A stretch of 64,000 nt of DNA. It comes from Fonticula alba ATCC 38817 (lineage: Eukaryota; Protista; Nucleariida). Of this stretch, positions 1-64,000 are shown in pieces. Location: assembly GCA_000388065.2 (NCBI GenBank), contig KB932204.1. One strand, given 5' to 3'. The translations under genes were made by a program, and so were the position numbers. The notes under the pieces are model-generated. The model saw nothing but the letters and a program-made list of their open reading frames with translations, did no database searches and was not told where the DNA came from. Each line of letters starts with the position of its first letter. The stretch's first letter is position 1.

Positions 1-90
1 CTTCTGTCTTTCCCTTCTTCTGTCTTTCCCTTCTTCTGTCTTTCCCTTCCTCTCTCTTTCCCTTCTTCTCTCTTTCCCTTCTTCTCTCTT
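1..90 (+). repeat. Degenerate ~16-bp pyrimidine tandem repeat (CTTCTGTCTTTCCCTT) in an intron
   Basis: Directly visible repeated units upstream of the carboxylesterase acceptor. Confidence 0.75.
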
Positions 91-197
91 TCTCTCCTCA
101 TCTCCTTGTCCATCTCATCATCCCTCTCCTCCCCCCTCTCCTTCTCCCTCTCTCCCCCACTAACATGTCCCCACCGGCCCCGTAATGGTCTCTGTAG

Positions 198-1104
198 TTT
201 CGCCAAGGCCGTCGGCTGTGATGTCACCGACACGGCCTGCTTCTATGCGCTTGACATGGAGGAGGCCCTCGCCGGGCAGGTGGCCGCCATGAAGCACCTA
301 CCTCTGGACTATCCCCTGTCGGCCTTCATGCCGCTGCTGCCGACCGTCGACGGGGTGGACCTGCCGGACCAGCCATACAACGTGGTGATGGCCGGTCGTC
401 ACCACCCGGTGCCGGTCATCATGGGCACCACCGCCGATGAGGTGAAGCTGTACATCCACATGGCCTGGCCGAACCCCGTGTCGGCGGCCGAGTACCGGGC
501 CGCCATGCGCGTGCTCTTCAAGGGCAACGCCACCGAGGTCCTGGCTGAGTATCCCCCGGTGTCCGGGGACAACCGCTCGGTCATGTCGGTTGTCGGCACG
601 CATTATGTGTTCAGCTGCCCGCAGCGGAAGTTCTCCCGTGGTCTGGCGGCCGCCGGCCTGGCTGGGCCGAACTCCGTCTTCCACTACATCCACGACCAGG
701 CCTGGAGCTTCCCCGGCTGGGAGCCGAACTTCTCCTTCTGCAATGGCGCCTCCTGCCATGGTGTGGATCTGCCGTACTACTTCAACACGGCCACCTTGAT
801 GTTTGACGTGACGGCCCCGGAGCAGCAGCTCTTCCGCCACATCGCCGGGTATTTCGGCAACTTCGTCCACACCGGCAACCCCAACAATGGTGGCGGCCGT
901 GGTGGCTCCTCCCCCTCTTCGCCGGCTACCGCCTGGCCCGGTCACTCCCAGACGTCGGATCGCTATGTTGTCTTCACCGCTCCCACGCCGTACTCCCTGA
1001 GTGGCTATCTGCAGCATGAGTGCGACTTCTTCGATGGCATCGGCTATGATCCCGAGCGTGTGTCCCGCGTGGCCAACTACCTGCTGTCCGGCATCCGTGC
1101 TTAG
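198..1104 (+). CDS. Type-B carboxylesterase / alpha-beta hydrolase, last exon (5' exons lie upstream of the window)
   Basis: Acceptor TGTAG at 193-197 follows a pyrimidine tract and CTAAC branch point. The translation has the carboxylesterase motifs PTVDGVDLP, MGTTADE (catalytic Glu region), CHGVDLPYYF (catalytic His region) and FVHTGNPN. Stop TAG at 1102-1104. Confidence 0.85.
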
Positions 1105-1434
1105 GGGTGGTCATAGCCGGCCCTTTCTTCCCTCCTGCCGCTTGCCTTCTCGTTCGGCCCCCTCCGCTCCCTCCCCCCTCCGATGGTAAGGGATGCGAGG
1201 TGATGGCTCGGCCGCGTGCGCCTGCATGCACCCGGCATAGCTTCTCCTTTGCCCGCCCCCCCCCCCTTCCCTTGTTCCCATCCCTGCTCGCTCTCGGTTG
1301 GCGGCCTTCCCAATGCATGGATGCTATCCCCGTGGATTTCCCCGCCTCTGGGCCAATGTTTCATTCGCGCTATGTGCCATGTCCCATGTGCGGGTGTCTA
1401 TTTCGCATGGCACGCCGGCGACCTTCCGCGGTCC

Positions 1435-4293
1435 CTAGCCAAGGACCACGTAGTTCCGGTAGACAAGTTGCCGGACCTTGAAGTACAGCGGGCTGAGCGG
1501 CCCCTGCATGGAAAGGGCCCCGGTGGTGGGATTCTGCCCGAAGATGGGAGGAGGAGCAAAGCGGGTGCGGGAGAGAGGATCACAAGGGGGAGTAGCGGGA
1601 GGAGTGGGCCGTCAGTGGGATCAGGCAAGCAAGGGAGGGGGAAGCCGGCTTCACCAGCGGGGCTCGCCCGAGGCGGGGGAGAGGGACCCCAAGGAAAAAG
1701 GGGGCAGCAAAAAAGGGCGACTTTCTGCGCGAAAACCAGCCACGAACCCGAGAGATGGTGATCTTGCGCCCGGACGTGGCGGCACGGCACACCAGCACAC
1801 CGGCCTCCAGCCGTGAGCGAATGCCGATCTCGCTCTCCAGCAGGACGCGCAGCTCGGCCATGCGCACATCGCCCACACTGAGCACATGCCGCGAGGTGCT
1901 GGCCAGGGCCAGGCCCGGACGGTCGCCGGCCGGCACATGGGCGCCGGCGTCGGTCCCGGTCGCGCGTTTGGCCGCCTGCGCATTGACCGTCTCGACCAGC
2001 GGCTCCAGGTGCAGGAAGCCCCCGCGGTTGACCTGTGCCCGAACCAGGCTGAACTCGCAGTTGTCGAACTGGACGCACGCAGCCGAACCACGCGGGCCAC
2101 GCACACACCGGCGAAAGGGGGGGGGGGGGGGGGCGGGGGCGGAGTGGCGGGCAGTAAGTACCGGGAGAGGGGGGGGGGCAAGCAGCGTTCCGGTGTGCCA
2201 TGCGACCGGGAGGCGCGACACAAGGGGAGAGAGGAGGAGGCGCAGCACGAGGGGAGATCGACGCACGGTCTTCGGGCTGAGGCTCCGAACCAGGCGGTCC
2301 GAGAAGGAGACTGTCACCACCCGGGTAGTGGACGACACGTCGATCAGGTCCAGGCCCAGGTGCAGCAGCGGGTCGCTGAGGGCGACGAAGGGGGTGTCCG
2401 TGGTCGGAGGCCGGCGGGCCGCCTCGATAGCCTGCTGCACGCTCGGGTCGGCCAGCCGGGCCGCCGGTAGGATGAACTGCACTTGCGGGTGCTCCTCCTC
2501 CAGCTGCAGTTGCAGCCAGCGCGACTTGGGAATGATACCGTTGATGAAAATCTGCGGCCCAACAGCAGGCAATGGCCATGGTGTAAGTTGCGGGCGGCGA
2601 GAAACAGGCGCCAAGGTGGCACAAGGGCGGGGCAAATGCCTTGGCCAGGCAGGGAGGGCAACGGAGGAGCAAGCGCCCATGTACGCACCATGCGCTGGGC
2701 GTCAACAGACTCCAGCAGCTGAACCACCGACTGGCCATCGGCCAAGCCCTCCACGTCGACATAGCTGACGAAGGCTGCCACGTGGACTTGTGTTGAGGAG
2801 GTGACGACCTTGGTTTCCATGCGCTCGGCGCGCAGGCGCTGGAATTCTTGCTTCCGCCGGAGTGCCTCGCGGTTGGCATCCATCTGCCGCGAGAGTGCCC
2901 CGTCACCGCCACCACCACCACCCCCCCCGGTCGGTCCATTGAGAGTGAGATACATTTCAGCGGTGGAGGAGGAGCAGAAGGACACAGGGACACGGCGAGA
3001 TTGTGTGTGCGTGTGTGTGTGTGTGTGTGCGTGTGTGTGAAGGGAAGAGGAGGGGGGGAGAAAGGCCGGAAGCGAGTACTTAACGCACCAGCATGCGATC
3101 GCCGACCGCCCCGTCGATGGTGATGTGGGCCACAGCACGCCGGTAGTCCGATGGCCGGATGGGCTCGCCATACATGTCGCTTGTGCTGGAGGCGGCTCCG
3201 GCGGCGGAGGATCCACCGCCGCCGGTGCCCGCCGCGCCGCCGCCCCCGCCAAAAGCACCGCCCGATCCGGAGGCTGTGGCTCGACCGCCGGTCCAACGCC
3301 CGGCGCGCGTGCGCCCGGTGCCGCCACCCACCGCACGTTGGCCGGCGGCCGCCAGCGGATCGCGCCAGCGCCGCTGCTGGCGCCCCAACTGCCGGGTGTC
3401 CATCGGGAACATGAGCGGGCCCTGGCGCCGGGCCGGCCGAAGGGCCAAGCCCACGAGCGATGCGGCGCCCCCCTGTGCCAGAGGATCGGTCGCGGCATCG
3501 CCACCAGCCGGCAGGGCCACCGCCACTCCGGCATGGCGCATGGAGTCCACCACCGATCGGGCAATTTGAGCAAAGGCTTCCGGGGCCAGGGCCCCGCCGG
3601 CCGGCCCGGCCAGCGCCCGGCATGCTGTCAGGGAGGCCGCGGCGGCGGCGATCGACCGGGCCCGACGGAAGCGCGATGCCAGCATCAGGTCGTACGTGAA
3701 GCCGCCATCCACATCATCGTCATCGTCATCCTCGTCGCCAGCCCCGGGGCCAGAGCCATGGGTCGAGTCGCCCACAGCGTCGAGGCCTTCCCCGCCGGGG
3801 CCCTCGGCGCCGGGTCCGCCGCCAGGGCCCTCATCCAGGAGGTCGTCCTCGTCGTCCTCCTCGTCGTCGGAAAAGTCGTCCTCCGATTCGGGCAAGCCAC
3901 CCGGCGGCGCGGCGCCAGGAACACCCGGCCCACCGGCCGCCGGGTCGCCCTCATCACCCGGGGCCCCGCCGGGTGCCTTGCCAGGCCGATCGGCCGCCTG
4001 GGCACGTGCGCGTCGCCGCCGAGCCTGGCGCTTGGCCTCGGTCAGCTCGCTGCCTTGCAGGGCCTCCCGGTGTGCCAGAGTCAGTGTCACATCGGGCGGG
4101 GTGGGAAGCTGTGCCAGGGGGACAATCGCCGGCAAGAAGGTCGGCTGCCCGGTGGGGCCGGAGCCCGACGCGGCGGCCGGCCGGCCGGACATCGCATCAA
4201 AGAGAAAGCGGCTCAGAGTCCCGCGGCAGGCGCGCTGCGTGAGCAGCACACTGTTACGCGAATCGCCCGACCACATGGAGAACAGGTGCCGAG

Positions 4294-4328
<35 letters not shown>

Positions 4329-6611
4329 TGTGCGAGCATCGGGCCGAAGGGGGTCCAGGGGCATCGGCGATGGAAAGGAAGGGGAGGGCAGGGGGAACAA
4401 AGGAGGGTCAGTTTGCGTCCAAGGGCCCGGGCCATGCACTTGGCCAGCAGGCCGCACAAAAGCAGGCGCGAGGCGATGGGCATGTCCCACGTACAGGGGC
4501 CACACTCGATGCTGGCCGGCCCGGTGAGCACGACACACGGCTCGGTGCCGAACTTCTCGAAGAACTCCTCCACCGAGTGGCAAAAGCGCACATACTGCAG
4601 CATGCTCTCGGCGTCCTCGGCCAGGGCACGATCACGAAGCTGGTGCGATGGGCCGGACGCCTTGGCGCCAAGGCCGGCGGCAGCGGCCGCGCCCGGGCCC
4701 TGGATCAGTCGCTGGATGAGATCATCGTCGCTGACCCATTCGTTCATGGTCCGTAGCAGACGGAAAATGTGCTCCGCATGGGGGGTGAGCAGGACCGGCC
4801 GGAAGCCGCGCTTGTTGAGCTCGGTCGACTCGTCCTCCCAAATCTGGCGGTCGGGTTAGCATCGATGCGTATGCACGAGTGAGGGAGGCCAATCGCAGGA
4901 GGCGAGAGAGAGAGAGAGAGAGAGGGAGAGGCAGGGCTTTTGAGGGAGGACGTACGCTCTCCAGGAAAAGGGCCAGTTCGATGACACGACCGGTCGAGTC
5001 GCATGGCATCAGGACATTGCCTCCGCGGTCAAGCGTCTGGGCGATCGATTCTACACACCGCCGAGGGGCAAGGGGCGGGAGGTCAGTGCGACTGGGCCAT
5101 AGCAGGTGCAGGCAGGGGCACTTTCAGAGCCGAGTGGGAGAGGGGCGCAAAAGGGGGACGCACTGAGCAGGGCATCATTCCGATCGGACAGTTTCAGCGG
5201 CAGCGTGTCCATCCGGTGCGAGCCGGTGATGACCAGTCCTGGCTTCGGGCAGATGGACGTCAGGTCCGCGTGCGAGAGGTGGCTGCGTCGCGAGTTGAGC
5301 GTGTGACCAGCCGGAGGGGTGGGGGGGGGGGGGTTGTCAGACAACCAGAGTCACGGGCATGAGGAGCCGCCGCGAGGGGAAAGGGAAAGCGGAGGAAGAA
5401 AAGGAGGAGGAAGGCTCCACGGAGGCGTACAGCTCGCGGCGATTGTTGATGTTGATGGCGTAGATGATGGCATCGGTATTCTTGCGGATCAGCCAGATGG
5501 CCCCACCGAGGCTGTGCCCCGACGGGAAGGGGGTCACCGTGATGCCCTTGGCCTTGGGATCTAAAGGGAAAAACGGCAGCGGCAGCGGCAGCGGCAGCGG
5601 CGGCGAAGGAGGCGGCGAAGGAGGCGGCGCAGGCGAGTTTATGTGAGCACATGCAGCAGGGGGAGAAAGCTCGCCACAGATGCAGGAGGCCCCCCCCCCC
5701 CCCCCAGGGGAGCCAGCTGACTGCGTACCATCGATCAGGTGCGTCTGGCAGTAGCTCAGCGACCGCCACAGGTTCGGCTGGAAGGTCGAATCGACGTGGC
5801 GTTCATCGAACAGATTAAAGTCCGACGCGCCCAGGGCATTCTCCAGTGCGGCGGACATGGCGATCTTTGGTGGTGATGGGGGCAGAATGCCCGAGCAGTC
5901 AGTCACACAAGCTGCAGGGAGCGAGCAAGGCCGCGAGGGGCGCAAACATGCATACCTTGCCCATGGCCACGACAGGCAGCGTGGCAAACAGTCGAACACC
6001 TTCCGGCAGGCCGAGCGACCGGCGCGCGTACGGCAATGCCCCGAGGTACGCCACGTCCGAGTGGGAGATGATCACCGCGTCGACATCTTTGGCGACTCTG
6101 TGGGCATGTTTGTGTGCATGTGCGTTGGCGAGTGGGGGAAGGCGGGAGGAGGAAGGGAGAAGGGGGGGGGGAGCAAAGAGAGGATCAAACACCAAGAGGG
6201 AGTGTGTTCCGCAAGAGGCAGCACCAGGGGAGCACCACAAGGTGAGAGGTCAGCATTTGGCAGGGGCCCATGGCAGGCGTGTGGTCGAGGAGATCGACGG
6301 GCCGGGGGCCGTGCGCACCGGGCGAGACCCGACAGGGCCACCGGATCGAAGGCATCCGTCCAGCCGCAGTCCAACAAAATCCGGTATCCATCAATGTCGA
6401 GGAGGAAGCACACCGGCCCGGCGTCGCCATCGAAGGCAACTGTCCCGCCTGGCGCCTGGAAGCTGGCCACCGAAGACAAGGTGTCCCCCGGGTGCGGCTG
6501 CGGCGCATCCGGGTCGGCCTTGATTTGGCCATCAGCCCCGACCAGCGGGCCCGATCCCAGCCCACTGCCCAGGAGGGCAGTGAACCGGATCCTCGACGAG
6601 GTGAGGGACAT
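1435..6611 (-). CDS. CPSF2: Cleavage and polyadenylation specificity factor subunit 2 (CPSF100), multi-exon
   Basis: Exon translations: MSLTSSRIRFTALLG; VCFLLDIDGYRILLDCGW; VDAVIISHSDVAYLGALPY (degenerate, non-catalytic HxHxDH site as in CPSF100); VTPFPSGHSLGGAIWLI; GGNVLMPCDSTGRVIEL; VGDVRMAELRVLL..GVLVC. The last exon reads ALSMQGPLSPLYFKVRQLVYRNYVVLG*. ATG at 6611, TAG at 1437-1435. Confidence 0.92.
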
Positions 6612-7365
6612 GCGCGTGGGCGAGTCACACGCGTGGAGGGGGTGTTGTGGCGTGCCCGAGCGGCGAACCGGGCGCGAAGTGTAAGGGTGCAGGGAACAAA
6701 GGCCAGGGGGGGTGGGGAGGCAAATGACAGGGAGATGGAAAGAAGAGGAGGGGTGCAGCCGGGCACAGGACCAGGCCCGGTCCAAGGCCGCTCTCAAGTC
6801 CCGCCATTGTACGCCGGCTCGGATGGCCGCGCCCGGCAGGCGAAAGGCCAGCCACCCGGCGGTTCCACCTCCCCATCGAAATACAGACCTCTCACCATAG
6901 ACACCAACATGGCTTTTCGTGCGTCCGTTCTTGCCCCCTCTCCCCCCCCCCCCTCTTTCTCTCCCCGGGCGGGGGGCTGCCCCGCCCAGAGAAGACGGTT
7001 CGCCCCTGCACCCGGTGCCCGCCTAGTCGCCCTACTCTACAAGGGGTGTGGCCTGCCCCGAGGTAGGGGGCTGTGTCCTCTCCCCGCCCGGCCCTGGGAT
7101 CGCGCGGCTGAGCGGACCACAGCTACCAACCTAGCGCTCCTAGTGCCAGCGCATCGTCGCATCTGCGTGGGCATCTGTAATGTATGTATTGGAACACGAG
7201 CAGAGGGGCACGCATGCCCCGGCCCTCTCTTGCAAGGGTGCTGGGCAGAGGGGGGAGGGGGGGGGTGCTGCCCCTCACCCCCCCCCCCCCCCAGCTCAAG
7301 GGCGCCGGGCCGGCCGTTTCTCTCCACGGGCGGCAATATTCCCCTGACGCCGGAGGGAGACACAT

Positions 7366-9996
7366 CTACGAAGAAGAGTGGCCCAGGGCCAGCTCGATGC
7401 GCCGAAGGGTGGACTTGATGGAGCGCTTGAGAATGGACGCCTTGGGCTTGGGAGGGGGAGCCGCGGCCCCCGGGGTGACCAGCTCGACGGTCGAGGAGGT
7501 CGAAGCCGGACCGGCCAGGTCCCGGCACTGGCCGGATTCCAGGAGGATGGTCCAGCTCCGGTACTCCAGCTGCGAGGTGATGGAGTCGCCGGAGGCCGCA
7601 ATCAGGCCGGACACATCCGGCCGCAGGGGCACATCCACCAAGCTCCGAGCCCCATGGGCACCGGTCAGGCCGGGGAACACCAGCGCCGAGGAGGAGCTGG
7701 CCAGGTGTGAAAGGGGGAAGAGGACCACATCGCCGGCGACCATGGCCGCCAGCTGGGCCGCCAAGCGAAGCTCATACTTGGCCTGCTTGGTTCGAAGCAG
7801 GGCCGCCGGGGCGGCGGCCATGCGCTGCTTGTGCCGAGCCGCCACCGGGGCGCCTGCAGCGCCCGCGGCCCCGGCCGCATGCGGGAACATGGTGGAGTAG
7901 AAGGGCTCGCTCGAAAGCAGGGTCGGCAGCTGGGCCGCCGACCGGGCATGGACACTCAGCAACCGGGTAACCGGCTGCCCGGCCTCGGTCAACAGCCGCC
8001 AGCAGACCCCCTCCACTGCGACGGTCCGGAGGCCGGCCGGCGCCGGGACCAGGGCCCGAGCATGGTCGGCGCTCTCCTGCAGGAGCTCCCGCTCACGGCG
8101 ATGCGCTTCCCGAAGGACCGAATAGATGCCCACCGGCAGGGCCACAGCCCGGCGCAGGGACTCGACGATGGACACCGAGGGTGGCTCGACCAGGAGCTGA
8201 TCCGCCTCCAGGGCATCGGTGGCCTGGCCACGGCCGGCCGGCCAGGAGGCCCCGTCTCCCGGCCGACAGGAGGTGCACTGGTCGGCATCGGCCTCCGGGG
8301 TCCCGGAGGCCGGGGCCGTCATCCGGGCGAAGGCCAACAAATCGCAGAAGCAGTGCCCCTGTGCCTGGAGGAATTGGCAATGCCGCAGGAGGAAGGCATC
8401 CGGCAGGAGACGCAACACCGGCATGGACAGGACACCATGGCTGAGGGCCGTGGCGGCGGCCAGCGACGCCCAGGCATTGAGGTCCGTGTCATCGGGCCCG
8501 GATGACGGACCGGAGCCCACATCGGCCGACCCATGTGCCAGGAGCTGGTTCACCACCAGGCCGATGCGCTCGATGGCTCGGCGCCGGTCGCGTGCGGTAT
8601 TCCGTCCAAGGACCGCCGCCGCGGCCACCATGGAGAGGGTATTCAGGTGGACGAACAACAAGTGCAGGTTTGACTGGTTTGACGGGCGCACCGGGAACTG
8701 GAACAGAAGGAAAGGGATGCGCGCGCACGTGTGTGTGTGTGTGTGTGTGGATGCGTTGATATGCACGTATGCACGTATGCACAGGGACAAGGGAAGAAGA
8801 GAAGGAGAGACAGAGTCAGCCGAAAGCCCCAGACCCAGTCAAGACACCAGGATGATGCAATGAAGCCGAGAGGAAGGAAACAGCGGGAAGAGAGTACGCA
8901 CGCGACGGACAAAAGCCGGGCCCGGGCTGCCAGCGGTGGCAGTAGCCGGGGCACCGACGGCCAGCAGATTGTTAACGGACATGGAGGCCAGCAGGCCGCT
9001 GATGTCCGAGAGCTCGGCGGCGGTGACCCGCGCCAGCAGGGGCGCCAGTTGCCCGGCCAACGCCCGGCAGATGGGCCCCAGGTCCGCACAAAGCAGCCAT
9101 TCGGCAATGGACTCCGAGGGGCCGGCCGGGCGGGAGGACTTGGCACTGGTGGCGGCCGAGATGGAGGCGGTGCCGTCCGTCAGCAAGCCCGCCAGCGAGG
9201 GCCACACGGCTGACAGGGCCACCGTGCGCAGGAGCCCCGGGTCTACCTGACCCGGGTCCACGCCATACAGGCAGCGGGCCACCTGGCGCCTGGAGGCGAA
9301 CCCGGAAGCCAGATGCCGGTGCTGGTGGGCGAAGCGCGCCTGGAAACGCGGGTCCGACAGGAAGGCCGCCAGCGAAGATTGGGCATGGCGCTCGGCCGCA
9401 TCGGCCGGCAGGGCCAGCACCCGCGGCGGGGCCGAGCCAATCCGCCGGGCCCCGGTGTCCGGGCACACCTGCACATCCAGCGGCGCCAGGCCGAATGCCC
9501 GACACAGAAGCTGCAAGGCCTCCACATCGGAGGCCAGGTCGTGGTCCCCGCGCGAGGAGAGCCACGCCACCAGCAGGGCCACGGTGCGCGCACGCCCCGG
9601 GCGAACCACCCCCTGCAAGAAGGCCTCCCGCTCCTCGGCCGAGGAGATGGAGGCCGTCGTGCCGGGGCCCCGGAGCGACCCGGTGGCGTCGGCCTCCAGG
9701 AGGTCCAGCCCGCCGGGGATGCTGGCCGATTGCCAGCCGCCAGGCGGCCCGGCATACCGCTCGGCCAGCAGCCGAGACACATCGCGCCCGGTGGCCAACA
9801 GGTGCAGGCTGGACACAAATCCCCGGCGGAAGGACACCGACGAGGCAGCAGGCAGGGCGCTGGTCGCGTAAAAGACCAGGGCGTTCAGGGAGTTCACCCG
9901 CTCGGGGAGGTTGTCACGCGATGACAGGGCCAGCCGGCCGGTCTCCAGCCAGATGGGTGACGGCTCGGGGGCGATCTCCACCGGGCTGGCCGGCAT

Positions 9997-10035
<39 letters not shown>

Positions 10036-13000
10036 AGGGGCCGGGAGTACCGGGGCGGGGATCGCCTTCTTCGGGACCCGGCGCGTTGGTGGGGTGAAAA
10101 CCACCACATCTGCCTGGAACTGCGAGAATGTGCATGGGCGCGCGCGTGAGTAGACATGGAGGACAAGTGTGTTCAAGCGCCTGGCGGTATCTCACCCTCT
10201 CGCTCTCCTCCCCCTCCCCCTCCCCCTCCCCCCCCCTCCCCCTCTCTTGCTCCTGCGTCCGCTCATCTGCCCACTCCGCTGGATACAATGGGCGAGAAGA
10301 CGTACGGCGGCTGCACGGCGGCGGATTTCATCACTGACACCGGCACGCAGGTGGCTGGCCAAGTTAGCCCGGATGCTGAGCTGCCGAGCGGCCTCGGTGT
10401 CGAGGACCTCCTCCTCATCCTCCTCGGCGGGCGCGGGAACAGGGGCCGGGGCCGCCACCGGGGCTGGAGAGACCACCGGCTCCGGCTCCGGCTCCGGCTC
10501 CGGGGCCTCCAACACATCAGGAGTGCGCTGGAAGAGCGGCGCCCCGATGGCCCGAGACAGTGACTGCAACGTGGAAGACAGGTGCCCGAAGCAGGAAAGT
10601 GTCGGCCCAGACCGATGGGCAACCGAGTCACGGTCAAGACGCTCGGAGCTGGCCCCCTCCTCGAAGAGGGAGGCGAGCTCCGGTTCATCGGCCCCGGCAG
10701 TGGCCTCCAGCGGCGCGTCCCGGCCATAGGACTTGGCATCCTCGATCTCGGAGCTGGCCGTCGGGAGCATCTTCTGCACGGCCTCCACCACCGCATCACA
10801 CAAGGCCGCGGACTTGAAGAGGAGTTCCTCGGGCGAGAGGTCCCGCGTGCCGAGGGCATCCGTCAAGAGGGCCGTGATGTCGGCGGCCTCGGGCCCGGGG
10901 GCCGGGCCGTCGGAAATCCCGGCCACCGGGGCCCCGGCCCCGGCGTCCGACGATTCGATCAGGGCATTGATGGCTTGGATCATGGCATTGATGCCGGCCC
11001 GGGCGCCAGCCTGGAGGACGCGAATCAGCCGATTGGCCGACTCGGTGGCCAGGCCCAGCAGCAGGTCCGCATGCTCCTGGCGCAGGGTGGCATACTGGCG
11101 CAGGGCCGGCAGCGTGACATCAACCAACTCCTGGCACAAGCCCGGCGCCAGGGAGCCGGTGCTCGCGGCCCCCTCACGGGGCATCCACTTTCGCAGCAGA
11201 GCCCGCACATGAGCCACGAGAGCCGCGGACTCCGCGCTCAATGGCCCCAGCCAGTCAGGCGCATCGCCCTGCAGGGCGGCCAGGTCGGCCGCCAGGAGAT
11301 CGCTCTCAGCACGCAGGGCCCGGTACAGGGCCCGCATGGGAGGCCACAGCTGCTGGGCCCCGGTATCGGCATGGCCATTTGCAGGGCCGCCGATCGTGGC
11401 GGTGGCCACGGCCGCCATCAGGTCCTGCAGCAGGGTCATCAGTCGCGAGGACCGCCACCGGGCGGACTCCACCCAGTCCGATGCGCAGAGAACCAGATCC
11501 GTGGAGGAGAGCACGCGCTTGGGGCCGGGGGACGCGTCTCCCGGGCTGCTGGCCGCTGCTCCGGCGGCCGCCGGGGCCAGCAACCCCTCCAGCATGGGCA
11601 GCACCGACTCGATGGCCACATTGCGCACGGCTGACACCACGGCAAAGTTGTCCAGCTCGTCGAGGGCACCGCCGGCGGCGGCACCGGACCCGGCGGAGCC
11701 GGCGACCGCGGTGGCCGCCCTGCCAGCGCCCGCGGCCGACGAGGCTCCTGGATCCGAGGAAAGCACCACCGGGGCCGGCAGCGACAGGAGCGACATCTGC
11801 GCGTGGATGTTGTCACACGCCTGGTTGATGTTGTCCGAGGCCGAGGCCACCTCCACCATGGCGTCGATGGATTCCGGGGCGCGGGCGCGCGGAGCCACCG
11901 CCATGGCCCGGGCCAGGCTCTCCTTGGCGCTCAGGACCCCGGGCACGCGGACACCAGCCAGCAGGCCATCCACGGCCGAAGCCTTGGACCGAGCCTGGTG
12001 AATGGCTCGCTCGTAGAAGCGCAGATGGCTCTCCCGGTCGGCCACCAGCCCGGCGGCAGCCGGGGAAGAGTCGCTCTCGCTCGCGAGCCCGGCAGCAGCG
12101 AGGACATCACCGCAAGCCGGGCCCAGGCCAGCCGGGTGGCCGTCCGAGGGCCCGCGCCCGGAGTATGTGGCATCCAGCTCGGCCACCAGAGCATCCAGCA
12201 CCTGGCGCGTGGGCAGGTCATACTTGAGCGAGGGGTGGCCCGAGGCCGCCGACAGGACCGAGTCCGGCGGCGGCGGCGGCGAAGCCCCCGGCTGGGAGGA
12301 GGCCAGGTCCGAGTAGCGGCTGGCCATGGCAAAGAGGATGGACGACGATTGGAGGAAGGCCACCGAGGTGCCCATCAGCTGGAACATGAACTCGCTGGCG
12401 GTGGCCAGCTCGCTCAGCTGCTCCGGGTCCTGGCACAGGGAGAACAGGTGGTTCAGCCGGTCGGCCAGGCTGTTGTTCACGTCGATCAGCTGGTTGGCCA
12501 GGTTCTCCAGGGCCCGGGCGTACGAGGGGCTGACGAAGATCTGCACCGACAAAAATCTGCAACACAGCCGTGCGCAGGAGGGACACAGGGAGATCGGGGG
12601 GGGGGGGGAAAGGAGGAAGCGGGGCATTAGATCATGGCGCCATTGGCCACACGGTCAGCCGCCGAGGGGAGGGGGGAGGGGGAGGGAGGGGGCAGGAAGG
12701 ACGCACTGCAGGCAATCAGCCACCAGAGCCAGGCGCGCGGTGAGGCTGTTGTAGGCGGAGAGGACGGCCGATGCGGCGTCTTCCAGGCTGGCCGCGGCCT
12801 CGGTCCCAATGTCGGGCTCGTTGTCATCATCGGCGCTGAGGAGCTCGGCCACCGCGGGCGGAAGCTCGGCCCCGGCGCCAAGGAGCCTGGCCGATTGGCG
12901 GACCAGGCGCTGGATGCACCGGCGGAAGGACAGCAGGGCCTGGTGACAGAGGGAGTGTGCCAGCTGCGTGGCGAGGAAGGCGCTGCGGGGTGGACACGGC

Positions 13001-13618
13001 GCAGGAGGGGAGCGGGTTAGACGCAGGCCGGGGGGGGGGGGGAAGGGAGCAGCAGTGTCTGGAGGCGGGGAGAGGAGCGGGAGGGGCTGGGCGCACCGCT
13101 GGACGCCATGGTCGTATGCCTCGGCACAGAGGCAGGCAAGGCGGTCGAAGAGGATGGAGAACCGCTCGAAGAAGCACTCCGGCACGACGGCCCCCTCGGC
13201 AAAGGGGGACTCTTGGAAGGGCTGGAAGGTGGCCGCGGTGTCCGCACCACAGGCCGCCATCAGCTCATCGCGCCGGTCCTGAATGCGCCGCAGCGACAGG
13301 GCATACCCATCGATGAGCCCCTGGAATGGGTTGAAGGAGCCATCGGGATCGGGGGCCACGCTGGCGGCTGGCAAGCTGGCCTTGAGCGGGTCATCGACGG
13401 TGACCATGTCGGCGGAGGCCCGCTCGTCCGATGTCAGGCGCGTCCGCAGCAGGCGGTCCACCATGACCTGGTGCCAGTCGCTCATGAATGTCCAAATTCT
13501 ACGGTGCAGGTGCGGGGGGGGGGGGGGGGGGGGGGGGGGCAAGGAGAGATCAGTCTGACGCGCGCAAAGGGGGCAGGTCGGCAAGGATCGGCACAGGAAA
13601 GGGCTGGCAGCCGGCCGG

Positions 13619-13652
<34 letters not shown>

Positions 13653-13883
13653 TGCGCACTGCTCGGTATTGTCGAGGAGGGTGTTGCGTGACGCCTCGGG
13701 TACTGGCTGCCCGGCGGCCGCTGGCCCGGCGGCATAGAAGCGCCGCTGCAGCGAGATGGCCGTCAAGGCCACATCCACGAGGTTGGTGATGACGTCTGGG
13801 AACTGCACGACATCGGGCGGGGCATCGGCGGAGGCCGCCGGGGGGAGGCCGCCCGCCGGACCGTGCGCGGCAGCCTCTGCCAT
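7366..13883 (-). CDS. Large (~1,900 aa) uncharacterised alpha-helical, Ala-rich protein, about 6 exons; the 5' end abuts an N gap
   Basis: Long ORFs 13883-13658, 13499-~13090, ~12985-12706, 12542-10306, 10119-~8900 and ~8680-7366. I checked phase at the first intron and at GTACGT donor 10305 to CAG acceptor 10120; the other junctions are approximate. EPEPEP linkers flank the 10.2-kb intron. No family recognised. Confidence 0.7.
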
Positions 13884-13885
13884 GG

Positions 13886-14515
13886 NNNNNNNNNNNNNNN
13901 NNNNNNNNNNNNNNNNNNNNNNNNNNNNNNNNNNNNNNNNNNNNNNNNNNNNNNNNNNNNNNNNNNNNNNNNNNNNNNNNNNNNNNNNNNNNNNNNNNNN
14001 NNNNNNNNNNNNNNNNNNNNNNNNNNNNNNNNNNNNNNNNNNNNNNNNNNNNNNNNNNNNNNNNNNNNNNNNNNNNNNNNNNNNNNNNNNNNNNNNNNNN
14101 NNNNNNNNNNNNNNNNNNNNNNNNNNNNNNNNNNNNNNNNNNNNNNNNNNNNNNNNNNNNNNNNNNNNNNNNNNNNNNNNNNNNNNNNNNNNNNNNNNNN
14201 NNNNNNNNNNNNNNNNNNNNNNNNNNNNNNNNNNNNNNNNNNNNNNNNNNNNNNNNNNNNNNNNNNNNNNNNNNNNNNNNNNNNNNNNNNNNNNNNNNNN
14301 NNNNNNNNNNNNNNNNNNNNNNNNNNNNNNNNNNNNNNNNNNNNNNNNNNNNNNNNNNNNNNNNNNNNNNNNNNNNNNNNNNNNNNNNNNNNNNNNNNNN
14401 NNNNNNNNNNNNNNNNNNNNNNNNNNNNNNNNNNNNNNNNNNNNNNNNNNNNNNNNNNNNNNNNNNNNNNNNNNNNNNNNNNNNNNNNNNNNNNNNNNNN
14501 NNNNNNNNNNNNNNG
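13886..14515. other. Assembly gap. Other large gaps: 23959-24064, 25407-25742, 32802-33252, 34022-34504, 51279-51443. Short ~10-N gaps at 29091, 45438, 49832, 54741 and 56569
   Basis: Runs of N. Confidence 0.99.
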
Positions 14516-15499
14516 GAGCGAAGAACGCTCGCATGCGCGGGCCTGGTGGCCAGTGGTGCTTTGGGGCGCGGGGGAGGGGTACGGGGGGACGCCATCGCCC
14601 GCCAAGGGGAAGCCCCCTGTCTGGACCCGACCCCTGAGACGCGTCGCTGGCCCCACGGTGCACCTGCTTTTTTTCCCTGTGAGAATCCACCACGCGCACA
14701 CTCGCACACACAATGCAAGCACACGGCCCCGCCCTGCCCCACTCCGGGCCGGCCGCTGTTTCGACCTGGTGCGAGGGACGCATGCGAACGGCGGTTGACC
14801 GCCGGCGTTCGACCCGGGCTGGGCCGGCCTGCCTGGCCGCCCCCCCCCCCCGAGGCCGGTCCGCTGAATACGCCCCCTTCAACAGCCAGCCAGGCGGTCA
14901 GCCGGCCCGCGGGAACGCGCGTCGCTGCCAGGGAGGTATTCCCCCGCCCCCCCCGCCCCCCCGCCGACACGACGCCCCGCTCGGGTCTCATCAATGCCCG
15001 CTGGCAGGACGGAAAGAAGGATGAGCCAACACCAGAGCCCCCCCCCCCCCTGCAGCCTGGATCCTTACGCTCACGCGCAGGATGCATCCTCACACAAGTC
15101 CGACGAGGTGACAACGCTCGATCACAGGAATGTATGGCCCTGATTTCCCGACCAATGTGCCACGGGCTTCTTTCCATGTTGGGCGTCCGCCCGCGACACC
15201 CACAACACCGGTGGCAGCGTCCTCGGCATGCGGCTGGGCCTCTTGCCCTCCGGGCTTTGCCCGTGTGCCGCGACACGCATGGCTGGCCGGCAGGACCCCC
15301 GAATGTGCTGAAAGAGATGCAAAGGGCTTGGTCGCGCCCTCAGGGCGCAAGCGCGCGGGCACGGCCGGGTGCATGGACAAACACGCATATGGCAGGGTAT
15401 ATGTGTATGGATGGAGGGAGGGAGGGAGCAGGAGGGGGGGGGCAGGGGCAGGGGCAGGGGCAACAAGGAGGAGAGGAAGAGCGAACCAGAAGCTGGGGC

Positions 15500-16897
15500 T
15501 TAGGCCCAGGCGCGCTGGAGCGCACGTCGGGCCGACGCTCGCGACAAGACCACATTCACCAGCACCAGGGCCAGGACGGTGATGGCCACGGTGGACTTGC
15601 TGAAGGGACCGCCCCCCTCGCCGGACAGGGTGTCGAAGGGCTGAACCGGACTCAGTCGAGCCGTGACGAAGAGGTCCAGTCCGCCGAGGACCGCCACGAT
15701 GCTGGTGGACTCGAGCTGCGTCCCGACCGAGGTGCAGGCGTGCGGCCGCGGCACCGCGTGGTTCAGCGAAATCCGGTGGTGCTCATCCCGCAGCGAGAGC
15801 AGCGTCGGTGGCCGGGGACCGGACGCCGCTGCCGGGGCCGTGGTGTCGGCGCCGGCGGTGCCGGCGGTGCCCAGCCGCGGAGACAGCGTCCGCCGCGACA
15901 GCGACAGGACAAACCCCTGGGGCAGGGCAACTGCCGATTGAGGTGCACGTACGTGACGAAATCCGCCGGGCGGTTATGGGAGGGGCGCGAGAGAGAGAGA
16001 GAGAGAGAGTGTGTATGTGTGTGTGAGAGAGAGAGAGTTGATCGGAGGCCAGCTGCTGGGAAATGCCCAGGCCCCAGGGGAGAAGGAGGGGAGGGAGAGA
16101 GCGCCACTCGTGACGCACAGACAATTTGGCGGTTGGTGATTCCGTGACGCGTGACCGAGGAGGCCAGCTGCAGCGCCTCCCCATCACCAACGCCAGCCGG
16201 GGAGAAGGCGTATGGCAGGAGGAAGGAGTGTTCCTCGGCGTGCGGCAGGATGCCCTCGAGGCCGGTGGTCGGGTCACCACGGGCATTGCGCGTCGACGAT
16301 TCAAAGAACTCCAGGACATCCACCTTGATGAGCCCCTCGGAGCGAGGGTGCTGATCGATGGCTGGCTCGCCGCCCGGCGCCGCTGAATACGTCAAAATGA
16401 GCCAGTTCTCTCGGAGGAGAGCCTGAACGGAGGAGGCACTGCAGTTGGGGCAAGGGCAGGGGAGGGGGGGGGGGAGGGGGAAGGCGCATAACCGTGCAAG
16501 CAGCAAGCCCGAACCGGGCGAGAGGAGCCCCCCGAGGGGAGGGCGGGGACCAGGAAGCAGGGTCAACATCGGGGCCGGGGCCCATATGGAAAGGCGTGAC
16601 AACAGGGTGGCCGGCTGCCAGGCGCACCTGGCAGAACGTTCGCGCTTTTGGTAGAAGACTTGGCGCCCGGAAAAGGCGTCCACCAGCCGCACGCAAAGGA
16701 CACCCGACGCATCGCGCGAGACAATGGCCACGGCGGTCGGGTTCAGATATTTGTAGAGGACATTGCGATCGGGCAGGATGCGGCCAATGGAGGCAGGCAT
16801 ATCTGAGGAGAGTAGCGAGGGGGGAGGGAAGTAGAGGCGGAAAAAGGCGGGGTCCGCCAGAGAGGGGACACCAGGATGGGGAGGAGTGTGTGTGTGT

Positions 16898-16931
<34 letters not shown>

Positions 16932-17437
16932 AAGAGAATGAGTGAGTGAGTATGTGGTAAAGCCCCGCCAGGAGGGCGGCTTGGGCCGGTACGTACCCCC
17001 GGGCGAATGGGCCGCCACGGTGACCAGCGTCTCGCGATCGTCCGTCAGCTTATGGCGCCATAGCTGTGCCGGCCGGTCCAACGGCCCGCCCATGGCCGGG
17101 CAGCGGAGACCATAGCCGGTCACGGTATTGGCATCATGGTCCGCCAGGAAAAAACGATGCTCCAAGTCGGGACCTTGTCCCCCGGCGACCAAGGGCCGGC
17201 CGGCTGGCGCCGTCATGGCCGACGCAGCTCCAGGGGCCACGAGCAGCCATTCGGCCTGGCGGCTGGCGCCGGCCTCGGCCACCGCCAGCAGGGGGTTCGT
17301 CATGATGTGGACCGGCACAAAGGGACTGCAAAGAAACGCGGCGAAAGCGGAGGCGCAAATGCCCAGTAAGAAGGTCGGTCGGGCGGGGAGCAGGCGAGGA
17401 GGATAGGCAAAGAGAGTGGAGGATCTTGTATGCATGC

Positions 17438-17503
<66 letters not shown>

Positions 17504-17923
17504 AGGTCGAATGGAGAAAAGGGATTGTCGCACATGATCTCGCCCGGGCCGGCCAATGCGCCAGTGGACAAGCTAATCCTCTGCAAGAGGCCCAGATCCT
17601 CGGCCCGATCGGCAACCGAGCACCGGAGGAAGATCGTGGCCTCGTCGGCTTGCTGGTGCGTGGCACGCAGGTCTTCGGGCACGCAGGACAGCTGACTGGT
17701 CGAATCCAGGCCCGGAGGGAGTCGGCCATCGGCGGCCAGGTGCCCAGCCGGGCCGGCCAGAGGAAGGGATCCCTGCCATAGCAGTGACCCATCGGAGGAG
17801 GCCAGGCCGAAGATCCTCCCATATGCATTCAGGATAACCAAGAGCTTGTGCACGCCAAGCGGATCGGCCTGTCGGTGGGCGATGGCGCGAGAGGTTGCAC
17901 GAGTGTATGTGTGTGGGGGGGGC

Positions 17924-17954
<31 letters not shown>

Positions 17955-19743
17955 AATAAAAGGCAGCCCGGCAACATGGCAGGGGCGGGTCGGATGTCAG
18001 GCGCCCGGGAAATGGCGAGCAGCGGAGGAGCAAGGAGAAGGGGCGGGAGGGTCGGGGATACAGGTCTGAGTCAATTGCGAAATTCACCCGGTCGGACAGG
18101 GAGAGACAGAGAGAGAGGGAGAGAAGGAAGAAGGAAGAAGGAGGAGGGAGAGGGAGGGGGGGGGGGGGGGAAGGGGGAGGACACGGCCGCATGGAGAACA
18201 CACACCTTCAGCTGGGTCTCAGGCAGGGTGACGCCAAGGCCGGCCGCCTGCCGGAAGAGGGCCGCCAGGCCGCGGATGTCGCTGGCCCAGCGTGTGAGAA
18301 TGGCTCGAGTCACCCCGGCGAGACCGCCCGACGCGGGCGCATGGACGTCAGCCCGATGGGGGGCGTCCACGGTACCGGACGCCCCGGGCATATCCAGCAG
18401 CATGTGCGACACCGGAGCCATGACCAGGCCCTCGGCCCGAGACCAAGTGAGCCCATGCAGGTTGGCAATACAAGCTGCGTGGCCGATGGCCTCGGTGACA
18501 TCGGGACCGGCGATGTTCGGCCGGTGGAAGTAGGCCAGGGTCCCGTCGACATGCTGAAGCAGCAGCGACCGGTCGACCGCCGGGTCTTGCCAGAACTGAC
18601 GATGACAAGTGGGTCACCATGAAGAGGACGAGGGTGAGAGAGAGAGAGAGAGACAGAGAGACAGAGAGGCAGGGAGGGAGGAGGAAAAAAGGGCCAGAGG
18701 GCGGGGATGAGTGCGTATCAGCGCGCATGGGCGGACACATGGACGCACTTGGCGAATGGCACCCGGCGAGTGGCCCGGAATGTGAATGATGTTGGGGACA
18801 CCGGCGCAGGGGGTGGCCTCAGTCACAAGGTCCCCATCGATGAGGTCCAAGCCGCCGGCCAACGAGTGATCGGTGGCGGTGGGGGATTCGAGGGGGACTT
18901 GGCTGCAGGGGGTCACACTCACGGTGCCCACCTCGACGTCGATGGCAAAGCACTGGGCATCCTGCGGGCGCGATACCCACAGGGTCTGGCCAACCTGGCG
19001 CAAGGTGGCCTTGGTGCTGGCTGGCGGCAAGTCCAGCTCCAGGTCCAGCAGGGGGCGTGACGCGGCGACCACCCCGTCGCTGGTGCGGTGCGCCCGCCAG
19101 ACGAGGCGCCCGGCGCCGGCCGGCTCCGATACCGTGGCCACGAAGGAGCCCTCCTCGGCGGTGAGCTCATTGCTGGCAGATCGGCGAAGGACCCGCGCCG
19201 TGTGTAGCGCAACGACATGCTCCGACGTGTCAAGCACATGTCGCCAAACTGCGAGAGTGAGGAGGTCAGCGTGCGCGCGGGCGCAGTCGGGGGGGGGGGG
19301 GGGGGGGAGAGGGAGAGAGAGAGAGAGAGAGGGAGGGAGAGAGAGAAGCGAGAGACGCCACGCTGGGGCTTGGGCACAGCAGCGAAACAAAAGGAGTGTC
19401 TATGGAGGGAACGAACGGATAGCCGGGGAGTCGGTGGCGCGTGGCAGGGCGGCGACCACGCCGCCGGTCGAGGCGACCACCAACGAGTGCGGTGTGAATG
19501 TCGCGAAGTCAACGCGACCCACAAATGACCGGGCCCTGGTGTGGCGGAGGGGAGTGTCAGTAAGAGGGGGAGGGAGGTCCGAGGGAGGGCAGTGCCAGGG
19601 CGGGGCAAGTGTGTGTGCGTGTGTGTGGCGTACCATTCAAAGCGCCCGGCTTGGTCCTCGAAGACAACTCCCCGCACGAAGCTGCCGGCGAGAAGGCCGA
19701 ACAACAGCAGACCGGACAGGAGCCCCGGCAGGCGTCGGGCCAT
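15500..19743 (-). CDS. EMC1: ER membrane protein complex subunit 1, multi-exon
   Basis: Signal peptide MARRLPGLLSGLLLFGLLAG followed by VFEDQAGRFEW. Conserved GRILPDRNVLYKYLNP, SVTRHGITNRQI and LESTSIVAVLGGLDLF..SP..PFDTL. C-terminal TM helix then RRALQRAWA*. Confidence 0.93.
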
Positions 19744-20191
19744 GGTGGGCTCTCTTTCACAGGGCAGGGGGCCGAGGCGGGGAAGGAAGGGAGGCGAGAG
19801 AGGATTGGCCGTGGTGGTATATAGGGGGTGGTTGGCTGGTTGTGTGGGGGGGGGGGGCGGGAGACGGTCGGGTAACCGAGGAGGGGTGATCGAGGTGTTG
19901 GGCGTCCCTGAGGACGTGAGTGTCAGAGGATGGATTCAAAAAAAAAGCCCTCACCCCAAGCAGCCGACGGAAGGACGGGACCCGGGCGCTCCTCCTGCCC
20001 GATCTCAAAGGGGTGCCCATCCTCCCTCACTCTCTCCCTCACTCTCTCTCTCTCTCTCTCTCTCTTTGTCTGTCTGCCTGCCTGCCCGCCCGCCCACCCG
20101 CCTGCCCCTCCGCCCCTTTGTCCATCGCCTTGGCTCGCTTTTGGTTCTCCTACATCAAGGTGGTTTATTGGGGGAGCATGCGTTGGCAGAT

Positions 20192-20948
20192 CTAATCTGT
20201 CCGCGCCTTCTTCGGCGAACGGTCGTCAGACTGTGGGGTATCGCGCGCGGCCGTCGATAGGCGGCGGCCGCGGCGGCGGCGGCGACACGCGAGCACATGC
20301 ACACGACAAAGCCAAAAAACACACCACCGGGGAAGGCGCGCAAGTCCCGAACACAGGGAGGAGTCGGAAAAGCGCCGGCCAAGGGCAGCGGAGGAGGGTC
20401 AGAGGATGTGGCAGGCTCAGGTGCGGGAAGCCCTGGCCAGTGCGCGGCCAGGGGTGGCGGCGGCAAGCGGAGAGAAAGGTGTACGAACCGCACCACTGGC
20501 CGAGTCCTGCTCGGCCTCGAGCTCCTTGACAAGGCGCGCCTCCTCGGCGATGTCCTTCGGGTCGATGCCCTCCATGGCTTCCTGGTCATCGAAGGCATCC
20601 TCATCGGCCGGCGCGGCGGCCGCGGCCGCGGCCGCGGCGGCTTCTTTCTGCCGCTCGGCCTCGGCAATGGCGTCCGTCAGCAGCTGGTTGACATCTGGGC
20701 AATGGGTGAGGGGTCAGAAACGGCGGCGGCCCAATCGGAGGAGCAGGAGAAGGAGGTGTCCAGAAAGCGGGCGAAATGTGCCGCGCCCCAGAGGCCATAC
20801 CGGTACGGAACCCCGGGAGGGCGGCCAGCAGGGCATCCAATGAGGAGGGCCCATCCGGTGCCGACAGGGGGGTCATCACCTCCTGCGCGGTGCCATCATA
20901 CAGAGCGGCCGAGGTGAAGCGCGAGCTGAGCTGTGGAGTGTTGGACAT
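20192..20948 (-). CDS. GON7: Small acidic protein (130 aa, 3 exons), probable KEOPS/EKC subunit GON7 (C14orf142-like)
   Basis: Exons 20948-20801, 20694-20489 and 20230-20192 are in phase. Protein: MSNTPQLSSRFTSAALYDGTAQEVMTPLSAPDGPSSLDALLAALPGFRTDVNQLLTDAIAEAERQKEAAAAAAAAAAPADEDAFDDQE...SDDRSPKKARTD*. From recall, it resembles yeast Gon7 (L..L..DIN.FLT) and human GON7 (AAAPDED, terminal SAKRPKT). Not verified by search. Confidence 0.55.
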
Positions 20949-21833
20949 CAGGGAGCGTCTGTGGTGGGGGGGGGGGGAATGGGCGTGCAAGGGGGCAGGG
21001 GGTAGGGAGAGGGGGGAGAGGGGGGAAGAGGGGAAGTGTCTTGTTTTGGGGGGGGGGGGGAGATCTGGCGAGCGCCTTGGGCTGCCGCTCGAGGGGGGAC
21101 GGGGCCGGGCAGGCCCGTGGCCCTTGGAGCAGGGGGCGATGGGGACCCGGAGATGCCAGCGCCGGGGCATGATTAGCGCGTGATCCGGGACCCGCAAGAA
21201 GGAGATGGCCCACGCCTCGCCTTGTGATGCTTGGCATCCCGGTGGAGCCGAATCACATGCCCTCGGCATTCCTTCCCTGCCGAGTCCCATGCACGCACGC
21301 GCGGGCAAACTGAGCGGCGCCGGAGCTCGGGCCGAGGACCACCGCCGAGGAGCATGGCTGGTGGTATGCAAGAAAGGAAAACCAGATGTTTCTATTCATA
21401 TGGATATTGAGCTACCCACAAGAGGACATGCTGGCCGCCTCCCCCCCCCGGCCGCCTCCGGCCGCCAAGGTGACCCTGCGACGGAGGAAACCATGGGCCA
21501 GCGCGAGCCTTGTCAACACTTTGCACGCCGGTCCTGCGCCGCGTGCGTCTCTTCACCGACCAGTCGACCGGTGCGTTCCAGAAGGAGCTGGCCTCAGCGG
21601 GCCGTGTGTGCACCAGGGGCATCTCTGGCCGGGTTGGTCGGGGGGGGGGGGGGGGCGGGATGTAGCGGGCGTGGTCTACCCGCGACCCGCAGGTGGGGTC
21701 TCGCACGCGTGGAGCGTCGGTCGACGGGGCGGCGTGGCTGGCGAGACGCCCGGTGTTTGGTCTGGGTTATGGCGTGCACCGGGGGGGCTCTCACGCCGGA
21801 GCAAAGTGGCTGGGTCATATGCTGAGCGGGCAT

Positions 21834-23958
21834 GCCAGATGTTCCACCGCGAGTGCAGCGCAGAATGTGTGTGTGTGTGTGTGTGGGTGGGTGGGTGTGG
21901 TGAAGGGGCCCCCCCCCCTGCCGCCTTGTTTCCGCCCGGCCCTGGCCCGGCCCTGCTGAAACAGACCAGGTGCTATCCGGCGGAAGGCCGCCCAAACCCC
22001 ACCCCATTGGCCGGCCCCAGGGAGGGGGGATGGGTGTGTTTTTTTCGGAGGCCGGAGGCTGCTGTCCGTGCCTGCCGGCTTCAGGCAACAATATTGTCGA
22101 CACCTCCCTGCAGGACGTCACAGGCGGCACCTTGGCCCGCCCTCAGCCCCCGGTGCCGTTTTTCACGTACGACTGGAGGGGGCCGACGCGCGAGAGGGCG
22201 CAGCCGGCGGCGGCGGCGGCGGGCCCCAGCCAGGTCTGTGGTAGCCGAGTTGTCCTCCGGGCGCGGGGGAAAAACATCTCCCCGCCCGAGGCCAGCCGCC
22301 GGGGGGTCGGACGACCGGGGCCGAGAGGGGAGCCCCGGCGAGGGGGTGAGGGGGGCGGCGGGGGGGTGGGGAAGCCGCAGGAACATCCCGAGGCCCAGGA
22401 GGCCCCCGGGCGGCCCACGTAGTCAACACCCGGGCCAAGTTGCTGGCCAGTCGCCCCTCCTGCCTTGCCCCCCCCCCCCCCCCCCCCCGGGGGGGCAACG
22501 GGGCCATGATTCCCGGTCGGCCGGCCATGCTTCCGGCGATGAGCAACGCGAGACTGGGCTTGCATCTCTTGTTGCGCCGTGCCGGTCCCCCCCCCCCCCT
22601 CGCCCGCCCCCTCCCCGGACCAGACCGTCCGCCTCATGTGCGGGCGTCGCGACTGGCCGGGTTTTTTTTCTCGCCTTTTCCCTCTGGCGCGGGGAGGGGG
22701 CGGGGGGGGCGCGCTGCGCAAGCGCGGCATCGCCAGCCCGACGGGCTCCTTCATGTGGATCTGGACACTTGATGATGCCTTGCTCGGCCCAGCGCCGCGG
22801 TGAGTCCTCGGCACGGAAATTAAATGCCCGCCCTCGCAGGCCTGGCCAGGCGCGCATGCCCGGGGGCTGAACCCCCCTCTCCCCATCGTGTGTCTGACGC
22901 CCGGTGCCCCTTCATCCCCTTCCGCGGTCTGTCCCCTGTCCGGCCGGGGGGGGGGGGGGGGCGCCGGCAGCTCGCGCGGCGGGGCAACGCGCGCGCCCCC
23001 CGGGCGGCCGGAGGCGTCTCCGGGGATTCGACCGGCTCCCGGGCCCGGGGGCCTGAAGGTTGGAGGTTGCCCTGGCCCAGGGCGCCCCGGGGGCGGGCCA
23101 CCAGGCCACATCGGCATCCGTGCATCGGCGTCCGATGAGCGAGGGGCATGTGCCTGCCACCACGGGGCAGACCAGGCGCCAGGGCGCAAGGTGGCGTTGG
23201 CGTTGTGGAAGTTAATACCCCGGGGAGGGGGATGTCTCCCTGTATGTATGTGTGTGTGTGTGTGTGTGTGTGCGTGTGTGTGTGCACGCGCGTTCCGGCG
23301 AGGAGTGGGGGGCTTCCCCGCCCGGCGGTCGGGTCTCCCTCCCCCGGCCGCCCAGGAGGGGCGGCCATGCTCGCCCTCAACGTGGGGCGGCTGGCTGGCC
23401 CGTGCGGGGACACGTTTTTCGCCCCGCCCCTGCCCTTGGGGGGATAGGCAAGGGGGCACAGTGACCCGACAGGAGGCAGCTAGGGGCACGCCACATCGAG
23501 GGCACACGGGCAGCATGGCCCGGGCGCCGGGCCGTCTCGCCTCTGCCGAGGGCCCGGCGTGCGTGGCCCGGTCGTCGCCCTCGGGGGTGTCGCGCCAGGC
23601 TGCTTGACCGCCGGCCCCCCCCCCCCCCTCTGGGGCAGGGGCACAGACGCCCGCGAGCCCGGCAGCTCCGGGGCACGGACAGACCTGACTCTCCGCCAGG
23701 GGATTGGGAGGGGCGCCTCGTCATTCTCGTCAGGGAGCCGGGAAGCTCCCACCCGGCAGGGCTTCCCATGGGCCTGGGGATGAGGCTGCGAGTGTTTGTG
23801 CATGCCTGGCCACCCCCGGCACGCGGGAGTACTTTTGCATGGGTCCCTGAGGGGCCAGATGTTCCACCGCGAGTGCAGCGCAGAATGTGTGTGTGTGTGT
23901 GTGTGGGTGGGTGGGTGTGGTGAAGGGCCCCCCCCCCTGCCGCCTTGTTTCCGCCCGG
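21834..23958. repeat. ~105-bp dispersed direct repeat (21834-21939 and 23854-23958)
   Basis: GCCAGATGTTCCACCGCGAGTGCAGCGCAGAATGTGTG...TTTCCGCCCGG occurs twice and differs only in homopolymer length. The second copy abuts an N gap. Confidence 0.9.
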
Positions 23959-24220
23959 NNNNNNNNNNNNNNNNNNNNNNNNNNNNNNNNNNNNNNNNNN
24001 NNNNNNNNNNNNNNNNNNNNNNNNNNNNNNNNNNNNNNNNNNNNNNNNNNNNNNNNNNNNNNNNGGGGGGGGGGGGGGGGGTGGATGTGTGCGCGCGCAC
24101 AGCCCCCTGACAGGCTCCCTTTGGCGTGGGCGGGTGAGGGGCGCGGCGCGGGGCACGGAGCATTCGGGGGCGTCCAAGCGTCATCCCCTCCGCCGATCCC
24201 CAGCCGCGAGGGCCATCGCC

Positions 24221-24390
24221 GGGGGGGGGGGAGGGGGCGGGCGGCGGTGAAATCGCGTTCGCGGCTGCGGCGCGGCCTTGTCTTAACCATGAGCTGCGGG
24301 GGGGGGGGGGGAGGGGGCGGGCGGCGGTGAAATCGCGTTCGCGGCTGCGGCGCGGCCTTGTCTTAACCATGAGCTGCGGGGGGGGGGGGG
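24221..24390. repeat. 80-bp tandem duplication (2 copies)
   Basis: G-run+GAGGGGGCGGGCGGCGGTGAAATCGCGTTCGCGGCTGCGGCGCGGCCTTGTCTTAACCATGAGCTGC repeats with period 80 (compare 24241 and 24321). Confidence 0.9.
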
Positions 24391-26568
24391 GGTGCGTCCA
24401 TTATGCATGTCTCTCCTCATTGGTGCCTGCTGCGTGTGCTGCGTCTGCTGCGTTGCCGAGCCGGCCGAGAGCCCCGGCCGAGGGCGTCGGGAGGCTGGCT
24501 CCTCGGGCCTCGGGCCCTCCCCACGTATGGTCCGTCGGCCGGGGGTGCCCAACCCACGGTTTTGCCAGGGCGCCCGAGGGTGTCCCTCCCCTGGCGGCGG
24601 CTCGGCCCCTGCTCTGGTGAGACCCATGGCTGTGCGGTGTGCGCGAGTGCACGTACGTGTGAATTTGCATTGTAAGCAGGTGTGTCGCCGTATGCCGTGC
24701 CGGGCCAACACCGCCTCCGCCCGAGGGGTGGTCTCCGGGTGCGCGTGCGTGCATACGTGTGTGTGTGCATGCACGCTCGAGTGTTCGGGCGCGCCGGCGC
24801 AAACATTCACGCGGACCTCCCCTCGGCTGGGCCGGCCCTCGCCCACTTCCTGCCGGCTCCAGGCGCCGCAGGGGGGGGGGGGGGTGCTCCTGGGCGCTCG
24901 TGCATGCGTCTGGGTGTGTCCGTGTGTGTGTGTGTGTATGTGGCCATGGGCGCTTGTGGGTGTGGGGTAATTTGCCCCCCCCCCCCGGATGTGGCGCCGA
25001 TCCCCCCCGGCCCCTGCCCCGACGCCGGCCCATATAAACAGACGCCGCGCCACGGCACGCCGGCTGGCCACGGCGCGCATGGGGCCCGGCCCGAATGCGC
25101 CCGGATCCGGTCCCTCATGTCCTGGCGTGTTGCCGGCACATGCTGGGCGACTTCGGGTGCGCGCGCGCGTGTGCATGTCTCGACTCGACCGCGATCCGAC
25201 CCGCGGAGAGGGGCGACTTCGCCCGGCGCTCGCGCTCGCACGCACGGTTGGCTCGGGCCCACGGGGCTGCGGCACAGCGAAGGGCCAAGGGGTTTCCGGT
25301 GCGTTTCACCTTCCCCGGCACCCTGAGAGACCGTGGCACTCCAGGCATTGTTGTTGTTGTTGTTGTTGTCCCCTGCTCGGGCTTCCAGGGAGGGGGGGGG
25401 GGGGGGNNNNNNNNNNNNNNNNNNNNNNNNNNNNNNNNNNNNNNNNNNNNNNNNNNNNNNNNNNNNNNNNNNNNNNNNNNNNNNNNNNNNNNNNNNNNNN
25501 NNNNNNNNNNNNNNNNNNNNNNNNNNNNNNNNNNNNNNNNNNNNNNNNNNNNNNNNNNNNNNNNNNNNNNNNNNNNNNNNNNNNNNNNNNNNNNNNNNNN
25601 NNNNNNNNNNNNNNNNNNNNNNNNNNNNNNNNNNNNNNNNNNNNNNNNNNNNNNNNNNNNNNNNNNNNNNNNNNNNNNNNNNNNNNNNNNNNNNNNNNNN
25701 NNNNNNNNNNNNNNNNNNNNNNNNNNNNNNNNNNNNNNNNNNCATGGGCAATTGCCCGGGCCCGGGGGGCTCCGGCCGCCCGCGGGCCGTTCCCCCCCCA
25801 GGCCGGTTGTCCGGATCTCGAAGCTCAGTCTGCCACACGACACCCGGCCTGCCCTTGGCATCGGCCGATCGCGCATTTCGCCCCCCCCCCCCCCCCCCGC
25901 CTCGGGCCGGTCCCCAACATCCCATATTATCGCCCTGCCGGCAGGGGGCGTTCGCAAACTGGAGGGACGACCGATGGGCACATGTGCGTGTGAGAGAGGA
26001 GGCCGATGGCCGGGAAAGAGCACACACCAGCCCAGCCAGCCCGAGGTGGAAGTGGGACTCATGCGAGCCGGGGTTTATTGGCCGGCGCGGTGCCAGGCCC
26101 CGGGCCCTCGGCCCGGGGAGGGGCGCCATACCCCCACGTCTCCCCCCTTGTCGCTCGTTCGCTTGCCCCCCCCCCCCCGCCCCTCCCTCTGCTTGCTCCC
26201 GCTCGTCGGCTCGATCCTCTGCGCACCTCTCTCCCCTTGCCCTTCTTGCCTTCGTCGGCCTGTGCCAGATCGCTCCCGGAGCCTGTCCCTGCCCGCCTCC
26301 CGCCGTTGCTCATGCTCACGGGAGCGTCTGCCACTGTCCGCCGCTGCCGTTGTGCCCGCCGCCGCTGCCACCGCACATCCCTTGTGCTGGACTGAAGACC
26401 CGGGTGCATCCCCCCCTCCCCCCTCTCCCGGGGTCTCTTTTTACCCTCACACCCACCCACATAGACACCTGCACGGACAAGTGTACACCGGCGTCCACGT
26501 GCAACGGAACACATACGCCCACCCACCCACCCACCCACCGACCCACCCACCCACCCACACACACACCC

Positions 26569-28301
26569 ATGTCCTCGTCGGTCCTGCTGGCCCGGCCGCG
26601 AGTGGACACCAGTCCACCGGCCCCCCCGGCACCGGGGGAGCCCACCGCCCGCAGCCCCTTCCCCTCGCGCAGCCCCCTCACAGACCTGGAGCCCATGACG
26701 CCAGCCATCGAGAGCCCGGCGGCAGGGCAGTTCCTTCCCCGGCACTCGGGCAATGCAAGCCACTCCCCCGACTCGTGGGGGCCCTTCCTGCGGGAGTGTC
26801 ACCAGCTGATCGAGGATGTGGTTCTCTGCGTGTCGCACCACTCGCCGCGGTTTTGGCTGCGCACCATCTTCCGAAGCAGCGACACTGATGGCGGTCCCGG
26901 AGCGCGGGACCCGGGCTCAGCCTCCGCCGGGAGCGCCCTGCCGCCGGAGCATGGGGCCTTCTCACGGAGCATGCTGCTTGCGCCGATGGCCGCCGGCAAG
27001 CGCGCCGACCCGACAGCGCGTGGCACGTCCCCGGGGCCGGCGGCCGGGCCAGGCGCCGGCGGCCCCCGGCCCGGGACCTCCTGCATGCAGCTCACCCGCA
27101 CGACGGACACCGATCCGGACACCGATGCCGAGCAGGAGTTCTACCTCCGAGAGATGCTCACCCGGACCATGTCCATGGAGGAGATCTCCCAGCTGCTGGG
27201 CCGGCAGCCGGTCAGGCTGGGCGGCCTCTCGACTGCCGCCGGCCCTGCCGGGCCCGCCGGCCCTGCGGCTGCCAATGCGCCATCCTCCCCGGCCCCGGGG
27301 CCGGGGCCTGACCCGGACGATGTGGACCCCTCGTGGGCCTTCTTCAATGCGCAGCGTCTGCTGCCGGCCTATGTGCCCAGTCCCCTGCCACGGCCAAGCC
27401 AGTCGGCCGTGTGGCTGGCCCCGCACTCGGATCGCCGGCATCTGCAATCGCGCACCGTGTGCTCGTTGTTGACGCCGGTGGTCGGGGCCATCGCCGGGCC
27501 GGAGCCGGCCGGCGCCGCGGCTATGGCGGTGTCCGAGTCGCCGGCACCGATGGTCGACTCGGCCAGCCTCAAGTCCTCGGGCCGGCTCTTTCGGCCGGCG
27601 GCCCTCCTTTCCGGCCTCTCGGCGCGCGATCTCTTCGAGACCGATGCCCACGAGCAGGACCGTGCCGGTGGCCTGTCCGTGTCCATCGACACCCGCCACA
27701 CGGAGACCCGTGCGTTTTTGCCCATGCCATCGCTGCATCTTCCTTCCCCTCGGGCTCGGCCATTGTGTGGGGCTGCTCTGGCCGTTGCTCTCCGGCTGAC
27801 CCTGTGCCCGAACATCTTCCCTTCTCCTTCCCTCCCCCCCCCCCGCTTGCCCTCGCCCCGGGTCCGACAATAGGAGTCCGAACGCAGGCAGCCAACCTGG
27901 CCTTCTCCTTTGCCCTGCGCGGCCTGGCCGAGTACGATCGTCTGGCCCGAACCGACTACCGGCCGGCAGGCTCACCGGCCGGGCGTGCGGCGGAGTCCTT
28001 GGCCCTCCGGGAACTTAACCTCTATGGTGCGTGGCGCAATTCGCCCGAGGGTGTCGGGGAATGGCCTGCATGCTGGGTTGTTTGTGTGGGCCTCCAAATC
28101 CGGCTCTTCGTAGCCCCCAGTCATGGGGGTTGCGCGAGCACCCTCCTCCCTCTCGGGGAGCCGGGAGGCGAAGCAAAAGGGGGAACCCCAAGGGCTGGAC
28201 TTGCTTCTCTGACACTGACCTTCCCTGCGGGCTCTCCTCCTCGTTCCCCCCACCCCTCCCCCCCCCCGCGCCCCCCCCCCCCCCCCCCCCCCCCCGTCCC
28301 C

Positions 28302-28338
<37 letters not shown>

Positions 28339-29029
28339 ACATGTACATGTGGACTGGGGCACACCCACAGCCAACAGCGTCTTTTGGACTGGTGACGCAC
28401 ATAGCACGGTCATCGAGTCCCTCTCTCACGCACAGGGGCTGACGGCCTTCCGACTGACCGGTACACGCTCCCCCATCCTGTTGCCATTCTGTCCTCCCCC
28501 GTGATGCCCTAACATGGATGTGCCCCCCTCCCCCTCCCCGCCGCCCCGCACTCCTGCTGCCTGGTGCTTGCTGGCCCTCGTTCCGCCGGCCGATCGGTCA
28601 GACATCGCCGCTCGGACAGCCCCTCAGCGCATGAGCTCCCTCTTCTCCCTGCTCAGCTCTGGCGCAGGGCACTCCCTCACCGAGCTTTCCCTTTGCCGTG
28701 CGTCTGTCGCTGCTGCTTCCCCCATGTGCCTGACCTTGCTCGACCGTCTACCGGTACCGAGCAACTTCGATCGCGTTGGGTTTATTTCGCCCCCCCCCCC
28801 CTCCCCTTCTCCCGCGGGCCCCTAACCTCCTGTCCACGCTCCTCCTGCATCTGCGAATGCACTCCCACAGGAATTGGCTTCTCCAGCAGCGACATTCGCC
28901 GGCTCTGCCAGATCACCTCATCACTGTTCAGCCTACGGTCGCTCTCACTCTCACGTGCGCATGTGGCTTCCTTGCTCCTGCTCGGGCCCATCGGCCCTGA
29001 TGTACCTGCATCTGACCCATCCCGCTCGG

Positions 29030-29089
<60 letters not shown>

Positions 29090-29191
29090 NNNNNNNNNNC
29101 TCCCTCTCGGGGAGCCGGGAGGCGAAGCAAAAGGGGGAACCCCAAGGGCTGGACTTGCTTCTCTGACACTGACCTTCCCTGCGGGCTCTCC

Positions 29192-29269
<78 letters not shown>

Positions 29270-31227
29270 CCCCCCAGGGGGCCCGGCTCATTTCCCTCTC
29301 CCTGTGCCCGGTGGAATTCTTCTTCCCCCCGACGCAGGATAGTTACATTTGTGTGCCCCCCTGGCGCTATGGCGACGCACTGCACCCGGAGCAGCTGAGC
29401 CTCGAGGACCTGAAATCCGTCGGCAGCCTGTGCCAGCTGAGCCAGCTGGACCTGAGTTGTGCGTGGGTTCTCTTTTTTTCTTTTCCACTCCCGCTGCTGT
29501 GCCGGTGGATTGTGCCCCCCCCCCCATGCTTTATCTGGGCTCCCCTGCACATGGGTGGCCGCCTTTCCGCGCGACCTAACCACAAGCTGTCCTTTGGTGG
29601 CCGGGGGTTGCCTGTTTGCATGCGCGCACATGGGCATGGTCCCCCCCCCCCCCCCCGCGCTGCATGTGCGTGTGCGTGTGCGAATGGATGTGTTTTGGCG
29701 ATCTCTCTTCGCATCGACCAGACAACTGCATCCGCGTCGATGGGATTCGGGCCTTGGCAGAGGCGCTCTCTCGGAACTACTCCCTCGAAACGTGCCTGCT
29801 GCGTGGTACGTGGTGTCCGCCGGATTATGGCAGCCCCTGTGGTGGGCCTGCTGGGGCAGCATGTCCCCTGTGATGTCCCTCCTCGGGCGCCGTTCTCACA
29901 GTCCCCCCCCCTTTCGGTGGCCCTTTTGTCTGATCCCGCGCCTTCGTCTTTCTCTCCCTTTCTCTCTCTCTCTCTCTCCTCCCCCTGGCCCCCTGCTCCA
30001 GGCAATGACGGGCTGCACGGGGCACTGGGCTCCTTCGTTCGGACGATTCAATTCAACTCGAGCCTCCGGCAGCTTGACATCACCGGTACGCCGAGGCCCC
30101 TATGCCCATGCATTCGAGACCCTTTGGCACGCTGCCTTCCCCGGGCCTGACCCAGCCCATGTTCCTGGGTTGGCCTTCTCTGACCGGCCGCTCCGCACTC
30201 GGCTTCCCATGCACGCCTCTTCCCGTGGGGGATGGGATGGCGGGTCTCCCCCCTTAGGGCTGATCAATCCCGACATCAACATTGACCAGGGCATCGAGCG
30301 GGACATTGTCGCCGCCCTGGAGCACAATTTGTCCTTGGTGGACTTCCGGTACAGGCGTGCGTGTCCTTCCGCCCGTGCGCTTCTTTCCCTTCGACCTCCC
30401 CTGCCCCTCCTTGTTGTGGGGCGCATCCGCAAGGGCTGCTGGCTTGCTCATCCACTGACCACACCCCTCGCTGCCTTCCTTCTCGCCGCTGCCTCCCCTG
30501 GGCACCCCCTTCGCCATGCGGCGCTGTGGTGGTCCTGCGTCTCATTCTCTTTCTCTCTCTCTCTCTCCCACCCCTCCGCCCCCCATGACGGTGTGGCCCT
30601 TTGCAGCTGCGGTGTCCTCGCGCCGGGTGATCCGTGATCCACCCATTGCCTCGAGTCAGTTCTTCCCGCTGTCGGACTTCCGGGGATTTGTCTTGTTCGC
30701 GCTGCAGGCCATCCTGCGGCTGCTTTACTGTCCGTTTCTCCTGTGGCACCAGATCTCATCGCACCCGAGTGCGACGGCCGATGGCGGGACCTCGCGGGAT
30801 GTTCTTCCCGAGGGGCATGGGAGCCGGTCCGGCAGCTGGCCCCTGACTCGGCCCTTGGGTGTGGTAGGGCGGTTTGTTGTGTCACTGGTCAGTCGGCCAC
30901 ATGGGACCGCCGGCGGCCACTTCCCGGCACCCTCGGCAGTCCCCCTCCCGGTCCCGCCGTCACCACAGTCACAGGCGCAGCCGCTGTTGCAGGCGCAGTC
31001 GCACTCGCAATCGCAGGCGCAGGCGCAGGCGCAGGCGCAGGCGCAGGCGCAGCCACAGCCCATGGCACCGGCCGCCGACACCACGGCCGCTCCCATCCCC
31101 GCCCTCTTCACATGTCTCTTGCCCGTGAGGCAGGCACTGGCGCACATTCGCCAGGCCATTCACAAGAAGTCGCAGGACGTCGCGACCGAGCAGCGGCAGC
31201 ATCAGCAACAGCAGCATGAGCAACAAA

Positions 31228-31258
<31 letters not shown>

Positions 31259-31268
31259 TCATGAGCAA

Positions 31269-31313
<45 letters not shown>

Positions 31314-32233
31314 GACCCATCCTTCCCATCAGCCACCGGGTCGGGGCTGCTGCTGGCGGTTGCCTCGCTCCGGGCTCGGAGTCCGGGCGGAGGCATGAGG
31401 CTCAGCGACAGCACGATACCCGGAGCCTCCTCATCGCGCTTCGACCGTGACGCGCAGGTCCTCATGTCGCGAGGTACGCCACAAGCGCGAGGCCTTGTGT
31501 GGCCCGGCTCTTCCGAGTCCCCCTTCCTGCCCTTGGCATGCCTGGACCGACGATCCGTCTCCCCGTTGCGTCACTTGCGGTATCCTACTCCCTGGCTTCC
31601 TCCGGGTGTTGTGTGTGTGTGTGTGTTTGTCTTTCGCGCTGGGCGTAGCATGTCGGCATACACACACACACACACACATTACACCCGGGGTCCGAGCGGA
31701 TGGGAGGTGTCTCGGCCATGGGCCACCGCAGGGGGCGGCAAGGTTGGCGGTCGGGCAGGCATGCGAGGGGGCCACCAATGGAGCCGGAGCAGGGTGGGGC
31801 TTGCGCGTGCGCGGGGCCGAACACCCCCCGGATTGTGTTTGCGTGTGTCGGTGTATTGGTCCTTTGTCCCCTCCTTTCCCTTACTCGCGCTGTGGGTTCC
31901 TCCCATCGACATATGTGCATTCGCATATGCCCCGGTCGGGGGCACTGGCACTTCCTTGAACTGACAGAACTCCCGGACTTGATTAGGGAGCCGCGCGCCC
32001 TTCTGAGAGTGCAGCGCCCGGCCGGGCCCATCTCTCTGACCGAACTTCGGACTTCTCCCCGGGCGCAGATCAGCCAGTGGGCAGTGATCGACACGCGCAT
32101 GCTGACCCTGGTGCTAACTTTCCTGACCATGGCGCCGGTGGTGGTGCTCTTGGTGCTGGCGCTCGCCGCGTCGGCTCTCCAGGGCCTTGTCCGGATATCC
32201 GACATGTACTTGAGCCTCTTTGCCGCTGATTGA
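26569..32233 (+). CDS. Leucine-rich repeat (RNI-like) protein with polyQ tract and C-terminal transmembrane segment, multi-exon; start uncertain
   Basis: Exons encode HSLTELSLCR, LRSLSLSR, LSQLDLS.NCI..DGIRALAEALSRNYSLETCLL, IQFNSSLRQLDI and ALEHNLSLVDF. PolyQ at ~31190-31312. Hydrophobic MLTLVLTFLTMAPVVVLLVLALAASAL precedes TGA at 32231-32233. Confidence 0.72.
28146..29194. repeat. 95-bp identical intronic duplication (28146-28240 and 29100-29194)
   Basis: CTCCCTCTCGGGGAGCCGGGAGGCGAAGCAAAAGGGGG...GCGGGCTCTCCTCC occurs twice. The second copy starts right after an N gap. Confidence 0.9.
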
Positions 32234-33268
32234 GGAAAGGAGCGCCTGTGTTCGGACAGGAAGCCGCATCTTCCTTCTTCCTCCATCCCCAAACTTGCTG
32301 AGGGGGGGGGGGGGAGGCAAATGCACCTGAGTAGCACGGAGGAGGGGGGCTCCATGAAGGAGCGCAGGCCTGGCATCAGCCTGGGCAATTGCCCCGTCGT
32401 TCCTGCCACCTTCCTGCCTACCCAATAGCTTGTGACATGCACCCTGTGGGTGGAATACACCAGTACCGGTGTTCTTACTTCTTGTGATCCGCATCCATTT
32501 CGTTCGCGAGCACACACACATTGGCAAAAGGGGCGGTAGGGGGATTGTGGGGTCCGAGCGAGCGCCTGATTGCACGTGACCTGATCACGCCCGGGGAGTT
32601 CCGCGCACGCGCGCGCGTGGGAACACTCGACGAGGGAGCGCCTGTTGTAGGCAGGTCTGTTCGTGCGTCGTCCCGCCGGTCGCTGGTGCCCGGAGAGTGG
32701 GGAGGGGAACGGGCACGGGCCCGGGGGAGGCGGTGGGTGTTTTTGGTGTGTCGGGTGCCCGCGGCCGGTTGCCGCCGCAGCCACAGACAGGGCCCGGGCG
32801 CNNNNNNNNNNNNNNNNNNNNNNNNNNNNNNNNNNNNNNNNNNNNNNNNNNNNNNNNNNNNNNNNNNNNNNNNNNNNNNNNNNNNNNNNNNNNNNNNNNN
32901 NNNNNNNNNNNNNNNNNNNNNNNNNNNNNNNNNNNNNNNNNNNNNNNNNNNNNNNNNNNNNNNNNNNNNNNNNNNNNNNNNNNNNNNNNNNNNNNNNNNN
33001 NNNNNNNNNNNNNNNNNNNNNNNNNNNNNNNNNNNNNNNNNNNNNNNNNNNNNNNNNNNNNNNNNNNNNNNNNNNNNNNNNNNNNNNNNNNNNNNNNNNN
33101 NNNNNNNNNNNNNNNNNNNNNNNNNNNNNNNNNNNNNNNNNNNNNNNNNNNNNNNNNNNNNNNNNNNNNNNNNNNNNNNNNNNNNNNNNNNNNNNNNNNN
33201 NNNNNNNNNNNNNNNNNNNNNNNNNNNNNNNNNNNNNNNNNNNNNNNNNNNNCGAGAGGGATGAGCAG

Positions 33269-33326
<58 letters not shown>

Positions 33327-34581
33327 CGGGCGCGCGCCGCGCGCTGGGGCGGGGGACCCATCACTCCGGCGGCCGGCCCGGCGTTCTGGCAGAATAGACC
33401 GGGTCCGGCGACGCGAGCGTTGGCCTCTCGGGGGGTGTATGTGTGTGTGTGTGCGTGTGTGTGTGTGTGGTTGTATGGGCGTGTGTGGGTGCATGCGCGT
33501 GTGCGCGTGTGTGTATGTGTGTATGGATGCGCGTGTGTGTGCGCGGCGCACGGGCCCCAAGCGTGGGGAGGCCCCCTGTAAACACTGGACATCGCGTTCC
33601 GGCGATGGGGCTCTCGGTGTGCTGTGCGGCTGGCGGGCCGGACACGCCGGGGGCATGTATATGTGTATGTGCGTGTACGTGCGCGTGCGTGAGCGGGAGC
33701 CCTGGGTCCCATATGTCTGGCTGTCCCGCGGGTGGCTCGGGCGTTTTTTCGCAGCCCACCCCTTGTGCGACTGCGGCCGCGTCCAGGCGCACCGGCTGGG
33801 GCTGCTGGGCGGTCGGCTCGCCACCATACTGCCCCCCCCCCCAACCATCACCGTGTGCGGACCCCTGTGTGTCATGGACCGGGCGTCCGCGCCCCCGGGC
33901 GTGGTCCCGCGCCCCGGCCTCCCGGCCCCCGGGGCCCTCACCCCCGGCGGATCCCTGCCGTATGGCGGCCATGGGCCGGCTCGCCCTGGGCCTCGCCCCC
34001 CCCCCCCCCCTCCCGCCACCCNNNNNNNNNNNNNNNNNNNNNNNNNNNNNNNNNNNNNNNNNNNNNNNNNNNNNNNNNNNNNNNNNNNNNNNNNNNNNNN
34101 NNNNNNNNNNNNNNNNNNNNNNNNNNNNNNNNNNNNNNNNNNNNNNNNNNNNNNNNNNNNNNNNNNNNNNNNNNNNNNNNNNNNNNNNNNNNNNNNNNNN
34201 NNNNNNNNNNNNNNNNNNNNNNNNNNNNNNNNNNNNNNNNNNNNNNNNNNNNNNNNNNNNNNNNNNNNNNNNNNNNNNNNNNNNNNNNNNNNNNNNNNNN
34301 NNNNNNNNNNNNNNNNNNNNNNNNNNNNNNNNNNNNNNNNNNNNNNNNNNNNNNNNNNNNNNNNNNNNNNNNNNNNNNNNNNNNNNNNNNNNNNNNNNNN
34401 NNNNNNNNNNNNNNNNNNNNNNNNNNNNNNNNNNNNNNNNNNNNNNNNNNNNNNNNNNNNNNNNNNNNNNNNNNNNNNNNNNNNNNNNNNNNNNNNNNNN
34501 NNNNCTCTCTCTCTCTCTCTCTCTCTCCCCCCAACCCCCCTTGCCGCTGTGCTGTGGCGCTAACCGTGTCTGTCGTCGCAG

Positions 34582-36068
34582 ATTTTGCCGCGGGTGTCCT
34601 TGGTGGTGCGTGTGTCTTGCCTTTTTCCGCCCCTCGCTCTCGGCTCCCGTGCTCGCTGATGCTTGCCCCCCCCCCCGACTAACCCCAGCCCCACCTCCAT
34701 CCCCGCTTCCCTTGGTGCGGCCCCGGCACGACAGGCATTTCCGGCATCATCGTTGGCTATCCCGCCGACACGGTTAAAGTCCGCCTGCAGTCGGGCATCC
34801 CCCCGGGCCAGTCGACCCTCGGGTGCTTCGCGCACATCTTCAAACATGAGGGTGTGCGTCTGCATCGGGCCCCCGGCCCCAAGTTCCGGCCTCGGCCAGG
34901 CACACTGACGGGTGGTGGCAGTGGCAACAGCCTCGGTTCCTCTCCCCCCCCCCCGCCCCCCCCCCACGCTCACTGACCGCTCGCGTCTCCCCACCCGCAG
35001 CTCCGTGGCTTCTACAAGGCATGAGCTCCCCCGTGGTCGGAGTCGGCCTGATCAATGCCATCCTCTTCGGGGTCTACGGCCACACCCTGCGCCTGCTGGC
35101 CGATGAGAATGTTCGTGCTGCGCCATGCTGGCCGCTTGTCATCGCCTTTTTCACGTGCGCCGATTGCGCGTCCGCATGGGCCTTTATTTACCCCCGTTCA
35201 CCTCCTCCCCGCCCCCTGGATGCAGGACAACTATGCCATGGGCGATGACAGCGCCGCCCCGGTGAGCCACATCTTCGTGGCCGGCTCGGTGGCCGGACTG
35301 GTCAACACGATCATCGCTTCGCCGCTGGAGCTGGGGAAAATCCAGGCACAGAACCAGCTCAACACGGCCGAGGGGGCGGCCTTCCGCGGCCCGCTGGCCT
35401 GTTTGCAGGACATCTACCGGGCGCGCGGCCTGGCCGGCTGCATGCGCGGCTTCACGGCCACCATCCTCCGTGAGACCCCCTCGTATGGGGCCTACTTTGC
35501 GGCGTACGCGGTCCTCTGCCGGGCCATGACCCCGGAGGGGGCCTCTGTGCGGGACCTCGGCTGGGGGAAACTCCTGCTGGCTGGCGGCATGGCCGGCATG
35601 GCCGGCTGGCTGAGCACCTACCCGATTGACGTGGTTAAGACCCGGATGCAGAGCGCCGAGGGCCTCGGTGCGTATCCATCGCGGGGGGGCGGGGCTGTGG
35701 TGTCTCCCCTCCCCCCGATGGCCTGCTTATCTTCCCCCAGCGCCAGTGGCTGCGATAGTGCCCCTCTTCCTGCCAGTCACACACACACACACACGCACAC
35801 AGACGCACGCACACACGCTGACCTCGCGCTTTGCTTGATCGTCCCCGTCCTTCCTCCCCTCGCCGGCCTCTCGGTGCGATGGGCGTGTGTAGTCTACAAA
35901 AACACCTTCGAATGTGCCAAGCACTTGGTCCGCCACGAGCCGGCGGCCATGTGGCGCGGCCTGACTGCCACCCTGGTCCGAGCCTTCCCCACCAATGCGG
36001 CCACCCTCTTCACATACACCATCGCCATGCGCATGTTCTCGGATCTGCATGCCTCGAACAGCGACTAG
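34582..36068 (+). CDS. Mitochondrial carrier (SLC25; basic amino acid/carnitine-carrier type, SLC25A29/A45-like); first exon lies in the gap 34022-34504
   Basis: Three PX[DE]XX[KR] signatures: PADTVKVRLQ, PLELGKIQAQ, PIDVVKTRMQ. Also GFYKGMSSP, ILRETPSYGAYF and LVRAFPTNAA. Stop TAG at 36066-36068. Confidence 0.92.
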
Positions 36069-36630
36069 GTGAATGCGCGTGTCTCTGCGCCCTGCGGCGG
36101 CGGCGGCGGCGGCGCCGCCACCGCCGAGGCGCTTGTGTGTCCTTCTCTGCCCCTGCGCTCGCCTCTCCCGACCGGGATCGCATGTGCTCGGCCGCGGCAT
36201 CCCTCTGATAGACCCGCGTGCGCGCCTCGACCGGTTGGCCGGGCACAGCACCTCCTCCCCCGGACCCAGAGGGGGCGGGGGAGGCCCGCGTGCCGGCCGG
36301 CGCCGTCCAGCAGATGTCCTCCTCTCCCTCGCTTCGTGTCCCCTTCCCTTCCCTCCCCGCCCCATACATGTATGTATGCCCTGGGGCCCGACTGCCCTCC
36401 CCCAGCCCTGTCCTCCCGGGCCGCCTCCGGGGGAGGTAAAAATGCCAATAGACTCCCCGCACCCCACATGCCCTCTCCTCCCCTTGTCATCTCTTGTTGC
36501 TTTTTTCTTTTTCTTTTTTTTTCCGTCGGCTGGCACATCGCCACGTCCTGGGGCGTTCCATCCGCCGCATGCTCCCATTCCTGCCTCCGCCGGGCGGGTG
36601 TTTCCCCCTGGGCCCGGGCACGAGGCCAAC

Positions 36631-37171
36631 GCATGACGGCGAGTGCCAACGAACGCACATCGGGTTCCAGCGGCACTTGTGATCACGCTTTTTCTGAGGG
36701 CGAGAGTTGTGTTTTCCGCGAGCGGACCATTGCCAGCGCGGCGCTTCATAAGCCGATGCGCCGGGTGGTGTGGTTGGGCTCGGTCGCCCCCGGTGCCTTG
36801 CGCCCCGGGGTGCGTCCGGGTCCGCCCTCCTGTTGGCCTTGACGAGTGCCAGTCGGGTTCCGAGCAGACCCCCGAGGGCTAACCCCCAAGGAGGCGGGCA
36901 AGTCGCGGGGCTTAAGTGCGCCGTCTTGCCTGCCGAAGGGTCGTGTCCTCATCACGGAGCCTCGCCATAGGGAGACATAGCAACAGGGGGCGCCCCGCGA
37001 CGGCCGTTGGCTGATCCCCTCGAAGTAATACTTCACTTCGGGGTGAGGATTGCCTTTGGCTGGGGCGGCCCCTACTCCGTATATTTCATGTTCTTTCGGG
37101 AGCCACTAGCGGGCAGTGAACCTGAGAATAACCATATGGAGGCCATTCCTTTCTTCTCTTCGTTTTTTTTT
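36631..37171 (+). ncRNA. Candidate structured non-coding RNA, identity unknown
   Basis: Hand-folded helices: 36631-36641/36919-36929; long stem-loop 36985-37073 (AGGGGGCGCCCC/GGGGCGGCCCCT, GATCC/GGATT, CGAAGT/ACTTCG); second hairpin 37075-37141 (CTCCGTAT/ATATGGAG, GTTC/GAAC). G.U pairs favour the + strand. A T-run follows at ~37163-37171. The region lacks the microsatellites typical of this genome's non-coding DNA. Confidence 0.4.
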
Positions 37172-37592
37172 CCTCGCCGCGCGGAGAGAGTGCGCGCAGC
37201 GGGCCGCGCTTTTCTTGCGCCGGGGTCGGTCGAGCCGGTCCTCGCCGCCCGGGCAGCGGCGGTGAGGGGCAGGAAACCGCCCGTCCGCGGCACGCCCGGC
37301 GGTGTCTGATCATCTGCCGGACGGCCAACACCGCGGGGGAGGGAGAGGCAACAGGAGAGATGCGCGCACGATGGGAGGTGGATGTTGATGTGTATTTTGG
37401 GCCCTCGCCTGGACCTGCGCCCCCTCTCGGGGACAGGACGAAGCAGGATGCACCCAGCACAGGGGAGGGGGCGGGCGGGACCCCCCCGGGAAAGCTGGGA
37501 GGCAGCACACAGGCGAGGCGAATGATGGTGTGGGTGTTTGCAGAACAGGAGGGCCCCTCGCCCGCGTGCCGGCCGAGCCGGCCGGTCTCTCC

Positions 37593-40500
37593 TCACTCGA
37601 CCCGAGGCGCCAGCGACTCCGACAGCAGCGACGTCACGTCCCGGCCGGCCAGCAGCTGCGTCGTCAGGGTGATGTAGTCGCGCGTCGGGGACACCGACGA
37701 CCCGGCGCGACCGGCCGGGTTCTGCATGGCCACCGAGGAGTACCCCGTCAGGAAGCGCAGGGCCGCCACCTCGGACCAGGTGCACCCGCCGAGGTAGACC
37801 ACCAGCACGGTCTTCGGCTGGGCCGGCTCGGCGCCGGGCGGCAGGCCCGGCCCGCCGGTGGTGCCCGTGACCACCGCCGCATCGAGCGACATGTCGAACA
37901 GCGGCCCGGGCAGGCCGGCCGCGCGGAGGGCCTCGTCGATGGCGCGCCAGGCCGGCCGATCGGCGATGGCCGCCTCCGGGTCGACCGGGGTCCCGGCGCC
38001 CGGACCGGCCCCGGCCCCGGCCCCGCCGGTTGACACGGCCGACACCGCGGCCCCGAGCCCCAGGTTCAGGTTTAGCCCGGCCCCGAAAGTGGACCCCAGC
38101 GAGGCGGACAGCATGCCGGCCGCCGTGGAGGCGGTCGACCCGCGCTCCGACCCATACGCCGCGGCCAGCATCCGCTCCACCAGGCGCACCGACAGCGGGG
38201 CATACCCGGAGTGAACGTAGGAGATGTCCTCCGGGGCGGTCTCCTTGACGTCCTCGTCGAACAGATGGAAGTGCTTCCGCAGCCCGGGGTACGCGCTGGG
38301 GGTGCTGAGCCCGGGCCCGGCGGAAGCCCCGGCCCCGGCCCCGGAAAGGAAGGACCCAGGCCCCAGGGAGGGCCCGGCCCCGGCCGCCGGGCCGGGGCCA
38401 TACGGCAGTGCCGGCATCGTCACTCCCTGGCAGAAGATCAGCCCGGCGCGTTCGAAGTTCAGCAGGGTGTAGATGATTTCGTAGCCATACGACTGGATGC
38501 GGGTGTGTGTGTGTGTGTGAGTAGGCATGCGGACAGGAGGGCGAGGCTGCGGACCGGGCCGGCGCGCATCGGCAACGGCCGGCGCATGGCCCCGACAGGA
38601 GGACAGGACAGAGGGCGAGAAGCCACGCACCCCGACCAGGTGCGCCCGCAGGGTCTTGTACACCTTCGGCTTGAGGCCGCCCTGTGTCAGCGACAGGAGA
38701 CTCATCAGCCGGAGCACGCGCTCCGCCGGCACCACCTTCGAGCCAATGCCGGTGGTGGCGGCGATGCTGGTCCCGGACATGGGGCCCAGCTTGGACGCGT
38801 GCGATCCGGCCCCACTCAGAGGGTTGGTCCGGTTCAGGGGCAGGGCGTCGGACTGCCGGAAGATCAGCTCCTCCAGTAGCTCAAGCGTTTGCTCCAGGTC
38901 CTCGGACTGGCTGAGAAGGCCTGCTCATTCCCCGCAAGCGAACCGGGGGGAGGCCGAACGGGATGGCCAAGGTGTCAGATCAGGCGAGAGGGATGAGCAG
39001 CCGGGGGGGGGGGGGGGGGAGGAGGGGGCGGAGCGGACTCGCCGACACCCCGGGAGGAGCGGAAGCCCGAGCCCGAGACGCACCCTGCTCCGTTTGCAGA
39101 GCACGAAGGAAGTCCGAGTCGCGTGTGGCCGCCATCAGGTGCTCGGCCAGATTGGTGTCTGTCACAGGGTGGGAGGAGGGGAGGTCAGGCGAGAGAGCGG
39201 GAAAATGGCCGGCAGCCGCGGGAGAGAAGGCCCACTGGACGCACAGACACCGAGAGACTGGTGTTCCTTTTGCAGGCCGCCCAGGTCCGAGACGAATTCC
39301 CGGATCTGGGAGATGGTCTTGGCCGCATGCCGGCGATCGTACTGCTGGTCGATGCGCGTGGCGCTCCGGTGGAGGGCCGGCCCGACGGCCGCCAGATTAA
39401 GGTCCCGGATCTGACAGGGGCGGAAGCAGGGGGTCAGGTCCGGCTGGTGGCGGGCGTGGTTCTCCTCCCCTGCGACATACCGAGGAGTAGAGCGTGTCCG
39501 AGCTGTCCAGCATCGCGAGCTTCTGGTCGGACACCGCCGGCTTCAAAGGGAGGAGACCTGGCGAGCGAGGCGGCGGTGACCCAGGGATCATGGTTAGAGC
39601 CGAGGGCCAGGATGCGCATGTCGGTGTGGGGAGAGGCAAGAGGGCAGAGGGAGGTCGCACTGGCGTCAATCCCGAAAAAGTGGTCAATCAGCCCCTCAAA
39701 GGTGAGAGTCTGCACCAGGGGCGAGATGGGGTCCTGTGGGCGGGTAGGCGGGTTAGAGGGCGGCGGGTGCGGCGCCGGAGGGCCGTTGTGAGGGGGGAAC
39801 CGAAGGAGGGGGTGGCGGGCAAAGATCCAGCAGCAGCCAGAACGGTGGTCGGCCAGTCGCACGCACCACCATGCGATCGATGATGATGGCACAGTCGATC
39901 TTCCCGGCACCGGCCAGGCCGGAGGAGGAGGCAAGCAGATCGGAGTCGGTGGCAATCCGCCGAACCAGGCTGGCGCACTCGAGGGCACGCGGCCCGACAC
40001 CCATAATGCGCGGAATCGGACCGTAGAAGGTCTTCAAACGGAGGAGGGCCATGGCCGTGCTGTGAACCACCTCATGAGCGGTATGCTGGCGGCGAGTCGG
40101 AGGGGCGGCCAAGTGACATGGCACATAGAGAGAGAGAGGGGGGGGGGGAGATCATGAGAGGGAGGGTGTGAGGGCAAGACAGCACATGGGTGACCCATTA
40201 GCCAGGGGTAAGCAGAGATAGGTGTGCATGTGGACGTGCGCAAATACCGACATGCATGCTTGTCGATGCATGCGTGTGCGCTTCGGACAGTGAGAGAGGG
40301 AGAGGGAGGCAGGAGGGAGGTGGAGCGCACCAGGGCCATATCGCGGAAGGACCCGGGCATATGCATGCTGAGGAGATCCACGTCGAAGGGGAACATCGGA
40401 ATGTCGATGTTGCGGATCATGGGAGCTACATGCGGAGGGCACGGTCAGATCGGGGCACCGGGCGCACGGGTCCAGGATGATGTGTAGGCATGTGTGTCTG

Positions 40501-41316
40501 AGAGGGAGAGAGAGAGAGAGAAAGCACTTGAAGGCACGCACGAGGAGACAGCTCGGTGAGGAGCATCTTCTGGCAGAGGCTCTCCACCCGAGGGAGGAAA
40601 AAGACGGTGTAGCTGCGGTTCATCAGCGCCGAGGCGACGGTCGGGCTGAGCCGCGCCGAGGCGTCCTGCACGGCCTGCTGATCGGCACGGATATAGTCTT
40701 CGCGGGAGGAGCAGGAAGAGGGGGGGGGGGGACCGGAGGCAAAGCCGCGCACAGGTCAGTGGCCAGAAGTCGAATCCAGGTGAGGCACACATCGGGGACA
40801 TGCCCGAGGGGGAGAGGTGATGGGCACGGTGGAGGGCCAAGCAGCGAGAGAGGGAGCGAGGAGACTGTACCAACAATGTGCTTGACCATGCCCAGGTCCG
40901 GCCGGCAGAGGAAGAGAATGTTAAGCTCGTCATTGGCCAGACGCTGCATGGCCATATCCAACGAGGCGGTCGAGGCGTCTAGCATGTAGCAGTTGGTCAC
41001 ATGCAGCTCGACGAGCTTCCGGAAGGGAACCAGCAGGTTGATGGCATTCATCAGGTACTTGTCCAGCACGAGGAGCTTCTTGCCGGAGAGCTGGCACACC
41101 CGGATGCAGCAGGAGGGACAGGGGACAGGGGGGTGCGCGCGTGCGCGCGCGTGTCAGCCACCGGCAGGACCGGATGCCAATAGTCGGGCGGAGGAGAGCG
41201 GCGAGGGGGAAGGAAGGAAGCATGCTGCGCACCTCCGACAGGGGCTTGACAATGGCATGGAAGCATTCCTGTCTCAGGGAGGAGATGCCGATCGGATCAT
41301 TGAACAGGTGGTTCAT
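37593..41316 (-). CDS. VPS33: Vacuolar protein sorting 33 (Sec1/Munc18 family, HOPS/CORVET), multi-exon
   Basis: GKKLLVLDKYL, IPMFPFDVDLLSM, IIIDR/DPISPLVQTLTFEGLID, HTNLAEHL, VLRLMSLLSLTQGGLKPK, QSYGYE..TLLNFERAGL, DISYVHSGYAPLSVRLVE, VVYLGGCTWSEVAALRFL. Confidence 0.93.
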
Positions 41317-42352
41317 CTTTGGCGAGAGGGAGGGGAACGCGGAGCAGCCAGCCAGAGGGGAGGGGATCCACTCAGCTTGTGAAGGTGCGCGAGACGAAGG
41401 GAAGAGGGAGGGGAAAAGGGGGGCGCCGTCGTCGAGAGGGCCAGCCGGCCGAGGGAGGGCAGATGAGCGAGGGGGAGGAGGAGGAGGAGGAGGAGGAGGA
41501 GGACAGGAGGCGAGGGGAGGGGACAAGCAAGCAGGCAAGCGGAGGAAAGCAACAGGGAGACGAGAGGGACGGGAGAAGGGGGGTGTCGCTGCATTCTCCT
41601 CCCCCCTCCGGTGGGGAGCCAGGATGGTTCATGGCGCCGGCCGAAGAGGCACGCTCCTGGGCCGCCCCCGGCAGACATTTCGCCCGGCCCCTTTGCCCTG
41701 GCGCTCCGGCTCCAGGCCCAGTGTCGCGCCGCCCGCCCCCCCCCCCCCCCGCCCCACCTTCGCCGCGTCCGGTCGGCCATTCATGCGGGCAGGCTTTCTT
41801 GCCCTGGGTGTGTGTTCGGCCACAACCTCAGAGCCGAGGGCAGAGGCGTTTGTTGTTTTTAGACGCGGCCGTTCTGCAGTCGCACGGGACTCGATCACAT
41901 GTCACGGCCGCCCTTCTGCGATCCCCGACGGCCAGCGTTCCCTCCCGGTTGGCGGCGGCTGCCCGACGCAAGCGAGGGCGGCAAGCCGAACCCAGGGACA
42001 ATGGCGTCCGACAAGGCGAGAGGGGGGCGGGGCTGTTCCGCGCACGCCCCCCCCCGCCCTTGGATGCACTTTGGTGGCTTCCAGGAGGGGAGTCTTGGTC
42101 ATTTCTGGTGTGTGCGTGTGTGTGTGTGCGTGTGTGCGTGTGTGTGTACCCGATGGAGATCGCCTGCGACGGCCCCTTTTCATCCAGCATCCCGAGCCCC
42201 TGGCCGGAGTCCCAGCTAGTCGGCTCCTTCTCCCCCCTGCTCCCCTCGCATATTCCGCCGCCTCTCTCCCTCTCCCCCCGCCGCCCCTTTTCTTTTTTTT
42301 GCCCTCCTCTCTCTGTCTCGGCCCTCTCCCCGCCCACCGACACCGCTTCACG

Positions 42353-44350
42353 ATGCTGTCGCGGTCGACGACCCCCCTCGCCCGGTTGGTTCTCCTAGCG
42401 TCCGGCTTGTTGCTGCTGCTGGCATCGTCGCAGCTGGTTCATGGCCAGGCGACTGGCCAGAAGCCCCCCGTGGCTTCGGCCCATGTCCATACCCATGCGA
42501 ATCAGCAGCGGCAACAGCAGCAGGCCCACGGTCACGGCCACGGCCACGGCCACGGCCACGGCCACGGCCACGGCCACGGGCATGGCCATCATCATGGTGC
42601 GCCGAGGCATGCTCCTCCCTCTTCCCCTTGCTCGTGCTCCCATCTACCCTCCTGGGGCCCCTCCCCGCTGTGGCGCCTGCTGACGATGCTTCCCCCTCCG
42701 GTTGGCCTTCGGCTCTTGCCCGTGCATCACGGGCCCCAGGACATGGGCATGTTCATGCTCAGGTCCACTCGGCCGGGCATCACAAGCGTACGTTCCCGGG
42801 CCTGCCGCTTGCCGCTCCCTCCCGACCTGTGCCCCTCTGCCGTCCGAGCTCTAATCCGTCTCCCGTGCCCCAGAGTTCATGATCGGAGAACGGGTGTCCA
42901 TTGAGTGCAAGCTCCCGAACAGCCGCATGTGGAACTTCTTCCCCCTTTGCATGGGCGTACGTATCCCCATGTGCCTGCTTTCGCGTTGCACCTGCCTCTT
43001 CCCCCCTTCCCCGCTGCTCCCCGCTTCTTGCTCACTGACAAACTGCCACCTGCACTTCGCCGGCCACAGGAGGACGACCGACTTGAGCCCCTCTCCTTCA
43101 TCGTCGGCAAGGAGGGCACATATGATTGCAAGTTCACCCTGCCGCCGGCCATCCGCCAGGAGGCCGTTCGCATCCTCATGGCCAAGGGTGCCTGCTCTTC
43201 TTCTTCTTTCTTTTTTTTTCTTTTGCCTCTTTCTCGAATGGCGCCCCCTTTCTGACTCCCCCCCCCCCGCCTTCACCGCCTGCTTGGTCATCTGGGTCGC
43301 CGGCGTTAGAGCATATCGAGTGCCGCATTCCCATGACTTGGGATCGGCACTCGTACCTGCCGCTGATTTTGCCGGTGTGGTTCGAGTCGCGCCAGCTCGA
43401 GGCCGAGCCGGCCCAGCTGTCGGCCTTCCATCCCGGCCTGAGCAAAGGCCAGGTTCTGCATGTGAACACCCGGGCAAATTGGCTTTTCCACATTTACGAT
43501 GGGTTCATCCTCGGCGCCACGGCATACCCGGGTATGTGTTTGATGTCTCGCTTCGCGCCGGTTGCCGAGCTCTGCCGATCACTTTGCTTGCCCTCCTGCT
43601 GGCCCTTTGCCTTTGACTGACATGTGGGGATGTGGGTGGCAGTTCGTGATGAGTTTGTTCCCGTTCGCGTGTCACTCAGCTCGCCCCTTCGCATGCATGG
43701 GTCGTACAGGTGCGTCTCCTCGACGGGTGTCCCCTCCTCCCTCCGCTGCTCGGTCTTTTGCCCTGATCTTGTGAGGGCCTCTCCATTTCCGCCTCCCTGC
43801 CGGCTCATCCTCCCTCCGACCTCCTCCCCGCTCGTGTGCTCTTTCTTTCTCTCTCTCTCTCTCTCTGTCTCTCTCCTGGGCGACCCATCCTCCCGCACGT
43901 TCCCTTGCCTGCGTGCCCGATGCCGATTGACCGTGTCTCTGTTGCAGCTGGCTCGCGGGGAACTCCTTCTTCAAGGCCACGGCCGCCAATGCCAACCTCA
44001 TGTCTGTGGAGGAAGTCGTGGCCCAGATTAACAAGGATCTGGCCCGGAATGCGCCGACTCCCTCGCCCACGGCGGCTGGCACCGAGAACCGGGCCGCCGA
44101 CCCGAAGGCCTCCTCCAGTGACTCGCTCGCCCGGCCGGAGTCCAAGATCCCCACGCGCACCGAGATCGAGACCCACACCCAGGCCAATGTTGTGGCCGCC
44201 TCGTACATGAGCAACTGGCCGATCAGCTCCATCATCTTGACCTTCATCACCTCCTTCATCCTGGGGCTGGTGGCCATCATCGGCATCTACCGGGTGATGA
44301 TCAGCCCCTGGTACCATTCCGTTGTGCGGGAGCGCCTGAAGGAGGACTGA
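42353..44350 (+). CDS. Uncharacterised type-I membrane/secreted protein with signal peptide, polyQ-(HG)10-HHH tract and C-terminal TM helix
   Basis: Signal peptide LVLLASGLLLLLASSQLVHG; (HG)10HHH at 42527-42595; Cys-containing luminal exons (ECRIPMT..SYLPL..LHVNTRANWLFHIYDGFILGATAYP); TM IILTFITSFILGLVAIIGIY; stop TGA at 44348-44350. Confidence 0.75.
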
Positions 44351-44601
44351 GGTGTGCCTGCGTGTCTGCCCGGTCGGCATGGATATCTTGGTGCGCGTGC
44401 GTGCCTGCGCCTTGCCATGATGGGTACATGGCCCTCCTCTCGCCCCCTTGGCAAAAGATGGCCGGCCACCTTTTGCCTGCGTCTGCTCTGCGACTCCGTG
44501 TGTCTATGTGTCCGTGTGTGTGTGTGTGTGCCTGTGCTCATCCCGTGCTGACGACCTGTACACCGGGCCTGGAGGCGCTATGAGGGCCCAATAAAAGCAC
44601 C

Positions 44602-44635
<34 letters not shown>

Positions 44636-45176
44636 CCCCGTGCCCTGCCCTGGCTCTCGCCCCCCGTGTTGGCATGTGGGGTCGTCCTGGTTCCTTTTGC
44701 CCGGGGCTTGGTCTGGGCTTTTTTCGGCTCTCCGAAACTTGGGCCGATCACCGGCAGTCCGTTGGCACCAGGTACCCCTGATATTATTTCCCCCTCCGTT
44801 TCCCCCTGGGTGCGGGAGCCGGGCTGGCGGGCGGGGCGCGCCCCTCCCCCTGGCTCCCACCAGTTGTTGTTGTGCGTGCCCTCGGGTCCTGCGCCCCAGC
44901 GGGCCAGGCATACGAGCAATGCCCCTTGCTCGGTCGCGTCCCCGCTAGGGCAAGGGTGCTGTGATTTTTGACCGGCCGCCTTGCACCCCGAGGGCGCCAC
45001 AGCGCCCAGGGCATGCCTCCCCTCCTTGTCGGCTGCTCGCACCACATATATTCTCTCCGTCTGATCCCCCCCCCCCACTACCTGTCTTGATCCCCTCTCA
45101 AGCCCGCCCGACTTGCCTCTTCGCCTTCCTCCCCCCCCCCCTCCTCCTCTTCTCGCTCCTCTTTCGCTGCGCATCC

Positions 45177-45274
45177 ATGGAGGAGTTCTACGCCGCGGGG
45201 CTGCACCTGGCGCCGCCGCAGGCCGTCCAGCATGTGGCCGCCAAACGGGTGCAGAACTTCAACTACGTCAAGAG
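45177..45274 (+). CDS. Exon 1 of a conserved uncharacterised protein; continues at 54784
   Basis: ATG at 45177 encodes MEEFYAAGLHLAPPQAVQHVAAKRVQNFNYVK plus AG, then donor GTGCGC. It joins in phase to 54784, giving KRVQNFNYVKR-LHLGGAHFFNTVKIS. Confidence 0.7.
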
Positions 45275-45343
45275 GTGCGCGCGCCGACGGGCACATGCAC
45301 CGACGCACGCACGCACGCACACGCACGCACACACACACATACA

Positions 45344-45376
<33 letters not shown>

Positions 45377-46162
45377 GCAAAGACAAACATACGCATATGT
45401 ATGGCCCGTGTGTCGCACATCTGACCCCTTCGCCCCANNNNNNNNNNTTGCTGTCACTTTGCCAGCGCTTTGGCAACTCCCTCGACAATACCCTGCCCAT
45501 CCGTGTCACGTACCACTCTCTCTTCTTCGGATGATGTGCACACACGTGCGCGCGCGCGCGCGCGTGCCCGCCCGCCCGCCCGCCCGCCGACCCACGACCA
45601 CGGGGTGCAATGTGTGGTGACCGGAGCGGCTCGCCGCGTATATGTACATGCAAATGCGCGGGTCCACAGGCCAGCATAGTTATCTCCTCCTCGTCGCAGC
45701 TCTCCCGCCCCCTCCCCATGTAAAATATATCACAACCCCCCTCGGGGCTTTCCTCCTTGCCCCCATCTCCTCCACCTCCCACTGGGGGCCGGGGCTATCT
45801 TGTGCCCTTTTCAAGCACGGCCTCACAGCGCGGCCTCAGGCCCCAGGGCCGTTGGGATAAGCGTATTCTATTTGAGGGGGGGGGGGAGAACGAAAAGCCG
45901 ACAAAGGGAAGAGGGCGCCAGGCGGCGCACAACAGAGAGGGCGAAAGGGCCGTGCGGGGCACAGGGCTAAGGGGGGCAAAAGAAAAAAGCCCCACTGGCC
46001 GACGGGCGATCGGCCAGCCGGTCGACGGGGCGCGGGTACACACGTATGGAACTAGCTACGAGGAGGGAGGCAACACTCACACCGACCGGCGAGGCACCTT
46101 TCGAGGGTACGACAGCACACAGCGGGGCGCGGCGACCGTGACAGCAGAACATATGGCCACCC

Positions 46163-48040
46163 TTAGCCGCGGCCCTGTGGCTGGCCGGCCTTGCGCTCGC
46201 GCTCGGCCACATACCGGCCATATGCCACCTCGTCCAGGCAGCGCTGGTGCCGGTTGACCGCCTGCATGACCAGCTCGCCGTCGCGCACGAAGAGAACCCG
46301 ATCTGCGTAGCACTCCAGATCCGGGTGATGGGTCACCATCAGGAGAGTGGTGCCGTGCTCGCGGTTCAGCCGCATCAGCAGGTCCATGATGCGAATGGTG
46401 TGCCGCGTGTCCAGATCACCAGTCGGCTCATCCAGCAGCAGGAGCGGCGGGTCGTTGGCCAGGGCGCGGGCGATGGCGCTGTGCGGCGCAATTCAAAGGT
46501 GTCAGGTGGGGAAAGGCGGGGGAGCCAGAAGGAAGGCAAAGACCCCAGCTCGAGGCAGGGGCGAAACGGGGGACCGGACTACGCACACGCGCTGCTGCTC
46601 ACCACCAGACAGCTCGCTTGGCAGATGCTCAACACGATCGCGGAGGCCGACCACTGTGTTGGTTGTGGGTGTGTATGGACGGTGGGGGGGGGGGGGGGGG
46701 TGGGGGGGGGGGGGTTGGGCGGCCCAGGAAAAGAGGGGGAGAGGGCACGGATGCTGCCGCCAGCGGGGTGACGTACTGTCCAGGAGCTTCTTGGCACGCT
46801 CATCGCGCTCCTTGGCATTCAGCTTTCCCAGGAGCGACATCGGCAGGGCCACATTCTCCTTGGCGCTGAGGTTGGCCAGCAGGTTGAAAGTTTGGAAAAC
46901 AAAGCCTGACAGGGACAGAGAACATGGAAGCGCCGGGCCAGGCCGGGGAATGGGAGGAGCAGGCGTTGGGACTGTCAGGCATGGCTGGACACGGCCAAGG
47001 GAGGAGCCAGGTGGGGCTGTGGCTTGGGAGGGGCGCACCGATCTTCCGCAGGCGCAAGGCGGACAGGAAGTTGTCCGGCGAGGCGGAAGTGATCACATCG
47101 CCGAGGATCTCTGATAGAGAGAGAGAGAGAGAGAGAGAGACAGTGGGGGAGCGCAGGGCAAGGGAAGGGTCAGAAGTACTGCCGGCTGGCGGGGACACGG
47201 GGGCGTTGGGGGGGGGGGCAGCGTTGGGGAGGCGAGAATGTGCCCAGGCGGGAACACCGGATCAAGAGGCAGTACGCACCGACTCGGCCAGAACTAGGCC
47301 GATCAAGGGTACCCAGGACATTCAGTAGACTGGTCTTGCCGCCACCGGAAGGGCCACGCAGCATGACGAACTCGCCCCTGAGGACAGAGCACAGGAAGGG
47401 GGCAAAGAGCGAGGGAGAGAGAGAGAGAGAGGAAAAGAAAGAGAGAAAGGAAAGGGCGAGGTAGGGTTAGCCCATCGGCAGTGGTGAAGGTACCCACACA
47501 TATCTGGAGGAACGCGCAGGAGAACAGGGGAGGGGGCGCACTTGCGAATGGGGTAGAATTCCGAGTCCGGGGAAAGGTCAATGTCGATCAGGGCCCGGAC
47601 CGGCTCGCTGCGGCCAACAATCGAATAGTCTGCCAGATGGTCGATCAGTTAAGGGTGGCTCAGGGAGAGGAAGCCAAACAAAAGCAGGGCTCCTGGAGGG
47701 AGAAAAGCGCAGGGAAGATGGGGAGGGGGGGGGGGGCTGTGGCGGAGAGGAGCCGACATCGAAGGTGGGGCAGACAGGAAGGCACCAACGCACTCTTGGT
47801 GACGTGGGACGTCAGAATGACCGGCTCGCCGAGGGTCTTCAGCGGATAGTATCCCGGGGGCAGAGTGGGATCCTGCTTGGGGAGGGAGGCCAGCGAGCCG
47901 CTGCCCAGAGCCGATCCCTCACTACCCTCGCCGATGAGGGCGGGGTCGGTTCCGGGAGCGACGGTGGCGATGGTCGTCGGGTCGGCACCCTCGATGGGGC
48001 GCCGCCAGCCGTCGGTGCGCACAGCGGTAAGTTCGATCAT
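46163..48040 (-). CDS. Stand-alone ABC ATPase of the LolD/MacB/FtsE type (single NBD, no TM domain), multi-exon
   Basis: Walker [20 protein letters not shown], signature [12 protein letters not shown], Walker [23 protein letters not shown]-loop MVTHH. Interrupted by spliceosomal introns. Confidence 0.9.
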
Positions 48041-48063
48041 GGCTGCTGCGGGGCTCTGTGGCA

Positions 48064-48140
<77 letters not shown>
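48064..48140. repeat. Very long poly-G run between the STRAP stop and the ABC start
   Basis: About 75 consecutive G. Comparable runs at 29033-29090, 29195-29265 and 33272-33325. Confidence 0.85.
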
Positions 48141-48213
48141 CGCGGCTGGAGGGGGGGGGGGGCGGGCTCGGGCGCGACGGATTTCAAGGGGCAGAGAAGG
48201 GCAAGGGAGGACC

Positions 48214-49903
48214 TTAGGCGGAGAAAGTGCTCGGGTCTGGGCCATCCCACAGGCCATACGGCTCATACGGGCGCGTGGGCCAGAGACGCACGGTGCCGTC
48301 TTCACTCCCGGAGGCCAGGAGGCGACCGTCTGGCGAGTAGCGCAAGCTGTGCACTGGTCCATGGTGGCCCTTGAGGAGGGCTATGTGTATGGCAGAGAGA
48401 GGAGGGGGGAGAGGGGAGGGAGTATCAGGTATGTTAGAGGCATGAACCGGTGCCAATGGCGACGGGGGGCATTCCAACGCGGCGCACATGTCTGAATGGG
48501 GTTGGCTGGGTCGGAGATGTCGTAAACACCGATGTCCAGCTGGTTACCACCAGCGGCCAGGAACCGGCCGCTCTGGTGCAAGGAGGCCGACTCCACCACG
48601 AAGGGAAGATCGAACTCGTACAGCGGGTCGAAGCTGTGTCGGGCGACGGCGGAGCAGCGGAGCAGCAAGGGGAGGAGAGTAAGTGCCCTGCGCGGGCGAC
48701 TGTGGGGCGGAGCTGGGAGCAGGAACCGGGGGAGGGAGAGGGAAAGTGGACAGGGCAGAAGGACGGACCTGGTGTTGTGCGCCAGGAGGACGCTCTCACC
48801 GAAGCAGAGAGTCATCACGGAAGACCCCTCACGGGCCAGCTCCAAAGAGGTGACCTTGCTCGGAGTGGTCAGGGAGTTGACCGGCGCGGTCGGCGGGGCC
48901 CGGGTGTCCCAGAGGCTGAGGCGCAGCGCACGCCGAAGGGGGAGGAGGGTCAGTTGTGCCGGAAGGGGAGCACGCAGACACAAAGATGGAAGAGGGGGCG
49001 GGGGGGCGCTTGACGCACCGGGTAACACGGTCATCGCCGGACGTCAGGAAGAGCGTCGTGTCCGGGATGGGGGCAATGGCGCGCACGAGATCGGTGTGCG
49101 CGTCATACGAGGTGACTGTGCCATACGGGCCCCAAAGGGACGGTGAGTGGATGGTGGGGGGGCCAGGGTGGCGACAGGGAGGCGAGGGCAAGAAACGCAC
49201 CCTGGGACGGGTTGGCGGTGGAGATGCGGCAGACAGTGCCGTTTTTGGTGCCGGTGTAGATCCACTCCGGGTTGGCGCCGGGGTCGATGGCACAGGCGCG
49301 AACGATGGTCGAATGGTCGAGCTTGAAGATTGGCTCGCCATTGGAGAGGCTCCAGTAAATGCTATCCCGAGCATCGTCGGGTGGGCAGGTGCAATGGCCG
49401 GGCACGCATGCATCAAGCAGGCGAGGGACAATCGGTGAGAACCATGGGGGCGGTGACAGGAGATGGGATCCATGGGAGGGGGCAAGCAACCAGATGGCCA
49501 GCCGGCAACGCACGCAAAGTAATCGGCCGAGCCGGAGAGGGCAAACTTGGCCGTGTCCGACATGGCAACACACCAGACAGCCCCGCCATGGCCGTCCTCG
49601 CCGCCGAGGGAGCCAACCCAATCGCCAGTCGGGCATTTGCGCACGATTGGCGTCTTGTCTGGATTCGCGCCGGGTCAGAAGAAGGGCGAGGGGAGGGGAG
49701 GGGAGAAAGAGAGAGAGAAGGGGGAGAGAGAAGGGGGAGAGAGAGAGAGAGAAGGGACGAAGGGGGGCATGTGCATGTGGCACAGGCAAGGGGAAAGGGG
49801 GGCGATCGGCCCCGAGCCCGGGCATACCTTTNNNNNNNNNNCACACACACACAGGCCCAAGTGAGAGGCTCACCTCCCCCTGCAGGGAGAACGCGCCCGT
49901 CAT
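48214..49903 (-). CDS. STRAP: Serine-threonine kinase receptor-associated protein (STRAP/UNRIP), WD40; one N-terminal exon is hidden in the gap 49832-49841
   Basis: [35 protein letters not shown] matches STRAP DGKPMLRQGDTGDWIGTF.GHKGAVW. Also VESASLH and [31 protein letters not shown]. The start ([10 protein letters not shown], 49903) is inferred. Confidence 0.88.
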
Positions 49904-50280
49904 GCTGCGCCCTCCTTTTTGGACCACAGCCCTGGGCCCCTTTCTCCGATGCCGTGTGCTGGTGGATTTCCAATGTGTATTTTAATGCCAGATGACCGAA
50001 CCGCCGTCCTGCCCTGCGCACATGCACGCACAACGGTCGAGCGTGCGTCCATGCGGCCGGAGCAAGGACATGGGAAGGGGCCTCGTGTGCACGGGGGAGG
50101 GGGGAGGAAAGGAAAGCAACTACACTACCAAGCGGGGGCAGAGGATGGGGGAAAGGAGGCTGGCCCCCGTTCTCCAGAAAAGGGGGGACACGGGGAGAAA
50201 GGGCGAGCGGACAAAGAGGGGGAAAGGAGAAAGCAGGTGTGTCAGGGCACAGCGTCGGCGACATGCGAGGCCGATTTTCT

Positions 50281-52577
50281 TTAGGCAGCCGGGAAGGCCA
50301 CATCCGCGCCCTCGCGCTTGATGCCGGCATGCTGCTGCTGCTTGCTGGCTCCCACATCGTCCATGTGGCCGGCGTCCTCGGCAGCCGCACGCTCAGCCCG
50401 GTCGCTGGACCGGCTGCGAGACCGGTCGCGCCGCGACGACCGCGACGACCGCGACTCCCGGTGGCTGCGGCTGCTGCTGCCCGAAGACTCGGAGTCGCGA
50501 TCACGCTCACGGTCGCGATCGCGCTCGCGGTCGCGGTCGTGGCGGCTGCTGCTGCTGCTGCTGCTGCTGCTGCCGCCGCCGCCGCTGCCGCGGTCGTAGC
50601 GGTCGGTCCGGCGCTCGCGGTCACGATCACGCTCGCGGTCGCGCTCCCGGTCGCGGTCGCGCTCGCGGTCGCGCTCGCGCTCACGGTCCCGATCCCGGTC
50701 ATGATGGCGCTCACGGTCCCGATCGTGATGGCGGTCGCGGGGGTCGCGGTCGCGCTCACGATCGCGGTCGTAGTGGCGGTCGCGCTCACGGTCGCGCTCC
50801 AGCTCACGCGAGGACTCATACCGCCGGGGGTCACGGCTGTCGCGCTCGTAACGGTCCATCTCTCGGCGACCGGAGTCCCGACGTCCGGACGACCGATAGT
50901 GCGAATCGCGCGAGCGCGAGCGACCCCGACGAGTGTAATCCCCACGGGTGGGGCGCCCGCGTGAGGGGCTGCGCGAGCGGCTCCGTAGACGCTGCGGGTG
51001 CTGCAGGTGCGGCGAGTGCTGCGGGTGCGGCAGGTGCTGCAAGTGGTGCGGGTGCGGGTGGGGGTGGCCTCCGGTCAGGGGGGCCGTGCGTCGCGGGCGG
51101 TTGATGGCCTTGCGCGCCGGGGACACCTTGATAGCACGGTCGTGGATCATAGTGCCGGACAGCTGCATGGCAGCCTGTAGTCCCAGGGAGAGAGAGGGAG
51201 AGAGGGAGAGAGGGAGAGAGGGAAAGAGGGAGAGAGAGAGAGAGGGAGGGAGAGAGAGAGAGGGAGAGAGAGAGAGGGNNNNNNNNNNNNNNNNNNNNNN
51301 NNNNNNNNNNNNNNNNNNNNNNNNNNNNNNNNNNNNNNNNNNNNNNNNNNNNNNNNNNNNNNNNNNNNNNNNNNNNNNNNNNNNNNNNNNNNNNNNNNNN
51401 NNNNNNNNNNNNNNNNNNNNNNNNNNNNNNNNNNNNNNNNNNNGAGAGAGAGAGAGAGAGAGGAAGGGACAAAGAGAGGAGGAATAAGAGTCAGGCACAG
51501 CGGCACAGAGGGCAACGGGTACGTGGGATGATTGAAAAGCAGGAACAAGCCCGACAGCAAGGCATGGGCAACGCACCGACGCAGCGAAGGCAGTCTCGTA
51601 CTCGATGTGGAGGTAGATGTTGCCAGCCGGATTGTCGGACGGGGGGTTAGACACACGCAACTCGGCAATTTGACCGAACTGCGAAAAGAGATCCTGCAAC
51701 TCGGACTCCGATGCCAGTGGCGAGACATTGGACACGTAAAGGGTGCGCGCCAGCAGGGGGTTGGCCATCGGCAACCCGGGGACCATGACCCCCACCGCAC
51801 CGGGCAGGAGCCCCGGCATCCCGGGGAGCATGCCGCCCCCCAGCGGGAGGTTGGTCATCATCGGGCCAGCCGACATGTCTGAAGTGCACGCGCGTGCGTC
51901 GGCAGAGGGGCCAAAAGGCGGCCGCATTGGGTGGTGAGTCTTCCACGGCAATGAGAGGACATGAGGAGGCAAGAGGACGACCGAGGGAGCAGGCAAGATA
52001 ATACACCCAGGCCAGTAGATCATGATGATGGGCACGAGGCAGAAGGAAAAAAAAAAGGAGTCGCAGGCCACGCACTTCGGAAGGTATCAATCGAATGATG
52101 GGCCGCGGCGGTGCGCGCCTGGCGTACCGCCTCGGCAATCATGCCGGGATCGGTCAGCATATTCTCGTCAGCCATGGAAACCCGCAGGGGGACCGTCGCG
52201 CCGAAGGAAACCCCGTCCAGCGCCAGCGACGCCAGGGCCGGGGCCGGTGAATCGAACTGAATGAGGAAGGTCAGCAGCTGGATGGGCGCCGAGGAGCCAG
52301 CCACCGCGGCCAGGGCAGAGGCCGTGGCCGCGGCCGCGGCCGCCCGGTCCGTCTCGCACACCACTCGAATAATGAGCCCAAAGTGTGAGAAGAGTTCGTG
52401 CAGTCGCTCTACCGAGCTGGGCGCGACATTCTCCACACGGACGGTTGACCGCGATAGGGCCGCACCGGACAGGCGCCGGTCCACCGGCGAAGGGCTGGCC
52501 GCGTCGTCGGCCGCCGGGTCGGCGACCATCGGCGCCGCGACCGCGCCATCCGCCGCGACAAACAGCGGGGAGGACAT
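50281..52577 (-). CDS. Two-RRM SR/RD-rich splicing factor, SREK1/SRSF11-like
   Basis: RRM1 STVRVENV..LHELFSHFG..ALDGVSFG. RRM2 ARTLYVSNV..LQDLFSQFGQI..LSGTMIHDRAIKVSPARKAINRP (compare SRSF11 LKINHSNNAIVKP). RSRSRS and long RD/RE repeats in the tail. Confidence 0.8.
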
Positions 52578-54142
52578 CCTGACTGTGATTTGCTGGCTGG
52601 TTCGGGGAGGGGGAGAGAGGGAGGGGGGGTGCAGGGGGGTGCAGATAGGGTAGAGGAGCTGCGGGGCAGGCGCTGCAAGTGGAAGCACAGAAGACAGATG
52701 GGGGACGAGGGGAGGAGGAGAAGAGGAGGAGAGGAGAGAGAGGGAGTGCAAGCGGGCGCAGGACAGGCAAGGGGGGACTCGGCGCGATGCAGGGGTTGCC
52801 ACAAGACCGGGCTTCGGTGCGGGGAGGGAGCTCGCCAAAAAAACTGTCCCCCCCCCCCCCGTTCCTGGAGCCGATCACTCCCGTGTACTTTGTGTGGTCC
52901 CCCCAGGCAGGGCCACCAATGTGCGGGGGTCATGCGGGGGGGGGGGACATTGGAGAAGACTGGAGTGCAGCGCAGACGGCGCGGAGGCGCTCACCGCTGA
53001 CGCACACTCACGGCCGCCCATGCACACATGACACGGAGGTGCGCGCCCATTTGCATTGTCCCAAGAACGACAAGGGCGAGGCTCCTGGGGTCGCCCGACG
53101 CCGCGCGGAGTCCCCCCGGGCGCGCACTGGGCAAACCCCATCGCGCTAGAAAACCGGCGATATCCCCTTCCGGTGATCCTTCACCAGGGGGCAGACGTTC
53201 CGGAACAGCCGGCGGCAGGCAGGCCGAAATGCCGACGTGATGTGCGGGCCCCGGTAGAATGCCATTGTGTGACGACTCCTCGGGGCGTGATCAGACCCTT
53301 CGTTGGCAGCCTCCCGCCGACTCCAGAACCCTTGCTACTCGGGCCATCGCCGATGGGCCTTTGATGGCCGTGTATGTGCGTGTCTCCGTCGTCCGGCCCC
53401 GGCGCGGGAGAGAGAGAGAGAGAGAGAGAGGCCGGGGGCCGGCGCCTTTTCCCCTAGTCCCTCGAATAATGGCGCACGGAGGAAGAGCATGAAAAGAGGA
53501 CAACCGCTGGTGCTTGGGGAACTGCCGATCGGGAAACCACCTCTGTTGGTCCTCCCCCTCCTGTCAGCTCGCGCCCATCGCACGTGCACTGGTGTCGGTG
53601 TGACACGCGAGAACCGGGGGGTGGGAAATCCATTTGTGTATTATCGTTGTTGCTGTTTGCGGAAGAAGCGGGGGGAGAAGGGAGGAAAGAGAAGAGAAAG
53701 AAGCATGCCAGCGTCATTTTGCACCAGCGGGAAGAGGGGGGGAGGGAGAGAAAGGAGATGAGCAAGTGCGCGCAGCACAAGTTGATACGCCTCTTTTTCC
53801 CGGGGAAGAAGATGAGAGCGCACTCTTCGTCGGTGACGCTGACGGAGGGGGCGCGGCCGGCAGCACAGGCAGGGGCAGAGGTCCCCGAGATGATGATGCC
53901 GCCGTCATCACCACCACCAGCAGCAGCAGCAGCAGCAGCGGCGGCGGCGGCGGTGGCAGCACTGCTTGAGGAGACATCCTTCCCTCGCATGTCCCCCCCC
54001 CCCCCTCCCTCTCCCCCGTCCGGCCGCCTGCCCGAGAGAGAAAGGCGGGGACAGGGAGGTAGAGCATGGGAGAAGCGCCGCCCGAGGGGCGGGAGCCAAA
54101 CCAGGAGCATGTGAAAAGGAGAGCACAAGTCTCCCCCTCTCC

Positions 54143-57100
54143 TTAGGCGATCAGGCGGGCGATGAACTCGGCCGTCGGGTGGTCCGGCGCGCGGACGGTG
54201 ATCTGCATGACGATGGCCGGGATGCCGGTGGGCGAAGAGTCGGCCGACACGCGGACCAGCCGCACGCGGATCAGGCAGGGCGGCTGGCGGCCAAGCAGGC
54301 GGCCAGACAGCAGGAGCGTGTGGGTGTGGGCCTCCTCGCCGGTGTCCGGGCTGGACAGGACCGTCTCCGACCCGTCGGACGCCCGCATGCCGAGCAGGCC
54401 GATCACCGACCGGACCAGAGCCTGCAGGGGGGCCTGCTCGGCGGACACCGGCAGGGTGTAGGTCTCGGAGAACTCGGTGTTCTTGTTGAAAAGGGACCAC
54501 GCGTCACGGAAGGAGGCCTGTGCCAGAGAAGGTGGCGCCGGCCCGGAAGCGATCATGTTGTCGGCAAGGGTGATCTCCACCGGCTCGAGCTGTGTCGCCA
54601 TGCATGGCGATGCGGGCAATGCCCCAACGGGCAGGGTTTACACGGAGGGGCAAGGGGGTGAGGAAAGGGCTGAGAAAGTGCAGGGCCGCGAAAGAGAGGG
54701 AGAGAGAGAGAGAGGGAGGGAGGGAGAGGGAGGGAGGGAGNNNNNNNNNNCCCCCCACTCCTCTCCTCTCCCTGGCTTCCTAGGTTGCATCTCGGCGGCG
54801 CGCACTTTTTCAACACCGTTAAGATCAGCTACAGCGACATTCGGTCGTGCTACCCCAACTCCAAGATGAAGAAGCGGTGCGCCTACAATGCCGCCCTCTC
54901 CCCCTGGCCATCTGCCCACCTTGCTGACATGCTGCCGCGTCCCTCATGTGCCACCATCAGCTCGGCACACTGGTTCCAGCTTGGCGTCAGCCTTGCGCCG
55001 ATCTTGCGTGTCAATGATCCAATTGCATATGCCCGCTTCCTGGATCTCCTCACCGAGGAGTATGAGTATGAGACCACGGAATTCGCGCGCGTTGTGCGTC
55101 CTCCTTCGGTCTTTTTCACCTCCCCGCCCCCGCCCCCGCCCCCCCCCCCCCTCGCTCGTCTTTGCCTTGCCTCCTCCCGCTTCTGCTGACCGACTGCATG
55201 CACTCCCTTTCCCTCTCGTTTTTCTCCCCTTCCCCTCCTCCCCGCCTCTGATAGCGGCAAATGTTCCGTGTGACCAAGGACTCCGGGCCGGATGACCCGT
55301 ACACCATCGAGCGAAGCTACCTCGAAACCGGCCTCTACACGTATCTGCAGACGCCCAACATCGTGCGTTTTGATGCTGGCCCTTTCCCCTCCCATCTCTC
55401 CTGGAGTTCGTGCACATTCCGCGTGACTGACCTTTGCACAGCCCTACGAGCTGGACTATTTCGAGGTGGTCTTCTCCCTGTGTGATATGCTGAGCTCGGC
55501 GTACCTCCGGGCCAGCGAGATCGCCGAGCGCCATCCCGAGATGGACGTGGCCTTCATTTCGGCCTTTATGCGCATCGACTCGCGCTTCAGGGTGCGTATC
55601 AAGCCCATCGGCCATGGCCAGCGCCGCATTTGCTTGGCCTCACTTCTGACCGGGCTCCTCGCTGGATTGCCATTGGCTCTTCCGTCGGGGGTGTAGAAAA
55701 TCCTGGACATTGTGTCCACCGAACTGGACAAGCTGGCCGGGCGCATTGTCAAGCGCGAGATCACTCGTCTGGACCCGCTGCAGGTGGGCATGGTGACGGC
55801 TGGCGCCGGGAACACCGGGCGCGGGAATGCGTACGACTCGGACGGCGCCGACGCCTCCCACGCCACCGGGGCCGGGCCCTTGGACGAGGGGTCCGCTGGG
55901 GCCGGCGAGAGCCACATCATCGCCTCACTCAATCGCATGGGGTTGGACTACATGTCCGGTGAGGAGGATGACGCCGAGGAGGATGATGACTGGGCGGCTG
56001 CCGTGGCGGCCCTCGCTGCGCAGGGGGGCCAAGACGAGTCGTAGTGGCTGTCATGCGTGCGTGCGTGCGTGCGTGTGTGTGTGTGTGTGTGTGTGTGTAC
56101 TTGCATGCTCGTGTCTGCATGCGGGCGCCTGCACAGATGCACGTGCGTGTGCATCCCCGGCCCTTCCCCTTCCGCTGCATCGGCACAATAGAGATCGCCT
56201 GCTGGCACAGCCTCACGGAGGGACGCGTGTTTGGGTATGCGCGCGCGCGTGTGTGTGTGTGGATTTCGGTGTATTCATTTTGACAGAGAGAGAGAGAGAG
56301 GGAGAGAGAGGGAGGGATGGACACCGCGACCGGCGCCCAGACGGCCGGAGTCCGGCCGGCCGTTGTGGGGCCGAGCCGAGGGGAGGGGGGTCGGCGGCAC
56401 ACCAACGGAAGGAGAGGAAGAAGAGCGGAGAGAAAGCAAGGACAGTAGACGCGCGACGGTTCCGTCCAGTATGGGGGAAGAAGAAGGGGGATGTGGAGAG
56501 AGAGAGAGAGAGAGAGGGAGAGAGACAGGGAGGGCCTGGCTCCCACCAGTTGTTGTTGTGCGTGCCCTNNNNNNNNNNGGGAGAGGGAGAGGGAGGGAGA
56601 GGGAGAGAGAGAGAAGGGGGGGAAGAGGGAAGAACCACAGGCTGGGCCGAGAAACACGGCTGGGCACACGCACATCATAGCGATCGGTGTAGGAGCTCGG
56701 CGAGGGCTCCATCGTGTCGGGATCGATGTCGCGCACGGTGAACAGCAGGTGCGTCCCGAAGGAGGCCACGATCGGCATGGTCACCGCCCCGACGGCCGCC
56801 ATCTCCGGGGTCAGAACCGTGTCCTCGGTGACCGGGACCGACTCGGTGGCCCGGAGGACGATGAAGCTCCGGGCGGTCTCATTCGGGCCGATGACCGGCG
56901 CCGGCAGGACCAGCTCCGCCTGGCAGATGCCGCCATACTGGTCCAGGTCCAGCTCCACCGACACATCCTCGATCTGCTGCTCGGCCAGGGTGTTGGCAAT
57001 GTCAAACTGCAGCACCACCACCGACTTGTAGATGTGCTTCACCAGGGCCACCGAGAACTCGGTGCCGGCCTCGGTCAGAGGGACCGGACCGGCCGAGGAC

Positions 57101-60100
57101 CGGAGGGGCACGCCATAAGGCGACAGCTGCGGCACCGAGAGCAGAACCGACGACACGTCGGCCAGCTTGGCGAAATCATTGCCGGCGGCCGCGCCACCAG
57201 GCGACAGGGCCGTGCCACTGGCCGCTCCCGGCGAGAGGGTCGACGCATCCAGGATATCCTTGGCGTTGGGGACGATGATGGTGTCTGTATCGAGGGGACC
57301 AGGCGCGGATGGGGGGGGGGGGGGGGCGGGGGCCGGTTAGCAGCAGGACAAGCCCATGGGCAGTGGCAGAGGAAGGGGAGGGGGGGGGGAGCAGGGCGAG
57401 AGCAAACAGCGAGCGAGACACACCCTTGGCGCCGATGTAGCCAAGCAGCTCCTCCTCGAGCGGGGTGCCCATGGCATCGGCGAAGTCGCTCTCCCCGAAG
57501 CCGGTCTCCGCCGCGCCAGGCTTGGCCCCACCACCGGCGGCCAGTGCCGACTGCAGCATCACCGCGTCAATGAGCGAGCAGTAGTACGACGCCCGGTCGC
57601 GGACCTCGTCATCGGCATCGCGCGTGCACCGCTCCAGCAGCACCCGCACGGACTTCCGAAGCGACGCATGGGTCTCGCGCGCCGTGCGCAGGGCCAGCAT
57701 GTAGTCCTCGCGTGAGAGCTCGTCCCCGCCGGCCGACGGCAGCGGGACCGACGAGGGGGGCGGGCTCAGGGCAAACTTGGCCAGGGCCGAACAGGCAGCC
57801 GCGCGGACTGGCGCCGATTCCAGGATGACGCGGTTGTTGATGTAGCTGGCATGCGCGCGAAGGGGTCGGAGTATGAGCACGAGGGGCACGCGAAGGACCG
57901 GGGGGGGCAAAAGCAAGCAGGACGGAAGCAGGAAGGGGAGAGGGCAGGGAAGAAAACGTGTGAGATGCGCACCGGATGAACTTCCCGGGGCAAGAAGTGT
58001 TCGGAGCCTCGGCGCCAAGGAAATTCAGCACGCGAATGGCCAGTGCCGGGAACTCGCAATCCTCGATGAACTCGCACAGGTGGAGGAGGGCTGGACACAG
58101 GCCGGAGCGGGAGACGAACAAAGATGGTGGGGGGGGGGTGACTGTGAGAAAGACAACCAAGCGATGTGCACGTGGGTGCCGGCGTGGGCGCATGGATGGA
58201 GGACACGGCGGAGGGAAGGGGGACACGCACCGAACTCCCGCGACTCGGGAACATTATGGGCACAGGTGATGAGGGCATCAACCAGGGAGCGCTTGAAGGC
58301 AAGACCGCCATCATCCCGCAGGCAGGAGGCCAGGAAGTGGAACTGTACAGCCGGGCGGGGGGGGGTGTCAGTGTCGCTTGCCCGGGGAGGAAAGGAGGGC
58401 ACTCGGGGGACAGGCAAGATGCGTGGCGTGGCGCGGCGTGGCGCGGCGTGGCAGAAGCCGCAGCCACGGCACGCACGAATGCACGCATGGGGACATACCA
58501 GGCGGGTTTGCTTGGAGGGGAACTTGAAGAACAGGGCCCGGACGGCATCGACCAGGACGCAGCGGAACTCATCCGGCATCTCCGGCATCAGTGCCTCCAC
58601 CTGAACCAGCAGGCGGTCCACCGAAGCCTCACTGCCCGTCTGCGTGTGTGGGTGTGTGTGGGGGGGGGATGGGAGGGTGGAAAATGGTCAAAAAAAGAGC
58701 TCTTGTCCAGAGGAAGGGTGCGAAGACAGACGAAGGGAGGGGAGACACCAAGAAGAGACAGTCCTACCTTGAGCAGGGTAGTCACGGCCAAAGTGGCTAT
58801 CGACCGGTTGGGATCAGCCACCAGGGCCTCGATGTCGAGGTTGCATTGCGACACGGACAGCGGGTGGCTGGCGGCAATCTGGGCCAGGGTCCGGAGGGCG
58901 GAGAACCGGAACAGTGGCCGGGCCGAGGAGAGGAACTGCTGAAGGGCTGCGTGGATGGCGTCGTCAGTATGGGGACAATGGGCAGCAGCGGAGGGGGAGG
59001 GAGGGAGCGGGCGATGGCAAGGACGGGCAGGGCAGGGCAGGCATGAGTGCGCGCGTACCAGAGATGGCTGGCAGAAGCTCGCGACTGGTGACGCTCGGCA
59101 GGGCGGCAATGGCGCGCGCGGCCTCCAGGACCACCATGTCGCTCTTGTACCGGACAAGCGACTCCAGCATGGGGTAGAACTGCTTGCGGGCGCTGTGGAT
59201 CCCAGAGAGGGCAGTGCGAACGGGGCAAGGGGGGAAGGGGGGAGAGAGAGAGAGAGAGAGAGAGAGAATGTGCCCATTGTCAGGGGATCAGGCAGGGGGC
59301 GAGGCACAGGCGAGGGGGCTAGGAAAGATCGCATCGCACCCGCTGTCGGGGCTCTCCTCGCGCAGGATGGTGCCAATGTGCCGGGCCAGCATCATGGTGG
59401 CGTGCGGGGAATTGCCAATGAAGCCGGCATTGACCGACTGCATGATGGACTGGAGGAACTTCAGGACGGCGGTGCGGTCGCGCGAGCGGATCTCGCAGAT
59501 GAGGGCCATCGCGTGGTACTTGATCATGGGGGCTGCAAAGGCGTGTGAACCAGTGGACGGGTGGGCGGACGAGGGGGGTGAATGACGCGGCCGGGGGGCA
59601 GCTTGGGAAAAGGCGATCCCCAGCCAGGGGGATAGGCCATCCGGTGGGGGGGGGGGGCTGTTGGTGGGCGTACACTGGCGCGAGATGGCCTCGGTGGCCT
59701 CCTGGATCCAGCGGCGGATGGTCTCGCGGATCATGGAGGCCGAGCTGCCACCAGTATAGAGCAGGCGCAGCGAGGAGACCAGCGCGGCGGAGGACACCAC
59801 CGGCGACCGGTCGACAATGGCCTGGCGAATGAGGCGCTCAACCGACGGCAGAACGGAGGGCTACAGGTGAAGGGTGCCACGAGCAGACATGTGGTCAGGG
59901 GGGGAGGGGGGGGGGGGGGCATAAGAGGAAAGTCGATCGGCGTGTGTCAGTGTATGGGTGGGTGGGTGTGTGTGTGTACGCGTGCGGCCGGGCCGTGGCA
60001 GCGGATGGTGCACAATCACAGCAGTGGCAACGTACGTCGGTCATGACAATGGAGATGAGCGCACGCAGGGCGTTGGCCCGATAGATGGCGCCCTCGCCAG

Positions 60101-60802
60101 CGGCGACATCCACGCTGGACGAGGCGGAGGACACATCGCGGATGAGACTGGACGTGATCATGATCACATCGCTGGCCATCGGGGCCAGCTCCTTGATGGT
60201 CAGATAAACCACTCGCCGGAGGTTCACCTATGTGCGCGGGAGGACAACCCGGGAAGGGGAAGGGGGGGGGGGGAGGGGCAAAAAAAGCACGAGGGTAAGA
60301 GACAGCTGGGGCCATGGAAGGCAAGAGGAAGCAGCGGGGGGGGGCCAAAGCACAGGCACATACGTCGCGGCTCTGGAAGAGCTTGGTCACGGCGAAGAAG
60401 AGGTTGGTGGCCTCCTGCTCGGTGAAGGCCTCACCCTTGCAGGTGCGCAGGTACATGATCCGGGTCAGGACCTGCAGGCACTTGGTGATGTTGTCGGATC
60501 CGGCGTTGTTGAAGACGCGAGCATCCTGGAGGACGGTGTACTTGTCGACCTGGGAAAAGCGGGAGCGGTCGTCTGGCCGGAGGCAGGTCACCGCGGCCGC
60601 CATGGCCATCGTGGGGCAGACAAGAGACACGGGGGAGGGGGGGGGTGGTAGGTGTGAGGCGGAGACCGGGCGAGGGGCGGCAAGCGTGAAGAGACACGGG
60701 CAACGCGGGAGGAGGGGGAGGGGGGGGGGGGGTCGGGGAGCGCGCACGGGAGTCTTCATCCTTGCTCCGCATCGCTCCGCCCATGGCGCCAACGGGCATC
60801 AT
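54143..60802 (-). CDS. COPG1: Coatomer subunit gamma (COPG/Sec21), multi-exon
   Basis: SKDEDS..VDKYTVLQDARVFN, EATNLFFAVTKLFQS, LRRVVYLTIKEL, YRANALRAL, MVVLEAARAI, RFSALRTL, NRSIATLAVTTLLK, EFIEDCEF, YINNRVILE...VRAAACSAL, DDEVRDRA. The appendage exons PLTEAGTEFSVALVKH and LEPVEITLADNM are present. Confidence 0.95.
54784..56044 (+). CDS. Exons 2-6 of the uncharacterised protein begun at 45177, lying antisense inside the last COPG intron (54590-56673)
   Basis: Exons 54784-54876, 54961-55093, 55255-55362, 55442-55591 and 55697-56044. All have GTGCGY donors, YAG acceptors and matching phases; total 309 aa with exon 1. Motifs HFFNTV, HWFQLGVSL, PYELDYFEVVFSLCD and KILDIVSTEL. Confidence 0.8.
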
Positions 60803-62742
60803 TTTGGTGCGAGGGGTCGGCTTCGCCTGCCAGGCTCAAAGGAGACGGGGGAGGGGGTCGGATACAGTGGATGTGGGGAGAGGGACACGAGGGCAAGAGG
60901 GCCAGAGGGGAGGGTGACGCGGCGGGAGTCGGCGACCTGTGTCCAAGGGGGTGGGGAGAGACGGGGCGGAAAATGGAAGATCAGGAGCTGCCACTCGGGA
61001 GGCGAGAGGGAAAGGGAGCGAGGGAGGGCTGGAGGGCTGGAGGGGGGGGGCGGGAGAGGGCGGGGAAGGACAGGCTGGAGGTACACCAAGGGAGAGTAGA
61101 GCGGAGGAGGGGGAGGGGTAAAGGCTTGCTGGGGCGGGGACCGGCGCCCGTGAGGCTGGGGGGGGGGGCTTTTCCGCTGATCGGCCAGATTCGCCGGAGC
61201 GCGGTCCAGCCCGAGCAGGGAACACTTCTCCGGAGGGGGCGGAACAAGGTGGGCGTTTGACACCACTCGGGCCTGGGACAGGGTCGTCCGGTCACGGCCT
61301 TAGGAGGGGGGAGGGGCGGGACGGAGGCGGGACCGTCTCTGTCGGGGGGGTGGTCGGGCGGCGGCCGGGCGAGGAACCCGGCCATCCGCCACCCAGCATG
61401 CCGCCGGTGTTGTCTCCCAGGCGCAGGCAATTAATCAGGCGGTCGCTGGAACAAGGGCGCGCCAGAATGTCCGGGCTATTCTCCCGGGGCCCGGCCCCGG
61501 GGCCCGGCAGTGTAAAACCGCGGGCCCTCGGGAAAACTACGAGCGCGACATGCTGCCGGACGCCGCCGGGGCCCCTGGCTGGCTGTGGCTGTCCTGCGGC
61601 CGCGCCCCCCCGCTCCCCCCCTTCCCCGGCAAGCAGGGCCCAAAGAGCGCCAGAGTGCTGACAACGAATGGCGGGCTCGCCGCCACCTCCAACCAGCAGG
61701 CAGGTGCCGAGACACACGCCCGCCGGCGTGGCTCGCGTTTGGACATGGCAGACACAATAACAACAGCGCGCAGCCCGGCACCGGGGGGAGGAGGCGGGGG
61801 TGGCGGAGGGTTGAAGAAGGCACAACAGCAATCAGAAGAACGCCCGGCCAGGAAGGGACGCCCCGACAATATTGCCCGTTCTCTCGCGTCCTGCCCCCTC
61901 CCCTCCCCCCAAGGACGATGGACCAGCCCGAACGGGTGGAAGCACCGGCGGGCACAGAGACCGAACACCGCCAGCCGGGATCACAGAAGTCGGGAGATGG
62001 GGAGTAGAGACTAAATGACATATTTGGGCGTGACACATAAATCGCCTGACTCGTGTGGGGCGTGATGCCGGATCGTTGGCATATCTCGCCCACAAACACA
62101 CCTCCCGGTCTGGCTCCCCGCCAGGGCCCAGTTCGCTGGGGCCCGGGACCGGACGCCGCGCAGGGCGCAACCCCGGAGGCGCAGCAGCGGAGGACGGGGC
62201 GGAGATGCCCGAACAGCTTCTCCAACCAGACCTCTCACTTTCCCCGGGGAGGGGCAGAGTCCGAGCCGAGCCTCCCGCCACACCACGGCCCCCGCCCGGC
62301 GTCGGCGGGCCTGCCCGCGATCGGTCTCACATTGTGGGACGCGGGAAAAAACAACTCGCCAGCTGGCCAAGTGGTGTTCCCCCGGGCCACCCACCCACCC
62401 ACCCCGGTGGGAAAAGACGCGTCCGGGCAGCACGATCGCGCGTCCCCCGCGCGCCACAACCCGCGGCTGCTTTGTTTTGATACGGCCGGCAGGACCCTTT
62501 TACGGATGCCCCACAGTGGCGTGCTGGCCCACCTGCGAGCCTCACTGTCCCTCGTCCTCCGTCCCCTCCCCTCCTGCGCCCCCTGTCCCGCTCGCGTCGC
62601 TGCCACACCTCCGCCCCTTTTCCCGTCCGGCCATACCCCCGGGGGGAAGCAGTTGCCTCCTCGTTTCTTCACTGCCTTCGGACTCCGCGTCCTTCCTTTT
62701 TTTCTTTTTTTTTTTGCCCCGCCTCTGCCCTGCTCCCTGGTG

Positions 62743-63800
62743 ATGTCGTCCCCCCTGGTGGAATCAAACCTCGGCGATGCCAGGCTCGATATTGCCTGGA
62801 TGCCAAGCGCCAGCCAGCTGGCCGAGCTGACCGCCCGCAACCCCAAGGCCCAGCAACGCATGCAACGCCAGGCCCTGGCCGAGTTCACGGACCCCGGCCG
62901 GGCGGGGCCGGCCGGCCCACCGGCTGCCGCCTGCCCGCCGGCTGGCATCTTGCCTGCCTTTGACCGGTACTACCTGGGTACCGACCTGGCCACCGGGGTG
63001 GGCTGCCTGCGCGAGCGGCCCGCCACCAGCGGCCCGCACGCCTCCCTGGAAAAGGTCCACGCCAGTGACTGTGATTGCGCCTTTCACTGCTTCTCCGGGC
63101 ACTCGGCCTGGCGGGCCATGTCCGCGTACTATGCACGGCCATCGAGCCCTGCGAGCCCCGTCCCGGCGATCTCGGCCCCGGGGATGTCCATCAACGCCGG
63201 TGGCGGGATGGATTTCAATAACCTGCTCACCGAGGGGCCCGGCTACTCCAGTAGCCTGAGCTCCTCCTCCTTCTTGGGCCTGGGGAATCCCCTGTTCCGG
63301 TCGTCGTACACCTCGCAGTCGCTCCTGACGACGTATCAGCCTCTTCACTCGCCCGGGTCGTCGATCCTACCGATGCACTCCTCGGCCTACATTGCCTCGC
63401 TGCAGTATCAGCAGCAGCATTCGCCGCAAATGCCCCAGGCACCGGCGCCCCTGACGCGCGTGGCTCCCCCAAATGACGGGCACTTCGAGCTCTCAACCTC
63501 GCTGGAGTCCACCTCGTCCCTGAGTGAGGCGCCTTTCGGTGGGCCGGGCGCCGGGCCCGGTGTCGGCACCGGGGGGCCCAATGTGCCGCCCTCCTCGGTC
63601 CCTGCCACATCGACCTCTCAGGTGACCGAGGCCTTCTTGGGATCGGACTTCATCCTGATCTCGGAATTCGACGAACTCCAGGGCCCGCTTCCGATGTGCA
63701 CCCTGCCGGAACGCATGGCCGCCGTGGACCGCCGCATTGCAGCCACGCTCAATTCCTTTGTCGTGCGCATCATGGCCGTGGACTACCAAACCAAGACGAA
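62743..63800 (+). CDS. SMCR8: SMCR8-like DENN/longin protein, first exon (the gene continues beyond the window)
   Basis: Open frame from ATG 62743 to donor GTGCGC at 63801; it is missing from the ORF track. It ends [22 protein letters not shown]...[14 protein letters not shown], matching human SMCR8 [21 protein letters not shown]...LNYFSLRIMSVDYQ. Confidence 0.85.
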
Positions 63801-63839
63801 GTGCGCCCTGGTGTTGCCGCGCGCCACACGCATGCACAA

Positions 63840-63881
63840 CTGCACACGTGCACACACGCACACACACACGCACACACACAC

Positions 63882-63933
<52 letters not shown>

Positions 63934-63995
63934 GCGCGCGCGCGCGCGCGCGCACGCACACACACACATACACTCACGCGCGCGCGCGCACGCAA
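63840..63995. repeat. Compound (CA)n/(CG)n alternating purine-pyrimidine microsatellite in an SMCR8 intron
   Basis: Directly visible. A similar compound tract is at 17435-17500. Confidence 0.85.
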
Positions 63996-64000
63996 GCACC

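What the first reader, a model, noticed from the sequence alone, without database searches (positions are those of the whole stretch)
45177..56673. Split gene: exon 1 lies 9.5 kb from exons 2-6, which sit antisense inside the last COPG intron
Seen in sequence: exon 1 ends AAG AG|GTGCGC and the acceptor at 54783 supplies the G, giving a continuous 309-aa ORF (KRVQNFNYVKR/LHLGGAHFFNTVKIS). As assembled, intron 1 would contain three whole antisense genes (ABC ATPase, STRAP, SR protein) plus the last COPG exon, while COPG's last intron contains exons 2-6. Nearly all other introns here are about 80-300 bp. Evidence for a misplaced contig: the block 54751-56568 is bounded by two 10-N gaps; both COPG-side flanks are the same GA microsatellite; and the sequence before the gap at 45438 (CTGAC branch point plus C-tract) fits directly onto the block's C-tract/TAG acceptor. 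Inference: most likely a scaffolding error that hides a real gene from annotators, but true interleaving or trans-splicing cannot be excluded. From memory, the KR..LNY.KR.H.G..HWFNT motif belongs to a conserved uncharacterised family in fungi and amoebae.
Basis: partly seen in the sequence, partly recalled or inferred. Interest (0 to 1): 0.75.

Follow-up and report, generated by a model that had tools for sequence, protein, structure and literature searches.

The report
Misplaced contig splits a real gene
A real six-exon gene of an unnamed, conserved protein family looks split over 9.5 kb and interleaved with the coatomer-gamma gene, most likely only because a 1.8-kb contig was put into the wrong assembly gap: an assembly fault, not new biology.

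Summary
Exon 1 (45177-45274) and exons 2-6 (54784-56044) give a 930-nt reading frame of 309 codons plus a stop. All five donors read GTGCG, and each intron has one CTGAC 10-64 nt before its acceptor.

The gene is real. Homologues from early fungi, a nucleariid, dictyostelids and heterolobosean amoebae match all six exons in order. They run straight across the exon 1/2 join: K32, the split-codon R, then LHLGG line up with P0001 residues 32-37.

The split is almost certainly an artefact.
- The 1818-nt block lies between two 10-N gaps inside one GA microsatellite in the last COPG intron. With the block that intron is 2084 nt; without it, 246 nt.
- COPG reads on across the intron with no residue missing.
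- A 10-N gap sits 163 nt after the exon-1 donor. Placing the block there gives a 196-nt intron 1.
- The block's last 34 nt are identical to 44849-44882, 295 nt upstream of exon 1's ATG.

No reads were available, so the placement is inferred. No protein of this genome appeared among the family hits, so the gene seems unannotated. The family has no Pfam model and no convincing fold match. The scan did not find this before; notes elsewhere in this genome describe similar assembly loops.

The parts
44849..44882 (+). 34-nt sequence identical to the last 34 nt of the block; it ends 295 nt upstream of the exon-1 ATG
   Evidence: 100% match, and the only non-microsatellite match of the block anywhere in the 31.3-Mb assembly
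45177..45274 (+). Exon 1: ATG plus 32 codons plus 2 nt; encodes the N-terminal KRVQNFNYVK motif
   Evidence: First ATG in the frame. Residues 17-32 align to P0001 residues 17-32 at E 3e-4. It is the only profile hit outside the block in the whole window. It is followed by a GTGCGC donor.
45275..45437 (+). Left part of intron 1: GTGCGC donor, CA/CG microsatellite, CTGAC at 45421-45425; runs up to the gap
45438..45447 (.). 10-N gap; the proposed true position of the block
   Evidence: It lies 163 nt after the exon-1 donor. With the block here intron 1 would be 196 nt plus the unknown gap length.
54690..54740 (.). GA/GGGAG microsatellite; left half of the tract inside the COPG intron
54741..54750 (.). 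10-N gap at the left edge of the block
54751..56568 (+). 1818-nt contig (the block) carrying the end of intron 1, exons 2-6, the 3' flank and the 34-nt terminal repeat; most likely misplaced
   Evidence: Unique in the assembly apart from microsatellites and the 34-mer. It carries GA repeats at 56282-56321 and 56486-56534 that resemble the COPG-intron microsatellite.
54784..54876 (+). Exon 2 (its first G completes the Arg codon); encodes LHLGGAHFFNTVKIS...
   Evidence: Profile hit at positions 46-80, E 4.6e-9. Aligns to P0001 residues 34-63 at 63% identity.
54961..55093 (+). Exon 3
   Evidence: Profile positions 80-122, E 1.2e-12. Aligns to P0001 residues 65-106.
55255..55362 (+). Exon 4
   Evidence: Profile positions 128-167. 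Aligns to P0001 residues 111-144 at E 1e-11.
55442..55591 (+). Exon 5
   Evidence: Profile positions 167-216, E 8e-11. Aligns to P0001 residues 145-194.
55697..56044 (+). Exon 6 with the TAG stop at 56042-56044; conserved start followed by an acidic low-complexity tail
   Evidence: Profile positions 215-243. Aligns to P0001 residues 195-222.
56535..56568 (+). Last 34 nt of the block; an exact copy of 44849-44882
56569..56578 (.). 10-N gap at the right edge of the block
56579..56629 (.). GA/GGGAG microsatellite; right half of the tract inside the COPG intron
56674..57156 (-). COPG penultimate coding exon (appendage platform domain); ends GAT followed by a GTGCGT donor
   Evidence: PF08752 at 1.3e-31. 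Aligns to 1r4x_A residues 18-152 and 5a1u_E residues 617-751.
54590..56673 (-). Last COPG intron as assembled: 2084 nt, or 246 nt without the block and its two gaps
   Evidence: Phase 0 on both sides.
54143..54589 (-). Last COPG exon (C-terminal appendage domain plus stop)
   Evidence: PF16381 at 1.1e-12. Its residue 5 aligns to 1r4x_A residue 158, so the chain continues without a missing residue.

Best explanation
There is one ordinary six-exon gene on the + strand. It encodes a 309-aa all-alpha protein of an unnamed family conserved in eukaryotes. In the real genome exons 2-6 most likely follow exon 1 directly.

The 1818-nt contig 54751-56568 belongs in the 10-N gap at 45438-45447. The scaffolder instead dropped it 9.3 kb further on, into another gap: the one that a long GA microsatellite had opened in the last intron of the minus-strand COPG gene.

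A likely cause is that the small contig carries GA repeats of the same kind in its 3' part. Read pairs anchored in those repeats could link it to the wrong gap, and small contigs are easily misordered within one mate-pair insert length. This cause is inferred, not shown.

Shown: the gene model, its homology across the join, the seamless COPG, and the geometry of the gaps. Inferred: the true position of the block.
For: 1. Gene model. The frame is 930 nt, 309 aa plus stop. There are five GTGCG donors and one CTGAC per intron.

2. Homologues span the join.
- Exon-1 residues 17-32 align to P0001 residues 17-32.
- P0001 residue 33 is the Arg made by the split codon. Residues 34-63 match exon 2, R64 is the next split codon, and exons 3-6 tile residues 65-222.

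3. Profile search of the window. A family profile was run against every six-frame piece of the window. Its six best hits are exactly the six exons, all on the + strand and in model order. The next hit has E 19.

4. Whole-assembly search. The family is found only in the block. The match there starts at model position 46, so an upstream exon is required, yet only 33 nt precede exon 2 in the block.

5. COPG does not need the block.
- 1r4x_A residue 152 aligns to residue 160 of the exon ending at 56674.
- 1r4x_A residue 158 aligns to residue 5 of the exon starting at 54589.
- The two exons are therefore contiguous, in phase 0.
- Removing the block and its gaps turns a 2084-nt intron into a 246-nt one and rejoins the two halves of one GA microsatellite.

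6. A gap lies 163 nt after the exon-1 donor. Putting the block there gives a 196-nt intron 1 with CTGAC 45 nt before the acceptor, inside the range of introns 2-5.

7. The block's last 34 nt equal 44849-44882, which ends 295 nt upstream of exon 1's ATG. This is its only non-microsatellite match in 31.3 Mb.
- Other contig ends in this window copy sequence 1-2 kb upstream (2.0 kb and 0.95 kb; a third copies sequence 5.7 kb downstream).
- The block's copy would be about 2.4 kb upstream if the block is moved, but 11.7 kb as assembled.

8. The block's GA tracts are 88-90% similar to both flanks of the COPG-intron gap.
Against: - No reads, read pairs or second assembly could be consulted.
- The end of the contig at 45437 and the start of the block share no overlapping bases, so the join is not demonstrated at the base level.
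- The 34-nt repeat shows that the local structure is not a simple insertion. Either a short direct repeat brackets the gene, or the unit is looped or duplicated in the assembly graph.
- The scaffolder presumably had some pair support for its placement.
- The exon-1 match alone is weak (8 bits against the profile; E 3e-4 pairwise) and gains its force from context.
Confidence: 0.88

Rival explanations
1. The assembly is right. The gene really has a 9.5-kb first intron holding three antisense genes and the last COPG exon, while its exons 2-6 sit antisense inside the last COPG intron. This would be reciprocal nesting of two genes.
For: It is what the scaffold shows. Orientation is kept, and the splice signals would allow it.
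Against: - The other four introns of the gene are 79-161 nt.
- The block is bounded by gaps on both sides and splits one microsatellite.
- A gap sits exactly in intron 1.
- The block's end copies sequence next to exon 1 rather than the sequence beyond its own gap.
- COPG would have a 2084-nt intron where 246 nt suffices.
Confidence: 0.04
2. The block belongs at the exon-1 locus, but the real structure is more complex. Either the roughly 2.4-kb unit (44849 to the end of the block) is tandemly duplicated and collapsed, or it is bracketed by a true direct repeat of 34 nt or more. The scaffolder could not place the looped contig.
For: - The block end equals 44849-44882 exactly, so in graph terms the block leads back to the gene's own upstream region.
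- Similar loops occur at 21834/23854 (2.0 kb) and 28146/29100 (0.95 kb) in this window.
- Unchecked notes report the same elsewhere in this genome.
Against: - No coverage data are available.
- The contig ends at 45437, 54751 and 45448 do not overlap each other as a clean cycle would require.
- The repeat could also be a chimeric contig end.
Confidence: 0.15
3. Exon 1 is a chance match. The true first exon is lost in a gap or lies elsewhere, and the block is an orphan contig of unknown origin.
For: Exon 1 scores only 8 bits against the family profile (E 0.11 in the window). The whole-genome first look could not detect exons this short.
Against: - It is the top hit outside the block.
- It is on the right strand and upstream.
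- It starts with the first ATG of its frame.
- It has the same N-terminal length as P0001 (33 residues).
- It ends at model position 47, just before exon 2's first full codon at position 49; the split-codon Arg fills 48.
- It has the gene's own GTGCGC donor in the phase needed to rebuild the conserved Arg.
Confidence: 0.05
4. Exon 1 and exons 2-6 are transcribed separately and joined by trans-splicing.
For: None beyond the assembled distance.
Against: All signals are ordinary cis-splicing signals identical to those of introns 2-5. The geometry of the gaps explains the distance.
Confidence: 0.01

Closest known systems
Local misordering of a small contig in a mate-pair scaffold (a known class of assembly error)
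   Same: A short contig (1.8 kb) lies between two minimal 10-N gaps, in the right orientation, within about 10 kb of where it fits. It is inserted into a repeat-caused gap and carries the same repeat type itself.
   Different: Not verified with reads. In addition, the contig's end repeats 34 nt from upstream of the gene's first exon, so the local graph is a loop rather than a simple break.
Nested genes (a gene lying within an intron of another gene on the opposite strand)
   Same: As assembled, exons 2-6 lie antisense in a COPG intron, and three genes lie in intron 1.
   Different: Reciprocal nesting with a 9.5-kb intron would be far outside this gene's own intron sizes (79-161 nt). The boundaries coincide with assembly gaps.
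Unnamed eukaryotic protein family. Examples: Cokeromyces recurvatus BX663DRAFT_504369, Neoconidiobolus K502DRAFT_324214, Entomophthora DSO57_1012241, Naegleria gruberi NAEGRDRAFT_58715, Acrasis kona AKO1_003897, Polysphondylium violaceum CYY_006566, and a Parvularia transcript.
   Same: All six exons match collinearly over the whole conserved core. The match includes the N-terminal KR..(F/L).Y..R.H.G..(H/F/Y).(F/L)N motif, the LG.S.AP.L block, EYEY and LDY...F.LCD. The closest member is 42-63% identical per exon.
   Different: This copy has a longer, acidic, Gly/Ala-rich C-terminal tail. The family has no Pfam model, no named member and no convincing solved-structure relative, so no function can be transferred.

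Membership tests
Scaffolding misplacement of a contig | The piece is bounded by assembly gaps on both sides | tested here: met
   10-N gaps at 54741-54750 and 56569-56578
Scaffolding misplacement of a contig | Removing the piece restores a normal host structure | tested here: met
   The COPG intron goes from 2084 to 246 nt. The two halves of one GA microsatellite rejoin. The COPG protein is contiguous: 1r4x_A residue 152 precedes the intron, and residue 158 aligns to the 5th residue after it.
Scaffolding misplacement of a contig | A nearby gap exists where the piece fits in orientation and content | tested here: met
   Gap 45438-45447 lies 163 nt after the exon-1 donor on the same strand. Intron 1 becomes 196 nt with CTGAC 45 nt before the acceptor.
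Scaffolding misplacement of a contig | Reads or read pairs span the corrected joins and contradict the assembled ones | not testable with these tools
Unnamed conserved family (BX663DRAFT_504369 / NAEGRDRAFT_58715 type) | Significant, collinear similarity over the whole conserved core | tested here: met
   phmmer E 4e-15 with exons 2-3. The profile hits all six exons in order. Exons tile P0001 residues 17-222.
Unnamed conserved family (BX663DRAFT_504369 / NAEGRDRAFT_58715 type) | Invariant or near-invariant residues of the alignment: K23, R24, G37, N43, R64, L71, G72, S74, E97 in P0001 numbering | tested here: met
   All can be read in the exon translations aligned in A1. These are KR in exon 1; G and N in exon 2; R at the exon 2/3 split codon; LG.S and E in exon 3.
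Unnamed conserved family (BX663DRAFT_504369 / NAEGRDRAFT_58715 type) | Known biochemical function or a curated family model | tested here: not met
   No Pfam family for any of 22 members. No PDB sequence relative. Foldseek found nothing below E 0.79 and the best VIA Z was 7.7 on generic helices. The Atlas neighbours are all 'hypothetical protein'.
Reciprocally nested (interleaved) genes | Continuous sequence, without gaps, from the host exons into the nested exons | tested here: not met
   Both borders of the block are gaps. Intron 1 also contains four gaps.
Coatomer gamma (COPG), the host gene | Appendage platform and C-terminal appendage domains in order | tested here: met
   PF08752 at 1.3e-31 and PF16381 at 1.1e-12 on the exons flanking the block. 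Both match PDB chains 1r4x_A and 5a1u_E.

The most novel reading that the evidence does not exclude
The scaffold is correct and two genes on opposite strands are truly interleaved. The unnamed gene's exons 2-6 would lie inside the last COPG intron, while the last COPG exon and three further genes lie inside its 9.5-kb first intron, in a genome whose introns are otherwise about 80-250 nt. The 34-nt repeat would then be a relic of the rearrangement that produced this layout.
Probability: 0.03. Interest if true: 0.65.

Novelty: not a real feature. Interest (0 to 1): 0.2.

Why it matters
The striking arrangement is an assembly fault, so it says nothing new about gene architecture or splicing. There are two practical points.

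No protein of this genome appeared in two profile searches of the protein collection. Comparative studies would therefore wrongly score the family as lost in this key lineage next to fungi.

Second, the case gives a simple recipe for finding more such errors in this assembly: small contigs between 10-N gaps that split a microsatellite inside a neighbour's intron.

As a side result, the family itself is conserved from early fungi and nucleariids to dictyostelids and heterolobosean amoebae. It is about 240-310 aa, all-alpha, and has no Pfam model and no recognisable solved fold. It is a modest candidate for characterisation.

Tried and rejected
- **Pfam on each exon separately:** nothing even at E 10.
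- **ESM Atlas with exon 6:** no usable hit.
- **PDB sequence search** with exons 2-3 and with the family profile: only noise.
- **First AlphaFold model** from 8 sequences: too poor to use, pLDDT 56.
- **Second AlphaFold model** from 22 sequences: good, pLDDT 80.5. It gave no meaningful fold match. Foldseek's best was E 0.79. VIA-wide's best was Z 7.7 at rmsd 7.6 on generic helical proteins, below the level the tool itself calls informative for helical bundles.
- **De Bruijn k-1 idea:** I first read the 34-nt identity as a k-1 overlap because another contig end also gave exactly 34. I dropped this when the other case proved to be a 105-nt near-identical copy interrupted by a homopolymer difference. 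The 95-nt exact identity at 28146/29100 may still be such a signature.
- **Unplaced contigs bridging 45437, 45448 or the block start:** none in the assembly.
- **Literature:** nothing on the assembler or on the family.
- **The look-up of encoding contigs:** closed, so public read assemblies could not be consulted.
- Exons were searched by reference. The only multi-exon query was the stop-free genomic read-through 54785-55093.
- **A better exon-1 candidate elsewhere in the genome:** could not be excluded at the needed sensitivity.
Full report
**What is in the sequence**

- Exon 1 runs from the ATG at 45177 to 45274 and is followed by GTGCGC. This ATG is the first in its frame after an upstream stop.
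- The block 54751-56568 opens with 33 nt of C/T-rich sequence ending in TAG. Exon 2 starts at 54784 with the G that completes an AGG codon begun by the last two bases of exon 1.
- The six exons are 98, 93, 133, 108, 150 and 348 nt. That is 930 nt, or 309 codons plus TAG, and the phases fit at every junction.
- All five donors read GTGCG[C/T].
- Each intron holds exactly one CTGAC, 10-64 nt before its acceptor. The motif occurs only 0.0009 times per nt in the window.
- Introns 2-5 are 84, 161, 79 and 105 nt. Intron 1 as assembled is 9509 nt.

None of the five gaps inside the finding touches coding sequence of this gene. The operators' question about frame continuity across gaps therefore does not arise for the reading frame. 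The exon 1/2 link rests on splicing only.

**Is the gene real, and does exon 1 belong to it?**

Single exons gave nothing in Pfam. I then searched 1.84 billion representative proteins with the stop-free genomic stretch 54785-55093, which is exon 2, the intron-2 read-through and exon 3. This found a family, with best E-values of 4e-15 and 5e-15.

The homologues carry the N-terminal motif that exon 1 encodes, directly in front of the exon-2 sequence.
- In P0001 (239 aa), residues 17-32 align with exon-1 residues 17-32 at E 3e-4.
- Residue 33 is the Arg made by the split codon.
- Residues 34-63 match exon 2, and R64 is the next split codon.
- Exons 3-6 tile residues 65-222.

A profile of 22 family members was searched with all filters off against every six-frame piece of the 64-kb window. 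Its six best hits are exactly the six exons, all on the + strand. They follow model order: positions 30-53, 46-80, 80-122, 128-167, 167-216 and 215-243. The next hit has E 19.

Across the whole 31.3-Mb assembly the family is found only in the block. The match there begins at model position 46, so an upstream exon is needed, and only 33 nt precede exon 2 in the block.

It fails to refute the model, so the gene model stands.

**Is the split real?**

On the minus strand, the exon ending at 56674 carries the COPG appendage platform domain (PF08752, 1.3e-31). It ends GAT followed by a GTGCGT donor. The exon starting at 54589 carries the C-terminal appendage domain (PF16381, 1.1e-12).

I compared both exons with the solved human appendage, chain 1r4x_A.
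- Residue 160 of the first exon aligns with chain residue 152.
- Residue 5 of the second exon aligns with chain residue 158.
- With one more residue at the end of the first exon, the two are exactly contiguous, in phase 0.

COPG therefore needs nothing from the block. As assembled its last intron is 2084 nt. Without the block and its two 10-N gaps it is 246 nt, and the two outer flanks join into one GGGAG/GA microsatellite. Such a tract is exactly the kind of sequence that breaks a short-read contig.

On the other side, a 10-N gap lies 163 nt after the exon-1 donor. Putting the block there gives a 196-nt intron 1 with CTGAC 45 nt before the acceptor, like the other introns.

The three pieces would then read in this order: sequence up to 45437, the block, 45448-54740, and 56579 onward. 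Every junction then makes biological sense: an intron, an intergenic spacer between convergent genes, and a microsatellite in an intron.

**A new piece of evidence, and an unexplained detail**

The block is unique in the assembly except for microsatellites and its last 34 nt. Those 34 nt are identical to 44849-44882, which ends 295 nt upstream of exon 1's ATG. So the block's 3' end is tied to the exon-1 locus, not to the sequence beyond its own gap.

Other contig ends in this window behave similarly.
- 23854-23958 copies 21834-21939 at 99% identity, 2.0 kb upstream.
- 29100-29256 copies 28146-28302, with the first 95 nt exact, 0.95 kb upstream.
- 33253-33296 copies 38985-39028.

If the block is moved to gap 45438, its loop measures about 2.4 kb, in line with the 0.95-kb and 2.0-kb upstream cases. 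As assembled it is 11.7 kb.

Unchecked notes on other parts of this genome describe the same kind of loops and 95-nt identities.

I cannot tell which of three things the second 34-mer is:
- a true short direct repeat bracketing the gene;
- the trace of a collapsed tandem duplication;
- a chimeric contig end.

No unplaced contig bridges any of the open ends. There are no overlapping bases between 45437 and 54751.

**Why the scaffolder may have erred (inference)**

The block carries GA tracts at 56282-56321 and 56486-56534. They are 88-90% similar to both flanks of the COPG-intron gap. Read pairs anchored in such repeats give false links. A 1.8-kb contig can also be placed in any gap within one mate-pair insert length.

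**Surroundings**

Between exon 1 and the block, on the minus strand, I found:
- an ABC-type ATPase (weak PF00005 hits at 46502-47364);
- a WD40 protein (48214-49644);
- an RRM protein (within 50281-52071);
- the last COPG exon.

I did not test the finer names STRAP and SR protein.

**What the protein is**

Members of the family come from many lineages:
- Mucoromycota: Cokeromyces, Jimgerdemannia, Bifiguratus;
- Glomeromycota: Acaulospora, Entrophospora;
- Zoopagomycota: Entomophthora, Neoconidiobolus;
- the nucleariid Parvularia;
- the dictyostelid Polysphondylium;
- Heterolobosea: Naegleria, Willaertia, Acrasis, Percolomonas;
- many environmental contigs.

Atlas neighbours are unnamed clusters from Chytridiomycota and Ascomycota. 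Every source name is 'hypothetical' or 'uncharacterized'. No member has a Pfam family.

An AlphaFold model of the closest homologue, built with 22 sequences, is confident (pLDDT 80.5, pTM 0.77). It is all-alpha with one small hairpin at the HF(L/F)NTVK motif. Foldseek found nothing below E 0.79. The Foldseek-independent search peaked at Z 7.7 on unrelated helical proteins, below the level that is informative for helical bundles.

My best guess is a helical scaffold or adaptor subunit of a conserved cytoplasmic complex. This is an inference from fold type and distribution only, with low confidence.

No protein from this genome appeared among the hits of the three word-indexed protein searches. 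Each covered lengths of 131-418 aa. This suggests that the gene is missing from the public annotation. I did not verify that this genome's proteome is in that collection.

**Organism**

The assembly size of 31.3 Mb in 214 pieces agrees with my memory of that assembly. I did not test it.

**Verdict**

- The gene is real. I put that at about 0.95 for exons 2-6 and about 0.9 for exon 1.
- The interleaving is an assembly artefact, at about 0.88-0.9.
- True reciprocal nesting or trans-splicing together get under 0.05.

Interest is low. The result is a correction to an assembly and an annotation, plus a pointer to an unnamed conserved protein family.

**Limits**
- No reads or second assembly were available.
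- The joined protein was not searched or folded.

Noticed in passing
window 23854-23958 and 21834-21939: The contig end at gap 23959 is a 99% identical copy of sequence 2.0 kb upstream (105 vs 106 nt, differing by one homopolymer base). This is an assembly loop, a collapsed tandem duplication or a chimeric contig end.
   Followed up: partly
window 29100-29256 and 28146-28302; poly-C at 29031-29089: The contig that starts after the 10-N gap at 29090-29099 begins with a copy of sequence 0.95 kb upstream. The first 95 nt are exact and 157 nt match at 94%. It then runs into a long poly-C tract like the one before the gap. The 95-nt exactness matches what another note on this genome ascribes to the assembler.
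   Followed up: partly
window 33253-34021: A 769-nt contig between two larger gaps starts with a 35-nt exact (44 nt at 95%) copy of 38985-39028, 5.7 kb downstream, followed by a long poly-G run. It may be another small contig placed in the wrong gap.
   Followed up: no
window 48064-48140, 33271-33326, 29031-29089, 29193-29266: Very long G or C homopolymer runs of about 55-77 nt stand in intergenic or intronic positions. Several lie next to gaps and are likely a main cause of contig breaks in this assembly.
   Followed up: no
proteins P0001, P0016, P0032, P0036, P0039, P0058 (family of the gene at window 45177-56044): This is a conserved eukaryotic family (early fungi, nucleariids, dictyostelids, Heterolobosea). 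It has no Pfam model, no named member and no recognisable solved fold, although its all-alpha AlphaFold model is confident.
   Followed up: partly
protein P0014 (Bifiguratus adelaidae, 597 aa): The family domain sits at residues 436-476 onward, behind DUF5614 and DUF1308 domains. This is probably a merged gene model of two neighbours, less likely a true fusion.
   Followed up: no
window 49832-49841 and 51279-51443: Two further gaps fall inside or next to the WD40 and RRM genes on the minus strand. Those gene models may be incomplete as well.
   Followed up: no
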